The position numbers were made by a program, and so were the translations under genes. From the NCBI GenBank assembly GCA_963666485.2, contig CAXXUO010000002.1, positions 605,466 to 669,465 of the forward strand: a DNA stretch of 64,000 nt. The letters are read 5' to 3'. Shown piece by piece: positions 1-64,000 of the stretch. Under the pieces are notes generated by a model. That model saw only the letters and a list, made by a program, of their open reading frames with translations, did not search any database and was not told the origin of the DNA. Origin of the DNA: Syntrophorhabdaceae bacterium. GTDB taxonomy: Bacteria; Desulfobacterota; Syntrophorhabdia; Syntrophorhabdales; Syntrophorhabdaceae. Within the stretch, counting starts at the first letter, position 1, and every line of letters begins with the position of its first letter.

Positions 1-403
1 CGCCGAACACCTCGACATCGATCTGGTGAAATTCGCGGTACCTGCCTTTCTGGGGCCGCTCGTGGCGGAACATGGGGCCTATCGTACAGACCTTCGTCAG
101 CCTCTCGGTCGCGTAGAGGCCTTCCTGCAGGTATGACCTGACCATCCCCGCCGTTGCTTCCGGCCTCATGGACAGGGAATCACCACCGGCATCTACGAAT
201 GTGAACATCTCTTTCTCAACGATATCCGTCGTATCGCCTATGCTCCGCACGAATAATTCTGTCTTTTCCAGGATGGGGAGCTCGATCTCCCGGTAACCGA
301 GCCGCGTGCTGTATTTCCGGAAAGCCTGCTCTATCGTTTTAAATTTCTCGAGCTCTTCGCCCAGGATATCGCGAAAGCCGCGCAGTGTTCTGATCTTCTC
401 CAT
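1..403 (-). CDS. hisS: Histidine--tRNA ligase, N-terminal part (runs off window)
   Basis: Manual translation MEKIRTLRGFRDILG...GYREIELPILEKTELFVRSIGDTTDIVEKEMFTF...MRPEATA...GPMFRHERPQKGRYREFHQ shows class II motifs 1 and 2. Confidence 0.97.
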   Translation of the reverse strand, partial: MEKIRTLRGFRDILGEELEKFKTIEQAFRKYSTRLGYREIELPILEKTELFVRSIGDTTDIVEKEMFTFVDAGGDSLSMRPEATAGMVRSYLQEGLYATERLTKVCTIGPMFRHERPQKGRYREFHQIDVEVFG

Positions 404-487
404 TATCGCTCCGGCATCGGGTATTCCGACTTCATTTAGGTATCATAAAATAAAGAAGAAATGGAAGTGAATTTTCCTGCCACCCCC

Positions 488-660
488 GCCGTCATTCCCA
501 ACCACTCCCCGTCATTCCCAACCACTCGCCGTCATTCCCAACCACTCGCCGTCATTCCCAACCACTCGCCGTCATTCCCAACCTCCCGCCCGTCGGCATC
601 CCCAACCTCCCGCCCGTCATTCCCAACCACTCGCCGTCATTCCCAACCACTCGCCGTCAT
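488..660 (+). repeat. Tandem ~20-bp repeat (gccgtcattcccaaccactc), about 8 units, leading into a REP-like palindrome
   Basis: Read directly; two central units are degenerate. Confidence 0.95.
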
Positions 661-838
661 TCCGGCGAAGGCCGGAATCCAGTGTCTTTAATTTCTTCCT
701 TTCGTTATGACAATAGATTTGATATCTTCATCTAGTTCAGTGCCTGAAGAATTTTGTCTGGATCTTTCACCTGGCCTGTTAGAGGGCAATAAAGACACTG
801 GATTCCGGCACCCAGAGGGTACCCGGCCGGAATGACGG
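655..838. repeat. Inverted pair of REP-like palindromes (REPIN-like doublet)
   Basis: cgtcattccggcgaaggccggaatccagtgtctt at 655 and reverse copy agacactggattccgg...ccggaatgacgg at 793-838. Confidence 0.9.
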
Positions 839-870
839 GTTGAGAGATTCTCGTTTGTAATGGGACCAGT

Positions 871-1266
871 ATGACCGAAGAATACAGCAAGCTGATCACC
901 GACCATTTTGAGAACCCGCGCAATTGCGGGACCATGGAAGGCCCTGACGGCGTCGGGCGCGTCGGCGACCCTGACCAGGGGGATTACCTCACGGTGTTTA
1001 TCAGGGTCGAGGACACGGTCATTAAAGACGTTAAATACCAGACACGGGGCTGCCCCGTATGTGTCGCATGCGCAAGCATGATGACCGGGCTTGCCATCGG
1101 GTCGAACCTCGACGACGCCATGACGATCGAGGGCGAGGATATCTCGTCTGCCTTCGGGGGTTTGCCGGAAGATAAGATGCACTGCGCGAACCGTGCGGCA
1201 AAAGGTATCCAGGAAGCCGTTATCTCGCACGTCTACGGCCGGGCGGGTGTTTCTTCAAAAAGCTGA
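871..1266 (+). CDS. IscU/NifU N-terminal-type Fe-S scaffold protein
   Basis: YSKLITDHFENPRNCG, GD motif, GCPVCVACASMM, LPEDKMHC. Confidence 0.9.
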   Translation: MTEEYSKLITDHFENPRNCGTMEGPDGVGRVGDPDQGDYLTVFIRVEDTVIKDVKYQTRGCPVCVACASMMTGLAIGSNLDDAMTIEGEDISSAFGGLPEDKMHCANRAAKGIQEAVISHVYGRAGVSSKS

Positions 1267-2300
1267 CATATTTTCTCACGGGCAGCGGCGAGGAGCGTAT
1301 TCTTCAGCGTATCGTCCGCCGGGTCGCTGGCTTGCAGTTCCTCATTCCCGTACACATCCCCCAAAATGATAAGCGCTTCGACGGCCGCCTGATTAAGGTC
1401 CGCCATAGACTTTCCGGCAAACCATCTTTCATCGAGCATGCCGAGGTGACTGAGCACCATGAAAACGAATCCCGTCATGCACAGGAACGACGCACATGAG
1501 TCGAGGCTTGGCTCGCCCCCTGCGTCGTAGATGGCACACCGGCCGCTCTCCAGAAAACAGCAGGGGTGTGCTGTGCCGTCTATCCACATGAGCGACAGGT
1601 AATGGCGCCCTTTCGGAATATCGCGGGCAAGGCCCTCCCCGAGTTCCTGTTCTTTCCGGCGGGGAAAGATGACCGAGGCCGCGCCTTCATAACGTATAAT
1701 ATCGTGCGGCGAAAAAAGACTGTCCGTATTTTCGGCCCCGGCTACGGGGAAGGCACCCAGGAGGTCCTTTTCGTTGAGCCCTTTTTCCCTGAAATACTCC
1801 CGGAGCGCGCTGAGCTTCCACGCCCCTATCGTCACCCCGTGGAGAAACATCCTCTCCTTGAAATGGCAACAGTACGCGGGGCACGACCTTACAGGGCAGG
1901 AGGGTTTATCAAATACGCCCTCAAACGCCTCGTTGAGTACGGAGACCGCCCGGCTGATGGTATTCATGCGTGCGTAGTTGGGATCGATCACTATCGCCCT
2001 CGCGAGATCGTCCCTGGCGAGGTCCTCCCTGCCGAGTTCCGTAAGGAGCCGTGAGCGCTCGTAGTAATAATCGGGTATGCCGGGGGCCATCTTGATTGCC
2101 CGGGATATAGCCCCGACCGCGCCCGCGGTGTCTCCCGCCATCCCGAGGGCACGCGAGAGCCCGGACCAGGCATGCGGGGTATCGCCGACATCGATCGCCT
2201 TTTGAAAATAGACGATCCCCTCCTCCAGGTCTCCCTCGTCGACCAGGCGCTCCGCCATGCTGTGAAGATATTTTTCGAGCAGCTTGTCAGGATCGGTCAT
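1233..2300 (-). CDS. TPR-repeat protein with C-terminal Cys-rich (YkgJ/CxxCxxCC-like) domain
   Basis: N-terminal TPR helices; CPVRSCPAYCCH ... CCFLESGRCAIY ... SCASFLC; start placed at MTDPDK. Confidence 0.7.
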   Translation of the reverse strand: MTDPDKLLEKYLHSMAERLVDEGDLEEGIVYFQKAIDVGDTPHAWSGLSRALGMAGDTAGAVGAISRAIKMAPGIPDYYYERSRLLTELGREDLARDDLARAIVIDPNYARMNTISRAVSVLNEAFEGVFDKPSCPVRSCPAYCCHFKERMFLHGVTIGAWKLSALREYFREKGLNEKDLLGAFPVAGAENTDSLFSPHDIIRYEGAASVIFPRRKEQELGEGLARDIPKGRHYLSLMWIDGTAHPCCFLESGRCAIYDAGGEPSLDSCASFLCMTGFVFMVLSHLGMLDERWFAGKSMADLNQAAVEALIILGDVYGNEELQASDPADDTLKNTLLAAAREKICQLFEETPARP

Positions 2301-2410
2301 ATCATCTCCGGGTATCGCCTTATGGTACCACGCTTCAGATGCGAGTGCCAGTGCCACCCCGGGGGAAATCTATTGAAAATTGCCGACCGGTCATTTTAGA
2401 ATGACTCCGT

Positions 2411-3820
2411 ATGTCATCCCATCCGGCGCCGCTCGTTTTCCGCTGGATCGTCATAACGGTTGCATTCGGCGCATTCATGTCGAAGCTTGACAGCTACATT
2501 GTCAACATCTCGCTTCCCACGATCGCCGAACGCTTTCACGTGACATCCGCGGAGGTTTCCTGGGTTGTCCTCGTCTACCTCCTGGTATCGACGAGCACAC
2601 TCTTGCTTTTCGGCAAACTGGGAGACCGGTTCGGGCTGCGGCGCGTCTTCTTTTTCGGCTACCTGCTCTTCACCATAGGTTCGTTCCTGTGCGGCGCGGC
2701 CATGTCCCTCGGGATGCTGGTCGCGGCACGCTTCGTACAGGGCCTCGGGTGCGCGATGATACTGGCCATCGCTTTCGCCGTGATACCGCGGTTCCTCCCG
2801 CCCGAAAGGACCGGCTGGGCCTTCGGCATCGCGTCGACCGGGGCCGCCCTGGGGATAGCGATCGGTGCTCCCGCGGGCGGCATCATTACAGGCTTCCTGT
2901 CCTGGCGCTGGGTGTTTCTTGTCAACGTTCCCTTCGGGCTGTTCGCCATGTACGCGGTCAACAGGTACATACCGGATGAGGACACGGCCCGGCTCAAAAG
3001 GCCCGGGAAGGCGAGTTTCGACATCTTAGGCGCCGGCTTAAGCTTTGGCGGTCTCGCATTTTTCATTTATGCCCTGAGCGCGGGCTGGGATTTTGGATGG
3101 GTCTCCTTCCGGATACTCGGGTCGTTTGCGGCATCCTTCGTGCTCCTGGCCCTGTTCTTCGTGCGGGAGGTGAAATGTTCGGAACCTCTTCTCGAACTCA
3201 GCCTGTTCCGGAGCTTCCACTTCACTGCCGCGGTCACATCTACCCTCTTTGCATACATGCTCCTCGCGGGCAACTCATTCCTCCTGCCTTTTTATCTCGA
3301 GACAGGCAAGAAACTGCCCACGCAGACGGTCGGCTTCGTCATTATGATCTACTCGGTGATCTACATGGCGATAGGCCCCTACGCCGGCCGTATATCCGAC
3401 AAGATCCGCCCGAGCGCGTTGTGTGCGTTTGCCATGCTCTCCGCCGCGGCATGTTCCTTCGTCTTCGCATTCACCCTCGATATGCCGGGCCTCGTACCCG
3501 TTGTCGTCTTTCTCATATGGATAGCGTTTTCTTTCGGCTTTTTCATCTCCCCCAACAACAACCAGGTCATGCGCCTCGCACCCGACCACAAGCAGGGCAG
3601 CGCCTCCGGCGTATTCAACACCATCAACAGCCTCGGGCTCGCCCTCGGCGTCTGTCTCTTCGAATCCCTCATGTCCCGCTCCTCAACGGACGCAGGGCTG
3701 CGCACTTTTCAAACCGCGACCATGGCAGGGTACCGCAATGCCTATATTTTCGGCGGCATCGTGTGCATCATATCTCTCTTCTTTTCGTTGTTGATTGGGT
3801 GGAATAATAAAAACAAATAG
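2411..3820 (+). CDS. MFS transporter, DHA2 (EmrB/QacA) family
   Basis: LDSYIVNISLPTI, GKLGDRFGLRR, WRWVFLVNVPFG motifs; many TM segments. Confidence 0.93.
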   Translation: MSSHPAPLVFRWIVITVAFGAFMSKLDSYIVNISLPTIAERFHVTSAEVSWVVLVYLLVSTSTLLLFGKLGDRFGLRRVFFFGYLLFTIGSFLCGAAMSLGMLVAARFVQGLGCAMILAIAFAVIPRFLPPERTGWAFGIASTGAALGIAIGAPAGGIITGFLSWRWVFLVNVPFGLFAMYAVNRYIPDEDTARLKRPGKASFDILGAGLSFGGLAFFIYALSAGWDFGWVSFRILGSFAASFVLLALFFVREVKCSEPLLELSLFRSFHFTAAVTSTLFAYMLLAGNSFLLPFYLETGKKLPTQTVGFVIMIYSVIYMAIGPYAGRISDKIRPSALCAFAMLSAAACSFVFAFTLDMPGLVPVVVFLIWIAFSFGFFISPNNNQVMRLAPDHKQGSASGVFNTINSLGLALGVCLFESLMSRSSTDAGLRTFQTATMAGYRNAYIFGGIVCIISLFFSLLIGWNNKNK

Positions 3821-3827
3821 AAAAAAT

Positions 3828-3993
3828 GGTTCAAGGTTCAAGGTTCAAGGTTCAAGGTTCAAGGTTCAAGGAAAAAAAATCAAAACCTTGGGTCCCGGGT
3901 CAAGCCCGGGACGATGATTTAAAACATTTTCAATTAAGTGAATAGAAAAAGGGTAATCTGTTCGCTTTGAACTTTGAACCTTGAACTTTGAAC
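3828..3993. repeat. Inverted heptamer arrays (GGTTCAA)n ... (TTGAACY)n enclosing a REP palindrome
   Basis: About 6 units at 3828-3870, 4 reverse units at ~3966-3993, REP at ~3885-3915. Confidence 0.9.
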
Positions 3994-4011
3994 CGGCCCG
4001 CTGCGCGGGCC

Positions 4012-4449
4012 TTACATCGTGACCGACCACCCGTCTTCGATCCCCACCCAGTCTTTGTACTTCTCTTCCCCGCCTCTTGCGCCCCAGTCGGAGTCTATGG
4101 TCAGCTTCGAGCTGATGCCGCCGCGCGGGTGACATATCATCATGATGCGCACCCGGTCGGGCTCGTATACTTCCATGAGGTGATCGTACATGATGTTGAT
4201 GAGCCTTTCGTAGGAGACCACGATGTTCCGCAGCTGGAACATGTACTGTTTGAGGGACTTCAGCTCTATTATCGCCTTCTTCGGATAGAATGTCAGGTAC
4301 ACGACGCCGAAATCGGGCTGCTCGCTGACACCGAGGAACGTGAACTCGGGGATCTTGATCTTGATCTCGTAGGCTTCTTTCGACGGGTTTGGAATGCATT
4401 TGAGTATCGACTTGTCGATATCCTTATATGTTTTGACGTTGGGTCCCAT
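4012..4449 (-). CDS. queF: QueF (preQ0 reductase)-family T-fold protein with atypical active site
   Basis: PEFTFL..QPDFG, IELKSLKQY (QueF motif), PRGGIS; RBS aggagg upstream; catalytic Cys absent. Confidence 0.8.
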   Translation of the reverse strand: MGPNVKTYKDIDKSILKCIPNPSKEAYEIKIKIPEFTFLGVSEQPDFGVVYLTFYPKKAIIELKSLKQYMFQLRNIVVSYERLINIMYDHLMEVYEPDRVRIMMICHPRGGISSKLTIDSDWGARGGEEKYKDWVGIEDGWSVTM

Positions 4450-4466
4450 GTGATGCCTCCTTGTAT

Positions 4467-5192
4467 TTACAGAGTGCGGAACTGCTGGCGGACCTCGTCG
4501 GAGCTGCCGCACGAATACTGCCCTTCCGGGCACGGGCCGCCAAGGCAAGCCGGCCCCGCCTCGCTGAAAATTGCGGGGGCCGCGCCCCTCGCGAGCTTGA
4601 GCATTTCGACCGCCATTGCGCGTATCTCCCACTGTGCACGCCTGCAGCACCTCTGGGAAAAGAAGTGGAGCAACTCCCTGCCATTCATGGTCACGATGAT
4701 CTTCGTCTCGGCCGCGTTAGGCAGAACGAACCGGGCGTCTTCATACGCCGATTCACCCGCGATGCCGCGTTCGTTGAGGGCCTCGATCAGCCTGTTATAG
4801 AATTCCTGTATGCCCTCCATGAAGAACTCGAATTGTTCCTTAAGGGCCGGTTCACCGGCGATCGACGGCGGGATTATGTACCCAAAACCGTCCGCCATGC
4901 TCACGTACCTCTGGGATTGTTGACTGTACGAGGCCAGGCGGTGCCTGACCAGCTGATGAGAGCAGGCACGGGATATCCCCTCTATTGCAAAGGTGAAGGA
5001 AGCATGTTCTATCGGGCTTAAATGCCCTGAATCGACCAGCTTTCCAATGAACGGCTCCTGGTCCTTCGACGCAACGGCTTCCTTGATCCCGGCGACGTCG
5101 GACGCGCTGTAGCATAATTTTGCCGCCGCGGCCACCGTCCCTTCCGGGTCGGGCGTATACGCGAGCAGGACCACGTTTAGCTTTGATTCCAC
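4467..5192 (-). CDS. thyX: FAD-dependent thymidylate synthase
   Basis: GHLSPIEH, RHRLASYSQQSQRY, EDARFVLP, AQWEIR. Confidence 0.97.
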   Translation of the reverse strand: MESKLNVVLLAYTPDPEGTVAAAAKLCYSASDVAGIKEAVASKDQEPFIGKLVDSGHLSPIEHASFTFAIEGISRACSHQLVRHRLASYSQQSQRYVSMADGFGYIIPPSIAGEPALKEQFEFFMEGIQEFYNRLIEALNERGIAGESAYEDARFVLPNAAETKIIVTMNGRELLHFFSQRCCRRAQWEIRAMAVEMLKLARGAAPAIFSEAGPACLGGPCPEGQYSCGSSDEVRQQFRTL

Positions 5193-5208
5193 TCGATCCT
5201 CCTTTTCC

Positions 5209-5580
5209 TCAGATGTCTATCCCCTGCTTCCGGAGCAATTCGGTCTTCTTCTTCGAACATTCCTCGCACCGGAATTCCGGTTTCGGGTCGCGGGTCCTGT
5301 CATACCCTTCAGCCCGGACGATCCGGTACCCGCGCGCCTCCTTCCCGCAATCCACGCAGACGACAACGTCCTTCACTTCCCACTCGACGGCCAGGTGCCG
5401 GGATGTAAAGATGAACCGGTCGACCCAGAAGAATATGAGGCCGCCGATAAGGTTCGCTATGGTGGTGGCGACGAACTCACCCGTATCGGAAAGCCAGTAC
5501 AGGACCACTGCCAGTATGGGGGTCGAGAGCTGCCACCGTACAAGATAAAGCCCGTACCGTTTGAAATTGATCTTCCCCAT
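5209..5580 (-). CDS. Small membrane protein with C-terminal Zn-ribbon
   Basis: Two hydrophobic segments, then CVDC...CEEC. Confidence 0.7.
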   Translation of the reverse strand: MGKINFKRYGLYLVRWQLSTPILAVVLYWLSDTGEFVATTIANLIGGLIFFWVDRFIFTSRHLAVEWEVKDVVVCVDCGKEARGYRIVRAEGYDRTRDPKPEFRCEECSKKKTELLRKQGIDI

Positions 5581-5686
5581 GGCCCCTCCTTATTGTACTC
5601 CCGATGCCGAAATTGTTTGCACTGTACTTTTTTTGGTCATGACTTGTCAACCATAAATATAAGTGAGTTAACAGTTTTTCGACGCC

Positions 5687-6271
5687 TTACGTCGGTCCGC
5701 TTTTGCACACCAGGGCGTAGCGCCACGTATATCGGGATATCCTGCACGAGAAGCCGTTCGCTTCCAGCTTTGCCTTAAGCTCCCGCGGTGAATAGAACCT
5801 CGCCGGCTCTCCGAGGATTTTTTCCATCCGGGTAATGAAACGGCCCACAACCTTTTCGGGGTCGATCTCAAATATGAGAAGCATTCCCGAGGGCCCGAGC
5901 ACCCTTCGCATCTCAGTGACAGCCCGGTCGGTATCGTTGAAATGATGGAACGCATCGCCGATCATGACCGCCGCCAGAGACCGCTCACGGAAGGGCAACG
6001 ATTCCGCCATGCCCAGTACCTTTGCGGTAAACCCGGGTGCGTACTTGAGCATTCCGGGAGCGGGGTCGAGAAGAATGAATGTAACGTCCTTACGCATGTC
6101 ATGCAGGAACCGGGACAACACACCCGTCCCCGAACCGGAATCAAGGATATATGCGCCTTCAGCTATTTCCTTCGATAAGAGGCGGAGATCTTTTTTAAAT
6201 TGTTTCGGGTAGACCAGGGATGCGAACACCTTAAAAACAGGCCCAAGATAATTGAAAGGTATCATGAGCAA
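5687..6271 (-). CDS. Class I SAM-dependent methyltransferase
   Basis: ILDSGSGTG, LDPAPGML, AESLPF, AFHHF, EMRRVL. Confidence 0.88.
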   Translation of the reverse strand: MLMIPFNYLGPVFKVFASLVYPKQFKKDLRLLSKEIAEGAYILDSGSGTGVLSRFLHDMRKDVTFILLDPAPGMLKYAPGFTAKVLGMAESLPFRERSLAAVMIGDAFHHFNDTDRAVTEMRRVLGPSGMLLIFEIDPEKVVGRFITRMEKILGEPARFYSPRELKAKLEANGFSCRISRYTWRYALVCKSGPT

Positions 6272-6304
6272 ATATATATCATGCCGGGGAATTTCCCCAG
6301 TGGC

Positions 6305-6658
6305 TCAGGGCAGGATCTCCTCTTCGCGGACAACTTCGTTCTTTATCCTGCCGAGGAGATGCTGGAGGACGGGCAACACATCCGTCCTGAAACGTCCCGC
6401 AACGAGAACGTACATTATGTCATCACCAACCGTGAGGTCCCCTTCGTTGATCCACGCCCTGACCCCCGCTATCCCGTCCTGGCTTTTCGCCTCGCCGACA
6501 ACGACCTCGAGGAGTTCCCTGTCGAATGACAGGCGCATGCCTTTGACCTGCCCGCCCTGTTTCGAGCTCGCCCTTACCACACCGTTATGGACAAGCATCA
6601 TGCCGAGCATCTCGGGGTCGACAGATCTCTTTATCTCTTCTATCCATTTTTCGACCAT
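6305..6658 (-). CDS. moaE: Molybdopterin synthase large subunit (MoaE-like)
   Basis: GMMLVHNGVVR, EGDLTVGDDIMYVLVAGRFR. Confidence 0.82.
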   Translation of the reverse strand: MVEKWIEEIKRSVDPEMLGMMLVHNGVVRASSKQGGQVKGMRLSFDRELLEVVVGEAKSQDGIAGVRAWINEGDLTVGDDIMYVLVAGRFRTDVLPVLQHLLGRIKNEVVREEEILP

Positions 6659-6768
6659 GTCCGTCCTCCTCAAGACGTTTCTATCATTGATGGCCCTTAA
6701 ACGCAACTTCTATTCGGGATACCCGGGGAATAGAATTACGGATGCCGCATGACGTATAATTAAAAGGT

Positions 6769-8799
6769 ATGGTTGTCGAATATCTCCAGACGCTGGTCAT
6801 CATTCTCGGAATGAGCGCTATTATCGTGTTTGTCCTGGGAAAGCTCAGGATATCGTCCGTGGTCGGGTTCCTTCTCGCGGGCGTCCTTATCGGCCCGTCG
6901 GGTTTCAATCTCATCAGGCAGGTCCACAGTGTTGAGATAATGGCGGAGATCGGGGTCGTTCTGCTGATGTTCACGATCGGCCTTGAATTTTCCCTGAAGA
7001 ACCTTTTCCAGCTGCGCACGATCGTGCTCGGGGGCGGTTCTTTGCAGGTGGGGCTGACCATTGCCCTTATCTGCGGCATCAGTTACCTTTTTTACGGACA
7101 GACACTGAGGGCCGGCATTTTTCACGGTTTTCTGATCGCCCTGAGCAGCACCGCGATCGTATTCAAGCTTCTCTTTGACAACGCACAGATAAACAGCCCG
7201 GCCGGCCGCTTTTCCGTGGGGACGCTCATCTTCCAGGACCTGTGCGTGGTCCCTTTCATGCTTCTCATTCCCGTTCTCTCGGGCAATACGACAGGCCCGG
7301 GCATCCCGTTCACGATCCTGAAAGCCTTCCTGGTTGTCGGGTTCCTGCTTTTTGCCGCCCGCTGGCTGGTCCCTTACATTTTCAGCCATATAGTCGGCAC
7401 GAGGAGCCGGGAATTGTTCGTCATATCGGTCCTGACGCTGTGCCTCGGCACGGCGGTCCTTACATCCTCCCTCGGCCTGTCCCTGGCGCTGGGCGCCTTC
7501 CTGGCGGGCATGGTCATATCGGAATCCGAATATGCCGCACAGGCCGTATCGGATATCATTCCCTTCAAGGAAAGCTTCACCGGGCTTTTTTTCATATCCG
7601 TGGGCATGCTGCTCAACCTCGGCGTGTTGAAGGGCAATCTTCCGGAAATAGGGGAAATGGTCCTCATCATAATTTTCTTGAAGATGGGCGTCATTTTTAT
7701 TACAAGCATCATCCTGGGAAACTCGGTAAAGACATCTCTTATCGCGGGCCTGTACCTGTTCCAGGTGGGCGAGTTCTCCTTTGTCCTCGCTCTCCAGGGA
7801 AGACAATTCGGGCTCATATCCGCGAATCTTTACCAGGCGTTCCTCGCGGCCTCCGTCATTACCATGGTCCTCACCCCTCTCTTGACGCGGGCATCCGCGG
7901 AAGTAGCGGAATGGGCAGTGACACGTACGCCGCTTCGGGTTATCGAGAAGAAAAAACTCCGGGCCGATGGCGAGCGTTATCCCAAAGACATACGGGACCA
8001 TGTGATCATCGTCGGGTTTGGGCTCAATGGCGGCAACCTGGCGAGGATTTTACGTTCCATGGGAATCGAGTACCTCATCCTCGAGTTGAACAGTAAAACT
8101 GTACGGTCGGCAAAAAGAAAGGGTGAGCCGATATTTTATGGTGACGGGACAAGCGTGGAGATCCTGCATAAACTGGGCATCCACAATGCGAACATCCTGG
8201 TCGTGGCCATCAGTGACGCGGCGTCGACACGACGGATAGTTCAGCTCGCCCGCTCGGAAAATCGCGAGTTGTATATCATCGTTCGTACCCGGTATGTGGC
8301 GGAAGTGGAGGAATTGAAAATACTCGGCGCGAACGAAGTGATCCCGGAGGAATTCGAGACGTCCATCGAAATATTTTCCAAGGTGCTCCATCGCCTGCAT
8401 ATACCACTCAATGATATACGCGAACATATCGACCGGACGCGAAGCGATAATTACCTTGCGTTACGGTCCGTCAAGCTCCCCCAAAAATTCTTCGTGGAAC
8501 ATGAGGACCTCTTGAAGAACATCGCGATAGAGACGTACCGTATAAGGGGCGGCTCCGCTGCCGATGATACCAACCTTGGGGAGCTTGAACTTCGGTCGAA
8601 GACCGGGGTCACCGTGATAGGCATCGAGCGCCAGGGCGCCGTCTACAGAATGCCGTCTTCGGCGATGCGCCTCATGGCGGATGACGTCCTTCTCTTTATC
8701 GGAAAGAGGCGGGACATCGATTGTGCGATTGAATTTCTTGATTCAAGACCGGGCGAACCGGTACAGTGCCCGGTAAGGGAGGATGAACCAGACCTATGA
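6769..8799 (+). CDS. CPA2 cation:proton antiporter with TrkA-N and TrkA-C domains (Kef-like)
   Basis: AEIGVVLLMFTIGLEFS, LSSTAIV, FQDL, QVGEFSFV, HVIIVGFG, YGDG. Confidence 0.93.
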   Translation: MVVEYLQTLVIILGMSAIIVFVLGKLRISSVVGFLLAGVLIGPSGFNLIRQVHSVEIMAEIGVVLLMFTIGLEFSLKNLFQLRTIVLGGGSLQVGLTIALICGISYLFYGQTLRAGIFHGFLIALSSTAIVFKLLFDNAQINSPAGRFSVGTLIFQDLCVVPFMLLIPVLSGNTTGPGIPFTILKAFLVVGFLLFAARWLVPYIFSHIVGTRSRELFVISVLTLCLGTAVLTSSLGLSLALGAFLAGMVISESEYAAQAVSDIIPFKESFTGLFFISVGMLLNLGVLKGNLPEIGEMVLIIIFLKMGVIFITSIILGNSVKTSLIAGLYLFQVGEFSFVLALQGRQFGLISANLYQAFLAASVITMVLTPLLTRASAEVAEWAVTRTPLRVIEKKKLRADGERYPKDIRDHVIIVGFGLNGGNLARILRSMGIEYLILELNSKTVRSAKRKGEPIFYGDGTSVEILHKLGIHNANILVVAISDAASTRRIVQLARSENRELYIIVRTRYVAEVEELKILGANEVIPEEFETSIEIFSKVLHRLHIPLNDIREHIDRTRSDNYLALRSVKLPQKFFVEHEDLLKNIAIETYRIRGGSAADDTNLGELELRSKTGVTVIGIERQGAVYRMPSSAMRLMADDVLLFIGKRRDIDCAIEFLDSRPGEPVQCPVREDEPDL

Positions 8800-8957
8800 A
8801 CCCTTTTCTGGCAGGAATAATGGGTACCATCCTGCACCTCAAGAGAACGTGCCCGAAATGCAAACGCGAACAGGTCACCAAGCCTAGTGATAAGCATAAG
8901 CCCGTACGATGCAAATTCTGCGGAGCGAAGATCCCGCCGACACCGTCGACGGATTGA
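8796..8957 (+). CDS. 53-aa Zn-ribbon protein (below ORF-track threshold)
   Basis: MNPFLAGIMGTILHLKRTCPKCKREQVTKPSDKHKPVRCKFCGAKIPPTPSTD; ATGA overlap with the Kef stop. Confidence 0.72.
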   Translation: MNPFLAGIMGTILHLKRTCPKCKREQVTKPSDKHKPVRCKFCGAKIPPTPSTD

Positions 8958-8980
8958 CGGCATAACAGGAATCTACCACT

Positions 8981-9142
8981 GCCGTCATCCCTTCACGCTC
9001 GCCGTCATCCCTTCACGCTCGCCGTCATCCCGGGCTTGACCCGGGACCCAAGGTTTGGTTTTTATTATTCTTTTTGATATCAAAGTTTTGAAATGGTTCA
9101 AGAAGAAAAACCATGGGTCCCGGCTCGGAGGCCGGGATGACG
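8981..9142. repeat. REP-like doublet preceded by two 20-bp tandem units
   Basis: (gccgtcatcccttcacgctc)x2, then gccgtcatcccgggcttgacccgggaccc; reverse copy 9113-9142. Confidence 0.9.
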
Positions 9143-9217
9143 GACCTGGATGATTACGACACAGTCCGGGAAACCGGGTTCCCGTGTTTTTGTCCTTGTT
9201 TTTGCACGCCCGTGCTG

Positions 9218-10135
9218 TTACGCGAAGAACTCGGTGCTCTCGCAGGTCTTGCCGCCGCGGCCGATGAACTCCTCCATGAACGCGTCGCTGAGACCTTCCG
9301 GGTAGCCGACTGCGCTCGTACAGTCGGTCAGGATGACCATCTTCCCGATGTTCACATCACCAAAGTTGTGCATGATATCCCTCACCGTGTTCGCGACACA
9401 GTAATCGTGCGCCTCGCCCGCGATCGGGATCACATCGGCATTCCGGAGGATTTCTATGAGATGCGTATTGAGCAAGGTGCCCGGGTCGTCGGGATCGGCG
9501 ACCTCGGCCTTTACCGCGCTGTAATGCTCCGTGTACGGGTTCGTCCCCTTGATAATATAGTCGACCATCCTGTGATATTTTTTCTCGTACGCAACCAGGG
9601 CATCGAAAAGAACCGGGTACACGCTGCTGCCCACCGAGCCGATCTTGCAGTGAGGAGGCCAGATGACGTGCGGATAACGGCCGGAGGCCTCCAGCGCGTC
9701 TTCGTAGTCGATCGTCCGTCCCAGGGCCTCCGGGCGGGTCGTGACCAGTTCGCCCTTTCGGAGCATCTCCGCGGTGACGACGGACAGCGGGGCGGGATGT
9801 TTCCCCTCGCGGTCCTTGAACCACACCGGGTGGCCGATATCGATGGGGTGATGATTGTCCAGGGTGACATGAATACCCGTCAGCCTGTTGCCGAGCCGGC
9901 CGATCATCGCCGTCAGGCGCTCCATATCCGCCGCCGCACCTGCAACGGCGAGGCTCCCCGTGAACTTTGAAATGAACCTGGCAGCCAGCGGGTCGATGGC
10001 CTCGATCTTCGCGATAACATCCCGGGGAAACCCCGCAAAGCAAAAATCGACCTGCGGGTCGACAACAAGCAGATCGATCCTCAGTTCACGCCCCGTTTCC
10101 GGAATTCTAAAAGTGTTGGGATACTTTCGCGCCAT
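9218..10135 (-). CDS. pncA: Nicotinamidase / isochorismatase-family cysteine hydrolase
   Basis: LLVVDPQVDF, TLDNHH, WPPHC, KG...EHYSA, AGEAHDYCV. Confidence 0.82.
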   Translation of the reverse strand: MARKYPNTFRIPETGRELRIDLLVVDPQVDFCFAGFPRDVIAKIEAIDPLAARFISKFTGSLAVAGAAADMERLTAMIGRLGNRLTGIHVTLDNHHPIDIGHPVWFKDREGKHPAPLSVVTAEMLRKGELVTTRPEALGRTIDYEDALEASGRYPHVIWPPHCKIGSVGSSVYPVLFDALVAYEKKYHRMVDYIIKGTNPYTEHYSAVKAEVADPDDPGTLLNTHLIEILRNADVIPIAGEAHDYCVANTVRDIMHNFGDVNIGKMVILTDCTSAVGYPEGLSDAFMEEFIGRGGKTCESTEFFA

Positions 10136-10222
10136 ACCTTATCCTCGTTTGTCTTATCATATCGAATAATATCCTATTTCCCCCCGGTCAGTCCATCCTC
10201 GCAGCCACCCACTGATAAAAAA

Positions 10223-10357
10223 GGTTCCACGTTCCACGGTTCCACGTTCCACGATAAAAGATAAAGCAAAAGCGAAACCTTAACTCCACCGGCAATGTAA
10301 TTGACGGGTATGCATGATTTTTTTTGCGTGGAACGTGGAACGTGGAACGTGGAACGT
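10223..10357. repeat. Inverted heptamer arrays (GTTCCAC)n ... (GTGGAAC)n
   Basis: About 4 units on each side, read directly. Confidence 0.9.
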
Positions 10358-10375
10358 CAAGCCGCTGCCGGCGGC

Positions 10376-10405
10376 TTGACATTGTTATGAGCATATGCTT
10401 ATAAT
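10376..10405 (+). promoter_or_regulatory. Sigma70-type promoter with overlapping 20-bp palindromic operator
   Basis: TTGACA-N18-TATAAT; palindrome TTATGAGCAT|ATGCTTATAA (10385-10404, 1 mismatch). Confidence 0.8.
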
Positions 10406-10410
10406 ACTGC

Positions 10411-10710
10411 ATGTCGCGCCCGAAGAAATGCAGGTCCACCTGCTGCACCGTCGAATCCGATTATTTCAAACCGCGGGGAATCCCGCTTTCGGACCTCGAC
10501 GAGGTGAACCTCAACATGGACGAGGTCGAGGCACTCAGGCTCGCGGATTACGAGGGCCTCTACCAGGAGGATGCCGCAAAGAGGATGAACATCTCACGGG
10601 CGACATTCGGGCGGATCGTCGAGACGGCACACAGAAAGATAGCGGATGCCATTCTTCACGGCAAGGCCGTGAAAATTGAATCAAAAGAAAGTACTGGAGG
10701 AGATGTATGA
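10411..10710 (+). CDS. DUF134 family HTH protein
   Basis: MSRPKKCR, FKPRGIP, EVEALRLADYEGLYQEDAAKRMNISRATFGRI. Confidence 0.92.
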   Translation: MSRPKKCRSTCCTVESDYFKPRGIPLSDLDEVNLNMDEVEALRLADYEGLYQEDAAKRMNISRATFGRIVETAHRKIADAILHGKAVKIESKESTGGDV

Positions 10711-11084
10711 AACTTTGTTTTGCAGTAGAAAAAGATGAAGGCGCAGAAAGCCTGGTATACGGGCATTTTGGCTCGGCCCCTGCTTTCATCGTCGTGAACA
10801 CGGAAGACAGTGCGATGTTCAAGATCGTCAACAGTGATATCAACCATATCCATGGCGCGTGCAGCCCGATGAAAGCCATCGGCGGTGCCGACATCGACGC
10901 CGTTGTCGTCGGCGGCATCGGGGCCGGGGCATTAAATGGCCTCAATTCCCGGGGTATAAAGGTTTTTAAGGCCATGGAGAATACCATAAGGGAAAACCTG
11001 GCCCTGTTCCGCGATAACAAGCTCCCGGAGCTTACGGTGCTTCATACGTGCGGCGGGCATGCGGGCGGCTGCGCGCACAACTAA
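10707..11084 (+). CDS. NifB/NifX-family cofactor-binding protein
   Basis: HFGSAPAF, HGACSP, VVGGIGAGA, His/Cys-rich tail. Confidence 0.9.
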   Translation: MKLCFAVEKDEGAESLVYGHFGSAPAFIVVNTEDSAMFKIVNSDINHIHGACSPMKAIGGADIDAVVVGGIGAGALNGLNSRGIKVFKAMENTIRENLALFRDNKLPELTVLHTCGGHAGGCAHN

Positions 11085-11099
11085 CACGGAGGAGAAGAT

Positions 11100-11333
11100 A
11101 TGCCCATCTATGAATATAAATGCGAAGAGTGCGGGACGGTAAGTGAATTCATCGTCTTTTCGGCTGATGAAGATGTTGCGTGCCGCTCATGCAGCAGCAC
11201 GAAGTTGACGAAGCTGATGTCCGCACACAACACGACATCGTCTTCCGGCCCCGGCGCGATGCCGAACTTCGGCGGGGGCTGCTGCGGCGACCCGGGGACA
11301 TGCGGATCACCGGGCGGCTGCTGCGCCTGCTGA
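11100..11333 (+). CDS. FmdB-family zinc ribbon protein
   Basis: MPIYEYKCEECG...CRSC...KLMS; Cys-rich tail. Confidence 0.9.
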   Translation: MPIYEYKCEECGTVSEFIVFSADEDVACRSCSSTKLTKLMSAHNTTSSSGPGAMPNFGGGCCGDPGTCGSPGGCCAC

Positions 11334-11394
11334 TACCGGTCCTGCCCGGCATACGCGGGACAGGCGACAATACACGGGATTACGGGGAGGTACG

Positions 11395-11532
11395 ATGAAA
11401 AGCATTATTCTTCTCTTGACGATCGTTGCAACGGGGTTGTTCATTTTCGCGTGTTCTTCATGCCCTGTCCCGCCCGACGCCCCGCGGACCTATTCGCTCA
11501 CGACAGTGCCGGGCGGCACACCTCAAAAATAG
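11395..11532 (+). CDS. 45-aa putative lipoprotein (below ORF-track threshold)
   Basis: MKSIILLLTIVATGLFIFAC-SSCPVPP...; strong RBS ggggagg. Confidence 0.65.
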   Translation: MKSIILLLTIVATGLFIFACSSCPVPPDAPRTYSLTTVPGGTPQK

Positions 11533-11543
11533 GATAAAGCGCT

Positions 11544-12047
11544 ATGCGGGACAACATGGAACCGGGGAACCCGATCGCAGAAAAGGCGCCCATGAGCGTC
11601 CCGGGCCTTATCGGGCGGTACAGGCCTGTCATAAATATCGTTCTCGCCTGCATCGCGATAGGGGTTGAAGTCTATTACAGCATTTGCGCCGGGTCCTGCT
11701 CGTACCTTCGCGGCACCATCCTCGGCATCGGCCTCCAGTACATCGGAATGGCTTTTATGGCCGCGATCATAGTGCTCAGCATCTTCAGGGAACGCTTTCT
11801 CACGTTCCTGCTCATCTCGGCCGCGGTCGGCATTGAGTTCTACCTCATCGGTTTCCAGGTCTGGTACGATACCTACTGCGCGTATTGCCTGGCCTTTGGC
11901 GGGATCATCTTTGTTCTCTATGTGGTGAATTTTATCAGGAAATATGTTTTTTATTCCCTGTTCTGGATGGTTATCGGCCTCATCGGTTTTGCCCTGGTCT
12001 TTAAAGGGTCTGTTGCTCCGACCTATACATACACATTCTTACACTAA
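11544..12047 (+). CDS. VKOR-like membrane disulfide oxidoreductase
   Basis: TM helices, loop Cys pair CAGSC, YCAYC CxxC at a helix start; adjacent to DsbA-like gene. Confidence 0.72.
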   Translation: MRDNMEPGNPIAEKAPMSVPGLIGRYRPVINIVLACIAIGVEVYYSICAGSCSYLRGTILGIGLQYIGMAFMAAIIVLSIFRERFLTFLLISAAVGIEFYLIGFQVWYDTYCAYCLAFGGIIFVLYVVNFIRKYVFYSLFWMVIGLIGFALVFKGSVAPTYTYTFLH

Positions 12048-12068
12048 GGAACAGAGGGTGAGGAAAAA

Positions 12069-12671
12069 ATGAACGAACGGTCAATAAAAAGAGTTTTCAC
12101 CGGGTGCGCGGCTGCGTTTATCCTGCTTCTCCTTGTCGGTCCCGCTTCCACCGTATGCCTGGCGGATGAGCCGGCACTGTCGACCTTCGGCGACGGCAAG
12201 ACGGTCGTCAGGCTTTATGCGGATTATTTTTGCTACCCGTGCCAGGAAATGGAGCCCGGCATAGAACTCATCCTTGCGGACCTTGACCGCCAGAGGGCAG
12301 TGAAGATCGTTTTCATTGACACCCCGTTCAACCGGTATTCCTCGCTGTATGTCAGGTATTTCCTGTACGCCATGAACGAGAAAAAGACCCTGGATAACGC
12401 TTTCATCGTTCGCAAGGCCCTTATCGAGGCCGCAAGGAAGAGAATAGTCGATGCAGAGAAGCTCGAGGCCTTTCTCAACGAAAAGAAGGTCGGTTTCAGG
12501 CCGTTCGACGTGAAGCCCGTGTTCAACACGCTGTCGGGATACCTGAAACAGGACGAGATCGACAGCACCCCCACATGCGTTATAGAAATGAACAACAAGA
12601 CTTACAAGTACAAGGGGGCGGACATAACGGACGCCCTGGAAAGACTGAGACAGAAGAAACCGCTCAAATAG
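12069..12671 (+). CDS. Exported DsbA/thioredoxin-fold protein
   Basis: Signal peptide, YADYFCYPC, cis-Pro loop STPT. Confidence 0.85.
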   Translation: MNERSIKRVFTGCAAAFILLLLVGPASTVCLADEPALSTFGDGKTVVRLYADYFCYPCQEMEPGIELILADLDRQRAVKIVFIDTPFNRYSSLYVRYFLYAMNEKKTLDNAFIVRKALIEAARKRIVDAEKLEAFLNEKKVGFRPFDVKPVFNTLSGYLKQDEIDSTPTCVIEMNNKTYKYKGADITDALERLRQKKPLK

Positions 12672-12693
12672 CGGGAATGGGCTATACTATAGC

Positions 12694-13605
12694 ATGGGCA
12701 TGACAGGCCAAAAGCGGCTGACATTCACCCTCATCGTGACGCTCGTCATCATGGCGGGAGAGTTGATCGGCGGCTATTTAAGCAACAGCCTTGCCCTCTT
12801 AAGCGACGCCGGCCACATGGTCACCGACGCGCTCGCCATCATGCTCGGCCTCGTGGCGGCGGTCATAAGCAAGAGGCCGTCCGACAGGCGTGCCACGTTC
12901 GGTTATGACCGTGTCGGGCTCCTCGCAGCGCTCATCAACGGATTAAGCCTCCTCATCATCGCGGTCGTCATATTCTACGAGTCATACGAGAGGTTCCGGA
13001 CCCCGCCGACCCTGGATATCGCGGTCATGATAGCGATCGCCGGCGTGGGCCTCGCCGGGAACATAGCCATGGTGTTCATCGTGGGCCATAGCCATGATGA
13101 CCTGACGCTGAAAAGTGTCTGGCTTCATGTCCTTGGAGATACCCTGTCGTCGGTGGGCGTCATTATTTCCGGCCTCATCATCTATTATACCGGCTGGACA
13201 TATGCCGACCCCATCGCCAGCGTTCTCATCGGCGGCGTTATCATCTGGGGAGGAGTGAGGCTCGTACGGGACACAATGTCCATATTCCTCAACTTGACCC
13301 CGCGGGGTTTCGACGTAGAAAAGATTGCCGCCGACATCGCGAAGATGCATGACGTCATAGACGTGCACGACGTTCATCTGTGGCCCGTCGCGCATAACCA
13401 GGTCGCTTTTTCGGCCCACATCCTCGTTGATGACAAGACACTGAAAGAGGCCGAAGAAACAAAGAAGAACATCGAGGCTATGCTCAAAAAAGCGGGCGTC
13501 CATCACAGCACGCTGCAGATAGAATGCAGCTGCATCGACTGTGACAACAACCTCTTCTGTGCGATCCGCCCGGACTCCGCCGACCACGACACCCACCACC
13601 ATTAG
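12694..13605 (+). CDS. Cation diffusion facilitator (CzcD/ZitB-like)
   Basis: SLALLSDAGHMVTD, WLHVLGD, VHDVHLW, HSTLQIE. Confidence 0.93.
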   Translation: MGMTGQKRLTFTLIVTLVIMAGELIGGYLSNSLALLSDAGHMVTDALAIMLGLVAAVISKRPSDRRATFGYDRVGLLAALINGLSLLIIAVVIFYESYERFRTPPTLDIAVMIAIAGVGLAGNIAMVFIVGHSHDDLTLKSVWLHVLGDTLSSVGVIISGLIIYYTGWTYADPIASVLIGGVIIWGGVRLVRDTMSIFLNLTPRGFDVEKIAADIAKMHDVIDVHDVHLWPVAHNQVAFSAHILVDDKTLKEAEETKKNIEAMLKKAGVHHSTLQIECSCIDCDNNLFCAIRPDSADHDTHHH

Positions 13606-13616
13606 CCCCATTCAAC

Positions 13617-13891
13617 CTTAGCCGTTAGCGGTTAATGGCACAATAAACGACTGCCATGTCGCAGGCCCCTGTCAGATATCGTCATCCCGGTGCTTGACAC
13701 CGGGATCCAAGGTTTGTCACTTTCTTGTACTGTCTGCGTTTCATATTGCGGAACCATGGAGCCTCGCAGATCTAAAACAAAGACACTGGATCCCGGTGTC
13801 AAGCACCGGGATGACGGCGGTGGTAGTCATTTGTTTGCATATGACCGTTCGCCTTTAGCCTTTCGCCTTTAGCCTTTCGCCGTTCGCCGTT
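13617..13891. repeat. REP doublet (13680-13817) within degenerate heptamer runs
   Basis: cgtcatcccggtgcttgacaccgggatcc and its reverse copy; (gcctttm/gccgtt)-type runs at ~13846-13891. Confidence 0.85.
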
Positions 13892-14025
13892 TTCACATTT
13901 CCTAACGCTTTTATAATGTAATACCAATGCAAGAGAAAATTTTTAATATTAGATACATATAGGCTTGATTAAATGCCTGCGTATGTTATAGTTTACATAT
14001 TCCAAGTTAAATGGGGGCCGGGTAA

Positions 14026-14205
14026 ATGGGTGATAAGAATTTAATTATTCTGTACGTCATCGCAGCACTGATCATGATCGGCGGCTTCGTCATGATCTTC
14101 ATGACCCGCAGCACGACCGTGCTGGCTGCCGGGGCAGTCCTGATCTTCATCGGGCTGTTCGTCTTCCTGTTCGGACGGGAAAAAGCAAAAAAGGCCAAAG
14201 CTTAG
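14026..14205 (+). CDS. 59-aa two-TM membrane protein (below threshold)
   Basis: MGDKNLIILYVIAALIMIGGFVMIFMTRSTTVLAAGAVLIFIGLFVFLFGREKAKKAKA; followed by terminator. Confidence 0.75.
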   Translation: MGDKNLIILYVIAALIMIGGFVMIFMTRSTTVLAAGAVLIFIGLFVFLFGREKAKKAKA

Positions 14206-14230
14206 GAATCCATTATTTATATTGCTTCGT

Positions 14231-14260
14231 AAAAGTCCTGCAATTGCAGGACTTTTTTTT
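14231..14260 (+). terminator. Intrinsic terminator
   Basis: aaaagtcctgcaattgcaggactttttttt. Confidence 0.85.
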
Positions 14261-14358
14261 CGATCCGCAACACCGGCCCTTCTGAACATGGTTGAATTTA
14301 CCCGGCCGGCATTATAATATGTGCGATACCGCCCCGTTGAAGCGGGGGCACCGAAGCC

Positions 14359-15573
14359 ATGAACGAACCACTGCCTGACCATGACGACATTGAGATCATC
14401 CGGCTTGAAGGACGGATAGACAGCATCACCTGCCGGGAGGTCGAATCGGTTTTCAAAGGTTCGGTCATAACTGGCAAAAGGGCCATTGTGGCCGATATGG
14501 AGGGCGTCACCTACATCAGCAGCGCGGGCCTGCGCGTGTTCCTTTCCTTTCAGAAAGAACTGAAGAAGGCCGGAGGGGAGGTATGCTTCCTCAGGACCAG
14601 GCCCGAGGTCTTCTCCATATTCGAGATAAGCGGGTTCACGAAGATCTTCCGGTTCCTCGCGTCCCCCGATGACATTCATTCGCTCGCCCTCACGCGGGCA
14701 GGTTCCGGGACCCGCGAGATCAACTTCGAGCAGGGGACCTTGAAGATACTCGACACAGGGAACGATGCGGCGCAGGGCCTGACACGGATCGGGACGGAAG
14801 AAAAGCTTCCCCCGGCCGATTATACAGAGCATGACGTCAGGTCCATACAGGCGTCCCGGGCCGATTTCGGCGCGGGCTTCACGGCCCTCGGCAATGATTT
14901 TGAAAATTTCAGGGACTTCTTCGGTGAATCCGTGGTCATTGACGGCAACATCTTTGTCTACCCGGCGGTACCGAGGTCGGCGGTGGATTTTATCATCCAC
15001 AGTACCGGCGAGCGCGACACCGTCTATCATTTCCTGTATGGCTTTTCATTCCCGGGGAAGTTCGGGCATCTTGTCTCCTTCGACCCCTCACGGGACCACG
15101 CGACCCTCGACGAGATCATCGGTGAGATAAGCACCGTGGCGAACTCACCCCTGATAGGGATAACCGGCATCTTTGAAAGCCGGGGGCTTTTCGGGATGCG
15201 TTTGAAAAAAATACCTTTCCGTCACAATCACGGGCAGGGGCCGATCGATATCTTTTCCCCCGAAAATTTTCCGGAATGGATCGACTACTCGATAGAGCCG
15301 GAAGACCTATACAACCTCGTGGTTTTCACCGGCATCGCGGTCCGGGACCGGGGGTCCGTCACGGCAGACCTCGGGGGAGTTATCCCGGCTTCGAGGCTCT
15401 TTCACCTGCACGGCATCGTTTTCGACAGGAAGCCGTTCAACAAGGTCCTCGACAACTTTTCCAATGAGCTCAGGAGGATAACGACGGGAATGGAGCCGCG
15501 CAAGGTCCTGCACCTCTTGGGTAAAACACGTGTCGGGCAGGGACTTTTCGGCATCGTCGAACTGAACGGTTAG
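14359..15573 (+). CDS. STAS (anti-sigma antagonist) domain protein with large unassigned C-terminal region
   Basis: RLEGRIDS...DMEGVTYISSAGLRVF...IFEISGF. Confidence 0.85.
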   Translation: MNEPLPDHDDIEIIRLEGRIDSITCREVESVFKGSVITGKRAIVADMEGVTYISSAGLRVFLSFQKELKKAGGEVCFLRTRPEVFSIFEISGFTKIFRFLASPDDIHSLALTRAGSGTREINFEQGTLKILDTGNDAAQGLTRIGTEEKLPPADYTEHDVRSIQASRADFGAGFTALGNDFENFRDFFGESVVIDGNIFVYPAVPRSAVDFIIHSTGERDTVYHFLYGFSFPGKFGHLVSFDPSRDHATLDEIIGEISTVANSPLIGITGIFESRGLFGMRLKKIPFRHNHGQGPIDIFSPENFPEWIDYSIEPEDLYNLVVFTGIAVRDRGSVTADLGGVIPASRLFHLHGIVFDRKPFNKVLDNFSNELRRITTGMEPRKVLHLLGKTRVGQGLFGIVELNG

Positions 15574-15576
15574 ACT

Positions 15577-18402
15577 ATGGAATTGTGGTTTGGCGCTCTT
15601 AACCTCGGATTTCTCTACGCACTTGTTGCAATCGGCATATACATAACATTCCGTATCCATGATTTTCCCGATATAACGGTGGACGGGACATTCACGACAG
15701 GGGCTGCGGTCACGTCTGTCATGGTCGTGTCGGGCATTCACCCGCTGTTTGCCCTGCCCGCCTCTTTCCTTGCCTGTGCCCTCGCCGGAGGCGTCACCGC
15801 CGTCATCAACACCCGGCTCAAGGTCAACAGCCTGCTTGCCGGCATCCTCGTGATGACAGGCCTTTACTCGATCAACCTCCATATAATGGGCCGCTCGAAC
15901 ATACCTCTTCTCGATACCGCCGAGTTCTTTGCGCTCCTTAACCGGGTAAACCCGGGGCTCAACCGGGAGATCTGGACAGCCATCTGTCTTGCCGTCGTCA
16001 TGGCGGGCGTGTGGTCCGTGATCTCCTTTTTCTTCAAGACCGACTTCGGCCTGGCAATGCGGGCGAGCGGCAACAATCCCGCCATGGCCCGGGCATCGGG
16101 CATCAATGTCGACCGCGTGAAGGTTTTCGGGGTCGCTTTCGCCAACGGGCTCGCCGGCCTCTCGGGGAGCCTGGTCGCGCAGTACCAGGGATTTTCCGAC
16201 ATCGGGATGGGGATCGGGACCGTCGTGACGGGCCTAGCATCCGTTATCATAGGCGAGGCCATTTTCAGGAAGCATTCCGTTTATGCGTGGATAGCGAGCG
16301 CTATCGTTGGTTCCGTTATATTCCGGTTCATGATCGCGCTTGCCCTGTTTGCCGGGATGAATCCCATAGACTTAAAGCTCGTGACCGCCATCTTCGTGCT
16401 CGTGACGCTCGCCGTCACCATGAGGATCACAAAGGGCACCGCCTGGGTGCGAAAAAGCCACTTTCTGAAAGTTGCAGTGACGGCCCTCGTCATTATCGGC
16501 ATTATCGCCGGGATACGGTACGGAAAGCTCGGCAGCATCATACCGCAGAAGAAGACGAAGATCGGGGTCTTCCTGATGAGCGACAGCCCCGTCCTCACCA
16601 TCACGCGGGATAGTTTCCTTGCCCATATGGAGGAACTCGGCTACGTCGACGGCCGGAATGCCACCTTCCTCGTGGAGAACGCGAACGGGGACATGGCGAC
16701 GGTCAACACCATCGCCGATAAGTTCATCCGCGAAAAGGTCGATATCGTCGTCCCTGTTTCCACGAATTGCACGCAGGTCGCCATCAACAAGGTGAAGAAC
16801 ATCCCCATCGTGTTCGCGACGGTGGCGAATCCTTTTATCATCGGGGCGGGAAGATCGGAGAAAGACCATCTGCCGAACGTGACGGGCGTCTACGGGGCCA
16901 TGGACATGGCCAGGGTGATGGAGGTTGTGCGAAGGATATTCCCCGGCCCTATTGCGGTCGGCGCCATCTGGGACCCCGGGCAGGCCAATTCGGAATACAA
17001 CGTCGGCCAGCTCAAAGAAGCGCTGAAAGAATATCCCGACATCGGGTTCAAGGGCGGTAATGTCGCGAGTTCCTCCGAGGTCTTCCAGGTCGCGCAGTCA
17101 CTCGTCCACAGGGGCATCGACGCCTTTGTCCAACCCACGGAAAATATCGTGTTCTCGGCATTCGATTCTGTCATCAAGGCGGCCCGAAGCGGAAAGGTGC
17201 CTGTCATTTACACCGATGTCAGCAACCCTGCCAGCGGCGCCCTGATCGTTTACGGGCACACGTATGAAACGAGTGGGAGGCAGGCGGCCAATCTTGTCGA
17301 CCGCATAATTAAAGGAGAAGACCCCGCAGGTATTCCCTTCGAGAAGTACAGGGAAGTCATCCTGGGCGTCAACCTCAAGGTCGCAAAGGAGCTCGGGATA
17401 GCCATCCCGCGCGACGTGACCGACAGGGCCGACCTCATCATAGACGAGGCGGGCAGGCTGCAGCACCGGACAGCTCAAGCGGCCGGACGCAAACAGGCCG
17501 CCACTTCGGGGAAGAAGATGGCCGTGTTCCAGTTCACGAATAACTTTATCCTTGACCTTACCGCAAAGGGGGTTGTCGACGGGCTGAAGAAGAGCGGTGT
17601 CCTCGATAAAGAAAAAATAACGATCGACCAGAAGAATGCCCACGGGGACTACAGTACTGCCCAATCGATAGGGCAGGAGATCGTGAGCAGGAAATATGAC
17701 TACGTCGTAACCGTCTCAACAGTGGCCGCACAGGTGGTGGTACAGCAGAACAAGAAGATCCCCCATGTCTTCGCCGCCGTCACCGATCCCATAAAAACGG
17801 GTATTGCAAAGGGCATGGCCGACCATCCCGCCAATGTGACGGGAATCGCCACGCCCCAGCCCGTGGAATCGACGGTGAAGCTCATGCGCAGGCTGTTCCC
17901 GAAGGCAAAGGTCATCGGCATGATCTGGACCCCGGCCGAAGCCAACTCGGAGATCTGCACGCGGCAGGCGCGGGAAACCGCAAAAAAATTGGGCTTCACG
18001 GTGATCGAAGTGCAGATCGCGGGCACGCAGGAAATAGATGAGGCATTGAGGTCCATCCTCAGCAGTCACCCTGACATATTTTTCACGTCCGGGGATGTCA
18101 CAGTTTCGGCAGCGATCCCTTCCCTGGCCCCGAAATTAAGCCAAAAGAAGATACCCTACTTCACCAACACCCCGGCGGACATTGATTCCGGGGTTTTCCT
18201 CAGCCTCGGGGCCGACTATTACGATGTTGGTTTGAAAGCGGCCGGGCTCGCAACAAGGATCATGACGGGCGAGGACCCGGCAAAAATGCCGATCATTCAT
18301 TTTGTTCCCGAACAGCTCACCTTAAACCTCAAACTCGCGAAGGAATACGGGATCACGATACCTGACGATCTTATCAGGAGAGCATCCAGGGTGGTGAAAT
18401 AA
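15577..18402 (+). CDS. ABC permease fused to two substrate-binding domains (COG4120 + 2x COG2984-like)
   Basis: FPDITVDGTF, GLYSINLHIMGR, QYQGFSDIGMG permease; two repeats with NAxGD / PxVFAxVxxP / NVTG. Confidence 0.9.
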   Translation: MELWFGALNLGFLYALVAIGIYITFRIHDFPDITVDGTFTTGAAVTSVMVVSGIHPLFALPASFLACALAGGVTAVINTRLKVNSLLAGILVMTGLYSINLHIMGRSNIPLLDTAEFFALLNRVNPGLNREIWTAICLAVVMAGVWSVISFFFKTDFGLAMRASGNNPAMARASGINVDRVKVFGVAFANGLAGLSGSLVAQYQGFSDIGMGIGTVVTGLASVIIGEAIFRKHSVYAWIASAIVGSVIFRFMIALALFAGMNPIDLKLVTAIFVLVTLAVTMRITKGTAWVRKSHFLKVAVTALVIIGIIAGIRYGKLGSIIPQKKTKIGVFLMSDSPVLTITRDSFLAHMEELGYVDGRNATFLVENANGDMATVNTIADKFIREKVDIVVPVSTNCTQVAINKVKNIPIVFATVANPFIIGAGRSEKDHLPNVTGVYGAMDMARVMEVVRRIFPGPIAVGAIWDPGQANSEYNVGQLKEALKEYPDIGFKGGNVASSSEVFQVAQSLVHRGIDAFVQPTENIVFSAFDSVIKAARSGKVPVIYTDVSNPASGALIVYGHTYETSGRQAANLVDRIIKGEDPAGIPFEKYREVILGVNLKVAKELGIAIPRDVTDRADLIIDEAGRLQHRTAQAAGRKQAATSGKKMAVFQFTNNFILDLTAKGVVDGLKKSGVLDKEKITIDQKNAHGDYSTAQSIGQEIVSRKYDYVVTVSTVAAQVVVQQNKKIPHVFAAVTDPIKTGIAKGMADHPANVTGIATPQPVESTVKLMRRLFPKAKVIGMIWTPAEANSEICTRQARETAKKLGFTVIEVQIAGTQEIDEALRSILSSHPDIFFTSGDVTVSAAIPSLAPKLSQKKIPYFTNTPADIDSGVFLSLGADYYDVGLKAAGLATRIMTGEDPAKMPIIHFVPEQLTLNLKLAKEYGITIPDDLIRRASRVVK

Positions 18403-19215
18403 GTGATAGAGATATCCGGCTACCACAAAACGTTCAACGCCGGGACCTTAAACGAGGTTCACGCACTTCGCGGCATTGACCTCGCGATACAGGAAGGCGA
18501 GTTCCTCACCATGATAGGAACGAACGGATCGGGGAAGTCAACCCTTCTCAACGCGATCGCCGGCACGTTCCTCCCCGATCGCGGGACGATCACTATCAGC
18601 GGCAGGGATGTGGCAAAAAAAGCCGACTTTCAGCGCGCGCGCTACATCTCGCGCGTATTCCAGAACCCTTTCACGGGAACGGCACCCGACATGACGATCG
18701 CGGAGAATATTCACCTCGCGTTTCTGCGGGGCAGGCCCCGCTTTCCCGTCCCCGGTCTGACACGGGAGCGCCGCGCCTTCTACCGCGAAGAGGTGAGGAT
18801 GCTCGAAATGCAGCTTGAAGACAGGCTCGACAACACGATAGGGACGCTGTCGGGCGGCCAGAGACAGGCGCTCACCCTGCTCATGGCAGTCATGAACGGG
18901 CCGAAGGTCCTCCTTCTCGATGAACATACGGCCGCTCTCGACCCCAAGTCGGCATCACAGATCGTCGCCCTGACCCAAAGATTCATCGAGCGCTATCATC
19001 TCACCACCATCATGATAACGCACAGCATGCAGCAGGCCCTGGAGCTCGGCACCCGGACAGTCCTGATGCACAAGGGAAAGATCATAGAAGAGATAGCCGA
19101 AAAGGACAAAAAATTGCTGACCACGGCCGACCTCCTTGACCGCTTCGCCGACCTGAGGAAACAGGAAAAACTGACGGTTGAAATGATAGAAGAGATGCGG
19201 CGGGAATATCTGTAG
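18403..19215 (+). CDS. ABC transporter ATP-binding protein (COG1101-like)
   Basis: GTNGSGKST, LSGGQRQ, LLLDEHTAALDP. Confidence 0.95.
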   Translation: MIEISGYHKTFNAGTLNEVHALRGIDLAIQEGEFLTMIGTNGSGKSTLLNAIAGTFLPDRGTITISGRDVAKKADFQRARYISRVFQNPFTGTAPDMTIAENIHLAFLRGRPRFPVPGLTRERRAFYREEVRMLEMQLEDRLDNTIGTLSGGQRQALTLLMAVMNGPKVLLLDEHTAALDPKSASQIVALTQRFIERYHLTTIMITHSMQQALELGTRTVLMHKGKIIEEIAEKDKKLLTTADLLDRFADLRKQEKLTVEMIEEMRREYL

Positions 19216-19388
19216 GTCTACCCGCCTTCGTCGTCCCGGCGAACCGGGGCGCTTTTCTAAAAGGCCCTCATTCCGGTGCTTGACACCGGGATCCAGCGTC
19301 TTTAAATAAGTAGAATCGGTACTGGTTTTATAGTTTAAGATGGAAAGATGACACCGGGCTGTGTGTTGTACGTCTGCCCTTTCGGGTT

Positions 19389-19577
19389 TTACTCAGCCGG
19401 TTTCTCTTCGGCAGCGGTTTCCTGTTCGGCGGGAGCCTGTTCGGCGGTCTCTTCGTTGGTCTCCTCAGGTTCCTCGGTCTTCAGGCCGTGCCTTCTCGCC
19501 ATTTTCTCCTGGGCCTTCTGCTGCCGTTTGATCTCTTTTTGCCGTTTCAAAAAAGTATTTTGATTACGTTTTGCCAT
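19389..19577 (-). CDS. Small charged hypothetical protein
   Basis: MAKRNQNTFLKRQKEIKRQQKAQEK with acidic tail; RBS aaggaaagg. Confidence 0.7.
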   Translation of the reverse strand: MAKRNQNTFLKRQKEIKRQQKAQEKMARRHGLKTEEPEETNEETAEQAPAEQETAAEEKPAE

Positions 19578-19785
19578 GTGAGGCATCCTTTCCTTCTTCC
19601 TGACGAAAAGAGTGTCCGGAAGAGATAATTATTTCCGATGCAGTTAAGGATTATGACGTTATTCGGCGGGTTTGTCAAGATGACAAGGGCAATCCGCCCC
19701 GACCTGCCTTCTTTTCCCTTTACATTTGTTTCGATACGCTTTAGTGTCTAAAGTAGTAAATATGAAGAGAAAAAGGGGACAGTAT

Positions 19786-20049
19786 ATGCATTGCCGCCTG
19801 TTAGCTATCTTATGTATGGTATCGATTCTTGTCTTGTCCGCCGCTCCATCCCTCTATGCCCAGAACTACGGTTCCTGTGCCAACACGGTATGCGGCCCGG
19901 GATATGTGGCAACCCCGCAGATGAACGGCGAATGCCTCTGTGTTGCGCAGGACTGCAAAGATCTGGACGGATGCGTCCAGCCGCCGAAGGCGGTCGAAGA
20001 CTGCAACAGCATCGAGGGATGCAACCCGCCGCAGATCATCAAGCCGTAG
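19786..20049 (+). CDS. Small secreted cysteine-rich protein
   Basis: Signal peptide ending SLYA; 8 Cys in ~62-aa mature part. Confidence 0.65.
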   Translation: MHCRLLAILCMVSILVLSAAPSLYAQNYGSCANTVCGPGYVATPQMNGECLCVAQDCKDLDGCVQPPKAVEDCNSIEGCNPPQIIKP

Positions 20050-20073
20050 CGTCACGTATCTGCCGCCCGGAAA

Positions 20074-20535
20074 ATGGCCAGGGTCCTGATAACGTATCAC
20101 TCGCAGACCGGAAACACGAGGAGGATGGCCGAGGCCGTTGCGGACGGCGTCAGGGACGCGGCCCATTCCGAAGCGATACTGAAGAAAGCCTTCGACACCA
20201 CTTCGGAGGACATACGCGCCTGTGATGCCGTCGTATTCTGTTCGCCGGAGTATTTCGGATATATGTCGGGCGCCATCAAAGACCTCTTTGACCGCACATA
20301 CGAGGAATTACGCGATGACCCGCGATCGCTGAAGAAACCATACAGCATAGTCGTGAGCGCAGGTAATGACGGCACCGGTGCCGTCCGCCAGATAGAGCGC
20401 CTCTGTAAGGGATACAATTTCAAGAAAGTTCAGAACCCGATAATAGCGAAGGGCACAGTGACGGACGACATCCTCGCCCAATGCCGCGAACTCGGCGCCA
20501 CCCTGGCCGAAGGCATCAACGCCAAGATATTCTGA
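20074..20535 (+). CDS. Flavodoxin-family protein
   Basis: YHSQTGNTRRMAE, CSPEYFGYMSG. Confidence 0.9.
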   Translation: MARVLITYHSQTGNTRRMAEAVADGVRDAAHSEAILKKAFDTTSEDIRACDAVVFCSPEYFGYMSGAIKDLFDRTYEELRDDPRSLKKPYSIVVSAGNDGTGAVRQIERLCKGYNFKKVQNPIIAKGTVTDDILAQCRELGATLAEGINAKIF

Positions 20536-20563
20536 CAATCGAAATCCGGAAACTCTGAAAAGA

Positions 20564-20860
20564 CTCTCTCTCGCCCGTTCGTCGCTTCGCTCCTCTCTCG
20601 AGCTCGCGGAGAACGCGGAGAACGGCGGAGGCCGCGGGAGCCCGGAGCCGACCAGGCTCCCGCGGCATCTTCGATCCTGCCCTTCAGGCAGGATGGACCG
20701 CTTGGACTATTAATTACCTTGTATTGTTTTTCTTCTTTTCCTCGGCGAAGCCGACGAAAGTGCCGGCTGGTCGTGGTCGGCTCCGCGACCAGCCGGCAAA
20801 GTCTTTCCCCTTCGCAGTTCTCTGTGTTCTCTGTGAGCTCGAGCGAAGCGGGCGAGAGAG
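20564..20860. mobile_element. ~300-bp non-coding MITE-like element, copy 1
   Basis: Terminal IR ctctctcgcccg...cgggcgagagag; near-identical copy at 41364-41698. Confidence 0.8.
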
Positions 20861-20865
20861 TGTAT

Positions 20866-22518
20866 TTATCGTCTCTTGTCTTTTTCCAGCTTCCTTTTCT
20901 CTTCGTCACGGATCTCGCGGCGGAGGAGCTTGCCGACCTTTGATTTCGGGAGCATGTCGCGGAATTCGATGTATCCCGGGACCTTGTACGGGGCGAGCCT
21001 GTCCCGGCACCATTTCAGGAGCTCGTTGCTGCCGATGCCTTTCGCGTCTTCCTTGAGAACGACGATCGCTTTTATCCTCTCGCCTACCCGCGGGTCGGGG
21101 ACGCCGATGACACAGGCGCCGATGACGGTCGGATGGTCCTGCAGGGCGGCCTCGACCTCCGACGCGGAGACGCGGTATGCCTTGTACTTGATGATGTCCG
21201 CGGTCCTCTCCACGAACTCCAGTTCCCCTTTGTCGTTTATCTTTACGTAATCGCCCATGCGGTAATAGATATCGCCGTTCATCTTAACGTAGGAGTACTC
21301 TGTTTCTTCGGGCTTGTTGAGGTATTCCTTCAGGGTGTACGGGGAGGTCACGAGAAGTTCCCCGAGTTCCCCCGGCGGCAGTTTTTCGAGGGTTTCGCGA
21401 TCGACGACGATCGACTTGCGCGTCTTGAGGGGCGTCCCGATCACTGTCGGTGAGGGCTCCTGGTTGAGCAGGCTGTACGTGACATGCCCTATTTCCGTCG
21501 AGCCGTACACCTGGTAGAGCGGGATCTGGTATTTCTCGCGCCATGTCTTGAACACCTCGACGGGAAGGACGTCGCCGCCGCAATAGCAGTACCGCAGGGA
21601 ACTCAGGTCATACTGGTCGAGCCTGTCGTTCTCGAGCATCATCCGGTAGAGTGCCGGAACGCCGAGCATCCACTTGATCTTGTACCGCTCGATCGCGGAC
21701 AGGGTCGCGTCGACCTCGGGAAGCGGCAGCAGCACGACGGTGTTCCCGTAATTGAACCCGAAGGCGATGGAGAAGCCCTTCGCCATGATGTGGAACAACG
21801 GGTTCACCATCAGGACCGTATCCCTTCCCGGCGTCACATAGTCCTTTATGACGTCGTCCATGATGTCACGGATGTAGGTGACCTCGCCGATATGGTTTCC
21901 CGGGACGCCTTTCGGGAACCCTGTCGTACCGCCCGTGTACATGATGTAGGACAGGTCCTTTACCGGGTCGATCTCGACCTCTGGCGGAATGGGACGGGAT
22001 TTGTAGAGGATCTTCGTGAATGAATGTATCTTATCGCCTTTCGGGACAGTCCCGCGCGGTATTTTGTCGAAAAGGTACCCTATGACCCTTTTCACCGGCG
22101 ATACGAAGTCGACAAGGTTCGTCACGATCACCCGCTTGAGATTCGTCCTCTCCATGACCTCTTTCACATACACGAAATTCGTGTCGAGGCAGATGACCGT
22201 CTCGATGCCGGCGTCTTTTATCATGTACTCTATTTCGAACGCCGTATAGATGGGCGATACAGGCACCGTCACCGCGCCTATCCGGTTGATGGCGAAATTC
22301 GCGATGATCCACTGCGGGCAGTTCGATATATACAGCATGACCCGGTCCTGCTTCTTGACGCCGAGGTCTGCGAGCCCCCGGGCAAACTGGTGGACCAGCG
22401 TCTCCAGCCGGCCGTACGTGAATACCTCGCCGAGATAGATGAGGGCCGGCCGGGATATATATTTCTTGCAGGCTTCTTCAAACCGGGTAAATGTACATTC
22501 TTTTTCCAAGGATGTCAT
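20866..22518 (-). CDS. Acyl-CoA synthetase / AMP-binding ligase
   Basis: YTGGTTGFPKG, YGSTE, YYRMGD, PKSKVGKLLRR. Confidence 0.95.
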   Translation of the reverse strand: MTSLEKECTFTRFEEACKKYISRPALIYLGEVFTYGRLETLVHQFARGLADLGVKKQDRVMLYISNCPQWIIANFAINRIGAVTVPVSPIYTAFEIEYMIKDAGIETVICLDTNFVYVKEVMERTNLKRVIVTNLVDFVSPVKRVIGYLFDKIPRGTVPKGDKIHSFTKILYKSRPIPPEVEIDPVKDLSYIMYTGGTTGFPKGVPGNHIGEVTYIRDIMDDVIKDYVTPGRDTVLMVNPLFHIMAKGFSIAFGFNYGNTVVLLPLPEVDATLSAIERYKIKWMLGVPALYRMMLENDRLDQYDLSSLRYCYCGGDVLPVEVFKTWREKYQIPLYQVYGSTEIGHVTYSLLNQEPSPTVIGTPLKTRKSIVVDRETLEKLPPGELGELLVTSPYTLKEYLNKPEETEYSYVKMNGDIYYRMGDYVKINDKGELEFVERTADIIKYKAYRVSASEVEAALQDHPTVIGACVIGVPDPRVGERIKAIVVLKEDAKGIGSNELLKWCRDRLAPYKVPGYIEFRDMLPKSKVGKLLRREIRDEEKRKLEKDKRR

Positions 22519-22528
22519 GCATCACCCC

Positions 22529-23275
22529 TTACACGCCGAAATAGGCGGATTTCACGTCGGGATTGTCGAGCAGCTCCTCGCGCGTCCCCGAAAGTACGCT
22601 CGAGCCGTTCTCGAGGATATAGCCGTAATCGATGATGGGCATGACCGGCCGCGCATACTGCTCGGTGATTATGATCGAGATGCCCTTCGAGTCCCGGATC
22701 GCCTTCGTCCCGTTGATGACGATCTCCTGGTAGGCAGGGCTCAAACCGAGAAGCGGCTCGTCGAGAAGCAGCAGTTTCGGCGACGCCATGAGCGCCCTCC
22801 CGATCGCGAGCATCTGCTGCTCGCCGCCGCTCAAAAAACCGCCCTGCCTTTTGAGGTGGTCCTTCAGGCGCGGGAACAGGTCGAGAACGTACTCCAGGTT
22901 CTGTCGCGTTTCCCTGCCGCCCGTCAGGTACGACCCTATCTTGAGGTTTTCGAGCACCGAGCTTTCCGGGAATATCCTCCTGCGCTCCGGGCACAGCACG
23001 ATGCCCGCCTTCGCCCGGTTGTGGGGCTTGATCGCACTCATGTCCTTCCCATTGAAAAAGACACGGCCGAACACGGATATCCGCTCACCGCCGCGCATCT
23101 CCTCCTTCTTCTTGATATCGAGGATGATGCCCGATATGGCGTGCATGAACGTGCTCTTTCCCGCACTGTTGGAACCGAATATCCCGACTATTTTACTGTC
23201 CTCACAATTGATGCTGACGTTGTTGAGGGCGATCATATTTTCGAAGAACACCATCATCTCAAAGGCTTCGAACAT
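22529..23275 (-). CDS. Liv-type ABC ATPase (LivF-like)
   Basis: GSNSAGKST, LSGGEQQMLAIGRALM, LLLDEP. Confidence 0.93.
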   Translation of the reverse strand: MFEAFEMMVFFENMIALNNVSINCEDSKIVGIFGSNSAGKSTFMHAISGIILDIKKKEEMRGGERISVFGRVFFNGKDMSAIKPHNRAKAGIVLCPERRRIFPESSVLENLKIGSYLTGGRETRQNLEYVLDLFPRLKDHLKRQGGFLSGGEQQMLAIGRALMASPKLLLLDEPLLGLSPAYQEIVINGTKAIRDSKGISIIITEQYARPVMPIIDYGYILENGSSVLSGTREELLDNPDVKSAYFGV

Positions 23276-23279
23276 GGAC

Positions 23280-24059
23280 CTACACTCCTTCGCTTCCGAG
23301 ATATGCCTCGCGCACCCTCTTGTCCTCGATGACGTCGAGCGGCTGGCCTTCCTGTATCTTTTCGCCGAAATTGAGCGCCATGACCCGCGTGGCAACCTTG
23401 AACAGCTCCCGCAGGCGGTGTTCGACCATGATGAGCGTTATGCCCTCATCCTTCATCTTCTCGATAAGGGGCAGCATGCCTGCGATCTCGCTCATGGAGA
23501 GCCCTGAAAAAACCTCGTCGCAGAAGATTATCTCGGGGCGCAGTGCCATGCAGCGCGCCAGCTCGAGCCTCTTCTGGTACCCCGTCGGCAGGGTCGACGC
23601 CATCTTGTACGGCACGCGCGAATCGCGCTCGAACCCGATCTCTTCCAGGATGTCCACGGCGACAGTGTCCCTGTCCCCGTGCTTGCCGCCCCCGCGCCAT
23701 CCGCCCGTCTTCCGTGCGCGCGGCGACCACAGCGGTATGATGAGGTTCTTGTAGGCCGGCAGGGAATGGTAGGGCCTCATGATCTGGAACGTCCGCGCGA
23801 TCCCGATGTCGGCGATCTTGTGCGGCTTCCAGCCCGTGATGTCCTGGCCTTTGAACGTCACCTTGCCCGACTCGGTCTTGATGAAGCCGGTAATGCAGTT
23901 TATCAGGGTTGTCTTCCCCGACCCGTTCGGGCCGATGATGCCGAAGACGTCGCCCTGTTCGATATCGAAGCTCACATCCATGAGCGCCTTCAACCCCCCG
24001 AAGGATTTCGTGATGCCCTGTACGGATAAAACCGGCTGCGCGCTCATACCTTCACCCAC
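23280..24059 (-). CDS. Liv-type ABC ATPase (LivG-like)
   Basis: FGGLKAL, GPNGSGKTT, ARTFQ, VREAYLG. Confidence 0.93.
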   Translation of the reverse strand: MGEGMSAQPVLSVQGITKSFGGLKALMDVSFDIEQGDVFGIIGPNGSGKTTLINCITGFIKTESGKVTFKGQDITGWKPHKIADIGIARTFQIMRPYHSLPAYKNLIIPLWSPRARKTGGWRGGGKHGDRDTVAVDILEEIGFERDSRVPYKMASTLPTGYQKRLELARCMALRPEIIFCDEVFSGLSMSEIAGMLPLIEKMKDEGITLIMVEHRLRELFKVATRVMALNFGEKIQEGQPLDVIEDKRVREAYLGSEGV

Positions 24060-25057
24060 CTTTCAAACTGATGATACTTCCGCTGAAGGTAGACCATGAT
24101 CCCCTCACTCTTGAAGACGATAAAACCGGTCAGGATGATGCAGTAGATAACGATCCTGAACGTCCCGAACGCGCGCAGGACCTCCGACAGGGGCACGAGT
24201 ATGAAGGCCCCGATCATCGCGCCCACCAGCGTCCCGCCGCCCCCGATGACGACCGCGGCGATCGGTATGATGGAGAAGTCAAGGGCGAAGAGCGAGATGC
24301 CCGCCCACATGTAAAGGTGCGCTATGTACGCCCCGGCGAAGCACCCGATGAAGGACGCTATGAAAACAGCGATTATCCTCATTCGGGTGACGCTGATCCC
24401 CGAGGCCCTGACTGCCTGGTCATTGTCCTTGACCCCCCGAAGAACGAGGCCGATATCCTGGTTCACGAACCTGCGCATGCCGAAGAGGAAGATCAACGCA
24501 ACAATGATGATCGTATAATTTTCAAAATACGGATTCGGGAATGCGTCGATCCCCGACATGCCGTTCGTCCCGCCCAGGATGTCGAGCGCCTCGATGATCC
24601 GGGTGAACAAGAGCGGATACATCAGGGTCACGATGGCAAAGTAGACGCCCCTCAGCGGTAAACACGGCAGGAGGCACAGGGTGCAGAATGCCGCCCCGGC
24701 CAATGTCGCGAGCGGCATGGACAGCCATATCGGCATCCCCAGGGTCGTGTTGAATATTGCAGCGAAGTACCCTCCTACCCCCGTAAAAAACGCCCCGCCA
24801 AGGCACACAAGGCCCACGTAGTTCGCAAGGAAATCGAATGACAGCGCCAGGATCGCGTAGGCGCACATGATGTTGATCACCTTTTTCCAGTACGGGGCGA
24901 GCTCAAATACGAACGGAAGGGCCAGGAGCCCGACAATGAGCAGGAGCCTCGGTCCCATGAGATACAGGATCTCGCGCAGGGACGATATTGCGTAAATGCC
25001 TTCCGTCCGGACCTTCAGGCCCCGGTCAATCCTTTCTTTTCGCATCATCGCGTCCAT
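24044..25057 (-). CDS. Liv-type ABC permease (LivM-like)
   Basis: LRGVYFAIVTL, GGTNG, KDNDQAVRASGI. Confidence 0.9.
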   Translation of the reverse strand: MDAMMRKERIDRGLKVRTEGIYAISSLREILYLMGPRLLLIVGLLALPFVFELAPYWKKVINIMCAYAILALSFDFLANYVGLVCLGGAFFTGVGGYFAAIFNTTLGMPIWLSMPLATLAGAAFCTLCLLPCLPLRGVYFAIVTLMYPLLFTRIIEALDILGGTNGMSGIDAFPNPYFENYTIIIVALIFLFGMRRFVNQDIGLVLRGVKDNDQAVRASGISVTRMRIIAVFIASFIGCFAGAYIAHLYMWAGISLFALDFSIIPIAAVVIGGGGTLVGAMIGAFILVPLSEVLRAFGTFRIVIYCIILTGFIVFKSEGIMVYLQRKYHQFERWVKV

Positions 25058-25058
25058 A

Positions 25059-25928
25059 TCACACCCGCTCTTCCAGTTCTTTTTGTTTACCGAAGATCCC
25101 CGACGGCTTGACCAGGAGAGTGAGGATGATAGCGAGAAGCGCGACCACCATCTGGTAATGGGCCGAAAGGAACGACTCGGTAAGGATCTGCGCGAACCCT
25201 ATAATGAAGGACGCCACAATGACGCCTCCCCAGCTCCCCAGTCCCCCGATAACGCAAACCGCTATCGCAAAAATGAGGACATTGTACCCGGTCTCAACGA
25301 CGATATTTCCCAGGGGAAGAAGTATTATCGCCGCGAGCCCGGCCAGGGCCGAACCTATACCCAGAGAGAGCACCGCGGTGACGTCCGAGTTGATCCCGAG
25401 CATCATGGCTGCCCTCTCATCCTGGGCAATGCCCCGGAAAGCCAGGCCCATTTTGGTGTACCGTGTGAAAAGGTAGAGAAGGATGAACGTCCCGATGCCG
25501 GCCCCGACGATGATGAGGCGCTGGTAATCGACGCTGACACCGAGTATGTCCACCGAACCGGCAAAGAAGGTGGGCAGGCTGAATGTCCCGCCCCGCAGGC
25601 CTCCCCATCGCAAACCCTCGAGAATGGCCAGCCCGATGGCGTATGTCGCGATGATCTCGGATATCTCCATACCCCGTATCCTGACCAGTATGAACTGGTA
25701 GATGAGGGCCCCGACGATCGCCGTGATCCCTATACCCAGGATTATCGCCATTATGTACGGCATCCCCGTGCATTTGTTAACGAACACCCAGGTCAGGTAC
25801 CCCGCGGTGATATACAGGGCCCCGTGTGCGAAGTTCGGGACCCTGCTTATCGAGTAAACTAGGGTGAATCCAAGCGATATAAGGGAGAGGGTTATGCTGT
25901 TGATTATCCCGTAGACGACAATTTCCAT
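25059..25928 (-). CDS. Liv-type ABC permease (LivH-like)
   Basis: SLGFTLVYS..VPNFAHG, AQDERAAMMLGIN, IGGLGS, KPSGIFG. Confidence 0.92.
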   Translation of the reverse strand: MEIVVYGIINSITLSLISLGFTLVYSISRVPNFAHGALYITAGYLTWVFVNKCTGMPYIMAIILGIGITAIVGALIYQFILVRIRGMEISEIIATYAIGLAILEGLRWGGLRGGTFSLPTFFAGSVDILGVSVDYQRLIIVGAGIGTFILLYLFTRYTKMGLAFRGIAQDERAAMMLGINSDVTAVLSLGIGSALAGLAAIILLPLGNIVVETGYNVLIFAIAVCVIGGLGSWGGVIVASFIIGFAQILTESFLSAHYQMVVALLAIILTLLVKPSGIFGKQKELEERV

Positions 25929-25949
25929 ACGTCCCCTCTTTTCTTTCTT

Positions 25950-27209
25950 TTATTTCATCCAGGGCGGAAGCAGGACCTTTCCCTCTGCCGTCTTCGGCGG
26001 GAATACCTGGACGCGCTTGCTCTTCTGCCACTGGATGATGCCCGTTACCGCGCCTTCCTTCGGGTCGAGCGACGGGATGATCTGGTGTGTCTTCGGGTCG
26101 AATTTCATTCTTCCGTACACGCCCTGGAAATCGAGGTTTTCGAGCGCCGTCACAACCTTGTCGGAATCCGTGGTCCCGGCTTTTTCAATCGCATTCTTGA
26201 GCTGGTAGACAGCCATATAGCTCGATGATGTGCCGTACCCTTCAGGCTCGAGTCCCCATCTTTTCTTGTAGGCGTCGACGAATTTCATCGTCCACGGGGT
26301 GATCTTCGCCGGGGCGTTGCCGCCGTTAACGAGGTTCACGATGAGGTAGTCCCCCTTGCCGCCGGATGCCTTGGCGAAACCGGGCTGCTCCGCGGCGTTC
26401 ACGAAACCGATGGGAAGCGATTTCATCTTCATGTCGGCCCACTGTTTCAGGAGGATCGTGCTCTCAGGCATGTCCATCCAGAGGAAAAGTATCTGCGCGC
26501 CTTTCTTCGATGCGTCGGAAAGCCCGACGGAGTAGTCCGTTGTACCGGTAGGGTAGATCTTCGGTGCGATAACGGTCCATCCCTTGTCTGTCAGGGCCTT
26601 CTGCATCACCTCGCCGCCCTTGCGGGCATGCTCGACGTCCTGAACCATGATGGCTGCCGTCTTGAACCCGTAGCTCTTCCTCAAGTCCTCGAGCATGGTC
26701 ACGAAGTCGCCCATCATGACGCCGACATGGCTCGTGTTGCGGAAGCAGTATTTATACTTGGCGTAATTGCCTTCGACCTTTTTATGATAGGCCGGCGTGA
26801 GAACACCCGTCGTTACGATGCTCACCCTTTTGTACTTGCTGAGGAGGTCCATGGCAGCGAGGGCCGCCTCCGAGCGCACCGGGCCGCCGACGATGAAGTC
26901 GGCCTTCTTCTCCAATATCAGCTTCTCAAGCCCGAGAAGCGCCTCGCTGACGGGGACCCCCGGCTCTAAGTCACGCGTGTCGATGACCTCGACTGCGATC
27001 GGCCTCTTGGTCCCGCCGACGTTGACACCCCCGGCCTTGTTGATCTCCTCGGCCGCGAGCTTTATGCCCCTTTCAGCATCCCAGCCGTACAGAAAAGCTG
27101 TCGCAAGCGGAGCACCGATAACGATCGGCTTCTCTGCCGCGGACATCAAGTTGGGAAAAAATAAAACCACCGCAACCAGGAAAACGATGATATACGTCGC
27201 CTTTCTCAT
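25950..27209 (-). CDS. Liv-family periplasmic substrate-binding protein
   Basis: Signal peptide, AAEEINKAGGV, FQGVYG. Confidence 0.92.
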   Translation of the reverse strand: MRKATYIIVFLVAVVLFFPNLMSAAEKPIVIGAPLATAFLYGWDAERGIKLAAEEINKAGGVNVGGTKRPIAVEVIDTRDLEPGVPVSEALLGLEKLILEKKADFIVGGPVRSEAALAAMDLLSKYKRVSIVTTGVLTPAYHKKVEGNYAKYKYCFRNTSHVGVMMGDFVTMLEDLRKSYGFKTAAIMVQDVEHARKGGEVMQKALTDKGWTVIAPKIYPTGTTDYSVGLSDASKKGAQILFLWMDMPESTILLKQWADMKMKSLPIGFVNAAEQPGFAKASGGKGDYLIVNLVNGGNAPAKITPWTMKFVDAYKKRWGLEPEGYGTSSSYMAVYQLKNAIEKAGTTDSDKVVTALENLDFQGVYGRMKFDPKTHQIIPSLDPKEGAVTGIIQWQKSKRVQVFPPKTAEGKVLLPPWMK

Positions 27210-27262
27210 ACATTCCCTCCCCTTGGCTTTGTATTATTGTGCCCTTACCCTGTCGCTAAAAC

Positions 27263-27278
27263 AGCAATAACTATGCCA
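27263..27278 (-). promoter_or_regulatory. Sigma54 (-24/-12) promoter of the Liv-CoA ligase operon
   Basis: Minus strand TGGCATAGTTATTGCT, GG-N10-GC. Confidence 0.88.
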
Positions 27279-27390
27279 CTTTAAACGGCCTCTCCCCGCG
27301 GAAGGTACGGAAAGACATATTTTCAGGGGGTTGAGCGCAGGGAAGGCATCTTTAGTTTTTTATCGCGGGACATGGTCCGAAAAGAGGGAA

Positions 27391-27439
27391 TGAAAGAAAT
27401 TTTCAATTCCCCGGGTGTGCAATTGAAAGAAATATTTAT
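27391..27439. promoter_or_regulatory. Two candidate enhancer (UAS) sites
   Basis: tgaaagaaattttca and tgaaagaaatattta, 33 bp apart, ~110-160 bp upstream of the sigma54 site. Confidence 0.6.
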
Positions 27440-27609
27440 TTTGCGGGATGGGGTTTCTTCTTGACGATGCCGGCCCTGTTGATCTCTTTTACCAGGACGT
27501 CCTCGGGAATTTCGAGGATGACGCTGGCTTCTTTCAAGTTCCAGCGCGTCTCTTCGAGGACTTTCCCGATGTGCTCCTTGCGGATCTCTTGCAGGGTCTT
27601 CATGGACAT
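27436..27609 (-). CDS. 57-aa stand-alone Fis-type HTH protein (below threshold)
   Basis: MSMKTLQEIRKEHIGKVLEETRWNLKEASVILEIPEDVLVKEINRAGI..., resembles the C-terminal HTH of the upstream regulator. Confidence 0.72.
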   Translation of the reverse strand: MSMKTLQEIRKEHIGKVLEETRWNLKEASVILEIPEDVLVKEINRAGIVKKKPHPAK

Positions 27610-27647
27610 ATCCGGTATTCTGGTTGCAATTGAAGTGCCAGCGATGA

Positions 27648-29018
27648 TCAGGCGGGTACGGTGATATCGTATTCTTTCAGTTTCTGCCGGAGGGTCGGGC
27701 GGGATATTCCCAGGATGTCACACGTTTTGCCGAAATGCCACCCGGTGTATTCGAGGACCCTCAGGATATGCACCTTTTCGACGTCATGCAGGGACATCGA
27801 TCCAGGATGGCTTGCCGCCGCATCCTTCCCGGCCGGCGGGCCTTTCTCGAGCAGCGCCGCAATGAGTTCATCGAGGATCGCCTCGCCCAGGGTGGAGATG
27901 ACACCCCGCGTCAGGACATTTTCGAGCTCCCGGACATTGCCGGGCCACTCATAATTGAGCAGCCTTTCCATGGCCCTCTCTTCCACCCGCTTTATAGAGC
28001 GGCGCAATTCGCCGTTTATCTTCTTGAGGAGGTACTGGACCAGGAGCGGGATGTCGCTTTTGCGCCCGCGAAGCGGGGGGACCCTGATCATCGCGACGCT
28101 CAGCCGGTAGAAAAGGTCTTCGCGGAACGTCCCCTCCCCCACCATGTGCCAGAGGTCGCGGTTCGTCGCCGCAATGACCCGCGCGTTCGACCTCAGGCTT
28201 CTTTCGCCGCCGACATGCTCGAACTCTTTTTCCTGGAGAAATCGCAGGAGCTTCGCCTGGAGCTCGAAGGGGATCTCGCTCACCTCGTCGAGAAAGATCG
28301 TCCCCTCTCCCGCGAGCTCGAACTTCCCTTTTTTCGTCGCGATCGCCCCGGTGAAGGACCCTTTCTCGTGGCCGAAAAGCTCGCTCTCAAGGAGCGTGCC
28401 GACGATAGACGAGCAGTTTATCGCAAGGAACGGCGCGTCCTTGGACGGGCTGTGATAATGGATCGCCTGGGCGATCATCTCTTTGCCTGTCCCTGTCTCG
28501 CCTTCGATGAGCACGGTCACCTTGTTCTCCGACAGGATGCCGATCGCCTTGAATATCTCCTTCATCACCCGGCTCTTGCCGATGATCTTCCCCTTCTCAT
28601 ACGCCAGCGACGGATCGAGCGAGAGGGCGTTCGTCATCGTCCCCGGCGCCGCCGCCCGGGCCGCGCGCACGACTGCCTTCTCCAGCTCCTCGATATCGAT
28701 AGGCTTCGGTATATATTCGCAGGCCCCGTACTTCATCGCTTTTATCGTCGTGTCCATGTCGTGGAAGGCGGTTATCATGATGACGTTGTTCTTTTTCGAA
28801 CCCTCGTGGAAGCCTTTCAGGACCTCGAGCCCGTCCTTGTCCGGCAGGCGGATGTCCAGTATGACGACATCCGGCGCGAATAATTCGTTCTCGGCTATGG
28901 CCTCCGCCGCCGTGGTCGCGCATGCGACATCATATCCCTTTTCCGAAAAGAACATTTCCAGGGATTCTAGCAATGACCTTTCGTCGTCGACGATGAGTAT
29001 CTTCTTTTTTACCGGCAT
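27648..29018 (-). CDS. Sigma54-dependent response regulator (NtrC/AtoC family)
   Basis: REC domain, GETGTGKE, ESELFGHEKGSFTGA, WPGNVRELEN, Fis HTH. Confidence 0.96.
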   Translation of the reverse strand: MPVKKKILIVDDERSLLESLEMFFSEKGYDVACATTAAEAIAENELFAPDVVILDIRLPDKDGLEVLKGFHEGSKKNNVIMITAFHDMDTTIKAMKYGACEYIPKPIDIEELEKAVVRAARAAAPGTMTNALSLDPSLAYEKGKIIGKSRVMKEIFKAIGILSENKVTVLIEGETGTGKEMIAQAIHYHSPSKDAPFLAINCSSIVGTLLESELFGHEKGSFTGAIATKKGKFELAGEGTIFLDEVSEIPFELQAKLLRFLQEKEFEHVGGERSLRSNARVIAATNRDLWHMVGEGTFREDLFYRLSVAMIRVPPLRGRKSDIPLLVQYLLKKINGELRRSIKRVEERAMERLLNYEWPGNVRELENVLTRGVISTLGEAILDELIAALLEKGPPAGKDAAASHPGSMSLHDVEKVHILRVLEYTGWHFGKTCDILGISRPTLRQKLKEYDITVPA

Positions 29019-30532
29019 CAGGCCTTCCCGACAGGTATGGCCATCGACAGATGGACGCCGCCTGTCCGTTTCGATGTAATATCGACGCTCCCCCCGTGGG
29101 CCTCGATCACCTTCTTGACATTCCACAGGCCGAGACCGGTCCCTTTCTTCTTGTTGCTGAAAAAGGGGTCGAACACGTACGGGAGGTCTTCCTGCGCGAT
29201 GCCGGGCCCGTTGTCGTCGATCGCTATCTCGACATGCGACATGCTCCGCGGGGCATATTTGGTGGATATCCCGATCCACCCGTTCGCAGGAACGGCATCG
29301 ATGGAATTTTGCAGCACATTTATAATGGCCTGCTCCATCTTGTCCTGGTCGATGAGGATATTCGGGATGGACCGCGAAAATCTCCTGCGGACATCGATAC
29401 CCTTCTCCTGGAACCTCACGGTCATCATCTCGAGGCACGACGCGATGACGCGTTTGAGGGATGTGGACTTCAGGTTAAGGCGCAGCGGTTTCGCGAAGTC
29501 GAGCATTTCGCTCAAGATCCTCTCGAGCCGCGATATCTCCTCGGTCATGATCTCCATGCGCCGCTTGTCGTTCCCGCTGAACTCCAGTTTCTTGAGCAAT
29601 ATCTGGATATTCATCTTCACGGACGAGAGCGGGTTGCGGATCTCGTGGGCAAGCGACGTCGTCAGCTGCCCGATGTGCGCGAGGCTCTCCGACTCGCGGA
29701 CCTTTTTCTCCATCTCGACCCTCTCCGTGATATCCCGGCAGATGCCGGCGGCGGCGGTCTTTCCCCGGTACACGATAAGCTTGACCTTGTTCTCCGTCGG
29801 GAGCGCCCGTCCATCCCGGGTCCGGCGGGAATACACATAAAGGTCCTGGGCATGGCCCACTTCGACGCGCCGCTCATACAGCTTCTTCACTTCCGACCGT
29901 GATTCCGGTGAGATGAAATCGACGTAAGGCCTCCCGATCACCTCGGCGACCGTGTAATCATGGAGGTCGCAGAACGCCTTGTTCGCAAAGACAATGATCC
30001 CGTCCTGGTTGACGAAATACCCGTCGTTGATATCCTCCACAAGCACGCGGTACTGGGCCTCCGATTCCGCCAGTTCCCGTGTCCTCTTGTCGACCTGTTC
30101 CTTCAGGTCCTGTGCATGTTCCCGGATCTGTTTCTCATGAAGCTGCTGGAAATTGTCGCTGAACCGCGTGATCGTATAGTAGAGGCACTCATTGACCCGT
30201 TCGAGCGCCTCCTTCATTTCCCGTTTGCCAAGCTCCCTCGCCAGCACCGGCGTCGCCACCTTCCGGAACATCTCGTACGCGCCCTGGACCTCCGACAACG
30301 AGAAACCCCCCATAAGCCGTATCCCCGTGATCCACCGGATGTGGCAATCGATCAGCCGGTAGTCCCGCTCGACCAGCACCGCATAACTCGCATCGAACGC
30401 CGCCGCAACAGTAATGTACAGCTCCTCTTTCGGCCGTGTGCTGTACCGCGGCCCGTTCTCCATTTTAAGACGGTCGATCCATTCTTCGATCAACTCGTCA
30501 CGGTGCCTTCTCAAAATTTCAGCGATATGCAT
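29018..30532 (-). CDS. Soluble PAS sensor histidine kinase with RsbR-N-like helical N-terminus
   Basis: LAHEIRNPL, DNGPGI, FDPFFS, GTGLGL; no TM segment. Confidence 0.93.
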   Translation of the reverse strand: MHIAEILRRHRDELIEEWIDRLKMENGPRYSTRPKEELYITVAAAFDASYAVLVERDYRLIDCHIRWITGIRLMGGFSLSEVQGAYEMFRKVATPVLARELGKREMKEALERVNECLYYTITRFSDNFQQLHEKQIREHAQDLKEQVDKRTRELAESEAQYRVLVEDINDGYFVNQDGIIVFANKAFCDLHDYTVAEVIGRPYVDFISPESRSEVKKLYERRVEVGHAQDLYVYSRRTRDGRALPTENKVKLIVYRGKTAAAGICRDITERVEMEKKVRESESLAHIGQLTTSLAHEIRNPLSSVKMNIQILLKKLEFSGNDKRRMEIMTEEISRLERILSEMLDFAKPLRLNLKSTSLKRVIASCLEMMTVRFQEKGIDVRRRFSRSIPNILIDQDKMEQAIINVLQNSIDAVPANGWIGISTKYAPRSMSHVEIAIDDNGPGIAQEDLPYVFDPFFSNKKKGTGLGLWNVKKVIEAHGGSVDITSKRTGGVHLSMAIPVGKA

Positions 30533-30553
30533 GTTTGATTGTAGCAAAAAAAG

Positions 30554-31115
30554 GGTTCAAGGTTCAATGTTCAAGGTTCAAGGGTAAAAAAAGCGGGGGG
30601 ATGTTGGTCGTTGCGGATTTTATTCCGCTTTGAAAAGTAATATTAGGAAAAAGGAGGTCACGTGTGGCGAATGATATGTTTGAAGATTTGAAGATGTGGC
30701 AGGAGGCGAGGCAATTGACGGGAAAGATTTATGAGCTTACCAAAAAGCCCCCATTGTCAAAGGATTTTGAAATGATAGGTCAGTTGAGGCGAGGACTGAT
30801 TTCAATAACCTCAAATATTGCAGAGGGATTCGAACGCGGAGGCAACCGGGAGTTTATCTATTTTTTATCAATAGCAAAGGGATCTTCAGGTGAAGTTCGA
30901 TCGCAGCTGTACCTGGCATTGGATCAAGGATACATAGAAAAACAGGAATGCGAGCAAATAGTAAATAGCCTTAAAGTTTTATCATCAATGATAGGCAATT
31001 TCCTAAAATACTTAAAAGACTCCCATTATAAGGGCTCTAAATTCAAAAAGCCCGCCGCCCCCCGGTAAATACCGCGAATTGTTTTACCTTGAACTTTGAA
31101 CCTTGAACCTTGAAC
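30554..31115. mobile_element. Four-helix-bundle gene enclosed by inverted heptamer arrays
   Basis: (GGTTCAA)x4 at 30554-30582, (TTGAACY)x4 at 31086-31115; AT-richer interior. Confidence 0.6.
30664..31068 (+). CDS. Four-helix bundle protein (23S rRNA-IVP/Avd-like)
   Basis: FEDLKMWQEA, QLRR..ISITSNIAEGFER, EFIYFLSIAKGSSGEVRSQL. Confidence 0.95.
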   Translation: MANDMFEDLKMWQEARQLTGKIYELTKKPPLSKDFEMIGQLRRGLISITSNIAEGFERGGNREFIYFLSIAKGSSGEVRSQLYLALDQGYIEKQECEQIVNSLKVLSSMIGNFLKYLKDSHYKGSKFKKPAAPR

Positions 31116-31152
31116 GGGGCATTATCGAAGTATCGATAATGCCCCGGTTTTT
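31113..31152. terminator. Hairpin terminator between convergent genes
   Basis: cggggcattatcga-agta-tcgataatgccccg followed by T-run. Confidence 0.8.
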
Positions 31153-31155
31153 CGC

Positions 31156-31377
31156 CTATTTCCTCGTCCCCTGGTTCGGGTTGACCGGTGTCGGTTTCGG
31201 AACCTCCGGTACCTTCACATCTTCTATTTTCTTCCCGGCCTGGCTCTCGAGCTGCTGCAAGGCCTGTCCTTTCTCTTTCTTCGGCGCATTATCCGCCGCA
31301 AAAACCTCGCTTCCTGCAAACACGAGCCCAAAAATAACCAGCGCCGCCGCAAACATCCTCACCATTTTCCTTTTCAT
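31156..31377 (-). CDS. Small exported hypothetical protein
   Basis: Signal peptide ending VFA; RBS ggagg. Confidence 0.7.
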   Translation of the reverse strand: MKRKMVRMFAAALVIFGLVFAGSEVFAADNAPKKEKGQALQQLESQAGKKIEDVKVPEVPKPTPVNPNQGTRK

Positions 31378-31523
31378 CTCTCTCCTCCGTATGTTTTTTT
31401 GTTCATACACTATATGACACAGGCAGACAGAAAAATGTTCCAAAAAAAGGGTGGACCATTTCAGTCCGCCCCTTATTTGTTAACCTTGAACTTTGATCCT
31501 TGAACCTTGAACCGTCTTTTCGC

Positions 31524-32264
31524 CTAAAAGACCGCCGCTCTCCGTCCCGACATTATCTCCGGTTTCGCCGGCGTATCCAGCTTGTACCTCCGTATCATCT
31601 CGTTCCCGATCAGCTTCGCCGCATCCTCGTACGTGATGAGGTCCGTATTTATTACTATATGATAGATCAGCGGATCATCGATGTCCGCGTCGAAATTGTC
31701 CTTTATATACCGTTTCCGGCCGTCATCTTTTTTCTTGATATATTTGGCGGCATCCTTCTCGTTGTAGCCGAACGCCTTCATCGCCTGCTCGACCCTTTTC
31801 TCGAACGAGCCGATGAGCCGTACGTGAAAAACATTGGGCATGTCCTTTGTCACGAGGTTTGCGCCCCTGCCCACGAGGATGCAGTTCCCGATCTGCGCCA
31901 GGCGCAGTATTGTCGCGTTCGTCCTTTCGACGAGCGACCAGGTGGACGGGTGCAGGCCGATGAATTCCTCGAATGCGTCGGTCACCGAGCCCTTGTGGTC
32001 TTCCTTCATGAACTTTTCCACATGTCCCTTGAGATTGAACACCTCGAGCACCTTCACGACGAGCTTCTGGTCAAAGACGGTCCATTCCTCGTGGGACGTC
32101 GTCTTCTCCTGCAGGTATTTCACGAGCTCGGACGAAACGGTCAGGCCGCCCGCCCCCTCAGAACGCGAGATCGTGATCGCAGGCTTTAACTCTGCCTTCC
32201 CCTTCTTCCCGAAATGACGTTCGATGTACGTTTCACACTTGTCAGACGTTATGTTTTCCCACAT
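31524..32264 (-). CDS. Cytidylate kinase-like family protein
   Basis: ITISRSEGAGG, ILVGRGA, FHVRL, D..R..Y, YHIVINT. Confidence 0.9.
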   Translation of the reverse strand: MWENITSDKCETYIERHFGKKGKAELKPAITISRSEGAGGLTVSSELVKYLQEKTTSHEEWTVFDQKLVVKVLEVFNLKGHVEKFMKEDHKGSVTDAFEEFIGLHPSTWSLVERTNATILRLAQIGNCILVGRGANLVTKDMPNVFHVRLIGSFEKRVEQAMKAFGYNEKDAAKYIKKKDDGRKRYIKDNFDADIDDPLIYHIVINTDLITYEDAAKLIGNEMIRRYKLDTPAKPEIMSGRRAAVF

Positions 32265-32405
32265 ATCAGGACCTCCTCCTGACTTTACACGCATCAGCTG
32301 AAAACAACCCGCCTATTTATGAAACCTGCCCTTTATTAATTGTGTATAGCCGAGGGTTGGCGGTTTGTCAACTGCCGGGGGGACCAGCGCGGGGCAATTT
32401 CTTCT

Positions 32406-32807
32406 TTAAAGAAGTTTTATAAAGTCGGCAGGGGTGAGTATCCTGGTCCCTTTATAATGTCTGACATCGAGCAGCGCCCTGTCGCCCGTAACCAGATGCC
32501 CGGCACCGGCGCTCAGGGCACAGGAGATGAACATGTCATCATCAGGATCAGCGCATACCCCGCGTACCTTTTCACTTATTATCACAACCTCGAAATAAGG
32601 CAGGACCTCATCTTCGATGAGAAAAGTAATTTCATCCCGGGTCAGCGAAAATTTAGGGTACCATAGAGTGTCAACGAGTTCCTGAAAGGTTTCGCGGGAC
32701 AGGACAGGGTTTATCCGGGCATCCCTCAAGGAGGCCCGGATCTCCGACATCGTACCGCCGAAGATAAGGGCCGATATCAGGACATTTGTATCGAGGACGA
32801 CCTTTAT
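32406..32807 (-). CDS. PIN-domain toxin; apparent ATA start
   Basis: IKVVLDTNVLISALIFGG, DPDDDMFISCA, LVTGD. Confidence 0.88.
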   Translation of the reverse strand: MKVVLDTNVLISALIFGGTMSEIRASLRDARINPVLSRETFQELVDTLWYPKFSLTRDEITFLIEDEVLPYFEVVIISEKVRGVCADPDDDMFISCALSAGAGHLVTGDRALLDVRHYKGTRILTPADFIKLL

Positions 32808-33043
32808 TTCTTTCTCCTTCTCGACCAGCGGACGGCATCCGCGACATCGTTTCGATCTATTCCCAGTCTTTCCATCTTGCTCCGTATTCCCTCGACAGAT
32901 AACGAAACCGGAGATATTCTGACCGGTGTAAGGATTATCAGATTGTCCTTTATAACGATGTCGAAATAATCGGTGTCGGGAAACCTGTCCGCGATCTCTT
33001 TGGGCAAGGTAACCTGGTTCTTCGATGTTTTCTTTGCAAGCAT
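32804..33043 (-). CDS. AbrB/MazE-type antitoxin
   Basis: MLAKKTSKNQVTLPK; overlaps the toxin start. Confidence 0.9.
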   Translation of the reverse strand: MLAKKTSKNQVTLPKEIADRFPDTDYFDIVIKDNLIILTPVRISPVSLSVEGIRSKMERLGIDRNDVADAVRWSRRRKK

Positions 33044-33222
33044 TCCTTACCTCCTTACTGTAAGGATATCTTAGTAACATCCAAAGTTCAACCAATAATT
33101 CCGCTCAACGCAAACGTTTCAACAATCATCTGCCCCCTGGGTTTGATCCTATATTACTTTTTAGAACAAGAAAACGTGATTGAAACTTGAAACGATTTTC
33201 AGGTTACTCTACAATCAATTTT

Positions 33223-33600
33223 ATGAGAATATCATTCCCGGCAATATTGGCTCTGGCAGCGCTCGCCCTGACCGCCTGCACGGTGACGAAAAACATTGCC
33301 ATCGAGATGCCCCCCACCGCTGCCGTGTCCGTCTATGACGGGAAGATCGTCGGCAAGCCCTTCGTCAACAAGGTCGGTCAGGAGAGCCCGAAAATGATCG
33401 ACCTGTATTTCGAGACGGGTGGGAAAACATATTTCATCAAGTTCATCGACAGCAACGTATCCCGCAATGAAATGTCCCAATACATCAATACGCGCCTGAA
33501 GGTGGAGGGCAGGCTCGGTGACGGCCTGTGGGACACGAATGACCCCAACCATCAGAGCCGGGTCGGGGAGTATATCGTTATCGAAAAGATAAAAAAGTAA
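33223..33600 (+). CDS. Putative lipoprotein
   Basis: Lipobox LTAC. Confidence 0.75.
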   Translation: MRISFPAILALAALALTACTVTKNIAIEMPPTAAVSVYDGKIVGKPFVNKVGQESPKMIDLYFETGGKTYFIKFIDSNVSRNEMSQYINTRLKVEGRLGDGLWDTNDPNHQSRVGEYIVIEKIKK

Positions 33601-33788
33601 AGCGGTTCCACGTTCCAGGTTCCACGTTCCATGAGAAAAGCGAAGATTTGGCACAACGTCTGTACTCAAACTGAGCACGATTGTTCTCAATTTGAGTACA
33701 GACATTTAGTGATGCCGTCATCCCGGTGCTTGACACCGGAATCCAGGGTTTTGCATCTCTTTTTGACGTTGAACGGTTGTCAGAGGAA

Positions 33789-33892
33789 GGGGACGTCCTT
33801 AAGAAAGTAAGTAACTCGGTTAGGGGTAAAGAATGTAAGAATGGTCCATTGAGTCATTGTGGGGAGTTTCTTACTTTCTTAAGGACGTCCCC
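33789..33892. mobile_element. 104-bp mini-element with 23-bp perfect inverted repeats (GGGGACGTCC family)
   Basis: ggggacgtccttaagaaagtaag ... cttactttcttaaggacgtcccc. Confidence 0.85.
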
Positions 33893-33963
33893 TCAGTCTT
33901 TTACGTGATCTAAGGTTTTTTAGCTTTGAACCTTGAACCTTGAACCTTGAACCTTTTTTTAAA

Positions 33964-34239
33964 TTATTTGAAATATTCCCGTAGCTTTTTGTTCATCTCC
34001 TCACTGCCTTCAACCAGGTTCACCTCGCGGACCTCGGGAAGCGCCTCTTTCAGTAACTTGTCGGCCCACAGACTGAGGGCGTTTATCCCGCATCAGTGCA
34101 TGGTGCCGCCGAGGAGCCGCAGGGTGACGGTGGCCGTGCCTTCGTCGACCGAGACCACTTCAACCTCGCCCTCGGCCAGGTCTTCCAGTCGGGGATTGAG
34201 GCGCTTCAGTTCCTCTTCAACTCTCTGCCTTAAATCCAA
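33964..34239 (-). CDS. NifU C-terminal-like protein with in-frame TGA (candidate selenoprotein)
   Basis: TTG start 6 nt after GGAGG; TGA codon 49 in GGTMH*CGINA; ungapped match to the adjacent paralog on both sides; SECIS-like hairpin 34064-34080. Confidence 0.75.
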
Positions 34240-34308
34240 TTCAGGCCTCCACGAGAGAAACATATGGTTTCATATTGAAAGTTTCAAGTGTCAGACAGGC
34301 TCGCCCGG

Positions 34309-34572
34309 TCATTCCGATGCGGGCTCATCCGGCATCGGGCCCCAGACGGTGTTTACCTGGCATATCTCCGGTATGGCATCTTTCAACAATTTTTCAGCCC
34401 ACAGGCAGCAGGCGTTTATCCCGTTCGCGATAAGCAGGCCGCGAAAGACCCGCAGCGTGACAATGCATGTCTCTTCATCCACGGAAATTATTGCCACGTC
34501 ACCCTGGGCCAATTCCTGGAGCCGCGGGTTCAGGCGTGCAAGCTCTTCTTCAACCTTTTGTCTTAATGTCAT
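34309..34572 (-). CDS. NifU C-terminal-like protein (paralog without CxxC)
   Basis: LRQKVEEELARLNPRL..GDVAIISVD..VTLR..EKLLKDAIPEI. Confidence 0.8.
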   Translation of the reverse strand: MTLRQKVEEELARLNPRLQELAQGDVAIISVDEETCIVTLRVFRGLLIANGINACCLWAEKLLKDAIPEICQVNTVWGPMPDEPASE

Positions 34573-34758
34573 AATGCCTCCTCCGCTGTAACCTGGGGAT
34601 GATTGTAAGATATTCTCTACCCTTTTTCTACTCTCTTTCTCCCCCGCCGCTCGCGTGACCGGCCCCTCAGGCCGCGATCGATCATTATTCTATTATGGTG
34701 CCCGGCTGCCGAATTTTCATATTGACGATAAAGGCGAAATAAAACATATTGTTGTCAG

Positions 34759-36774
34759 GTGGGCCTACAACAGGTGATGATGACGAAGTGGAGACAGATC
34801 GCGGTAATCTCCTGTATCGCAGTCCTCATTTTCATGTCCGTGATCTATCTGATACTTCTCAACTACAATTACAACAACCTCAAGCCCCGCATTACGCAGG
34901 CGGTCAAGGATGCAACCGGCAGGGAACTGGTCATGGGGGGCGACATACGTATAAAGATAGGCCTCGCGCCTACCCTCGTGGCGTATGACATCCGTTTTAA
35001 GAACGCCGCCTGGAGCGTGCATCCTGATATGGCCAGGATCAAGCGTACAGAAATAAAAGTCAGGCTTTTCCCTCTTCTCTTCCGGCAGCTCAAGATAATA
35101 CGGTTGGCCCTTGTGGAACCCGACATCCTCATTGAACGGGACGCTTCCGGCAGGTCAAATCTCGACTTCGGGACCGGTCAATTCTCGCAGATATCCTTCA
35201 AAACGATGGGGGTCGAGAAAGGCCGAATAAACTATATAAATCATAAGTGGAACCAGAAATATACAGTTGCCGTCGACTCAATGACCGCGACGGCGCCGGG
35301 GTCCGCGTATGGCCCGGTCCGGATAAAGGCGCGGTGTTCATATAACGGTGAAAACTTTGACGTCGAGGGAAGCACGGGTTCTCTCACTGCGTTTGAAAAA
35401 CCGTCCGCCCCGTGGCCTGTTGACCTTACGGTACGCGCGGGGTCTGCCGTCCTGGTGCTCAAGGGCGGTATTGACAACCCGGCGGACATGCGCGGGATAA
35501 AACTGCATTTTAACCTGAAGGGCAGCGACCTTTCCCGCCTCAATCGGATGTCCGGTGCGTTGCCGAAACTGCACGGGCCCTTCGACGTCTCGGGAAACAT
35601 ACATGACACCGGCCATATGGTTTACTCGATCTCCAATTTTGCGGTACTGCAAGGCGCAAGCGATCTTTCCGGGTCCATGGAACTCAATGCGGCCGGGAAA
35701 GAGCCGGTCGTGAAGGCGCTGTTCAAGGCGCATAAACTGGACCTGCGTTCGCCCGGCGGGACCGGCCCCGGCCACAAGAAGACGGCTGCGGCCAAGGGCA
35801 AGGTCTTCCCCGGCACACCGCTGCCGCTTGACGTCCTGAACAAAGTCTTTGACGCGGAGATCAGGCTTGATGCTGCCGAAGTTATCACGGACGATCTCCT
35901 GTTGACCGGCCTCAATGCGGACATCCTTCTCAAGAAGGGACTGCTTAACGTGAGGTCTTTCAAGGCAAGTTTGGGGAAAGGTTCGGTGGACGGTAAATTC
36001 TCATTCGAGCCCGAGGGGAAGACGGCTCTGCTGACCGCCACCATGAAATTACGGAAGGTGGAGGTCAATTCACTGGGGAAACTCATCCCGTTGGTGAAAG
36101 GCGTCGAAGGGAAGCTCGATGCAGATATCGCCATAAAAACCCACGGCAGTACGGTAGCCGGACTGATAGGCGCATCGAGCGGCAAGGCCGTACTCCTCAT
36201 GGGAAAAGGCAGGATAGACAACAGTCATATACACCAGCTGGGCAACCTCGGCTCAACCCTTTTTCGCCTTCTCAACCCCTTCGAAAAGGAGAAGCCCTAT
36301 ACCTCGATCAATTGCTTTGTCGGCTCTTTCGCGATAACGAACGGCCTCGCCAGCACCAATACCCTGGTATTAAATACCCAATACATGGTTGCCGTAGGCG
36401 AAGGCACCATCAACCTCCAGGCAGAAACACTCGACCTCTTTCTCAAGCCCTTTCCGAAACAAAGCATCGGGGCGTCGCTGATCAACAAGCTGGGCATTAC
36501 CGAGTTAACAAAACCATTGAAGCTTACCGGTACCCTTGCGGACCCGACGCTTGCGATCGATCCGACCCAGACTGCGATCATCCTCGGTAAAACGATCGGC
36601 TCCGCCACCCTCTTCGGACCGTTCGGCCTCGCCGCAGCGCTTATAGTAAATCCCTTGCACGATGACGAAACATCCTGCGTCGAAGCCGTTGCGGCCGCAA
36701 GAAAAGGGGTTAAAGTCAAAAAGGGAACCATCGGGGGCATCGGGGAGAAAGTGAAGCAACTGTTTGGCCGATGA
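34759..36774 (+). CDS. AsmA-family protein
   Basis: N-terminal TM, LKPRITQAVKDATGREL, AsmA-type C-terminus (INCFV...GEGTINL...GTLADP). Confidence 0.9.
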   Translation: MGLQQVMMTKWRQIAVISCIAVLIFMSVIYLILLNYNYNNLKPRITQAVKDATGRELVMGGDIRIKIGLAPTLVAYDIRFKNAAWSVHPDMARIKRTEIKVRLFPLLFRQLKIIRLALVEPDILIERDASGRSNLDFGTGQFSQISFKTMGVEKGRINYINHKWNQKYTVAVDSMTATAPGSAYGPVRIKARCSYNGENFDVEGSTGSLTAFEKPSAPWPVDLTVRAGSAVLVLKGGIDNPADMRGIKLHFNLKGSDLSRLNRMSGALPKLHGPFDVSGNIHDTGHMVYSISNFAVLQGASDLSGSMELNAAGKEPVVKALFKAHKLDLRSPGGTGPGHKKTAAAKGKVFPGTPLPLDVLNKVFDAEIRLDAAEVITDDLLLTGLNADILLKKGLLNVRSFKASLGKGSVDGKFSFEPEGKTALLTATMKLRKVEVNSLGKLIPLVKGVEGKLDADIAIKTHGSTVAGLIGASSGKAVLLMGKGRIDNSHIHQLGNLGSTLFRLLNPFEKEKPYTSINCFVGSFAITNGLASTNTLVLNTQYMVAVGEGTINLQAETLDLFLKPFPKQSIGASLINKLGITELTKPLKLTGTLADPTLAIDPTQTAIILGKTIGSATLFGPFGLAAALIVNPLHDDETSCVEAVAAARKGVKVKKGTIGGIGEKVKQLFGR

Positions 36775-37095
36775 AGCAAGAAAAAAGGCACCCCGCTACC
36801 TCCTGAAGCAAGTCTTCGGGAAGTAGGCCCCGGAATCGACTCCGCATGCCGTCATCCCGGCGAAGGCCGGGATCCAGTATCTTTGTTTTTTTAACGATTT
36901 CATACGAACCTTAATCCCATTGTCTATTCTTCAACCGGTTGGTATATTCAACTTAAATTTCAGGCACACCCAGTAATTTCCCTCAAGTAACTTAATTCCT
37001 AAAAAATTGGAAGCATTTGACGCCTGAATGGCCATGCTATGGTTGCGCTGACGTATTATGGCCGGCAGGCGGCCATTCATCAAAAGGGAGGTTAT

Positions 37096-38202
37096 ATGGA
37101 TAGCAATAAGAAAACCATGCTGGGGATTGTGTTCATAGCCACGGCTTTTTTGGTTGTCACCATGCTCGCCCAGTCCTGCGCGGGAGAAAAGGACAAACGG
37201 AACCATCTCGACCATTTCACGAATGTCGATGGCATCTCCCTCTCGAGCGGGGGTGATCAACTCACATTTACCGGCTGCGGACACAAGGATTACACGGGAT
37301 GTACCATATATCGGTATGATCGGAAGGAGAATGTCCTGTACCGGTATGTGCATGAGGACAAATCAATACAGGTTATGGGGGCCCAGTATTGGTCGGACTC
37401 CAACCGGTTCCTGCTCGTGACGGTTCCCAAGTCGCAGGACGGAAGTCAGGTCCTGAATCAGATGCAGGTCGCCATAATGAACCCGGACGGAACTGGACTG
37501 AAACAACTCACTGAAGGTCGGGGTGTAAAAGCTGCCTACATGTTAAGCCACGACGGTAAAACCTTGGTTTATTCCAGCGGGAGAACGCGCACGGAAGGCA
37601 AAACCCCGGCGGCCCACTTTGACTACCACGCAAGGGATGTATCGACGGGAAAAGAGGTGCAGATAACGGATCATTCGTTTTATCAGCTTAGTACCCCGTA
37701 CTTCACTTCGGATGGAAAGAGCATCGTTTTCGATAATCGCGGTCCCATGCGGATTCCCGGCTCGACTGATAGTAATTCAGCAGCAAAATACCGTGAGGAG
37801 TACGAGAGGAAATATCGCTGGAATACAATTATCCAATATCCCGTTGATGGCTCCGGAATTAATCGTTTGCCTGAGCCGTGGTTTGTTCATGGCATAGGGT
37901 CGAGCAAGCCGATAATAACCAAGGATGGCTCACTGTGGTTTGAGGGCAGAACCGGAGGAATTGGCTACTACCGCCGATATCCCGATGGGAAAATTACCGA
38001 ACTTACCGATGAGGAATTAGTCGTGGGAAAAACTCGATGTCTTTTCGAAATGTCTATCGACTCGACCGTCCGGTGGATGGCTATCCTTTATGAAGACCTT
38101 GGCAACGACAAGGCGCGCTCACTGGGTATCTTCGATATTATGAACAGACAATGTACTTCTATATCGGTACCGGCCACAGCCACAAATATAACCATACAAT
38201 AG
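37096..38202 (+). CDS. TolB/PD40-like beta-propeller lipoprotein (candidate immunity protein)
   Basis: Lipobox-like AQSC; MNPDGTGLKQLT, SHDGKTLVY, FTSDGKSIVF repeats. Confidence 0.75.
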   Translation: MDSNKKTMLGIVFIATAFLVVTMLAQSCAGEKDKRNHLDHFTNVDGISLSSGGDQLTFTGCGHKDYTGCTIYRYDRKENVLYRYVHEDKSIQVMGAQYWSDSNRFLLVTVPKSQDGSQVLNQMQVAIMNPDGTGLKQLTEGRGVKAAYMLSHDGKTLVYSSGRTRTEGKTPAAHFDYHARDVSTGKEVQITDHSFYQLSTPYFTSDGKSIVFDNRGPMRIPGSTDSNSAAKYREEYERKYRWNTIIQYPVDGSGINRLPEPWFVHGIGSSKPIITKDGSLWFEGRTGGIGYYRRYPDGKITELTDEELVVGKTRCLFEMSIDSTVRWMAILYEDLGNDKARSLGIFDIMNRQCTSISVPATATNITIQ

Positions 38203-38211
38203 GAGGAATAC

Positions 38212-39090
38212 ATGGGCCGTTTTGAAGGCATTAATCCAATCGACATGAATGTTTTCTTAAAATTAAACAAAACCCTCCTCATACTTTTGACCGAAGCACT
38301 AGCCGGTAGACTGGGAAAGCAAGACGGGTCTTTCGATTGGAAGAACGAAAAAGGCTGGGAACTTCCTATCATGGAATGGGAGCCGCTCGTGCCGACACAT
38401 GGGAATTTCGCCGGACCGGGATACAGTTGCGGAAAGCGCGGGGAGTTTTCTCCTCAAGAAATAAGGGATTATGCCATCGCCCGAATATACGATTCCAAGC
38501 TAGGCAAAATGCGCCCAGATTATGTTGATGTCCTCGCGCAAAAACATGATCTTGCATACGCCGAGGCCAAGGGAAAACCCGATTACTGGGAACAAATCCG
38601 TATAGCCGACAGGATATTAGTAACCGATACCCAAAAACTTCTCGACGGCACATCCCCCCTATTCTCCGACGGCGGGAAGATGACCCCCGGCGAGAGCGCG
38701 TACGCCGAGTCCATGCTCGACGGCTTCAAGCTGAAGCTCGTCATGATGGACGAGCCTTCCTCCGTATTCGAGAGGTTCAGGAATTCCGGGTATGGCAAGA
38801 ATGAGATAAATGACTTTTTCAATAATCTGTCCCAGGGGATGCAATTCCTTAAACCCCGTGATCTCTTCCGCAGGCTTCATTTATCCGAGAACGAGATACA
38901 GGAGATAGAACAGAGTGTTGTTGTATGGTGCAGCCAGAACGGTCTGGATAGCAGCACAATCCTAAAAGCCGACGCTCCCGGCCCCGACAAAAACACCCTC
39001 GACACCGCCTCGGTGCTGGGTTCCCCTAATGACCAATACGCCGACAACGATCAGGATTATTATTTCGGGCCGGGGATGGGAATGGGATAA
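38212..39090 (+). CDS. Phospholipase A2-like protein (candidate toxin)
   Basis: HGNFAGPG Ca-loop-like, VDVLAQKHDLAY His-Asp dyad, ADRIL. Confidence 0.65.
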   Translation: MGRFEGINPIDMNVFLKLNKTLLILLTEALAGRLGKQDGSFDWKNEKGWELPIMEWEPLVPTHGNFAGPGYSCGKRGEFSPQEIRDYAIARIYDSKLGKMRPDYVDVLAQKHDLAYAEAKGKPDYWEQIRIADRILVTDTQKLLDGTSPLFSDGGKMTPGESAYAESMLDGFKLKLVMMDEPSSVFERFRNSGYGKNEINDFFNNLSQGMQFLKPRDLFRRLHLSENEIQEIEQSVVVWCSQNGLDSSTILKADAPGPDKNTLDTASVLGSPNDQYADNDQDYYFGPGMGMG

Positions 39091-39120
39091 GGATGTCCGC
39101 CATCACGTCAAGATGTTCTG

Positions 39121-39381
39121 TCACAATGCCCTACCGTCACCCCGGCGACGGCCGGGGTCCAGTGTCTTCTTCAGTCGTTTTAGCATCTCATCGTAACTGA
39201 TCAATGGCTCTGTTGCTCTTTCTTCGAACGCGGATATATCTTCGGTATCTTCTGCAAAAGATCTTTTGACAGCATCATTGACAAGATCGGAAACTGACCG
39301 GGATGTCTCGACGGCCTTAAGCCTCAGGGCCTTGTAAACATGAGGGTCCAGGTATATTATTGTCCGCTTCGTTGCCGGCAT
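39121..39381 (-). CDS. CopG/RHH antitoxin-like protein with REP sequence in its 3' end
   Basis: KRTIIYLDP..YKALRLKAVETSRSVSDLVNDAV...ED..D...EERATEP. Confidence 0.8.
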   Translation of the reverse strand: MPATKRTIIYLDPHVYKALRLKAVETSRSVSDLVNDAVKRSFAEDTEDISAFEERATEPLISYDEMLKRLKKTLDPGRRRGDGRAL

Positions 39382-39417
39382 AACCACCTCTATGTGCTTA
39401 CTATTTAGTCCCGGGCC

Positions 39418-39702
39418 TTACATTGGCCTGAGATGTACTTCAAGGCGGCAGCCAAGGGCACGGGCATATTTTTGCAGTGTGGCAAGGGACGGGGAGTGCT
39501 TGCCTTTTCCGGATTCCAGGCGGGCAATGGCCGACTGGGTTGTGCCTATCCGCTTTGCCAATTCTTCCTGGGTTATTCCAGCCGCGGTACGGGCTTTCAA
39601 GAATTCATCAAGCAGATCGAATTCATCGGCAAGGCGATCATATTCCGCCTTCACCTCCGGACGCTCAAGAGCTTTTTTCTTTAATTCTTTATGTGTCAAC
39701 AT
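39418..39702 (-). CDS. XRE/HigA-like HTH protein (orphan antitoxin)
   Basis: TQEELAKRIGTTQSAIARLESG, PSLATLQKYA; upstream palindrome ttatagcatatttgctataa. Confidence 0.88.
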   Translation of the reverse strand: MLTHKELKKKALERPEVKAEYDRLADEFDLLDEFLKARTAAGITQEELAKRIGTTQSAIARLESGKGKHSPSLATLQKYARALGCRLEVHLRPM

Positions 39703-39828
39703 ACTTAACCTCTTTCATTGCTTATAGCATATTTGCTATAATAGGTACAAAGAACTTCTTTCAACCACCTCTCCTCCCGTTCTTTTCCCATATTGCAATT
39801 ATCTCCATGTTTATCTAATATTGAACGT

Positions 39829-40428
39829 ATGCTGTCCCGCACCATACGAATCCCCGTTTTCGTCTTCATCATTCTTCTCGCCGCGCACACCCTCTTCCTG
39901 CCTTCCCCGGCGGCAGGCCGGAATACGACAACGAATAAGAGCGCCAAGGAACAGCTGTTCATCGCGGTGCAGAAAAACGATATGGGGAAAGTGAAACTGG
40001 CCCTCAAGAATGGGGCGAATATCAATGCCCGGACGGAAACCGGGCAGACTGTCCTGCATCTCGTTCAGGACGCGCAGCTGGCCAAATTCCTCATCGAAAA
40101 AGGGGCGGGGGTGAATGCGAGGGACTACGACTTTGACATGACGCCCATTTATTTTCAGAAAGTGGAGATCGCGAAGCTCCTCCATAAAGCCGGGGCAGAT
40201 GTCAACGCCAGGGCTAAAAAGGGGATCACGCCCCTCATGTGGTACACGTACAGTAATTACGTCGACGGCCTGACATTTCTCGTAGCAAACGGTGCCCACG
40301 TCAACATTGTGAACACTGAAGGCAGCACCGCCCTCGATATCGCCGAGCGCTTCGGGCACAGGGAGTCAGCCGCGTACCTCAGGTCCGCAGGCGCGAAGAC
40401 GGCGGCGGAGCTGGGTAAACGGGATTAG
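39829..40428 (+). CDS. Exported ankyrin-repeat protein
   Basis: GANINAR..GQTVLH, GADVNAR..GITPL, GSTALD. Confidence 0.92.
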   Translation: MLSRTIRIPVFVFIILLAAHTLFLPSPAAGRNTTTNKSAKEQLFIAVQKNDMGKVKLALKNGANINARTETGQTVLHLVQDAQLAKFLIEKGAGVNARDYDFDMTPIYFQKVEIAKLLHKAGADVNARAKKGITPLMWYTYSNYVDGLTFLVANGAHVNIVNTEGSTALDIAERFGHRESAAYLRSAGAKTAAELGKRD

Positions 40429-40484
40429 AGCGCCCCTGCAAGTCTTCTCTTCCCTTTTTTTCAACAACGGTATAGAGTTTCGGA

Positions 40485-41321
40485 GTGGATCATCGTCCGG
40501 CGGCCGACACCTACCCGTATGCCTTGAAAACGGCGTTGCAGGAGAGTTACTTCGAGAACATCCTTGACGCCAACATGTTCACCGCATACATTCCCCGGGA
40601 CGCGGAGGTTCCCCTCTTCGCGGACCCCCGCAAGTCCGGGACAGCGAACGTCGGGACATACCGCCAGCCCGGCCACGTGAATTTCCCCCACATCAACCAG
40701 GTCTTCAGCTGTATCGGTTATATAAAGCGCATCCAGAACCTCGACAACCTGAAATACCTTCCCGTCCTCTACGAGGAGCTCGGCAGGTTCCTCAACGTCA
40801 TGGAGGACATCACGTACAGCCTCGATATTATGGTGCCCCGGGAGATCTACGAGGCGCACAAGCGCGGCTTCGAAAGCTTCGCCGGCACTTATCACGCCGC
40901 CCGCAGCAAGGATGTGGAATGGATCGAGCAGGTCCGCAAGCACCAGTTCCTCTACCTTGAAAAGATCGACACACTCATTGAAACGCTCAGGGCCCGCCGC
41001 TGCGTCTTCGATAACAGCGAAGAGCCGCTCTACGCGGACATAATATCCGCATGCCGCGGCCTCGCCGACCGCGACCCGTCAGGCAACGGCACATCTTTCG
41101 ACACGAATTGCGCCTTCATCGCCAGCTGCTGCACAAGGGCCGCTCTGGACGGCCGGTCCAAGGTCCTCTGGTCCGGCGACGGGCAGGTCCTGAGACTCCT
41201 CAAGCACATCTACACCATCCCCGATATCCGCGGCTCCTTCCCCCAGGTCTACCTGCGTTCGTCCTACTACCCCATGAACTTCGCCGAACTCTTCCCGAAG
41301 TGGCACGGAAAGCCTGCATAA
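40485..41321 (+). CDS. Hypothetical protein, possibly divergent PIN fold
   Basis: ILDAN, IMVPREIYE, FDT..FIA, LWSGD. Confidence 0.6.
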   Translation: MDHRPAADTYPYALKTALQESYFENILDANMFTAYIPRDAEVPLFADPRKSGTANVGTYRQPGHVNFPHINQVFSCIGYIKRIQNLDNLKYLPVLYEELGRFLNVMEDITYSLDIMVPREIYEAHKRGFESFAGTYHAARSKDVEWIEQVRKHQFLYLEKIDTLIETLRARRCVFDNSEEPLYADIISACRGLADRDPSGNGTSFDTNCAFIASCCTRAALDGRSKVLWSGDGQVLRLLKHIYTIPDIRGSFPQVYLRSSYYPMNFAELFPKWHGKPA

Positions 41322-41363
41322 GCCTGGAACGTCGGTTTCAAGTTTCATGAGAAAAGAAGACTT

Positions 41364-41698
41364 CCTCTCGCCCGTTCGTCGCTTTCGCTCCTCTCTCGAG
41401 TTCGCGGAGTTCGCGGAGAAAGGCGGAGGCCGCGGGAGCCCCGAGCCGACCATTGCCACCCGCCAATAGCAAGCTCTTAGGCGGGTACCCGGCTATCAGG
41501 GCTGCATCTTCCATCCTGCCCTTCAGACAGGATGGACCGCTTGGACCGTTAATTCCCTTGTATCGTTTTTTTCTTTTCCTCGGCGAAGCCGACGAAAGTG
41601 CCGGCTGGTCGTGGTCGGCTCCGCGACCAGCCGGCAAAGTCTTTCCCCTTCGCAGTTCTCCGTGAACTCTGCGAGCTCGAGCGAAGCGGGCGAGAGAG
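41364..41698. mobile_element. ~330-bp MITE-like element, copy 2
   Basis: Matches 20564-20860 plus an internal insert; partial third copy ~42703-42830. Confidence 0.8.
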
Positions 41699-41756
41699 TG
41701 CCTTTTGCCTCAACCTGCCATAAATCTCGGTATCTAATCCCGCTGCCAGGCCCCGA

Positions 41757-42083
41757 TCAGAAATGCAGAGGGAAAACGAACGTTATCCCCGGCGGGGGCG
41801 GCGGCGGGGCCACGACGACAGGGGGAGGAGCGTATACGGGATACGGGTAATAGTACCCGGGGTAATAGTACCGCCGATGGCGATCGTAATAACCCCCGCG
41901 CCCGTCATAATACCCTCCGTGCCCGTCATGGCGGGCTCCCCCGTAGTAATAACCCCCGCGGTACCCGTCCCGCGCGAACGCAGGCGGTGCCAGCATTGTC
42001 ACAATAATAAGGACCAGGACCGCGATCAGCACGCATAGCACGGTCACCCTGGTATTCCCGGTCTGTTCTTTCGATCTTTTCAT
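41757..42083 (-). CDS. Exported Gly/Tyr/Pro-rich small protein
   Basis: Signal peptide (AFA), GGYY repeats, YPYPVYAPPPVVVAPPP. Confidence 0.8.
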   Translation of the reverse strand: MKRSKEQTGNTRVTVLCVLIAVLVLIIVTMLAPPAFARDGYRGGYYYGGARHDGHGGYYDGRGGYYDRHRRYYYPGYYYPYPVYAPPPVVVAPPPPPPGITFVFPLHF

Positions 42084-42115
42084 GAGGTCCTCCAACTTGC
42101 GGCGTACGCCGGGCC

Positions 42116-42592
42116 CTACCTCTTCTTCTGGCCTTTCCGCTGGCCGTGCTCCGTGAAGATCGTATCGGCGTTCTTTTTCTGTTCGGGGGACATGATGTTG
42201 TACAGGGGTTCAAAGGCCGCAATGAAATTCTTCAATCCCGCGGCATGCTCATCGGTGATCCTGTTGTAGGCCTTGAGGTCCTCGACGGCATTCAGCGTGT
42301 TCCCCTTCGCCCTCCTCTCCTCGATAAGCGCCTCCATTCTCACCGCGTTGTCCCGCATCACGGCAGCAAGCTTGGTCCACTGTTCTTCCTGCGCAGGCGT
42401 GATCATGAGCCGCTTGTGATAATCGTTGATTCTGTCCTCGGTGCGTTCGACCTTAGATTTCCCCGATTTGCCCGCGGCCGCGGACTGTGCCTGTGCCGTC
42501 AGCGGGTCCGCAAAAACAACCGTCATGCAAAAGAGCACAGCCGCAACAAAGACCGTCGCGATGTAGACGGGCCTGGGAATAGTACGTTTCAT
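42116..42592 (-). CDS. Spy/CpxP-like (LTXXQ) periplasmic protein
   Basis: LMITPAQEEQW, LYNIMSPEQKKNAD. Confidence 0.85.
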   Translation of the reverse strand: MKRTIPRPVYIATVFVAAVLFCMTVVFADPLTAQAQSAAAGKSGKSKVERTEDRINDYHKRLMITPAQEEQWTKLAAVMRDNAVRMEALIEERRAKGNTLNAVEDLKAYNRITDEHAAGLKNFIAAFEPLYNIMSPEQKKNADTIFTEHGQRKGQKKR

Positions 42593-42887
42593 AATCTTAC
42601 CTCCGTCTCGTTTTTGTTTTTTTCTTTCCGTACCTGCCATCATACCGTAGGTATCAAGCCGGCCGATGTCAACGCGGGCAACCCCGGACAGGGCCAAAAG
42701 ACCTCTCTCGCCCGTTGCCACCCAACATTAGCAAGCTTGGAAGTTGGGTACCCGGCTATCATGGAGCTCGCAGAGGACGCAGAGAAAGGCGGAAGGCCGG
42801 CATCTTCGTCGGCTTCGCCAAAGGGAAAGAAATCGAGATGACTTCTCTTGACCTTGTGAGTATTTATGGTATACTTTATATACAATA

Positions 42888-43157
42888 ATGGAATTCGCAT
42901 TCGACAGGGAAAAAAGTCTTAGAAATAAGGCAAAACACGGTATTGATTTCGTTGAAGCGCAGTTAATATGGAACGACCCGGAACGTATTGAGATTCCTGC
43001 AAGGACGGAGGACGAGGCCCGTTATCTGGTGATAGGCAAGATCGGCAACCGTCACTGGTCGGTAGTTATTACGTACAGAGATCTGAAGATACGAGTAATT
43101 TCAGCGCGCAGGGCGCGCAAAGAGGAGAAAAGGCTCTATGAAAGCCAGGGAATTTGA
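42888..43157 (+). CDS. brnT: BrnT-family toxin
   Basis: MEFAFDREKSLRNKAKHGIDF, EARYLVIG, IRVISARRA. Confidence 0.93.
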   Translation: MEFAFDREKSLRNKAKHGIDFVEAQLIWNDPERIEIPARTEDEARYLVIGKIGNRHWSVVITYRDLKIRVISARRARKEEKRLYESQGI

Positions 43158-43362
43158 CAAGAAATTTGATGAGGGAAAAGATATATCCGAACATCTGGAC
43201 CTTTCCGGGGCAAAAAGGCCGGGGCGCGCCAGCAAGAGGATCAACGTCGACCTTCCAGAGTGGATGGTCGCCTCTCTCGACGAAGAAGCCAAACGCCTGG
43301 GCGTAACAAGACAGTCAATCATCAAGGTCTGGCTGGCGGAAAGACTCAAAAAAGCGTCGTAA
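43138..43362 (+). CDS. brnA: BrnA/CopG-type antitoxin
   Basis: MKAREFDKKFDEG, RINVDLPEWM..LD.EA.RLGVTRQSIIKVW. Confidence 0.9.
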   Translation: MKAREFDKKFDEGKDISEHLDLSGAKRPGRASKRINVDLPEWMVASLDEEAKRLGVTRQSIIKVWLAERLKKAS

Positions 43363-43449
43363 GGTCATCCCCCGGGTAAATTCCAGCGCGTCATTCACAG
43401 CCATCGCGATATCCGCTATATAGTCAGAAATATCCCGGTCCCTATACAT
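43363..43449 (-). pseudogene. Truncated HepT/DUF86 toxin (first ~29 codons)
   Basis: MYRDRDISDYIADIAMAVNDALEFTRGMT overlaps the MNT stop, then runs into the brnA 3' end. Confidence 0.7.
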
Positions 43450-43732
43450 ACTCGACCTGGGTCAGGATGTTTTTTCCGATATTCGGCTTCAGGGCCGTTT
43501 CCATCACAAGGTCCACTTTGGCCTGCAATTTATCCTCGAGGTATTCCCGGAGATCGAGAAAGTCGAAAAGATCTATATCACGATCGAAGGCGACCAGGAT
43601 ATCGATGTCACTCCTTTTCTTCTGCGTCCCCCGGACGTGGGACCCAAAAAGTCCCATTCTTTTTACACCATAGCGGGACCTGATCTCAGGTTTGTATCTT
43701 TGCATCACTGAAATGATCTCTTTCTTTCCCAT
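43442..43732 (-). CDS. MNT minimal nucleotidyltransferase antitoxin
   Basis: GLFGSHVRG...SDIDILV, KVDLV. Confidence 0.92.
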   Translation of the reverse strand: MGKKEIISVMQRYKPEIRSRYGVKRMGLFGSHVRGTQKKRSDIDILVAFDRDIDLFDFLDLREYLEDKLQAKVDLVMETALKPNIGKNILTQVEYV

Positions 43733-43844
43733 ATCTCAACCGTTCCTTCAAATAAGAGTATAAGATTCTGCGAATAGTTTCAAGCCTCACGATGGGGTGA
43801 CAGTTCCTCCATCTGCGGCGGAAATGATCCGGGAAGATCTATTT

Positions 43845-43878
43845 TATAACTTGTATGTTATATAACGTGTATGTTATA
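43845..43878. promoter_or_regulatory. Tandem operator-like repeats upstream of the XRE gene
   Basis: tataacttgtatgtta / tataacgtgtatgtta, each containing TAAC-N6-GTTA. Confidence 0.6.
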
Positions 43879-43888
43879 GAGAAGAATA

Positions 43889-44182
43889 ATGAAGAAAGGA
43901 AGATCACTTCAAAATCACATCTCTGAAAAAATGCAGGACCCGGCATTCAAGGCGGCCTGGGCTGAATTGGACCCGGAATTTGAATTACCCGAAATGATCA
44001 TCAAGGCAAGGGAAGAGGCCGGGCTTACTCAGGAAGAGCTCGCCGAACGCATCGGGACCAAACAGCCCGCCCTGTCGCGCCTCGAGAGGGGCGGGTATAA
44101 GAAGGTGAAAATAGAGACATTGATGAAAATTGCGCATGCCCTGAATATGCGGCTGACAATCAGCTTTCAGCCAAAGGGATAA
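43889..44182 (+). CDS. XRE/HigA-like HTH protein (orphan antitoxin)
   Basis: LTQEELAERIGTKQPALSRLERG. Confidence 0.88.
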   Translation: MKKGRSLQNHISEKMQDPAFKAAWAELDPEFELPEMIIKAREEAGLTQEELAERIGTKQPALSRLERGGYKKVKIETLMKIAHALNMRLTISFQPKG

Positions 44183-44297
44183 CCTTTTAAATGCTTGGAT
44201 GACCGTAAGGCCCGCAGACTCGCGGACCGTCCCATGTTTCAGGTCTCGGACCATCCCATCCCCGTCATCCCGGTGCTTGACACCGGGATCCAAGGTT

Positions 44298-44783
44298 CTA
44301 AAGCTTTGGCTCCACGATATATTCTCGTACAAGTTTCTCCTGCAAATCAGTCTCGACCGCACCCGGGATATAGCGCCGCACCCATCGTATCGCCTCATCC
44401 CCGGACAATCCCAGCAAGTGCCTCGCCATGCATGCCATGAAAGTCCCCGTCCTCCCCTGCCCCGCGGAACAGTGAACGACGACATTCCGGCCGGACAGGG
44501 CATGCTCTGTCACCTCATCGATAACCCGCCTCAAAGCAGCAACATCAGGCGTCTCATAATCCTCTACCGGCAGCGCCACAACTTCGAACCCTTTCTCCCT
44601 GTATATACGGTGCAGGTCCATCCCCGCCTTCTTCTCGCACTCCTCGATACTGGCAAGGGGGACGACAACCGAAATGTTATTTTCAATAAATTCCTGCAGC
44701 GCCGTTCTCTCGGGATCGTGTTCGCCGAAGGGCATGGGGCTGCGGTATATCTTGCCTTTCAGTTCGAACGGTATGATCGTCAT
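44298..44783 (-). CDS. Dual-specificity/tyrosine phosphatase
   Basis: P-loop VHCSAGQGRTG; PVED; AVET..Q. Confidence 0.9.
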   Translation of the reverse strand: MTIIPFELKGKIYRSPMPFGEHDPERTALQEFIENNISVVVPLASIEECEKKAGMDLHRIYREKGFEVVALPVEDYETPDVAALRRVIDEVTEHALSGRNVVVHCSAGQGRTGTFMACMARHLLGLSGDEAIRWVRRYIPGAVETDLQEKLVREYIVEPKL

Positions 44784-44818
44784 GGTTCACGTCTCCTTTC
44801 TTAATTTCCCGTCAATTA

Positions 44819-45157
44819 TTATCGTGCAACCGGCAGGGACCGGACGTACTCGCACCATGCCCGGCCAAATTCCAGGTACAGCGCCAGCCGCACGAGACCG
44901 GCCCGCGTGTAGGAGCAATAATTATAGGACGGCATGAAGTGCAGCGTCGCCGTCTGCATAAGCGCATCCAATTCCTTTTGCTCGTCACCGAGCCTTTCCC
45001 AGTGTTTTCCCATGAGGACGAACAACTCCTCCATATCGCAGATACCGAACCGGGCGAGGTCGTCTACCAGCAGCATCTCGTCCCTGCGATCTGAATATAG
45101 GCAGGACAGATAGTCGAGATAGCCGGTCAATGTGTCGAAGGTGAGTTTTCGTCCCAT
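44819..45157 (-). CDS. Hypothetical protein
   Basis: 112-aa ORF; 5' region duplicated at 48099-48192. Confidence 0.55.
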   Translation of the reverse strand: MGRKLTFDTLTGYLDYLSCLYSDRRDEMLLVDDLARFGICDMEELFVLMGKHWERLGDEQKELDALMQTATLHFMPSYNYCSYTRAGLVRLALYLEFGRAWCEYVRSLPVAR

Positions 45158-45313
45158 GGGGAGATTATATCATGGGGAGGTGACAACAGGGTGGCAGGGA
45201 GTGGATTTGAGATTTATGGTTCAGCGGTTACTTAATCTCTTAAGAACGTCCCCCAAAATCATTACAGAGTCCGCCGAGAAACGCGAAAGGGCCGGCCGAT
45301 CCGGAAGTGTTCC

Positions 45314-46501
45314 CTAGTTTTTTAGTCCGCTTTTGAAAAATGCAATTATTTCCCGGGGGTCGTTCTTGAAAACGGTCCCCATCATCCCGAGCGGGACAAC
45401 GCCGATCCTTTTGTCGGCAGGGTATGCGTGGATACCGGGGTAGACCACGAAAAGATGATCGAGCCCGAGGGAGTCGATCGCCACATGCATGGACCTCGTG
45501 ATCTTTGGCGCCTCGTTGAACTTCATCTCGAAGGCGTATCGCTTTCCCCCGTGAAGCAGGAAAAGGTCAACCTCTGCGCCGCTGTAGGTGGCCCAGAAAT
45601 AGGCCTCAGACGGTTTCAGGGACATCAATACCTGTTCGATAGCAAACCCTTCCCATGAAGCCCCGACCCGCGGATGGCCAAGAAGCTCCTGCCGGCTGCC
45701 GACGCCGAGCAGCGAGTGCAAGAGCCCCGTATCACGCAGGTACACCTTGGGCGCTTTGACCTGTCTTTTCCCTATGTTCTCATGCCAGGGCTGCACCTGG
45801 CGGAGCATGAAGGTCCCGGCGAGAATATCAAGATATGAACGGACCGTTTTGTTGGAAAGGCCCATCGACCGTGCCAGCTCGGATGCGTTCCACACCTGGC
45901 CATGATAATGGGCGAGCATGGTCCAGAAGCGCCTCATCGCCGCCGAGGGTATAGTGATTCCCAGCTGCGGGATATCGCGCTCGAGAAATGTGCGGATAAA
46001 GCCCTCGCGCCAGGCGATACTGTCGGTATCCGAAGCGGCAAGGAACGAACGGGGGAAACCTCCCCGCAGCCATAGCTCGTCGAGCCTTTCCCGCCCGATC
46101 TCCGACAGATCGAAACCTGAGAGCTCAACAAATTCAACCCTGCCAGCGAGCGTCTCCGATACTCTTCGAACCACCTGCGGCGAAGCGCTCCCCAGGACAA
46201 GGAACCGGGATGCGGCCCCGGGCCTGTCCGCCAGAACCCGAAGCGTTTTGAACAGGTCCGGCATAACCTGTATCTCATCAATAACGATGAGGCCCGCCAT
46301 AGAACCAAGGACGAGTTCGGGATTCTCCAGCCTTCTTGCATCGGCCTGCGACTCGCAATCGAAATAGGCGGCGCCCCTGGTATCGCCGAATTGACGTGCG
46401 AGAGTCGTCTTTCCACATTGCCTGGGGCCGAGCAGGGCCGTAACGGGAGACCTCCCGCAGGCCTCGGTCAATCTCTCCATATATGCCGGCCGATGGATCA
46501 T
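45314..46501 (-). CDS. AAA_14 ATPase with DUF4143 C-terminal domain
   Basis: GPRQCGKTT, IVIDEIQ, ETLAGR, RGGFP, KVYLRDTG, AEVD..FEMK. Confidence 0.92.
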   Translation of the reverse strand: MIHRPAYMERLTEACGRSPVTALLGPRQCGKTTLARQFGDTRGAAYFDCESQADARRLENPELVLGSMAGLIVIDEIQVMPDLFKTLRVLADRPGAASRFLVLGSASPQVVRRVSETLAGRVEFVELSGFDLSEIGRERLDELWLRGGFPRSFLAASDTDSIAWREGFIRTFLERDIPQLGITIPSAAMRRFWTMLAHYHGQVWNASELARSMGLSNKTVRSYLDILAGTFMLRQVQPWHENIGKRQVKAPKVYLRDTGLLHSLLGVGSRQELLGHPRVGASWEGFAIEQVLMSLKPSEAYFWATYSGAEVDLFLLHGGKRYAFEMKFNEAPKITRSMHVAIDSLGLDHLFVVYPGIHAYPADKRIGVVPLGMMGTVFKNDPREIIAFFKSGLKN

Positions 46502-46513
46502 GGGAACATATTA

Positions 46514-46930
46514 TCATTGAATATTGGGAGTGTCAATCCCAATATTCAAGGAAACATGTGGTTTCAAGTTCCAGAAAAAGGCAGAAAAAGACTTCCTCCC
46601 CTGCCCCGCGGAGCAGTGGACGACGACATTCCGGCCGGACCGCGCATGTTCTATCACCGCATCAATGACCCCGCTCAAGGCCTCCACCTTCGGCGCCGCA
46701 TAATCCTCCACAGGCAAAGCAACAACAACGAACCCTTCATCTTTGTAAAGCCAATGCAGGTCCCTCCCGGCTTTCTCTATGCACTCCCCGACGCTGGCGA
46801 GGGGGACTATGACGGAGATGTCATTTTCGAAACATTCCTGCAAGACGGTTCCCTCGGGGTCGTAGGTGCCGAAGGGCATGGGGGAGCGGAATATTTTGCC
46901 TTTTAGGAGGAAAGGGAGGAGGGTCAGCAT
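46514..46930 (-). pseudogene. Second phosphatase copy, truncated right after the P-loop
   Basis: Matches 44298-44783 up to HCSAGQGR, then unrelated. Confidence 0.8.
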
Positions 46931-47094
46931 TTTTCTCCGTTTCGAAACGAGAAGGGCTTTTAGCGAATTATATCACCTTTTTAGTTTGGAGATATTCACA
47001 TATTCAAGGACGTCCCGGCGCTCCGCGGCGCTCCGTTTCCTCGTTCTGTTCGTGAATGCTACCATGAAATTCTAAAGTGACATGTTCGATTTTC

Positions 47095-47157
47095 ATGGTG
47101 TATTTCCGGGCCACCCGCAACAGTGCTGAGATCGACCTCCTGTTGATCAAGAATGGC
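47095..47157 (+). pseudogene. Fragment of DUF4143 ATPase C-terminus
   Basis: YFRATRNSAEIDLLLIKNG vs YFWATYSGAEVDLFLLHGG. Confidence 0.55.
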
Positions 47158-47218
47158 ACGATACCCGGCGAAGATGCCTCCGACTGCAGTGACCATATTC
47201 GGCATCGTGTTGCGCCTG

Positions 47219-47704
47219 TCAGTCATGGTCCTGTTTTGGCTCCCGCATCGAGGGGGCCGCTGTCAGCGCAGCCGCGATGGAGCACAGGGCCAAAACTACG
47301 ATGGGGACACCGAATACCACGGGTAGCGCGGCCAGCGGACTCATTATGCCTCCTCCGCTTGCGGTGCTGCGTTCCGCGGCGCGCATGGCATGGACCCCCG
47401 CAACCACGGCCAACGTGCCGGGCACCAGCATAACGCCATGCGTGATCAGAAGGGCACGGCGAAACCACGGGCGCAGCCTCCACACCCAACGGCCCAGCAC
47501 GATCATCCAGAGACCGAGCGATCCGAACGGGAGGGCGTAAACAGCGGCCATAAGCAAGGCCCCGGGTAAAGTTGTCCATAAGGTTCCGGAAGACAGGTGC
47601 GGCAGGACCCGAAGCATACCCGCCCCAAAGCATGCCGCGACAGCGAGAAGTGCGAGCCCCCATACAAAATGAAGCAGTGCCAGACATCTGATTACCCATT
47701 TCAT
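47219..47704 (-). CDS. Four-TM membrane protein
   Basis: Four hydrophobic segments. Confidence 0.65.
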   Translation of the reverse strand: MKWVIRCLALLHFVWGLALLAVAACFGAGMLRVLPHLSSGTLWTTLPGALLMAAVYALPFGSLGLWMIVLGRWVWRLRPWFRRALLITHGVMLVPGTLAVVAGVHAMRAAERSTASGGGIMSPLAALPVVFGVPIVVLALCSIAAALTAAPSMREPKQDHD

Positions 47705-47914
47705 GAGACGTCCCGATGTCACCCTTCAGGAGCGACGCGTTTGGCGGCGTCCCCCGCGGGGGATTGTTCGACCTTTGTCTCTCTCCATCGTCCCCATAGC
47801 GTGGGGCAAGGCCTTGCCCTTGCAATGCAGCATTTTCTTGACCTGACCTTTCTTAGACTTTCCTGCTGATTCGCAGCCTCTCATAGACAAAATGTATGAG
47901 TGCAAGACTTGACG

Positions 47915-47986
47915 GCCGTGGGTGCCGAAGGGTATGGGGGAGCGGTATATCTTGCATTTTAGGCGGGAAGAAAGGAAGGCCAGCAT
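47915..47986 (-). pseudogene. Third phosphatase copy, N-terminal ~24 codons only
   Basis: MLAFLSSRLKCKIYRSPIPFGTH; upstream region near-identical to 46925-47020. Confidence 0.75.
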
Positions 47987-48298
47987 TTTTCTCCGTTTCG
48001 AAACGAGAAGGGCTTTTAGCGAATTATATCATCTTTTTGGTTTGGAGATATTCACATATTTAAGGACGTCCCGGCGCTCACTCGTCCCGGCGCTCACCCA
48101 GATAGTCGAGATAGCTGGTCAATGTGTCGAAGGTGAGTTTTCGTCCCATGGGGAGATTATATCATGGGGAGGTGACAATAGGGTGGCAGGGAATGTATTC
48201 CAGATCGGGTGCTGCGTGTTGTGTATTTTAATTGAGGAACATCCCTTTGGATTCGCTTTTCGTGTTTTGTTGGGAACGTCCCCGGTCCCCTTGCGTAT

Positions 48299-49222
48299 TT
48301 AAAAACGGTTCATGTCTCTGTGATATTGCAAGTAATGTTTTTGTGAATTTGTAAAGCTTCCAACATTCATACCAGGATTCAAGTTCCAGCTGACCATCAC
48401 TTGTTTGATTTCATTGTTGGAACATAATATTCTTCCGTGGTCAGTAAATGATATCCAGCCTCGGTCAAAAAGTCTGTCGACGTGCGGGGATAGCAATAGA
48501 CCATTCTCACCATCCAATTTCTCAATATTATTCGAATTTCTCCAGGGTTTTATATGACTTGCTATCAATAATCTTTTATCAGTAATCCCCGTTAACCTAC
48601 ATTTGTTTTCGACATGCTCTAGACGTTGACGAAACAAACCTTGACCGACTCGAGCCTTGATCAATTGCTCTTTTTCGGTCTCAGGAATTCGATCATTTCT
48701 AATGTTTTCTTCGATTATATGGTCCATTATATTTATCTGAAATTCTGAAATATAGTCTGAAATATCATGATTATTAAGTCTGGAAATATCAAGCATTATA
48801 CGACCTAATTCGTTGCTAATCTTAGCGAGATAACAACTTTGGTTTCCATCTCCCGTTGTTCTTATCGGGGAATACTGAGTAGGCAATAAAGGGGCTATTT
48901 TCCCTATAAAATCTTTTGGTCTGAAAGGACGTTCAAGCGGTTGCCAGTCAATTTCTACTAACCATCCATTCTCCGACCATTGTTCGCCTACCTCACCAAA
49001 CTCTGAGGGTCTAGGATACTCAATAAATTTCTGAGTTATTACCCCAATCGCCCTGATTTTCCCATGCGCATAGGAAAAAATAATATCGTTAAGCTGGGCT
49101 TCCGTAAGATTCAAATAAGTCTGGTTTCTGGAACCACCTCTATTTGCCTTGGGAGACCAAATATAGCCGCCATGAATTTCCTGATCATGAGTTTGGCTAT
49201 GGTTAACCCACCAGTAATTCAC
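48299..49222 (-). CDS. HNH endonuclease with N-terminal EVE/PUA-like domain (candidate modification-dependent restriction)
   Basis: MNYWWVNHSQT...GGYIWSP; ARVGQGLFR, CRLTG, ASHIKPW, NGLLL.PHVDRLFD; AT-rich. Confidence 0.85.
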   Translation of the reverse strand: MNYWWVNHSQTHDQEIHGGYIWSPKANRGGSRNQTYLNLTEAQLNDIIFSYAHGKIRAIGVITQKFIEYPRPSEFGEVGEQWSENGWLVEIDWQPLERPFRPKDFIGKIAPLLPTQYSPIRTTGDGNQSCYLAKISNELGRIMLDISRLNNHDISDYISEFQINIMDHIIEENIRNDRIPETEKEQLIKARVGQGLFRQRLEHVENKCRLTGITDKRLLIASHIKPWRNSNNIEKLDGENGLLLSPHVDRLFDRGWISFTDHGRILCSNNEIKQVMVSWNLNPGMNVGSFTNSQKHYLQYHRDMNRF

Positions 49223-49595
49223 TTTAATCTATCCTTTAATGCTCTTATTTACCCTATATATTCCCTATACTCCTTACTCATTTTAATTTCAAGGAAATAA
49301 CTGACAGGCAAATCGATCAACGCTTGGAGCAGAGAGGGAATGTGCCAATATCTTGGCCCTTGCTGTTGGTAGGACCTCTCAACACCCGGCTTCATCCCGA
49401 AATAGGGAATGAGACACCAATGTCTCGTTCTCAATCCCAGGAGTCAACCGGGCCGGAATGACCAACGGGGTATGGATTCCCGCTTTCGCGGGAATGACGG
49501 AGGACGGGCAGCGAGGATAAATATAGATTTACTTAATTTATACTTTTTTTAAAACCTTGGATCCCGGTGTCAAGCACCGGGATGACGGGGCAATT

Positions 49596-50892
49596 GGGGA
49601 CGTCCTTGAATATGGGCAATTGGGCAATTGGGGACGGCAATTGGGCAATTGGGGACGTCCTTGAATATGTAAATATGCGGGACTGGGGACGTCCTTTAAT
49701 ATGTGAATATCTTGACCCTTGCTGCCCTTGCTACCGGTCGAGTGCGTCAACATCCGGCCCTATTCCCATTCAAACATGCGATGGCCAACGGCTTTTTTTC
49801 GATCCTTGGGTCCATTTTTCACACCAAAAAGTAATATCCCCATAACACCAATACCCATCTTTCAAGGAGGCTTCGATATGCCCCGTCATGCCCGTATTGA
49901 TGCTGCCGGTGTCCTTCAGCATGTTATGGTCCGTGGAATAGAGAGAAGGAGTATATTCAGGGACGCAGGGGACAGGGACGACCTCATAAGGCGGCTTTCC
50001 CTTCTTCTGCCGGAGACAGGAACTGCCTGCTACGCATGGGTGTTCATGCCAAACCATGCCCACTTCCTCTTAGGGAGCGGCCAATCGGGGGTGGCGAATC
50101 TTATGGGAAGGCTCCTAACGGGCTACGTTGTTTCTTTCAACAGGAGACATAAAAGAGCCGGACAGCTATTCCAGAATCGTTACAAGTCCATCATCTGTGA
50201 TGCAGAAGGCTATTTCAAGGAACTGGTACGCTATATTCACCTCAATCCTGTACGCGGCGGCATTGTCAAAACGATTGAAGACCTTGATGCGTTCCCCTAT
50301 TCGGGGCACGGTGCGCTTGTGGGCGGGACGGACATCCCCTGGCAGGACACGAATTATGTCCTCCGCATGTTTTCGGGCAACGAAGCCAGGGCACGGAAAG
50401 CCTACCGCGCATACATCGAGACCGCCCTGCACCAGGGCAGGCTGGACGACCTGTCCCGGGGCAAACTTGTCAGCAGCCTTGAAGGATGGACGGATATCAA
50501 GGGCGTTGACCGCAGGGTCAAGGGGGACCAGCGCATCCTGGGCGATATCGATTTCGTCACGAGGGTCCTCAGGCAAAGTGAAGGTGCGTTTGAGCGAAGG
50601 CTCATTATCAGGAGCAAGGGGTATACAATCGATGTGGTAATAGATATCATTGCTGCCATGTACGGTATTGCAAAGAACGATATCTTATCTAAAGGGCGGC
50701 ACCCGCGGAGGGTTGAAGCGCGGAGCCTGTTTTGTTATGTGGCATCCCGCGATCTGGGAATATCCGTGACAGACCTTGCCAGACTCATAGGCATGACACC
50801 TTCAGCGGTAACATGTGCGGTGGAACGAGGTAAACGTATCGCGATAGAGAAACATTTCAAGTTGGGATATTGACATATTCAAGGACGTCCCC
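49596..50892 (+). mobile_element. Y1/HUH transposase unit bounded by GGGGACGTCCTTGAATATGT inverted repeats
   Basis: Left copies at 49596, 49651, 49685; right copy 50873-50892 abutting the stop codon. Confidence 0.8.
49878..50873 (+). CDS. RAYT-like Y1 tyrosine transposase with C-terminal DnaA-C-like HTH
   Basis: HVMVRGIERRSIF, MPNHAHFL (HUH), GQLFQNRYKS, RYIHLNPVR, C-terminal ARSLFCY..IS...LAR. Confidence 0.92.
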   Translation: MPRHARIDAAGVLQHVMVRGIERRSIFRDAGDRDDLIRRLSLLLPETGTACYAWVFMPNHAHFLLGSGQSGVANLMGRLLTGYVVSFNRRHKRAGQLFQNRYKSIICDAEGYFKELVRYIHLNPVRGGIVKTIEDLDAFPYSGHGALVGGTDIPWQDTNYVLRMFSGNEARARKAYRAYIETALHQGRLDDLSRGKLVSSLEGWTDIKGVDRRVKGDQRILGDIDFVTRVLRQSEGAFERRLIIRSKGYTIDVVIDIIAAMYGIAKNDILSKGRHPRRVEARSLFCYVASRDLGISVTDLARLIGMTPSAVTCAVERGKRIAIEKHFKLGY

Positions 50893-50917
50893 GGTCTCGT
50901 TAAGCTCCTCTATGCGC

Positions 50918-51823
50918 TCACCAAGAAATGTTTCCCTTACTCTGTTCGTGCCAGTGCTTTGTTATATCAAACCAGAAAACAATCGGGCCATAAATTCCAA
51001 ACGCCTTGTATCTCTTTGCCAGAAATGCCGGCAACGCTTTCGAATCTATCCCCCACATTTCCCTACAACGCCTGGCCACGTAAGAATCGATGTTGAAACC
51101 TTTTGGTTTCCAGTACACGAGGGAGAGGTAGCTGGCAGATGCCGGGCCAATCCCCTTGTTTCCGATCAACATGTCATAGAAGGGCTCGTTGTCCAGGCAC
51201 TTCCATTCCCTTCCCAGAAAATATCCTGGCTCAGACAAGGCACGCCGGGCAATACCGACGATATACTTCGCCCTGAACCCACAGCCTGTTTCCGCTTTCA
51301 GCCCGTCCTCCCCGGCTTTCAGCAGTGCTTCCGGTTTGGGAAAAGCGCGATATCTGCCGACCTTCATGCCATATACATCCACCATCCTGGCGACCATCGT
51401 CTCTGTCCTGTCGAAAGTAGTGTTGGTCGAGCATATTACCTTACAGCAGTCTTCGAAGAGCGTCGGCGATCGCAGAAATCTCCCCATGTTATTACTGGAC
51501 AGCCAGCCCCATTTCTTACCGGAATGCTTGTAAAGAGCTTTCGGGGATACGTCCAACGATAGGCAATCGCAAGCGACATTCATGCAATGCGCCAAGGCTC
51601 CATGGATGGTTTTCAGTTCGCAATGTCCGTCTGTTACAGCCACTTGGAACACACCGCTGCCTTCCGGCAAGGCATAAGGCACGGTGAGCCTGTGCGACTC
51701 AATGTCGACATTGAAAGGCTTTAGCGAAAACCATCCGTGGGAAAGTATCGTCGCCCGAAATTCGGCGGCAGTAATGGATTCAAGACAGGTCACGCGTAAT
51801 AACCTACAGGCAATGCAACACAA
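50918..51823 (-). CDS. HhH-GPD DNA glycosylase (Ogg1/AlkA-like); start uncertain
   Basis: FPKPEAL, GFRAKYI, KGIGPASA, NIDSYV. Confidence 0.82.
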   Translation of the reverse strand: MCCIACRLLRVTCLESITAAEFRATILSHGWFSLKPFNVDIESHRLTVPYALPEGSGVFQVAVTDGHCELKTIHGALAHCMNVACDCLSLDVSPKALYKHSGKKWGWLSSNNMGRFLRSPTLFEDCCKVICSTNTTFDRTETMVARMVDVYGMKVGRYRAFPKPEALLKAGEDGLKAETGCGFRAKYIVGIARRALSEPGYFLGREWKCLDNEPFYDMLIGNKGIGPASASYLSLVYWKPKGFNIDSYVARRCREMWGIDSKALPAFLAKRYKAFGIYGPIVFWFDITKHWHEQSKGNISW

Positions 51824-52318
51824 AGGAAAGGTTTTTTGCGATCAAGACATTGTATTGGCCAGAGCCTTCGGATGCCTTCTTCAATTCAAGGTGATCCATT
51901 CTTGCCCCCCTTGGAGCCGCCTGTAGTTATCGAGCAACTCACTGAGCGGTAAACTGCACCCCTTCTTGATGAAGCCAAGGAAGGCAACGAAGACGTTGAA
52001 TTTTCCCTTTTGAAGACGCTAGATTCCCGCTTTCGCGGGAATGACGCAGGGGGAACAGGGAGGATAAATGTGGGTTTACTTGATTTATACTTTTTTAAAA
52101 CCTTGGATTCCGGTGTCAAGCACCGGGATGACGGGTACAGGGGTACAGTGTGGGTTACCGTTTTCGCCGGAATAAAAGGTCTTTGCAGACATTGATTCCA
52201 GCTTTCTTGGGATGAAGCCGCGGTAGTTGCAGAGAGCGGGCGGGTTGGCGCCCGCTCTCTGATCACAACTCGGCGGATCGGAATTAATGGCTTTGACGAC
52301 CCGGCCCGAACCTGTTCA

Positions 52319-53596
52319 TTACTTGGCTTTCCACCCCTCGAATTTCCCGCTGAAGAAGTCGATGTTCCGGTATCCCAGCATGGTCAGGACCGTGTACGTG
52401 TGGGTCAATTGGAAGCCGGCGCGGGCGTAGATGATGACGCGCTTGTCGGGCGACAGGCCCGCCTTTGCGTACATGGCGCTCAATTGGTCCGCCGGGAGCA
52501 AAGTGCGGTTGGCGTCGAGGGTGTCGTTCCAGAAGACGTTGACTGATGTCGGGATGTGGCCCCAGTCGTAGTCGGCCGGAGAACGGACGTCGAGGATGAC
52601 GACGGTCTTGCGGTTGTCATCGATCGCTGCCTGCAGCTCCTTTCGGTCGACGAAGCGCGGACTCGTCTTGCTGCCGCTGAAGGCGGACCCGAAGGTGTAA
52701 TTCAGCAGGGAGGTCTCCTGCTTCATGTTCGGCTCGCGGCTCCATTCGTCCCAGCTGGGATCGTAGAAGACGATGTTCTTGTAGCCGAGATTGCGCATTG
52801 CCAGGAAGTCGTTCGCCGCGTAGACGCCGCTGCCGCAGTAGGCAACGATCTGCTTGGTGCCGTCAACGCCGGCGCGTTGGAATATGCGCCTAACCTCGTC
52901 GATGGGTTTGAGCTTGCCTTGCGTCATAAGCGAGGATTGCGGCACGTTCTGCGCTGTCGGAACGTGGCCGTCGGCATAGGCAGACGGGTCGCGGCAGTCG
53001 ATGATCGTCGCATCGGCCGCGCCGATCTTCGAGGCGACATAGGCCATGTCGACCCGCGGGTCGCTCTTCCGGGTCATGCGGAAGTTGCTGGGGACCACAC
53101 TCACCGGTGACGTGCTGAGCTGGCCGGTCCACCCCTTGATACCGCCGTCGAGCACGTGGACGCGCCCGCCGAACCCGGCATATTCGAGCAGCACGTAGGC
53201 CCGGCCCGGCAGTGCGCTCGTCTCATAGATGAGCAGGGTATCGCTGTAGGTGAGGCCGGCGGCGGCTATCGCGCCCTCGATCACCTTATCGCTCGCGAAT
53301 TCGTTGCGGATGCCGTTCGCCTCACCCACGTTCATTGCCCGCCACGGGAAGCTGATGGCGCCCGGGATATGGCCTGCGGCGTAGTCCTTGCCTGAGCGCA
53401 GATCGAGGACCTTGGCGCCGCGCGCGACCAGCGCCTGGGCCTGGGCCGCGGAGACAATGATGGGCATGTCGGAAGCCTGCGGCGGTGCTGCTTCTACGGG
53501 AACAACCAGCAGGCTCGCCAAGAAAAGACAGGCGGCGACCAATGCCATACCCAGGCACAGCCCTTCGCCGTGAACGCGTTTCAGAGAGAATTTCAT
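52319..53596 (-). CDS. Exported three-domain rhodanese/sulfurtransferase
   Basis: Three DxR...GHxP units, YCGSG, YDPSWDEW; signal peptide. Confidence 0.9.
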   Translation of the reverse strand: MKFSLKRVHGEGLCLGMALVAACLFLASLLVVPVEAAPPQASDMPIIVSAAQAQALVARGAKVLDLRSGKDYAAGHIPGAISFPWRAMNVGEANGIRNEFASDKVIEGAIAAAGLTYSDTLLIYETSALPGRAYVLLEYAGFGGRVHVLDGGIKGWTGQLSTSPVSVVPSNFRMTRKSDPRVDMAYVASKIGAADATIIDCRDPSAYADGHVPTAQNVPQSSLMTQGKLKPIDEVRRIFQRAGVDGTKQIVAYCGSGVYAANDFLAMRNLGYKNIVFYDPSWDEWSREPNMKQETSLLNYTFGSAFSGSKTSPRFVDRKELQAAIDDNRKTVVILDVRSPADYDWGHIPTSVNVFWNDTLDANRTLLPADQLSAMYAKAGLSPDKRVIIYARAGFQLTHTYTVLTMLGYRNIDFFSGKFEGWKAK

Positions 53597-53830
53597 GACT
53601 CCTCCTTCGACATTGAATTGATAAGAATTTGCTTCTGACAATACTATAAGGTCCCCCGTTTTATCGCGTCAAGCGGTATCTCTGATCGAAATCAGGGGGG
53701 AGGTGGGGACGTTCTTAAGAAAGTGGAGATCGGGGACGTCCTGAATATGCCAATATCCTGGCCCTTACAGTTCACTGATAGCGGGGGACGACCAGGGAGC
53801 TCCACCGTGAAGAGCAGCGGAATCCCCGTA

Positions 53831-54385
53831 TCATGCCCCTGCCTGCGGGACACCCCCAAATCGTGCGACAAAGCCCTGGCCGGCTAAACCCGTGGAAGAC
53901 GGGGTTCCGGCTATCGTGGCAAGGTACGTACCGTCCAGATCCTTGATATGCTTGGCCACATTGTCGAAGTAGTTGTAGTGTATCTGCTCTTCGTCGATGA
54001 TCAGTTCAAAAAGCTTCGCACTGATGCTGTCGCCGTTCTCCCTGCAGACAAGCAGGAATTCATTATAAGAGGCAATCGTATTGTCTTCGAGGTTTGCGTC
54101 AAAGGGAAAGACTTCCTCAACCTTATGACCTTTTATGGCTTTTGCTGCAGAATCTACGGTCGGTTGACCACCCAACTCTTCAACCCGGTCTGCAAACTTC
54201 TCGGCGTGGCGCATCTCATCAAGCCCCACGAGCTTGAGCTTCATTGCAAAATCTCCGTAATCCATATTATCCAGATTATAGTGCTGGTTCATGTACTGGT
54301 GGATAGCGTGCAGTTCCATTGAACGGGCTTTGTTCAAAACCTCGATGACATTTGCTTTATTTTGTTCCCTCTTGTTCACGGCCAT
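53831..54385 (-). CDS. bfr: Bacterioferritin
   Basis: ELHAIHQY, DEMRHAE, LEDNTI, DEEQIH ferroxidase pattern. Confidence 0.9.
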   Translation of the reverse strand: MAVNKREQNKANVIEVLNKARSMELHAIHQYMNQHYNLDNMDYGDFAMKLKLVGLDEMRHAEKFADRVEELGGQPTVDSAAKAIKGHKVEEVFPFDANLEDNTIASYNEFLLVCRENGDSISAKLFELIIDEEQIHYNYFDNVAKHIKDLDGTYLATIAGTPSSTGLAGQGFVARFGGVPQAGA

Positions 54386-54677
54386 CGTACTCCTCCTTTA
54401 CCTAAAGCTGCTATTTAATAAGTATATGCGTGAAACTGCTACCCGTAAAGGACGCTGCCCGCCGGGAAAGCCTTTCAGACGGGCCCGAATTTCTCCCGGA
54501 CAGGGATCGTCGCGGACGTCCCCGGTCTCCGTCTTCATATGTGAATATCTTTCCCCTTGCTGCCCAGGAGTAGGGGGAGGTGGGAGATACTCTTTTCGGA
54601 GGCAAGCAATTTCTATTGTCATGATCGGCACGATTTGCAAGAATGTTCTGGAAACAGATAAATTCGGGAGGAAACCA

Positions 54678-55199
54678 ATGGTAAGAATTGTTATGCATCG
54701 GGCCTTTGCGAGTGAAATTATCAAAACAACATGTATTGCGGTGCTCTCCATCCTTCTTTTCATGGTCCTTGCATATGAAGCCGGGGCATACAATTCGGCC
54801 CACCTTCAGAAACTCAGCAGTACGAAGACGTGTACGGAATACGATCTCACCGGTATGTCTCATGCAGGCTCAAGAATGATAAAATTTGATATGTCCCGGT
54901 CGAATGCAAGCAAATCGTCGTATAACGGGGTAGATCTATCCGGGGCGGCATTGATCGATACCGATTGCACCGGTTCAGCGTGGCTGAACACAAAACTGGT
55001 GCACGCAACCCTCTACGGCGCTAATTTTACGAAAGCAACGATGGCCAACGTTGATTTCACGGGGGCGATCCTGCGTGACGCCAATTTCACCGGAGCGGCG
55101 ATGATGAACACGAAATTCAACGGGGCGGACCTGAGCGGAGCAACATGGACGGACGGCGCCAGGTGCCGGGAAGGGTCAATGGGTCAGTGTCTGGAGTGA
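54678..55199 (+). CDS. Pentapeptide-repeat protein
   Basis: VDLSGAALID, ANFTK, VDFTG, ANFTG, ADLSGATWTDG..C. Confidence 0.88.
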   Translation: MVRIVMHRAFASEIIKTTCIAVLSILLFMVLAYEAGAYNSAHLQKLSSTKTCTEYDLTGMSHAGSRMIKFDMSRSNASKSSYNGVDLSGAALIDTDCTGSAWLNTKLVHATLYGANFTKATMANVDFTGAILRDANFTGAAMMNTKFNGADLSGATWTDGARCREGSMGQCLE

Positions 55200-55375
55200 T
55201 CCAGGAGAGACCGGGGACGTCGTTGAATACGTCAATATCTTTGGGTTTCGACGCCGGTCTAACCCCTCGTCATCCGGCTTTATCCCGAAACGGTCAGGGG
55301 AGGACGGGGTCCTGCTTGACTTTCACACGGAACAGTGATACACGTATTTACGTGACATCAATAAAGGAGGTTCAC

Positions 55376-55621
55376 ATGGAGAGGCAGAATGTTACGTTGT
55401 CCCTTCCCAAAGCACTTCTTAAGAAGGCCAAGACCCTTGCCGTTATGAACGACAAGTCCTTGAGCGATTTCCTGCGCGAGACCCTCGAAGAAAAGGTGGC
55501 CGGGGAGACGGGATACCGGAGCGCCAGGAAGCGGCAGGCAGCTCTCATGGATAAGGGCTTCGACCTGGGAACCGGGGGACACATATCTGTCAAGCGGGAT
55601 GAACTGTATGAAAGGCGATAG
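55376..55621 (+). CDS. RHH-type antitoxin
   Basis: RQNVTLSLPKALLKKAK...SLS...RDELYER. Confidence 0.88.
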   Translation: MERQNVTLSLPKALLKKAKTLAVMNDKSLSDFLRETLEEKVAGETGYRSARKRQAALMDKGFDLGTGGHISVKRDELYERR

Positions 55622-56045
55622 GTTCTTTGTTGATACGAACATACTTGTCTATTCATATGACATATCGGCCGGAGACAAACATACTGTAGCAAAGGACGTT
55701 CTCAATGAGTTGTGGGAGGCGGGAAATGGCCTTATAAGCACGCAGGTCTTGCAGGAGTTTTTCGTTACGGTCACGAGGAAGATCTCTAAACCGATGGAGG
55801 TCGCTGTCGCGAAGGAGATCGTAAAAGACCTTCTGAAGTGGAAGGTCGTTACCGTGAGCGGCGGTTTGATACTGGACGCCATCGAACTCCAGCAGAAATA
55901 CAGATACTCTTTCTGGGATTCTCTCATCATCGCCTCAGGCATTCATGGAGGCGCGTCGACGATACTGTCCGAAGATCTGGCGGATACACAAAAGATAAAG
56001 GGCGTTGTGATCAGAAACCCCTTCTCTGCCCTGTCGAAGCGATAG
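55608..56045 (+). CDS. PIN-domain (VapC-like) toxin
   Basis: FVDTNILVY, STQVLQEF, SFWDSLI, LSED, NPF. Confidence 0.93.
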   Translation: MKGDRFFVDTNILVYSYDISAGDKHTVAKDVLNELWEAGNGLISTQVLQEFFVTVTRKISKPMEVAVAKEIVKDLLKWKVVTVSGGLILDAIELQQKYRYSFWDSLIIASGIHGGASTILSEDLADTQKIKGVVIRNPFSALSKR

Positions 56046-56234
56046 ATCTCCCAATCTCCATCTCAGCCCGCGAACCATTCCGTTAAAGGCCATGACTCCT
56101 TGGCCCACAAAGGCCCTGGGGTCAAGTCTTGCGATATCACATTTCGCGGCTTCAGGCCTTTTTCTAAACCGCTCCTTGATTGCCGGTTTTTCATGCAAAA
56201 AAGCGATAATGCAGGACGGGGTCCTGCAATAACG

Positions 56235-57596
56235 TCACCGCGTACGCGCGGGGTATTTGCCTCGTTTTGCTTTGCCGTGCCGTTTTTTTGCGGGGGACGG
56301 GGTGGTGGGACCGGTTGGCGGGGATGCGCTTGTCTTCGGCTTTGACGGTGTGAGGCCGCGCGGCTTTGAGTGCGGCTCGCGGGGCGGAGATGGCCGCTGC
56401 GGTTCCGGGGCGGTCCCGGGTTTTTGTGGCGGCCTTGGCGGCCTTGAGGACGCGGTGTTGCGGTCGGGGGGCGGCTCCCTGTAATCGAAGCCGTCGAGGG
56501 TGCGCCTTTCTATCTTTGCGCCCAGCAGGCGCTCGATGCTCGCGACCTGCTGTTCGTCCTCTTTGCTGATGAAAGTAAAGGCGTCTCCCGTCTTCGCCGC
56601 TCGGCCGGTCCGGCCGATCCGGTGGGTGTATGCGTCTGTGGTGTCGGGCATATCGTAGTTGATGACGTGGGAAATGCTCAGCACGTCGATGCCGCGGGCG
56701 GCTATGTCGGTTGCCACGAGGACCTGGTACGAACCGTTGCGGAAGCCGTCGAGGGCCTCCTGGCGCCTGTTCTGCGACAGGTTCCCCTGGAGCGACGCGG
56801 CGGTGTGCCCGGCTTTCTGCAGCTCCTGGCCGATCTTTTTCGCCCGGTGCTTTGTCTTCGTGAAGATCAGTATCGATTCCGTGTCCGTCTGCTTGAGCAG
56901 TTCCATGAGGAGCTTTGTTTTCAGATGAGGGGCGACGGGATAGAGCGCGTGGGATACCGTGTTGGCGGGGGCGGTGTGGCCGACCTTCACCGTAACGGGA
57001 TCTGTCAGCACTTCATCGGTCAGCTTCCTGATGCTGTCGGGCATGGTGGCGGAAAACATCAGCGTCTGCCGTTTTGCGGGGACCTGCTTGATGATCCTCC
57101 TGATGTCGGGGAGAAAGCCCATGTCGAACATCCGGTCGGCTTCGTCGATGACGAGGATCTCGAGGTTTGCGAGATCTATCGTCCTCTGGCTCAGGTGATC
57201 GAGAAGGCGCCCCGGGCAGGCTACGATGATATCGACGCCGGCGCGAAGCTTCCTGATCTGCGGGTTCACCGCTATGCCGCCGTAAATTGCGCAGCTTTTC
57301 AGGTGCGTATTGCGCCCCAGTTCGCCGATCGACACGTGTATCTGTTCCGCCAGCTCGCGTGTCGGTGCGATGATCAGGGAGCGGACCCTGCCGCGGGGGC
57401 CCGGAAGCAGGTGCTGAATGATGGGCAGCACGAACGCTGCCGTCTTGCCGGTCCCGGTCTGGGCAAGGCCCATGACGTCTTTGCCCGCCAGTACGGGCGG
57501 GATGGCCTGGCGCTGAATGTGGGTCGGGACGTCATAACCCAACGCTTTGATACGTGTCTCGATCTGCGGGTGAAGCTTGAACGAACTGAAACTCAA
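56235..57596 (-). CDS. DEAD-box RNA helicase (RhlE-like)
   Basis: AQTGTGKT, PTRELA, DEAD, SAT, ARGID, HRIGRTGR. Confidence 0.96.
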   Translation of the reverse strand: MSFSSFKLHPQIETRIKALGYDVPTHIQRQAIPPVLAGKDVMGLAQTGTGKTAAFVLPIIQHLLPGPRGRVRSLIIAPTRELAEQIHVSIGELGRNTHLKSCAIYGGIAVNPQIRKLRAGVDIIVACPGRLLDHLSQRTIDLANLEILVIDEADRMFDMGFLPDIRRIIKQVPAKRQTLMFSATMPDSIRKLTDEVLTDPVTVKVGHTAPANTVSHALYPVAPHLKTKLLMELLKQTDTESILIFTKTKHRAKKIGQELQKAGHTAASLQGNLSQNRRQEALDGFRNGSYQVLVATDIAARGIDVLSISHVINYDMPDTTDAYTHRIGRTGRAAKTGDAFTFISKEDEQQVASIERLLGAKIERRTLDGFDYREPPPDRNTASSRPPRPPQKPGTAPEPQRPSPPREPHSKPRGLTPSKPKTSASPPTGPTTPSPAKKRHGKAKRGKYPARTR

Positions 57597-57931
57597 TGGC
57601 ACCTTCCTTGGTGAATATTTATTTGGCAAGTTATGATCTTTATTGTCGGTCAGGGTGAACGGTTTGGACGAACGGTTTACAGCTGACGAAGTCTCATGGA
57701 GCCTTTGATCATGAATGCCCGAACACTATAAGCTTATTTCCCGCCCCTGTCAACCTGTTCAGCGACAGGGGGGGGATTTAAGGGACGCTCATCAATAGCT
57801 GGAAAAGGAGAAGAACTGTGGCACCGGGCGGAAAATCTAAAGCCTGGCTGGCCGGGCGGATACGTCTGAAAAAAGACACTGGATCCCGGCCTCCGCCGGG
57901 ATGACGGAAGGGGGACGGGGAAACGCGGGAC

Positions 57932-58237
57932 TTACTCTGCGTCATTCCCGCCCTTTAACCTCGAACGCCTGTTTCCGCCGTCGAGGCCCGGGCCGGAACT
58001 GGAACTCGAGGCACTTGGGAGCCCGACAGAAGGCTGGTTCGAGTTTTTGTCCTGGATTCCCTGCCGGCTATTGACCACCGGCATGCCCATCGATCCCCCG
58101 ACGGGACCATAACCGAAACTGCCGGTCTGGTTCCCTACTCCGTCATCAACGCGGGTGCGGGCGTCAGCGATCAGGGGAATGACCAGCAGCACGGCCATGG
58201 CCCCTATAAGGATGATCTTTGTCAGGTTGGTTTTCAT
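57932..58237 (-). CDS. Exported low-complexity hypothetical protein
   Basis: Signal peptide ending ADA. Confidence 0.55.
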   Translation of the reverse strand: MKTNLTKIILIGAMAVLLVIPLIADARTRVDDGVGNQTGSFGYGPVGGSMGMPVVNSRQGIQDKNSNQPSVGLPSASSSSSGPGLDGGNRRSRLKGGNDAE

Positions 58238-58378
58238 TATCTTTTCCTCTACGTCATGGGTCTTCACGCAACAATCTGTACGGCCCGTGCGGACGTTGAA
58301 GACACAATAACTCTTGCGGACGGGCGATGTCAATTAATGATAGAAAAATGGGACATTATCCGATTCAGGATAATGTCC

Positions 58379-58523
58379 GGTTCAAGGTTCAACGCAAAAA
58401 GGGCTGTGAAATATAAAGCTGGTTTTTTAAGACACTGGATTCCCGCTTTCGCGGGAATGACGGCTCGGGCAAGCACCGGGACGATGCTTGTCCGCTTTTC
58501 GCGTGGAACGTGGAACGTGGAAC
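58379..58523. repeat. Heptamer arrays enclosing a REP palindrome
   Basis: (ggttcaa)x2, REP 58429-58462, (gtggaac)x3. Confidence 0.8.
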
Positions 58524-58532
58524 CGCTTTTTA

Positions 58533-58745
58533 TTAATACCCGTACCCGGTGTCCGTATGCCATTCGCCTTCATTGCGCATGAGCCTGTTGCCCTGATAAT
58601 CATAGGTAGTATAATCTTTTCCGCTTGTCCTGTACTCCCCGCTTTCCGTGTAATACTGCCACCCTCTTGAAGAACATCCATGGAGGCCCGTTATGGCGGC
58701 CGCCATGACGACCAGCATCGAACATAGTAAAAAAAACCGTTTCAT
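58533..58745 (-). CDS. Small lipoprotein
   Basis: LHGC lipobox; RBS aggagg. Confidence 0.7.
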   Translation of the reverse strand: MKRFFLLCSMLVVMAAAITGLHGCSSRGWQYYTESGEYRTSGKDYTTYDYQGNRLMRNEGEWHTDTGYGY

Positions 58746-58865
58746 TTCTGACCTCCTGTTGTGCGTGACCCTCAGACTGAATCTATTGTCTCCGTCTTCT
58801 TTGTCAAGTGGAGCGTGCGGTCAGGCCCGCACTGAGGCAGGGCGGCGAAGGTCTCGTCCTTTTTT

Positions 58866-59040
58866 AAGACACTGGATCCCGGCCTTCGCCGGGATGACGG
58901 AAAAAATGTTCAACGTTCAAGGTTCAACGTTCAAAGCTAAAAAAAGAAACATAGTTCCTGGACTTTCCTCAAACCTTCCTTCCACTGTTTTTGACGGGAG
59001 ACAGCTTTTGCCTGAAACGTGGAACTTGGAACGTGGAACC
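58866..59040. repeat. REP palindrome followed by inverted heptamer arrays
   Basis: REP 58866-58900; (gttcaas)x4 at 58908-58934; (g/t)tggaac x3 at 59019-59040. Confidence 0.85.
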
Positions 59041-59057
59041 GGTTTTTCGCCGTTCCC

Positions 59058-60467
59058 CTATTCTCCTTTTCTGTGTTCTTCGATCAGCCGGTCCCTTAAG
59101 GTTTTTAGTCTTGTGCTGATACCCACTTTGTAAATATGCGGATTTTCGAAACGCTTATACGCAGAGGGAAGCATCTGGAGGCGTTCACGGCTGTATTGCG
59201 CAATTTGGGACAATGGGGGCGGGTCGTATACGATCTTACCCTCGACCATCACAGGACGAAGCAGGGGTTCGATCACCTTGGTTTTTATGGTCGTCGACTG
59301 GTGGGGGAAGAACGGGTGGTGCATTTCGGCGAGGTCCGTTTCGTCTTCGAGGGCTATGATATCCGCACCAAGAAATTGGCCCTGATCATCGATGGCGCGC
59401 CATACCTGTTTCTTGTCAGGGAGGGTGATCTTGAAAATGTTCTCCGAAAGTTTGATGACCGGCTGGCCGCCTGCCCGGGCCAGCTTGTAGACGCCGTCGA
59501 GGGCGGCGTCGGGCTGGCCGGTGACGACGGCCGTGCCCACACCGAACACGTCGATGGGGGCGCCCTGGTTCATCAGGCTCCGGATGACATACTCATCGAG
59601 CTGATTGGATGCGGCGATCATGACGTAGCCGAGGCCGGCCTCGTCGAGCATCGCCCGGCTTTTTTCTGTGAGGTAGGACAGGTCTCCGCTGTCTAAGCGT
59701 ATGCCTTTCAGCCGGTGGCCTTTTTGCTCCATTTCCTTTGCGACGGTGATCGCGTTGGGGACTCCGCTCAACAGGGTGTTGTATGTGTCCACGAGGAAGA
59801 TACAATCGCCGGGGCGGGCGGAGGCGAAGCTCCGAAAGGCGGCGAGCTCGCTTTCACAGCTCTGGATATAGGAGTGCGCCATGGTGCCGGACGGGGGGAC
59901 GCTGTAATCCCTCGCTACCCGCACGTTGCTGGTAGCGTCGAACCCCCCGATGACTGCCGCGCGGCTGGCGTAGTACCCTCCCGGGCCCTGAGCGCGGCGC
60001 AGCCCGAAATCGATAAGCGAACGATCCTTGGCTGCAAGGCGCATGCGGCTGGCCTTGGTCGCGATGAGCGACTGGAAATTGACAATGTTGAGGAGCACCG
60101 TTTCAATCAGCTGGGTCTCGATCAGGTCCCCCTCGACCCTCAGGACCGGGCGTGTCGGAAATACGAGATCGCCTTCGGGAGGAGAATAAATTGTGCCTTT
60201 AAACCTGAAATTTTCCAGGTATGCCAGGTAACCGGGATCAAAAGATTGACTCTTCAGAAAACGCAGGTCTTCCCCGTCAAAGCGAAATGTCTCGAGTACC
60301 GGAAGGAGGTCCGCCAGGCCCGCGAAAATGGTATACCCTCCGCCGAACGGGTTCTTACGGAAAAAGTAATCGAATACGGCCACGTCGTCTTTTCGGCCGG
60401 CCAGAAAATAGGCCTGGCCCATCGTGAGCTCGTATTGATCGGTATACGTCGCCGAAAATTCAAACAT
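59058..60467 (-). CDS. pncB: Nicotinate phosphoribosyltransferase
   Basis: TDQYELTM, DFGLRRAQG, GTMAHS, LVDTY, IRLDSGDL, FGVGT, VYKL. Confidence 0.96.
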   Translation of the reverse strand: MFEFSATYTDQYELTMGQAYFLAGRKDDVAVFDYFFRKNPFGGGYTIFAGLADLLPVLETFRFDGEDLRFLKSQSFDPGYLAYLENFRFKGTIYSPPEGDLVFPTRPVLRVEGDLIETQLIETVLLNIVNFQSLIATKASRMRLAAKDRSLIDFGLRRAQGPGGYYASRAAVIGGFDATSNVRVARDYSVPPSGTMAHSYIQSCESELAAFRSFASARPGDCIFLVDTYNTLLSGVPNAITVAKEMEQKGHRLKGIRLDSGDLSYLTEKSRAMLDEAGLGYVMIAASNQLDEYVIRSLMNQGAPIDVFGVGTAVVTGQPDAALDGVYKLARAGGQPVIKLSENIFKITLPDKKQVWRAIDDQGQFLGADIIALEDETDLAEMHHPFFPHQSTTIKTKVIEPLLRPVMVEGKIVYDPPPLSQIAQYSRERLQMLPSAYKRFENPHIYKVGISTRLKTLRDRLIEEHRKGE

Positions 60468-60772
60468 GTCGTTTCTTCCTTCCGGGTATCTTTACGATCG
60501 GCGCCAGGACCCTTCTGAACATTTTTCCTCCTCGATCTAATATAAAACCACATGGCCGGCTTTTCGATTTTATCCTTGTATATTGAAAGATTACCTTTTA
60601 ATTTGCAAGGATAATTTAAGGTTGCCGCGCCCCCTTCCTTTTCTTGGGAAAACCCTTTTTTTCTGTTATAGTGTGATGGATGTAAACCCGGTTTAGCGGT
60701 ATGTCCGGTCTTTGTCTGAAACGTGAAACATGAATCTTGAAACGGCCCGCAAGGCGGGCCCGCGGAGGGCAC

Positions 60773-61264
60773 GTGAAAATAAGCGGACTATTCCTTTTGT
60801 GCTTTTTGCTGCTTCTCGCCGCGGCTGGCCCGTGCCGGGCCGATGACGGGAGAGAGCTTCACGGCATATGGAAACTGGTTTCCTCCGAAGCGGAGATCCG
60901 GGCAACGGGTGCGAAAGAACCGGTCATGGGGAAAGGCGCCGCGGGATTTGCGATGTTCTCGCCTGAAGGAAGGGTATTCATTATCCTGACGGGGGAAGGA
61001 CGCAAACCGGCGAAAAACGATCATGACCTTGCCATGTTGATGAACAGCCTCATTTCTTATACGGGCACGTACCGGGTGGAAGGCAGTACCTGGACCACCA
61101 GGGTCGACGTTGCCTGGAGCCCGGAACTTGTCGGGACCGAACAGGTGCGCTCCTTCCGGATAGACGGCGACCGGCTGGAGGTAGTGACGCCATGGGCCGT
61201 GCATCCGAATTGGCCGGGGAAGGGAGTGCTTCGGGGGGTCCTTACGTTTGAGCGGGTAAAATGA
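60773..61264 (+). CDS. Lipocalin-like domain protein
   Basis: LHGIWKLVS, ISYTGTYRV, GTEQVR, LTFER. Confidence 0.8.
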   Translation: MKISGLFLLCFLLLLAAAGPCRADDGRELHGIWKLVSSEAEIRATGAKEPVMGKGAAGFAMFSPEGRVFIILTGEGRKPAKNDHDLAMLMNSLISYTGTYRVEGSTWTTRVDVAWSPELVGTEQVRSFRIDGDRLEVVTPWAVHPNWPGKGVLRGVLTFERVK

Positions 61265-61313
61265 ACGCGCCCGCACATGTTTCCATGCGGTTATATCCTT
61301 GAGGAGACGGCAC

Positions 61314-62243
61314 ATGAAAAAGGCTTTTATCCTGCTGATATTTTTAGGTCCCTTCTTCGCCTCGAGCGTACTTTTCGCGTCACCGCCCGTCAGGCCATAC
61401 AGCGGCGGCCCCTCGCGGGCAGAGATCGATGCGCAGCTCCAAAGGGAGAAAGAGGCGCTGCCGCCCTATCCCGTAAAGTCTCCCGAGGAACTCTGGCGCG
61501 AAGGAGAGAGCCTCTTTGCAAAAAAGCACTACGGTGAAGGCGTCGTGCTGATGCGTGCCAGCGTGAAGGCTGCCCCCGATGCCGGACGGCAGGACAGGCT
61601 TGCGAGGTATGAAGCTGAACTGGCACAGGAGAAGAAAAAAGCCCTGGAAATACGCGACCAGGGAAAGAACTGGCAGGAACGGGGCAGCATGGGCAAGGCC
61701 GCGGCGGCCTACACATCCAGCCTGCGCATATGGCCGGACCCTTTGCTCGAGTCTCACGTTCAGTACCTCAACTCCCCGGGATCGGTGAAAAGCGACGCAG
61801 AGATAGTGGAGACCCTTCCTTGCACTATCCTTGACGTGAGCGCCGCTGAAGTACCCGTCGATTTTTCCCTGGAATACGCGCCGGGAATGAACCAGAGCGA
61901 CCGCAGGACGGTGACGCGCGAGGAACTCTTCCGTGACGGCAGGCTTGTCAGGTATTCAAAAAGCCGCATATCCCTGAGACAGGACGGCCCGCCGCAATAC
62001 ACAACGGCGCCGAAAAGAGTTCCCGAGATGGCCGTGCGGCAACTCTACGCCGCGACGCAGGCCTGTTCATTCAACGAGCTGGGCTCCTATAGAAAGGCAA
62101 ATGACTCCAACAAATGGGGAACGCCCTGGAGGCTCACCCTCAAGGCCGGCGGAAAGACGCACACCGCACAGGTCCTGCGCGCCTATGTCAGCAGGTTTGA
62201 ATATGTCCTCGCCCTGTTCAAGAAAACAGTGGAGGGTTATTGA
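61314..62243 (+). CDS. Exported hypothetical protein with TPR-like helices
   Basis: Signal peptide; GESLFAKKHY, AAAAYTSSLRIWPD. Confidence 0.65.
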   Translation: MKKAFILLIFLGPFFASSVLFASPPVRPYSGGPSRAEIDAQLQREKEALPPYPVKSPEELWREGESLFAKKHYGEGVVLMRASVKAAPDAGRQDRLARYEAELAQEKKKALEIRDQGKNWQERGSMGKAAAAYTSSLRIWPDPLLESHVQYLNSPGSVKSDAEIVETLPCTILDVSAAEVPVDFSLEYAPGMNQSDRRTVTREELFRDGRLVRYSKSRISLRQDGPPQYTTAPKRVPEMAVRQLYAATQACSFNELGSYRKANDSNKWGTPWRLTLKAGGKTHTAQVLRAYVSRFEYVLALFKKTVEGY

Positions 62244-62545
62244 GTGAATTGGTAAAATCAGTGGTGACTAAAAGACCCCCTTCTCCCTCCTCTCCGAAAC
62301 CCGCCAGGTCCATCGCCTACCCCGCTTTTGCCGACGGCGTCGACCTGCCCCAGATAGCTTTCCGGAAGAAGAAGGGTGAGAGCGTATTCTCCCCTTTGTT
62401 CCCCATGGAGAAAGCGCCGCTCCTTACAAAGAACGCGGGCCTCTCCGCACGGGGTGAACGAGCTTTGCTATTCACGTTTTATGACGCTCATCTCGGCGGC
62501 CTGGCCGGAAGGGGCGGATTCGGACATCACGGTCAGCATTGTTGC

Positions 62546-63121
62546 CCGGCGCGCCCCGGCCCCCGCCTGTTCCGCTCCAGCTACCGGCGCCTGCTGCAGG
62601 GCTGGGGTTTCGATGCCAACAATCCGCAAGGAGCGGTGCTCAAGGGCTGGGTGGAAAGCCGCTTCGGCCTGCTGCCCACCTTCCACAAGGAGCCCCTGGG
62701 CCGCTATCCCTCCCGGGCCTGGATGACCTATGTGGAAGAGAAGATGTGCGCCCGCTTCCACAACAACTCCATCCAGCTGCAGCTTGATCTGCTCTACGAG
62801 TACTGCCAGTGGATGCTGGCCCGCTACACCTTTCCCAGCCGCCGCCACCTGACCCTCTACCGGGGCGTGAACGACCTCTCCGAACACCACGTGGTCAGCA
62901 CCCTGTCGCGGCGGGAGGCCATCGTGCGGCAGAACAACCTGATCTCCTTCACCGACGACCGGGAAGTGGCCGACCAGTTCGGCGACACCATCCTGGAAGT
63001 GCAGGTACCCCTGGTGAAGATCCTCTTCTTCAACGGCCTCCTGCCCGGCCCCGTGCTCAAGGGCGAAGGCGAGTACCTGGTGATCGGCGGCGATTACCGG
63101 GTGCAGATGAGCTACTACTGA
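62546..63121 (+). pseudogene. draT: NAD+--dinitrogenase-reductase ADP-ribosyltransferase, 5'-truncated
   Basis: SYRRLLQGWGFDAN..QGAVLKGWVESRFGLLPTFH, QLDLLYEY, LYRG, NNLISFT, GEGEYLVIGG; N-terminus not recognisable. Confidence 0.88.
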
Positions 63122-63134
63122 AGGAGCCTGCGTC

Positions 63135-64000
63135 GTGTTCCTCACCCAGCCCCGCCAGCCCCCCGCCCCGCCCGGCTCCCTGCTCGACCGGGTGCGGGCC
63201 GCCTACCTGGGCTTTGCCATCGGCGACGCCCTCGGCGCCACGGTGGAGTTCCTCACCCCCGGCGAAATCGCCGCCCAGTACGGCGTGCATGAACACATCA
63301 CCGGCGGCGGCTGGCTGCGCCTGAAGCCTGGCCAGATCACCGACGACACCCAGATGAGCCTGGCCCTGGGCGACGCCATCCTGGAACACCCGGAATGGAA
63401 CCTCACCTGCGTCGCCGAACACTTCCTCGCCTGGCTGAAGACCAAGCCCATCGACGTGGGCAACACCTGCCGCCGCGGCATCGTCCGCTACATGCACAAG
63501 GGCACCCTGGAATCCCCCTACAGCGACGGCGATGCCGGCAACGGCGCCGTCATGCGCAACCTGCCGGTGGTCATCGCCACCCTGGGGGACGACGACGCCT
63601 TTGCCCGCTGGAGCCTGGAACAGGCCCACCTGACCCACAACCATCCCCTCTCCGACGTGGCCACCCTGACCCTGGGCTGCATGACCCGAGCCCTGCTGCG
63701 GGGCGAAGGCAAGGAGCGGGCGCGGCAGCTGGCCGACGCCCTGGTGGCCGGCCACCGCAACTTCCGCTTCGATCCCTACCCCAAGCGGGCCACCGGCTAT
63801 GTGGTGGACACCCTGCAAACCGTCTGCCACGCCTTCTTCAGCACCGACAGCTTCGAGGCCTGCCTGGTGAAGACGGTGAACCTGGGAGGCGACGCGGACA
63901 CCAACGGCGCCCTGGCCGCCATGCTCGCCGGCGCCCACTACGGCGAGGCCGCCATACCCTTCCGCTGGCTGCGGCGCCTGGACCGGCACGCCCGCATGGC
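63135..64000 (+). CDS. draG: ADP-ribosyl-dinitrogenase-reductase glycohydrolase (runs off window)
   Basis: GDALGATVEF, ITDDTQM, GNGAVMR, VNLGGDADTNGA; RBS aaggag; directly after draT. Confidence 0.93.
   Translation, partial: MFLTQPRQPPAPPGSLLDRVRAAYLGFAIGDALGATVEFLTPGEIAAQYGVHEHITGGGWLRLKPGQITDDTQMSLALGDAILEHPEWNLTCVAEHFLAWLKTKPIDVGNTCRRGIVRYMHKGTLESPYSDGDAGNGAVMRNLPVVIATLGDDDAFARWSLEQAHLTHNHPLSDVATLTLGCMTRALLRGEGKERARQLADALVAGHRNFRFDPYPKRATGYVVDTLQTVCHAFFSTDSFEACLVKTVNLGGDADTNGALAAMLAGAHYGEAAIPFRWLRRLDRHARM

Follow-up and report, generated by a model that had tools for sequence, protein, structure and literature searches.

The locus and its genes

The window, by which we mean the whole 64,000-nt stretch of a Syntrophorhabdaceae bacterium genome analysed here (G000, with C1 denoting a contig of this genome), holds at 45.2–55.2 kb twelve repeat copies, full or partial, placed between genes. 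Encoded on the minus strand are an AAA_14/DUF4143 ATPase (45314–46501), a DSP-type phosphatase (46514–46930), an HNH_2 endonuclease (48299–49222) with a homologue in the relative G013, an HhH-GPD glycosylase (50918–51823), a triple rhodanese (52319–53641), and a ferritin-like protein (53831–54385) that is the sole copy in the genome. The plus strand carries, within 54600–56045, genes for a pentapeptide-repeat protein (uncertain start, end at 55199) and, with a small ORF upstream of it, a PIN (VapC-like) toxin (55599–56045). The stretch forms a variable toxin-antitoxin (TA)/defence island, with TA and defence-type genes both here and in G013. An initial annotation of this DNA had placed repeat sites between accessory genes, which was borne out for this variable region; the ATPase segment is bounded by sites as listed there, but it also carries the phosphatase gene.

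Among these genes, an ORF at 49878–50873 (+) encodes a 331-aa protein with an N-terminal Y1/HUH nuclease domain, a linker, and a C-terminal DnaA-domain-IV-like helix-turn-helix (HTH). Pfam matched Y1_Tnp at residues 14–121, weakly (33 bits), and Bac_DnaA_C at residues 251–316; the predicted HUH motif (H60/H62) and catalytic Y102 are invariant across 25 homologues, and a profile built from these matched DnaA domain IV (E 7e-5) and, weakly, 4er8 (E 0.49). Searching structures with an AF2 model (mean pLDDT 81.6; linker residues 187–216 poorly modelled; HTH at about 246–325) returned the E. coli RAYT (TnpA_REP, 4er8_A) as the top match and closest fold (E 3.9e-6, TMt 0.72). Next came TnpA chains of the IS200/IS605 family and DnaA domain IV with DNA (1j1v_A: TMt 0.71, rmsd 2.1 Å over 79 columns). 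On this model, the protein is predicted to combine a RAYT-like tyrosine nuclease of the Y1/HUH kind with an HTH of the DnaA-domain-IV type. Like IS200/IS605 enzymes (IS608 and ISDra2 TnpA), it has a Y1 HUH fold and one catalytic tyrosine, but it differs from RAYTs in being twice as long, in carrying the HTH, and in scoring 61.7 bits with NCBIfam REP_Tyr_transpos, under the cut-off of 80.

Inverted repeats at the ends of the element

The initial annotation had reported inward-facing repeats around this gene, and these are real (20–27 nt, with arms 96–100% complementary). The 27-nt repeat contains GGGGACGTCC and stands in inverted copies on both sides of the gene. The innermost left repeat (49685–49727, +) comprises the 27-nt GGGGACGTCCTTTAATATGTGAATATC, with 1 mismatch to the type-B 27-mer, and a left-end-specific extension, TTGACCCTTGCTGCCC. 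Two more tandem left-end copies (49596–49614, which breaks off after 19 nt, and 49651–49677) and a bare GGGGACG (49630–49636) occupy 49596–49677 (+), spaced by iterated GGGCAATT flank words. The gene therefore has three type-B repeats upstream and one downstream; the nearest left repeat lies 193 nt from the ATG, compared to about 58 in most relatives. The right repeat (27 nt, outer flank GAGACC; 50866–50898, -) directly follows the stop codon (50871–50873), the arm beginning 0–7 nt past it. Complementarity reaches 96% between 49651–49676 and 50867–50892, and 100% between 49596–49614 and 50874–50892. As a single strand, the right repeat showed no self-folding (z +0.8 and +0.9). Adjoining the left end is a CGTC-tagged REP-type hairpin (49548–49590; z -3.5), with further copies at 44260–44302 and 52094–52135, which belongs to a repeat family distinct from the element ends.

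RAYT/REP-REPIN systems were reportedly described by Nunvar in 2010 and by Bertels and Rainey in 2011. As far as the accessible accounts go, they share with this locus one or few gene copies, many short non-coding repeats, and a gene flanked by its own repeats. The repeats here, however, do not form palindromic hairpins, one end alone does not fold (z +0.8), and there is no GTAG tag. IS200/IS605 elements lack terminal inverted repeats and end in asymmetric hairpins at subterminal positions, whereas here we find symmetric 27-nt inverted repeats without hairpins.

The anatomy is that of a TIRtron, a unit of about 1.2 kb in which 27-nt terminal inverted repeats with the core GGGGACG enclose one TIRYT gene. 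Elements of this kind, overlooked by the initial annotation, have already been described: TIRtrons and their TIRYT genes by Di Nocera, De Gregorio & Rocco 2013 (PMC3733652), and TnpA_REP subclass 2.1, equated with TIRYT, by Quentin, Siguier, Chandler & Fichant 2018 (PMC6006769). Features shared with these descriptions include a RAYT-like tyrosine-transposase gene between long terminal inverted repeats rather than REP hairpins, a G-rich motif at the repeat start, several distinct gene/repeat pairs per genome, families of repeats present alone, in dimers or in groups, and, for subclass 2.1, a long Y1 protein with a C-terminal Bac_DnaA_C/HTH extension; our protein was placed in subgroup 2.1.2 by domain content only. 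The published TIRtron motif is GGGGWSAS (PMC3733652), while this locus and 49 related ones have the core GGGGACG[TC], which deviates at positions 7–8. In its available sections, the 2018 study found no REP-like sequences near subclass 2.1 genes and a repeat motif unlike the DnaA box (PMC6006769).

Repeat ends elsewhere in the window and the genome

All of the weaker sites previously listed at 45238, 46997, 48053, 48273, 53705, 53732, 54514, and 55213 are present, as are copies of the extension motif at 49337, 49696, 53742, and 54534. The sites at 45227–45253 and 53705–53724 belong to another subfamily (GGGGACGTTCTTAAGA...), and those at 48274 (48274–48283, -) and 54514 retain just the 10-nt core with an outer flank GRGACC. 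To the left of the element, a solo repeat of another subfamily, GGGGACGTTCTTAAGAGATTAAGTAAC (45227–45253, -), lies upstream of a 112-aa ORF (44819–45157), and a solo type-B repeat (46991–47017, -; 1 mismatch) lies 61 nt before the phosphatase gene begins (46930). This repeat belongs to a 166-nt module with a second copy at 47914–48079, where the phosphatase start is truncated, the solo type-B repeat (48047–48073, -) has 2 mismatches, and the outer flank CGGCGCTCAC is iterated along with partial core. A core-only remnant, GGGGACGTTCC, with outer flank GGGGACC (48274–48290, -) is found at a distance of 16 nt to the stop codon of the HNH gene, and a left-end extension copy without intact core (49337–49368, +; 72% repeat match) is also a remnant. 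To the right, a partial type-A-like repeat (53705–53724) is followed by an abutting type-B left end (53732–53773), which has a 1-nt deletion and carries the extension (together 53705–53773, +); such a same-orientation junction between different subfamilies is also present at C1:196755/196727. The composite site at 54514–54565 joins a core plus right-end-type flank (54514–54530, -) to a degenerate left-end copy with the extension (54534–54565, +; 91% repeat match). A solo right-end-type repeat of 33 nt (55207–55239, +; 3 mismatches), 94% complementary to 50866–50898, precedes the vapBC-like pair. These sites at 45.2–55.2 kb are repeat ends without a transposase gene (solo, truncated, or composite), belonging to type B and two sister subfamilies.

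Recurrence of the motif, as claimed initially, is real: GGGGACGTCC has 8 exact matches in the window (33789+, 33883-, 49596+, 49651+, 49685+, 50883-, 53732+, 54514-) against 0.34 expected (0/100 shuffles gave 8), and the palindromic core GGACGTCC has 11 against 1.56. A genome-wide scan for the 27-mers (≤6 mismatches) revealed 43 type-A and 14 type-B copies, with 0 in the reversed genome; a third type (type C) has no gene of its own. Half of the type-B copies (7/14) fall within the 10-kb stretch 45.2–55.2 kb, where a further, eighth copy has the 1-nt deletion, and site density there is 12 per 10 kb compared to 57 confident sites in 3.77 Mb. The copies are largely non-coding, as 51 of the 57 type-A and type-B copies lie outside a crude ORF map covering 87.6% of the genome. 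Of the sites claimed to be always intergenic, those at 48047 and 55213 overlap long ORFs of this map (47922–48302 and 55145–55621), which we judge doubtful.

One could suppose that GGACGTCC, whose 8 nt form a perfect palindrome containing the GACGTC hexamer, is simply a favoured word with no tie to the enzyme. Indeed, of the genome's 67 GGGGACGTCC 10-mers, 22 are missing the TT found next to the 10-mer in real repeats, and half of these fall inside ORFs. We consider this explanation hardly credible: the similarity spans 27–33 nt, and the empty reversed-genome control contradicts the idea, as do the repeats that flank both TIRYT genes of this genome and their homologues in 49 of 68 loci.

Family-wide architecture and mobility

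The second TIRYT gene (C1:678809–679798; 46% identity) is preceded by four tandem type-A repeats and followed by one, so that each gene has its own cognate repeat subfamily (A or B). Also cognate to this gene is an inverted pair of type-A repeats in the window (33789–33892), a MITE-like dimer that folds as one long hairpin (z -8.5); such type-A dimers (103-nt spacing) resemble REPINs. Among the 68 homologous loci with enough flank, 49 show the gene flanked by 18–35 nt inverted repeats starting (G)GGGACG, typically one 56–61 nt before the ATG and the inverted one just past the stop, and a core GGGGACG at the repeat start is family-wide. This layout, with the own repeat variant of the second gene, bears out the initial assignment of the sites to the Y1/HUH enzyme. 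In 30 of the 49 loci no repeat other than the terminal two lies within ±6 kb, so that arrays do not characterise the family; clusters like that of the window are found at C1:191–197.5 kb and in variable islands of the relatives G013, G015, and G007.

Copy number in the genus ranges from 0 to 4 full TIRYT genes, plus many fragments, with no full gene in the 100%-complete G003. The G002 orthologue (84% identical) lies in a region syntenic with C1:196.8–205.5 kb of G000, which retains only solo type-B and type-C repeats, and the flanks of the G007 orthologue map to two different G000 contigs; the orthologous element thus occupies a different position in a relative. G015 carries four 313-bp internally deleted copies alongside the full gene. 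A clean pair of filled and empty sites was not found among the genomes compared. The patchy distribution and the different loci in close relatives indicate the behaviour of a mobile element.

This behaviour bears on a regulatory reading, in which the repeat would be an operator or promoter module, bound as duplex by the DnaA-type HTH to control adjacent accessory genes, the transposase being partly or wholly domesticated, as is reportedly argued for RAYTs (PMC5581495). Six solo sites do face the 5' end of the next gene, 61–144 nt away; the sites facing gene starts are 45253→45157, 47017→46930, 48073→47986, 54523→54385, 55213→about 55358, and the three tandem copies before the TIRYT start. An extended -10-like TGATATAAT can be read between repeat and gene in two modules, and co-variation of HTH and repeat (see below) would fit as well. 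Against this stand the patchiness and shifting loci of the gene, at least three sites (53732, C1:194710, C1:196744) that face a gene 3' end, and a consensus promoter scan that did not pick repeat-proximal positions; moreover, the sample is small and every intergenic site must be upstream or downstream of something. We regard such control as improbable. The orientation of the six solo sites towards gene 5' ends is an observation that a model of pure debris does not predict.

Possible gene capture at the repeats

The initial annotation had proposed integron-like capture and shuffling of genes. IS200/IS605-type enzymes mobilise whatever stands between a left end and a right end, and TIRYT could act in trans on dispersed end pairs, moving or duplicating the genes between them into a cassette-like, integron-analogous array. 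Several observations agree: G015 and the window show head-to-tail end arrays interleaved with 0.8–1.5 kb gene segments; inward-facing pairs surround two non-transposase genes, the ferritin gene (53732/54514) and a 248-aa genus-specific gene (C1:191244/192103), whose homologues differ in context in 4/4 relatives checked and are multi-copy in G014 and G016; and modules of repeat plus gene start are duplicated in the window and in G007. G013 is collinear with the window at 40.5–49.2 kb, yet its content between anchors differs and it has 6 same-orientation sites there. The coincidence of site clusters with such content differences between collinear relatives, with the tandem module duplications, and with synteny breaks favours a looser version of the idea.

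However, repeats were absent at relatives' copies of all 5 genes tested (ferritin, 9 genomes; vapBC, G014; HNH, G013; ATPase, G007; 248-aa gene, 4 genomes), and homology with relatives ends 26–83 nt inside the sites, indicating that the sites, unlike attC, do not travel with genes. In addition, the ferritin neighbourhood differs in every outgroup whether repeats are present or not, and the pair around ferritin has only a core fragment as its right site. Most sites of this stretch do not form inverted pairs, segments bounded by sites were never observed in two different contexts, and the 30 loci with terminal repeats only have no extra ends within ±6 kb. A search for alternative joints at sites found none in the assembled contigs of 3 runs of one sample, a weak test. 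The likeness to integrons is superficial, namely short recombination-site-like repeats that separate small accessory genes within a variable region. The locus has no tyrosine recombinase, no common promoter, and no uniform orientation, its sites do not fold like attC, site orientations are mixed, genes are on both strands, and some genes at least appear to have their own promoter-like sequence. Capture is thus unsupported, and we think it unlikely, although less so than regulatory control.

A proposed model for repeat clusters in the island

We favour, with a probability of roughly 0.7, the reading that the locus is a TIRtron whose surrounding loose ends arose from repeated insertion, deletion, and recombination in a variable TA/defence island. 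Relative to the accessible TIRtron description, the dense cluster in such an island, the orphan third repeat type, and two hints on mechanism are new. First, repeat divergence tracks the HTH domain across homologues, a check that the initial annotation had suggested: in 44 gene/repeat pairs, repeat distance correlated more strongly with HTH-domain distance (Spearman 0.58) than with Y1-domain distance (0.41), the partial correlation of repeat and HTH given Y1 being 0.47 (0/500 permutations reach this value; label shuffling leaves phylogeny in) and the converse 0.18. Whether the HTH recognises a DNA target was left open in the available text of Quentin 2018 (PMC6006769), and the co-variation argues that it does, although it may stem only from faster HTH-domain evolution and shared ancestry. 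Second, short end duplications of the form [flank + partial repeat][flank + full repeat] (28 cases versus 1 in the control, including the unrelated genomes L066, L077, and L085) often stop right after GGGGACG: the partial copy ends after GGGACG in 10/28 (smallest detectable length there, 6) and after exactly 7 nt in 5/18 by a measure without a lower bound there, a mode resting on few, partly related cases (3/5 in this genome, 2 in locus L077).

On this basis, the HTH domain would recognise, in duplex form, the 20 variable nt of the repeat, and the Y1 domain would nick right after the conserved GGGGACG; by analogy with IS200/IS605, this short end motif may act as a cleavage or target tetra-/pentanucleotide. 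The 30 family loci without extra copies within ±6 kb speak against insertion beside ends. TIRtrons and their internally deleted, MITE-like derivatives would insert repeatedly beside existing ends, with clusters growing since ends attract new insertions; deletion and recombination between repeat copies would then follow, and the same process would also duplicate and rearrange neighbouring gene modules.

The Transposase Gene and Its Repeats Form a TIRtron

The arrangement around the transposase gene is a TIRtron, exactly as already named in the literature: in Di Nocera et al. (2013; PMC3733652), RAYT-like genes lying between long terminal inverted repeats (TIRs) are called TIRtrons (the element) and TIRYT (the enzyme). 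The link between enzyme and sites drawn by the initial annotation was right, yet already described there under this name.

The open reading frame at 49878-50873 encodes a 331-aa protein in which Pfam recognizes a transposase domain (Y1_Tnp, residues 14-121, E 6e-8) and a DnaA-type C-terminus (Bac_DnaA_C, residues 251-316; 33.8 bits vs. a cut-off of 31.5). Alignment of 25 homologues revealed that the HUH histidines H60 and H62 and the tyrosine Y102 are invariant. The AlphaFold model built from this alignment (mean pLDDT 81.6; linker 187-216 disordered) had as its best match 4er8_A, the REP-associated tyrosine transposase of E. coli (E 3.9e-6, TMt 0.72); IS200/IS605 transposases also matched, and the C-terminus of the model matched DnaA domain IV on the DnaA box (1j1v_A; TMt 0.71, rmsd 2.1 Å). 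A profile of the 25 homologues matched DnaA domain IV with E 7e-5 but 4er8 only weakly (E 0.49); a phmmer search of PDB sequences with the protein alone had no match, unlike the profile and fold searches. Similarly, PF01797 gave nothing at E ≤ 0.01 against the whole genome despite the hmmscan match of the protein, a sensitivity limit, and it was therefore replaced by a profile (A2) and the curated RAYT model NF047646. The latter scored 61.7 bits on the protein (cut-off 80); when it was run against the genome, the scores were 64 and 54.9 bits. There are just two such genes in the genome under study (G000; its contigs are denoted C1, C2 and C4), the second, at C1:678809-679798, being 46% identical to the window gene; no classical RAYT was found by the profile and NF047646 genome searches. 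Both genes are alike in layout, each with its own repeat type in one copy downstream and 3–4 tandem copies upstream. Relatives in the genus (genomes denoted by G and a number) also carry frames of 283–342 aa that match only residues 1–186 of the TIRYT profile (e.g., G018:C10:163105-163659, G006:C32, G012:C55); these may be a sister group with another C-terminal half.

The window repeat begins GGGGACGT, and the TIRYT gene lies between long inverted copies of it with arms of 27–34 nt and 88–100% complementarity (repeat finder). Sequence reading and the repeat finder placed three left copies, in the same orientation, upstream of the gene (49596, 49651, 49685) and the right inverted copy at 50866-50892 (−), where it touches the stop codon. 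Both approaches also located copies at 46991-47017 (−), 48047-48073 (−), 53732-53773 (+), and 55207-55239 (+). Every site listed by the initial annotation exists, with the qualification that those at 48274-48283 and 54514-54530 (both −) consist of the core and outer flank only, and those at 45227-45253 (−) and 53705-53724 (+) belong to a different subfamily. The reported "extension" motif is a left-end-specific stretch, and its recurrence at 49337, 49696, 53742, and 54534 was confirmed with the repeat finder. The word GGGGACGTCC has 8 matches in the 64-kb window vs. 0.34 expected, a number attained in 0 of 100 shuffles, and its palindromic core GGACGTCC has 11 vs. 1.56 expected. An Rfam scan of 30–58 kb yielded no family at its gathering score; a promoter scan gave 20 sites vs. 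9.2 expected, none of them at the repeat-proximal positions picked by eye.

By Pfam, the genes between the sites encode an AAA_14/DUF4143 ATPase, an HNH_2 protein, an HhH-GPD glycosylase, a triple rhodanese, a ferritin, a pentapeptide protein, and a PIN toxin; those named by the initial annotation are as it listed them, and a DSP-type phosphatase gene that it had omitted is also among them. Paralogues of this phosphatase, together with a 112-aa ORF whose family is unassigned, form small recurring modules, each with a repeat end plus a TGATATAAT-like box ahead of it (window 44298-45157, 46514-46930, and 47914-48205; G007:C9; G009:C61); in one case the box lies only ~7 nt 5′ of the ATG.

Likeness to TIRtrons extends to the RAYT-like Y1/HUH protein with HUH motif and catalytic Tyr, to the position of its gene between long inverted repeats rather than REP hairpins, and to the occurrence of the repeats elsewhere in G000 as singles, dimers, and groups. 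In PMC3733652, many TIRs have GGGGWSAS in common and make up families whose copies stand alone, in dimers, or in groups, GGGGWSAS being a feature of one major group and other TIRs lacking it altogether. In contrast, the GGGGACGT start fits positions 1–6 of GGGGWSAS but not 7–8 (G, T), and the 49 related loci described below have GGGGACG[TC], which we take as a variant motif because that study includes TIRs without GGGGWSAS. In Quentin et al. (2018; PMC6006769), TIRYT is subclass 2.1, with members bearing Bac_DnaA_C or other HTH tails; the Bac_DnaA_C-like HTH extension of the window protein resembles TnpA_REP subclass 2.1.2, an assignment by domain content.

Two known systems differ. RAYT/REP elements (REPtrons) have palindromic hairpins of 20–40 nt with a GTAG tag, whereas the window repeats have neither hairpin nor GTAG and the protein falls under the curated RAYT cut-off. 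In IS200/IS605 elements the two ends are asymmetric, carry subterminal hairpins, and lack terminal inverted repeats, whereas the window repeats are symmetric and inverted, and the right end of the element gave no significant fold on either strand. Neither strand of a single repeat folds (z +0.8 and +0.9), indicating that the TIRs are neither REP hairpins nor IS200/IS605-type ends.

TIRtrons are a widespread class, and relatives of the window TIRYT number at least 481 among species-representative genomes (Desulfobacterota, Nitrospirota, NC10, Chlorobiaceae, and others). Among these confirmed relatives we fetched 80 loci, using a five-sequence alignment (A1), and 68 of the 80 had enough flank. 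In 49 of the 68, an inverted repeat of 18–35 nt starting (G)GGGACG lies usually 56–61 nt 5′ of the ATG and just past the stop; 11 had no inverted repeat and 8 short spurious ones only. Close orthologues in the genus, labelled uncultured Syntrophorhabdus, have the same ends.

Repeat Families Across the Genome

The genome (3.77 Mb in 10 contigs, 55% G+C), in which the window occupies C2:605466-669465, contains 67 GGGGACGTCC words, 45 of which are followed by TT and are members of repeat families. Scanning with 27-mers at ≤6 mismatches, with the reversed genome as control, revealed 43 copies of type A (GGGGACGTCCTTAAGAAAGTAAGTAAC), the type cognate to the C1:678809-679798 gene, and 14 of type B (GGGGACGTCCTTGAATATGTGAATATC), cognate to the window gene; the control gave 0. 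The initial annotation had proposed a genome scan to test the motif for clustering at accessory-gene boundaries. Type B is clustered, with 7 of its 14 copies within the 45.2–55.2 kb stretch of the window (an eighth, with a 1-nt deletion, is also there) and 4 more at C1:193.6-196.7 kb, and 51 of the 57 A/B copies lie outside the ORFs of a greedy map spanning 87.6% of the genome. About six copies belong to type C (GGGGACGTTCGTTAAAAAGTAA), which lacks a cognate gene in G000; a matching gene is present in a relative (locus L048).

Inverted dimers of type A with 103-nt spacing are frequent and occur inside a 275-bp unit present ~10 times. This composite repeat (C1:272392-272667 and nine other places) joins a conserved 150-bp part to the type-A dimer; its ~10 copies are 92–99% identical to one another, and blastn of 19 genus relatives did not find it.

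A family distinct from the TIRs, the CGTC-tagged hairpin REPs, consists of the tag CGTCAT[CT]CC (468 matches in the genome vs. 8 when it is reversed) followed by a stem-loop (e.g., CCGGTGCTTGACACCGG) and then a T-rich tail; in the window these lie at 44260-44302, 49475-49590, and 52022-52135. Such a hairpin is within 150 bp of 7 of 22 TIR loci, compared with 2.76 expected from positions drawn at random in non-coding DNA; a count of 7 was attained in 6 of 300 draws. The tag consensus cCGTCAT has only CGTC/GACG in common with the TIR core, and we treat the association as a lead only. Exact 7-nt tandem repeats form 250 arrays genome-wide, apparently all intergenic (e.g., C1:272700-272800 and C2:249040-249100), with units AACCTTG (×57), AACGGCT (×43), AACGTGG (×34), and others. 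An array lies within 300 bp of 8 of 22 repeat loci vs. 0.7 for random positions, an excess that is not convincing because the random positions are 88% coding. GC skew is negative across 650 kb of C2 and positive in its last 14 kb, turning at the TIRtron (window ~50000-52000; C2 ~650-655 kb), and the minimum on C1, near 1.02 Mb, coincides with a DnaA-domain-IV match taken as dnaA; we draw no conclusion from this turn, since just 14 kb of the contig lie beyond it and the minimum on the dnaA side belongs to a different contig.

The Repeats Are Absent from Five Genes in Relatives

The initial annotation had proposed an integron-like array that captures genes. Its main testable prediction fails. 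In integrons, attC is a part of the cassette and travels along with the gene, whereas the window repeats are absent from relatives' copies of five genes. Ferritin homologues (85–86% nt identity in G010, G017, and G018; 65–75% aa identity in six outgroups) have no TIRs nearby, and the ferritin homology (53809-54472) ends 42–49 nt before the sites. Likewise, no TIRs were found within 6 kb of the vapBC homologue in G014 (88%) or near the HNH and ATPase homologues in relatives. Of 19 genus genomes, 15 contain homologues of a 248-aa gene that lies between type-C repeats (C1:191244/192103), and the 4 homologues examined are all without these repeats. This ORF (inward-facing repeats at C1:191244-192126, which is 4245-5127 of fetched locus L013) has no Pfam match and is genus-specific, with ≤4 matches per genome in contexts that always differ.

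The orientations of the sites and the strands of the genes are mixed, and a Pfam scan of the 15 + 8 ORFs of 43.9–56.0 kb revealed no IntI tyrosine recombinase. Arrays as a family-wide trait would also be expected under gene capture. Within ±6 kb, 30 of the 49 family loci have just two terminal copies and 13 have more, reliable copies >0.7 kb away occurring in only 8 of these 13; six gave one match, the automatic pattern choice having missed the repeat.

Junctions were examined in four runs of one sample, available as Logan contigs; a fifth run (raw reads, same species label) did not contain the stretch. Contigs from three runs of the sample spanned 49561-52134 (the whole element) and 53342-57471 (ferritin to vapBC) without alternatives. 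The only contig joints were at REP hairpins (44287/44292, 49551/49558, and 52013; sides of 21–37 nt), which are assembly-graph repeats, and none was at a TIR site in these assembled contigs, from which rare variants are dropped. The test has little power, since rare forms are lost from contigs and the raw-read run lacks the stretch, and it speaks neither for nor against rare excision.

A relocation of the ferritin gene was considered and set aside: in G010 and G017 it adjoins a homologue of C1:905106-905681 and in G000 it does not, which says nothing specific on the repeats because the six outgroups each have different neighbors.

Probable Insertion and Decay in a Variable Region

The region is variable, with only the gene at 56235-57629 kept across most of 40 relatives. 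Several observations favor a connection between the repeats and rearrangement. G013 is collinear with the window over 40.5–49.2 kb at four anchors, with different content between them, and its interval holds six same-orientation repeat ends among HEPN/NTase, ParE, Gp49/HTH, and PDDEXK genes. Two modules are duplicated in the window, one of 166 nt that combines a repeat, a promoter-like stretch, and the phosphatase start, and one of 107 nt; G007 has tandem copies of both. In G015, four internally deleted copies of 313 bp and a full gene lie head to tail with small ORFs between them. The same cluster (2154-6185 of locus L010, G015:C4) contains a second inverted-repeat word, GGGACATCCTGTAGTCCTCC, 4–5 times; two small ORFs and a miniature element of 313 bp lie inside one inverted pair of this word (4796/6156).

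G002 carries an orthologous element (84% nt identity) in a region syntenic with C1:196.8-205.5 kb of G000, which retains solo type-B and type-C ends only, indicating that the element moved or was lost while solo ends persist. TIRYT gene copies in the genus range from 0 (G003, 100% complete) to 4, with many fragments, which is mobile-element behavior. At 53705/53732 and at C1:196755/196727, ends of differing types lie directly against each other and point the same way, which fits insertion next to existing ends. No clean filled/empty site pair was found on mapping the element flanks of G002, G007, and G015 onto G000 and searching window 31–37 kb in the genus. The most likely history is one in which TIRtrons and their miniature derivatives would have repeatedly inserted and decayed in a variable TA/defence island, with recombination among the repeat copies alongside.

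A bolder scenario is that the TIRYTs of this genus act in trans on the many orphan ends and pair neighboring ones, so that TA, nuclease, and phosphatase modules are duplicated, deleted, and relocated, making a gene-shuffling platform for defence islands; we regard this as improbable.

Hints on Repeat Recognition and Cleavage

The initial annotation had proposed a test for co-variation of motif and protein. Across 44 gene/repeat pairs, divergence at repeat positions 6–24 correlated with that of the HTH domain (Spearman 0.58), the Y1 domain (0.41), and the middle part of the protein (0.30), values in which phylogeny stays included. The partial correlation of repeat and HTH given Y1 was 0.47 (reached by 0 of 500 label permutations), and the converse, repeat and Y1 given HTH, was 0.18 (1 of 500). 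The family's invariant R282 aligns with a DnaA arginine that we take to be the minor-groove arginine, and a variable stretch of the protein aligns with a DnaA helix that is presumably base-reading.

End duplications of the form flank plus partial repeat followed by flank plus full repeat numbered 28 in the sequences examined vs. 1 in the reversed control. In 10 of these cases, with three unrelated genomes represented among them, the partial copy stops directly after GGGACG. By a measure without lower bound there, 5 of 18 end after exactly 7 nt, and the remaining 13 are scattered across ten further lengths (3–30 nt; ≤2 cases each). The GGGGACG boundary is also the switch from the family-wide invariant core to the variable arm. 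Tandem iterations of 5–16 nt of outer flank plus GGGGACG directly precede full ends at window 49588-49650 and 48064-48100, C1:703372 and 703626, and C4:210741, and also occur in fetched loci L066, L077, and L085, the flank words differing by place. Co-variation and end duplications are hints, drawn from sequence comparison, of a scheme in which the DnaA-type HTH would dock on the variable arm (20 nt) as duplex DNA and the Y1 domain would nick right after GGGGACG.

Significance

The element is a well-documented member of a known, biochemically unexplored class; the literature searched held no bench study of TIRtrons or TIRYTs. G000 is a handy natural test set, offering two intact genes with distinct cognate repeats and one common core, as well as a third repeat type that lacks its own gene, dimers resembling MITEs, and repeats densely clustered within a variable island. 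If shuffling in trans did occur, the clusters would be integron-like in outcome, but the work would be done by an HUH nuclease that acts on single strands and takes its guidance from a DnaA-type HTH. Clusters that mark enzyme-made rearrangements would represent a new route of defence-island remodelling; otherwise, they are an ordinary insertion-sequence graveyard.
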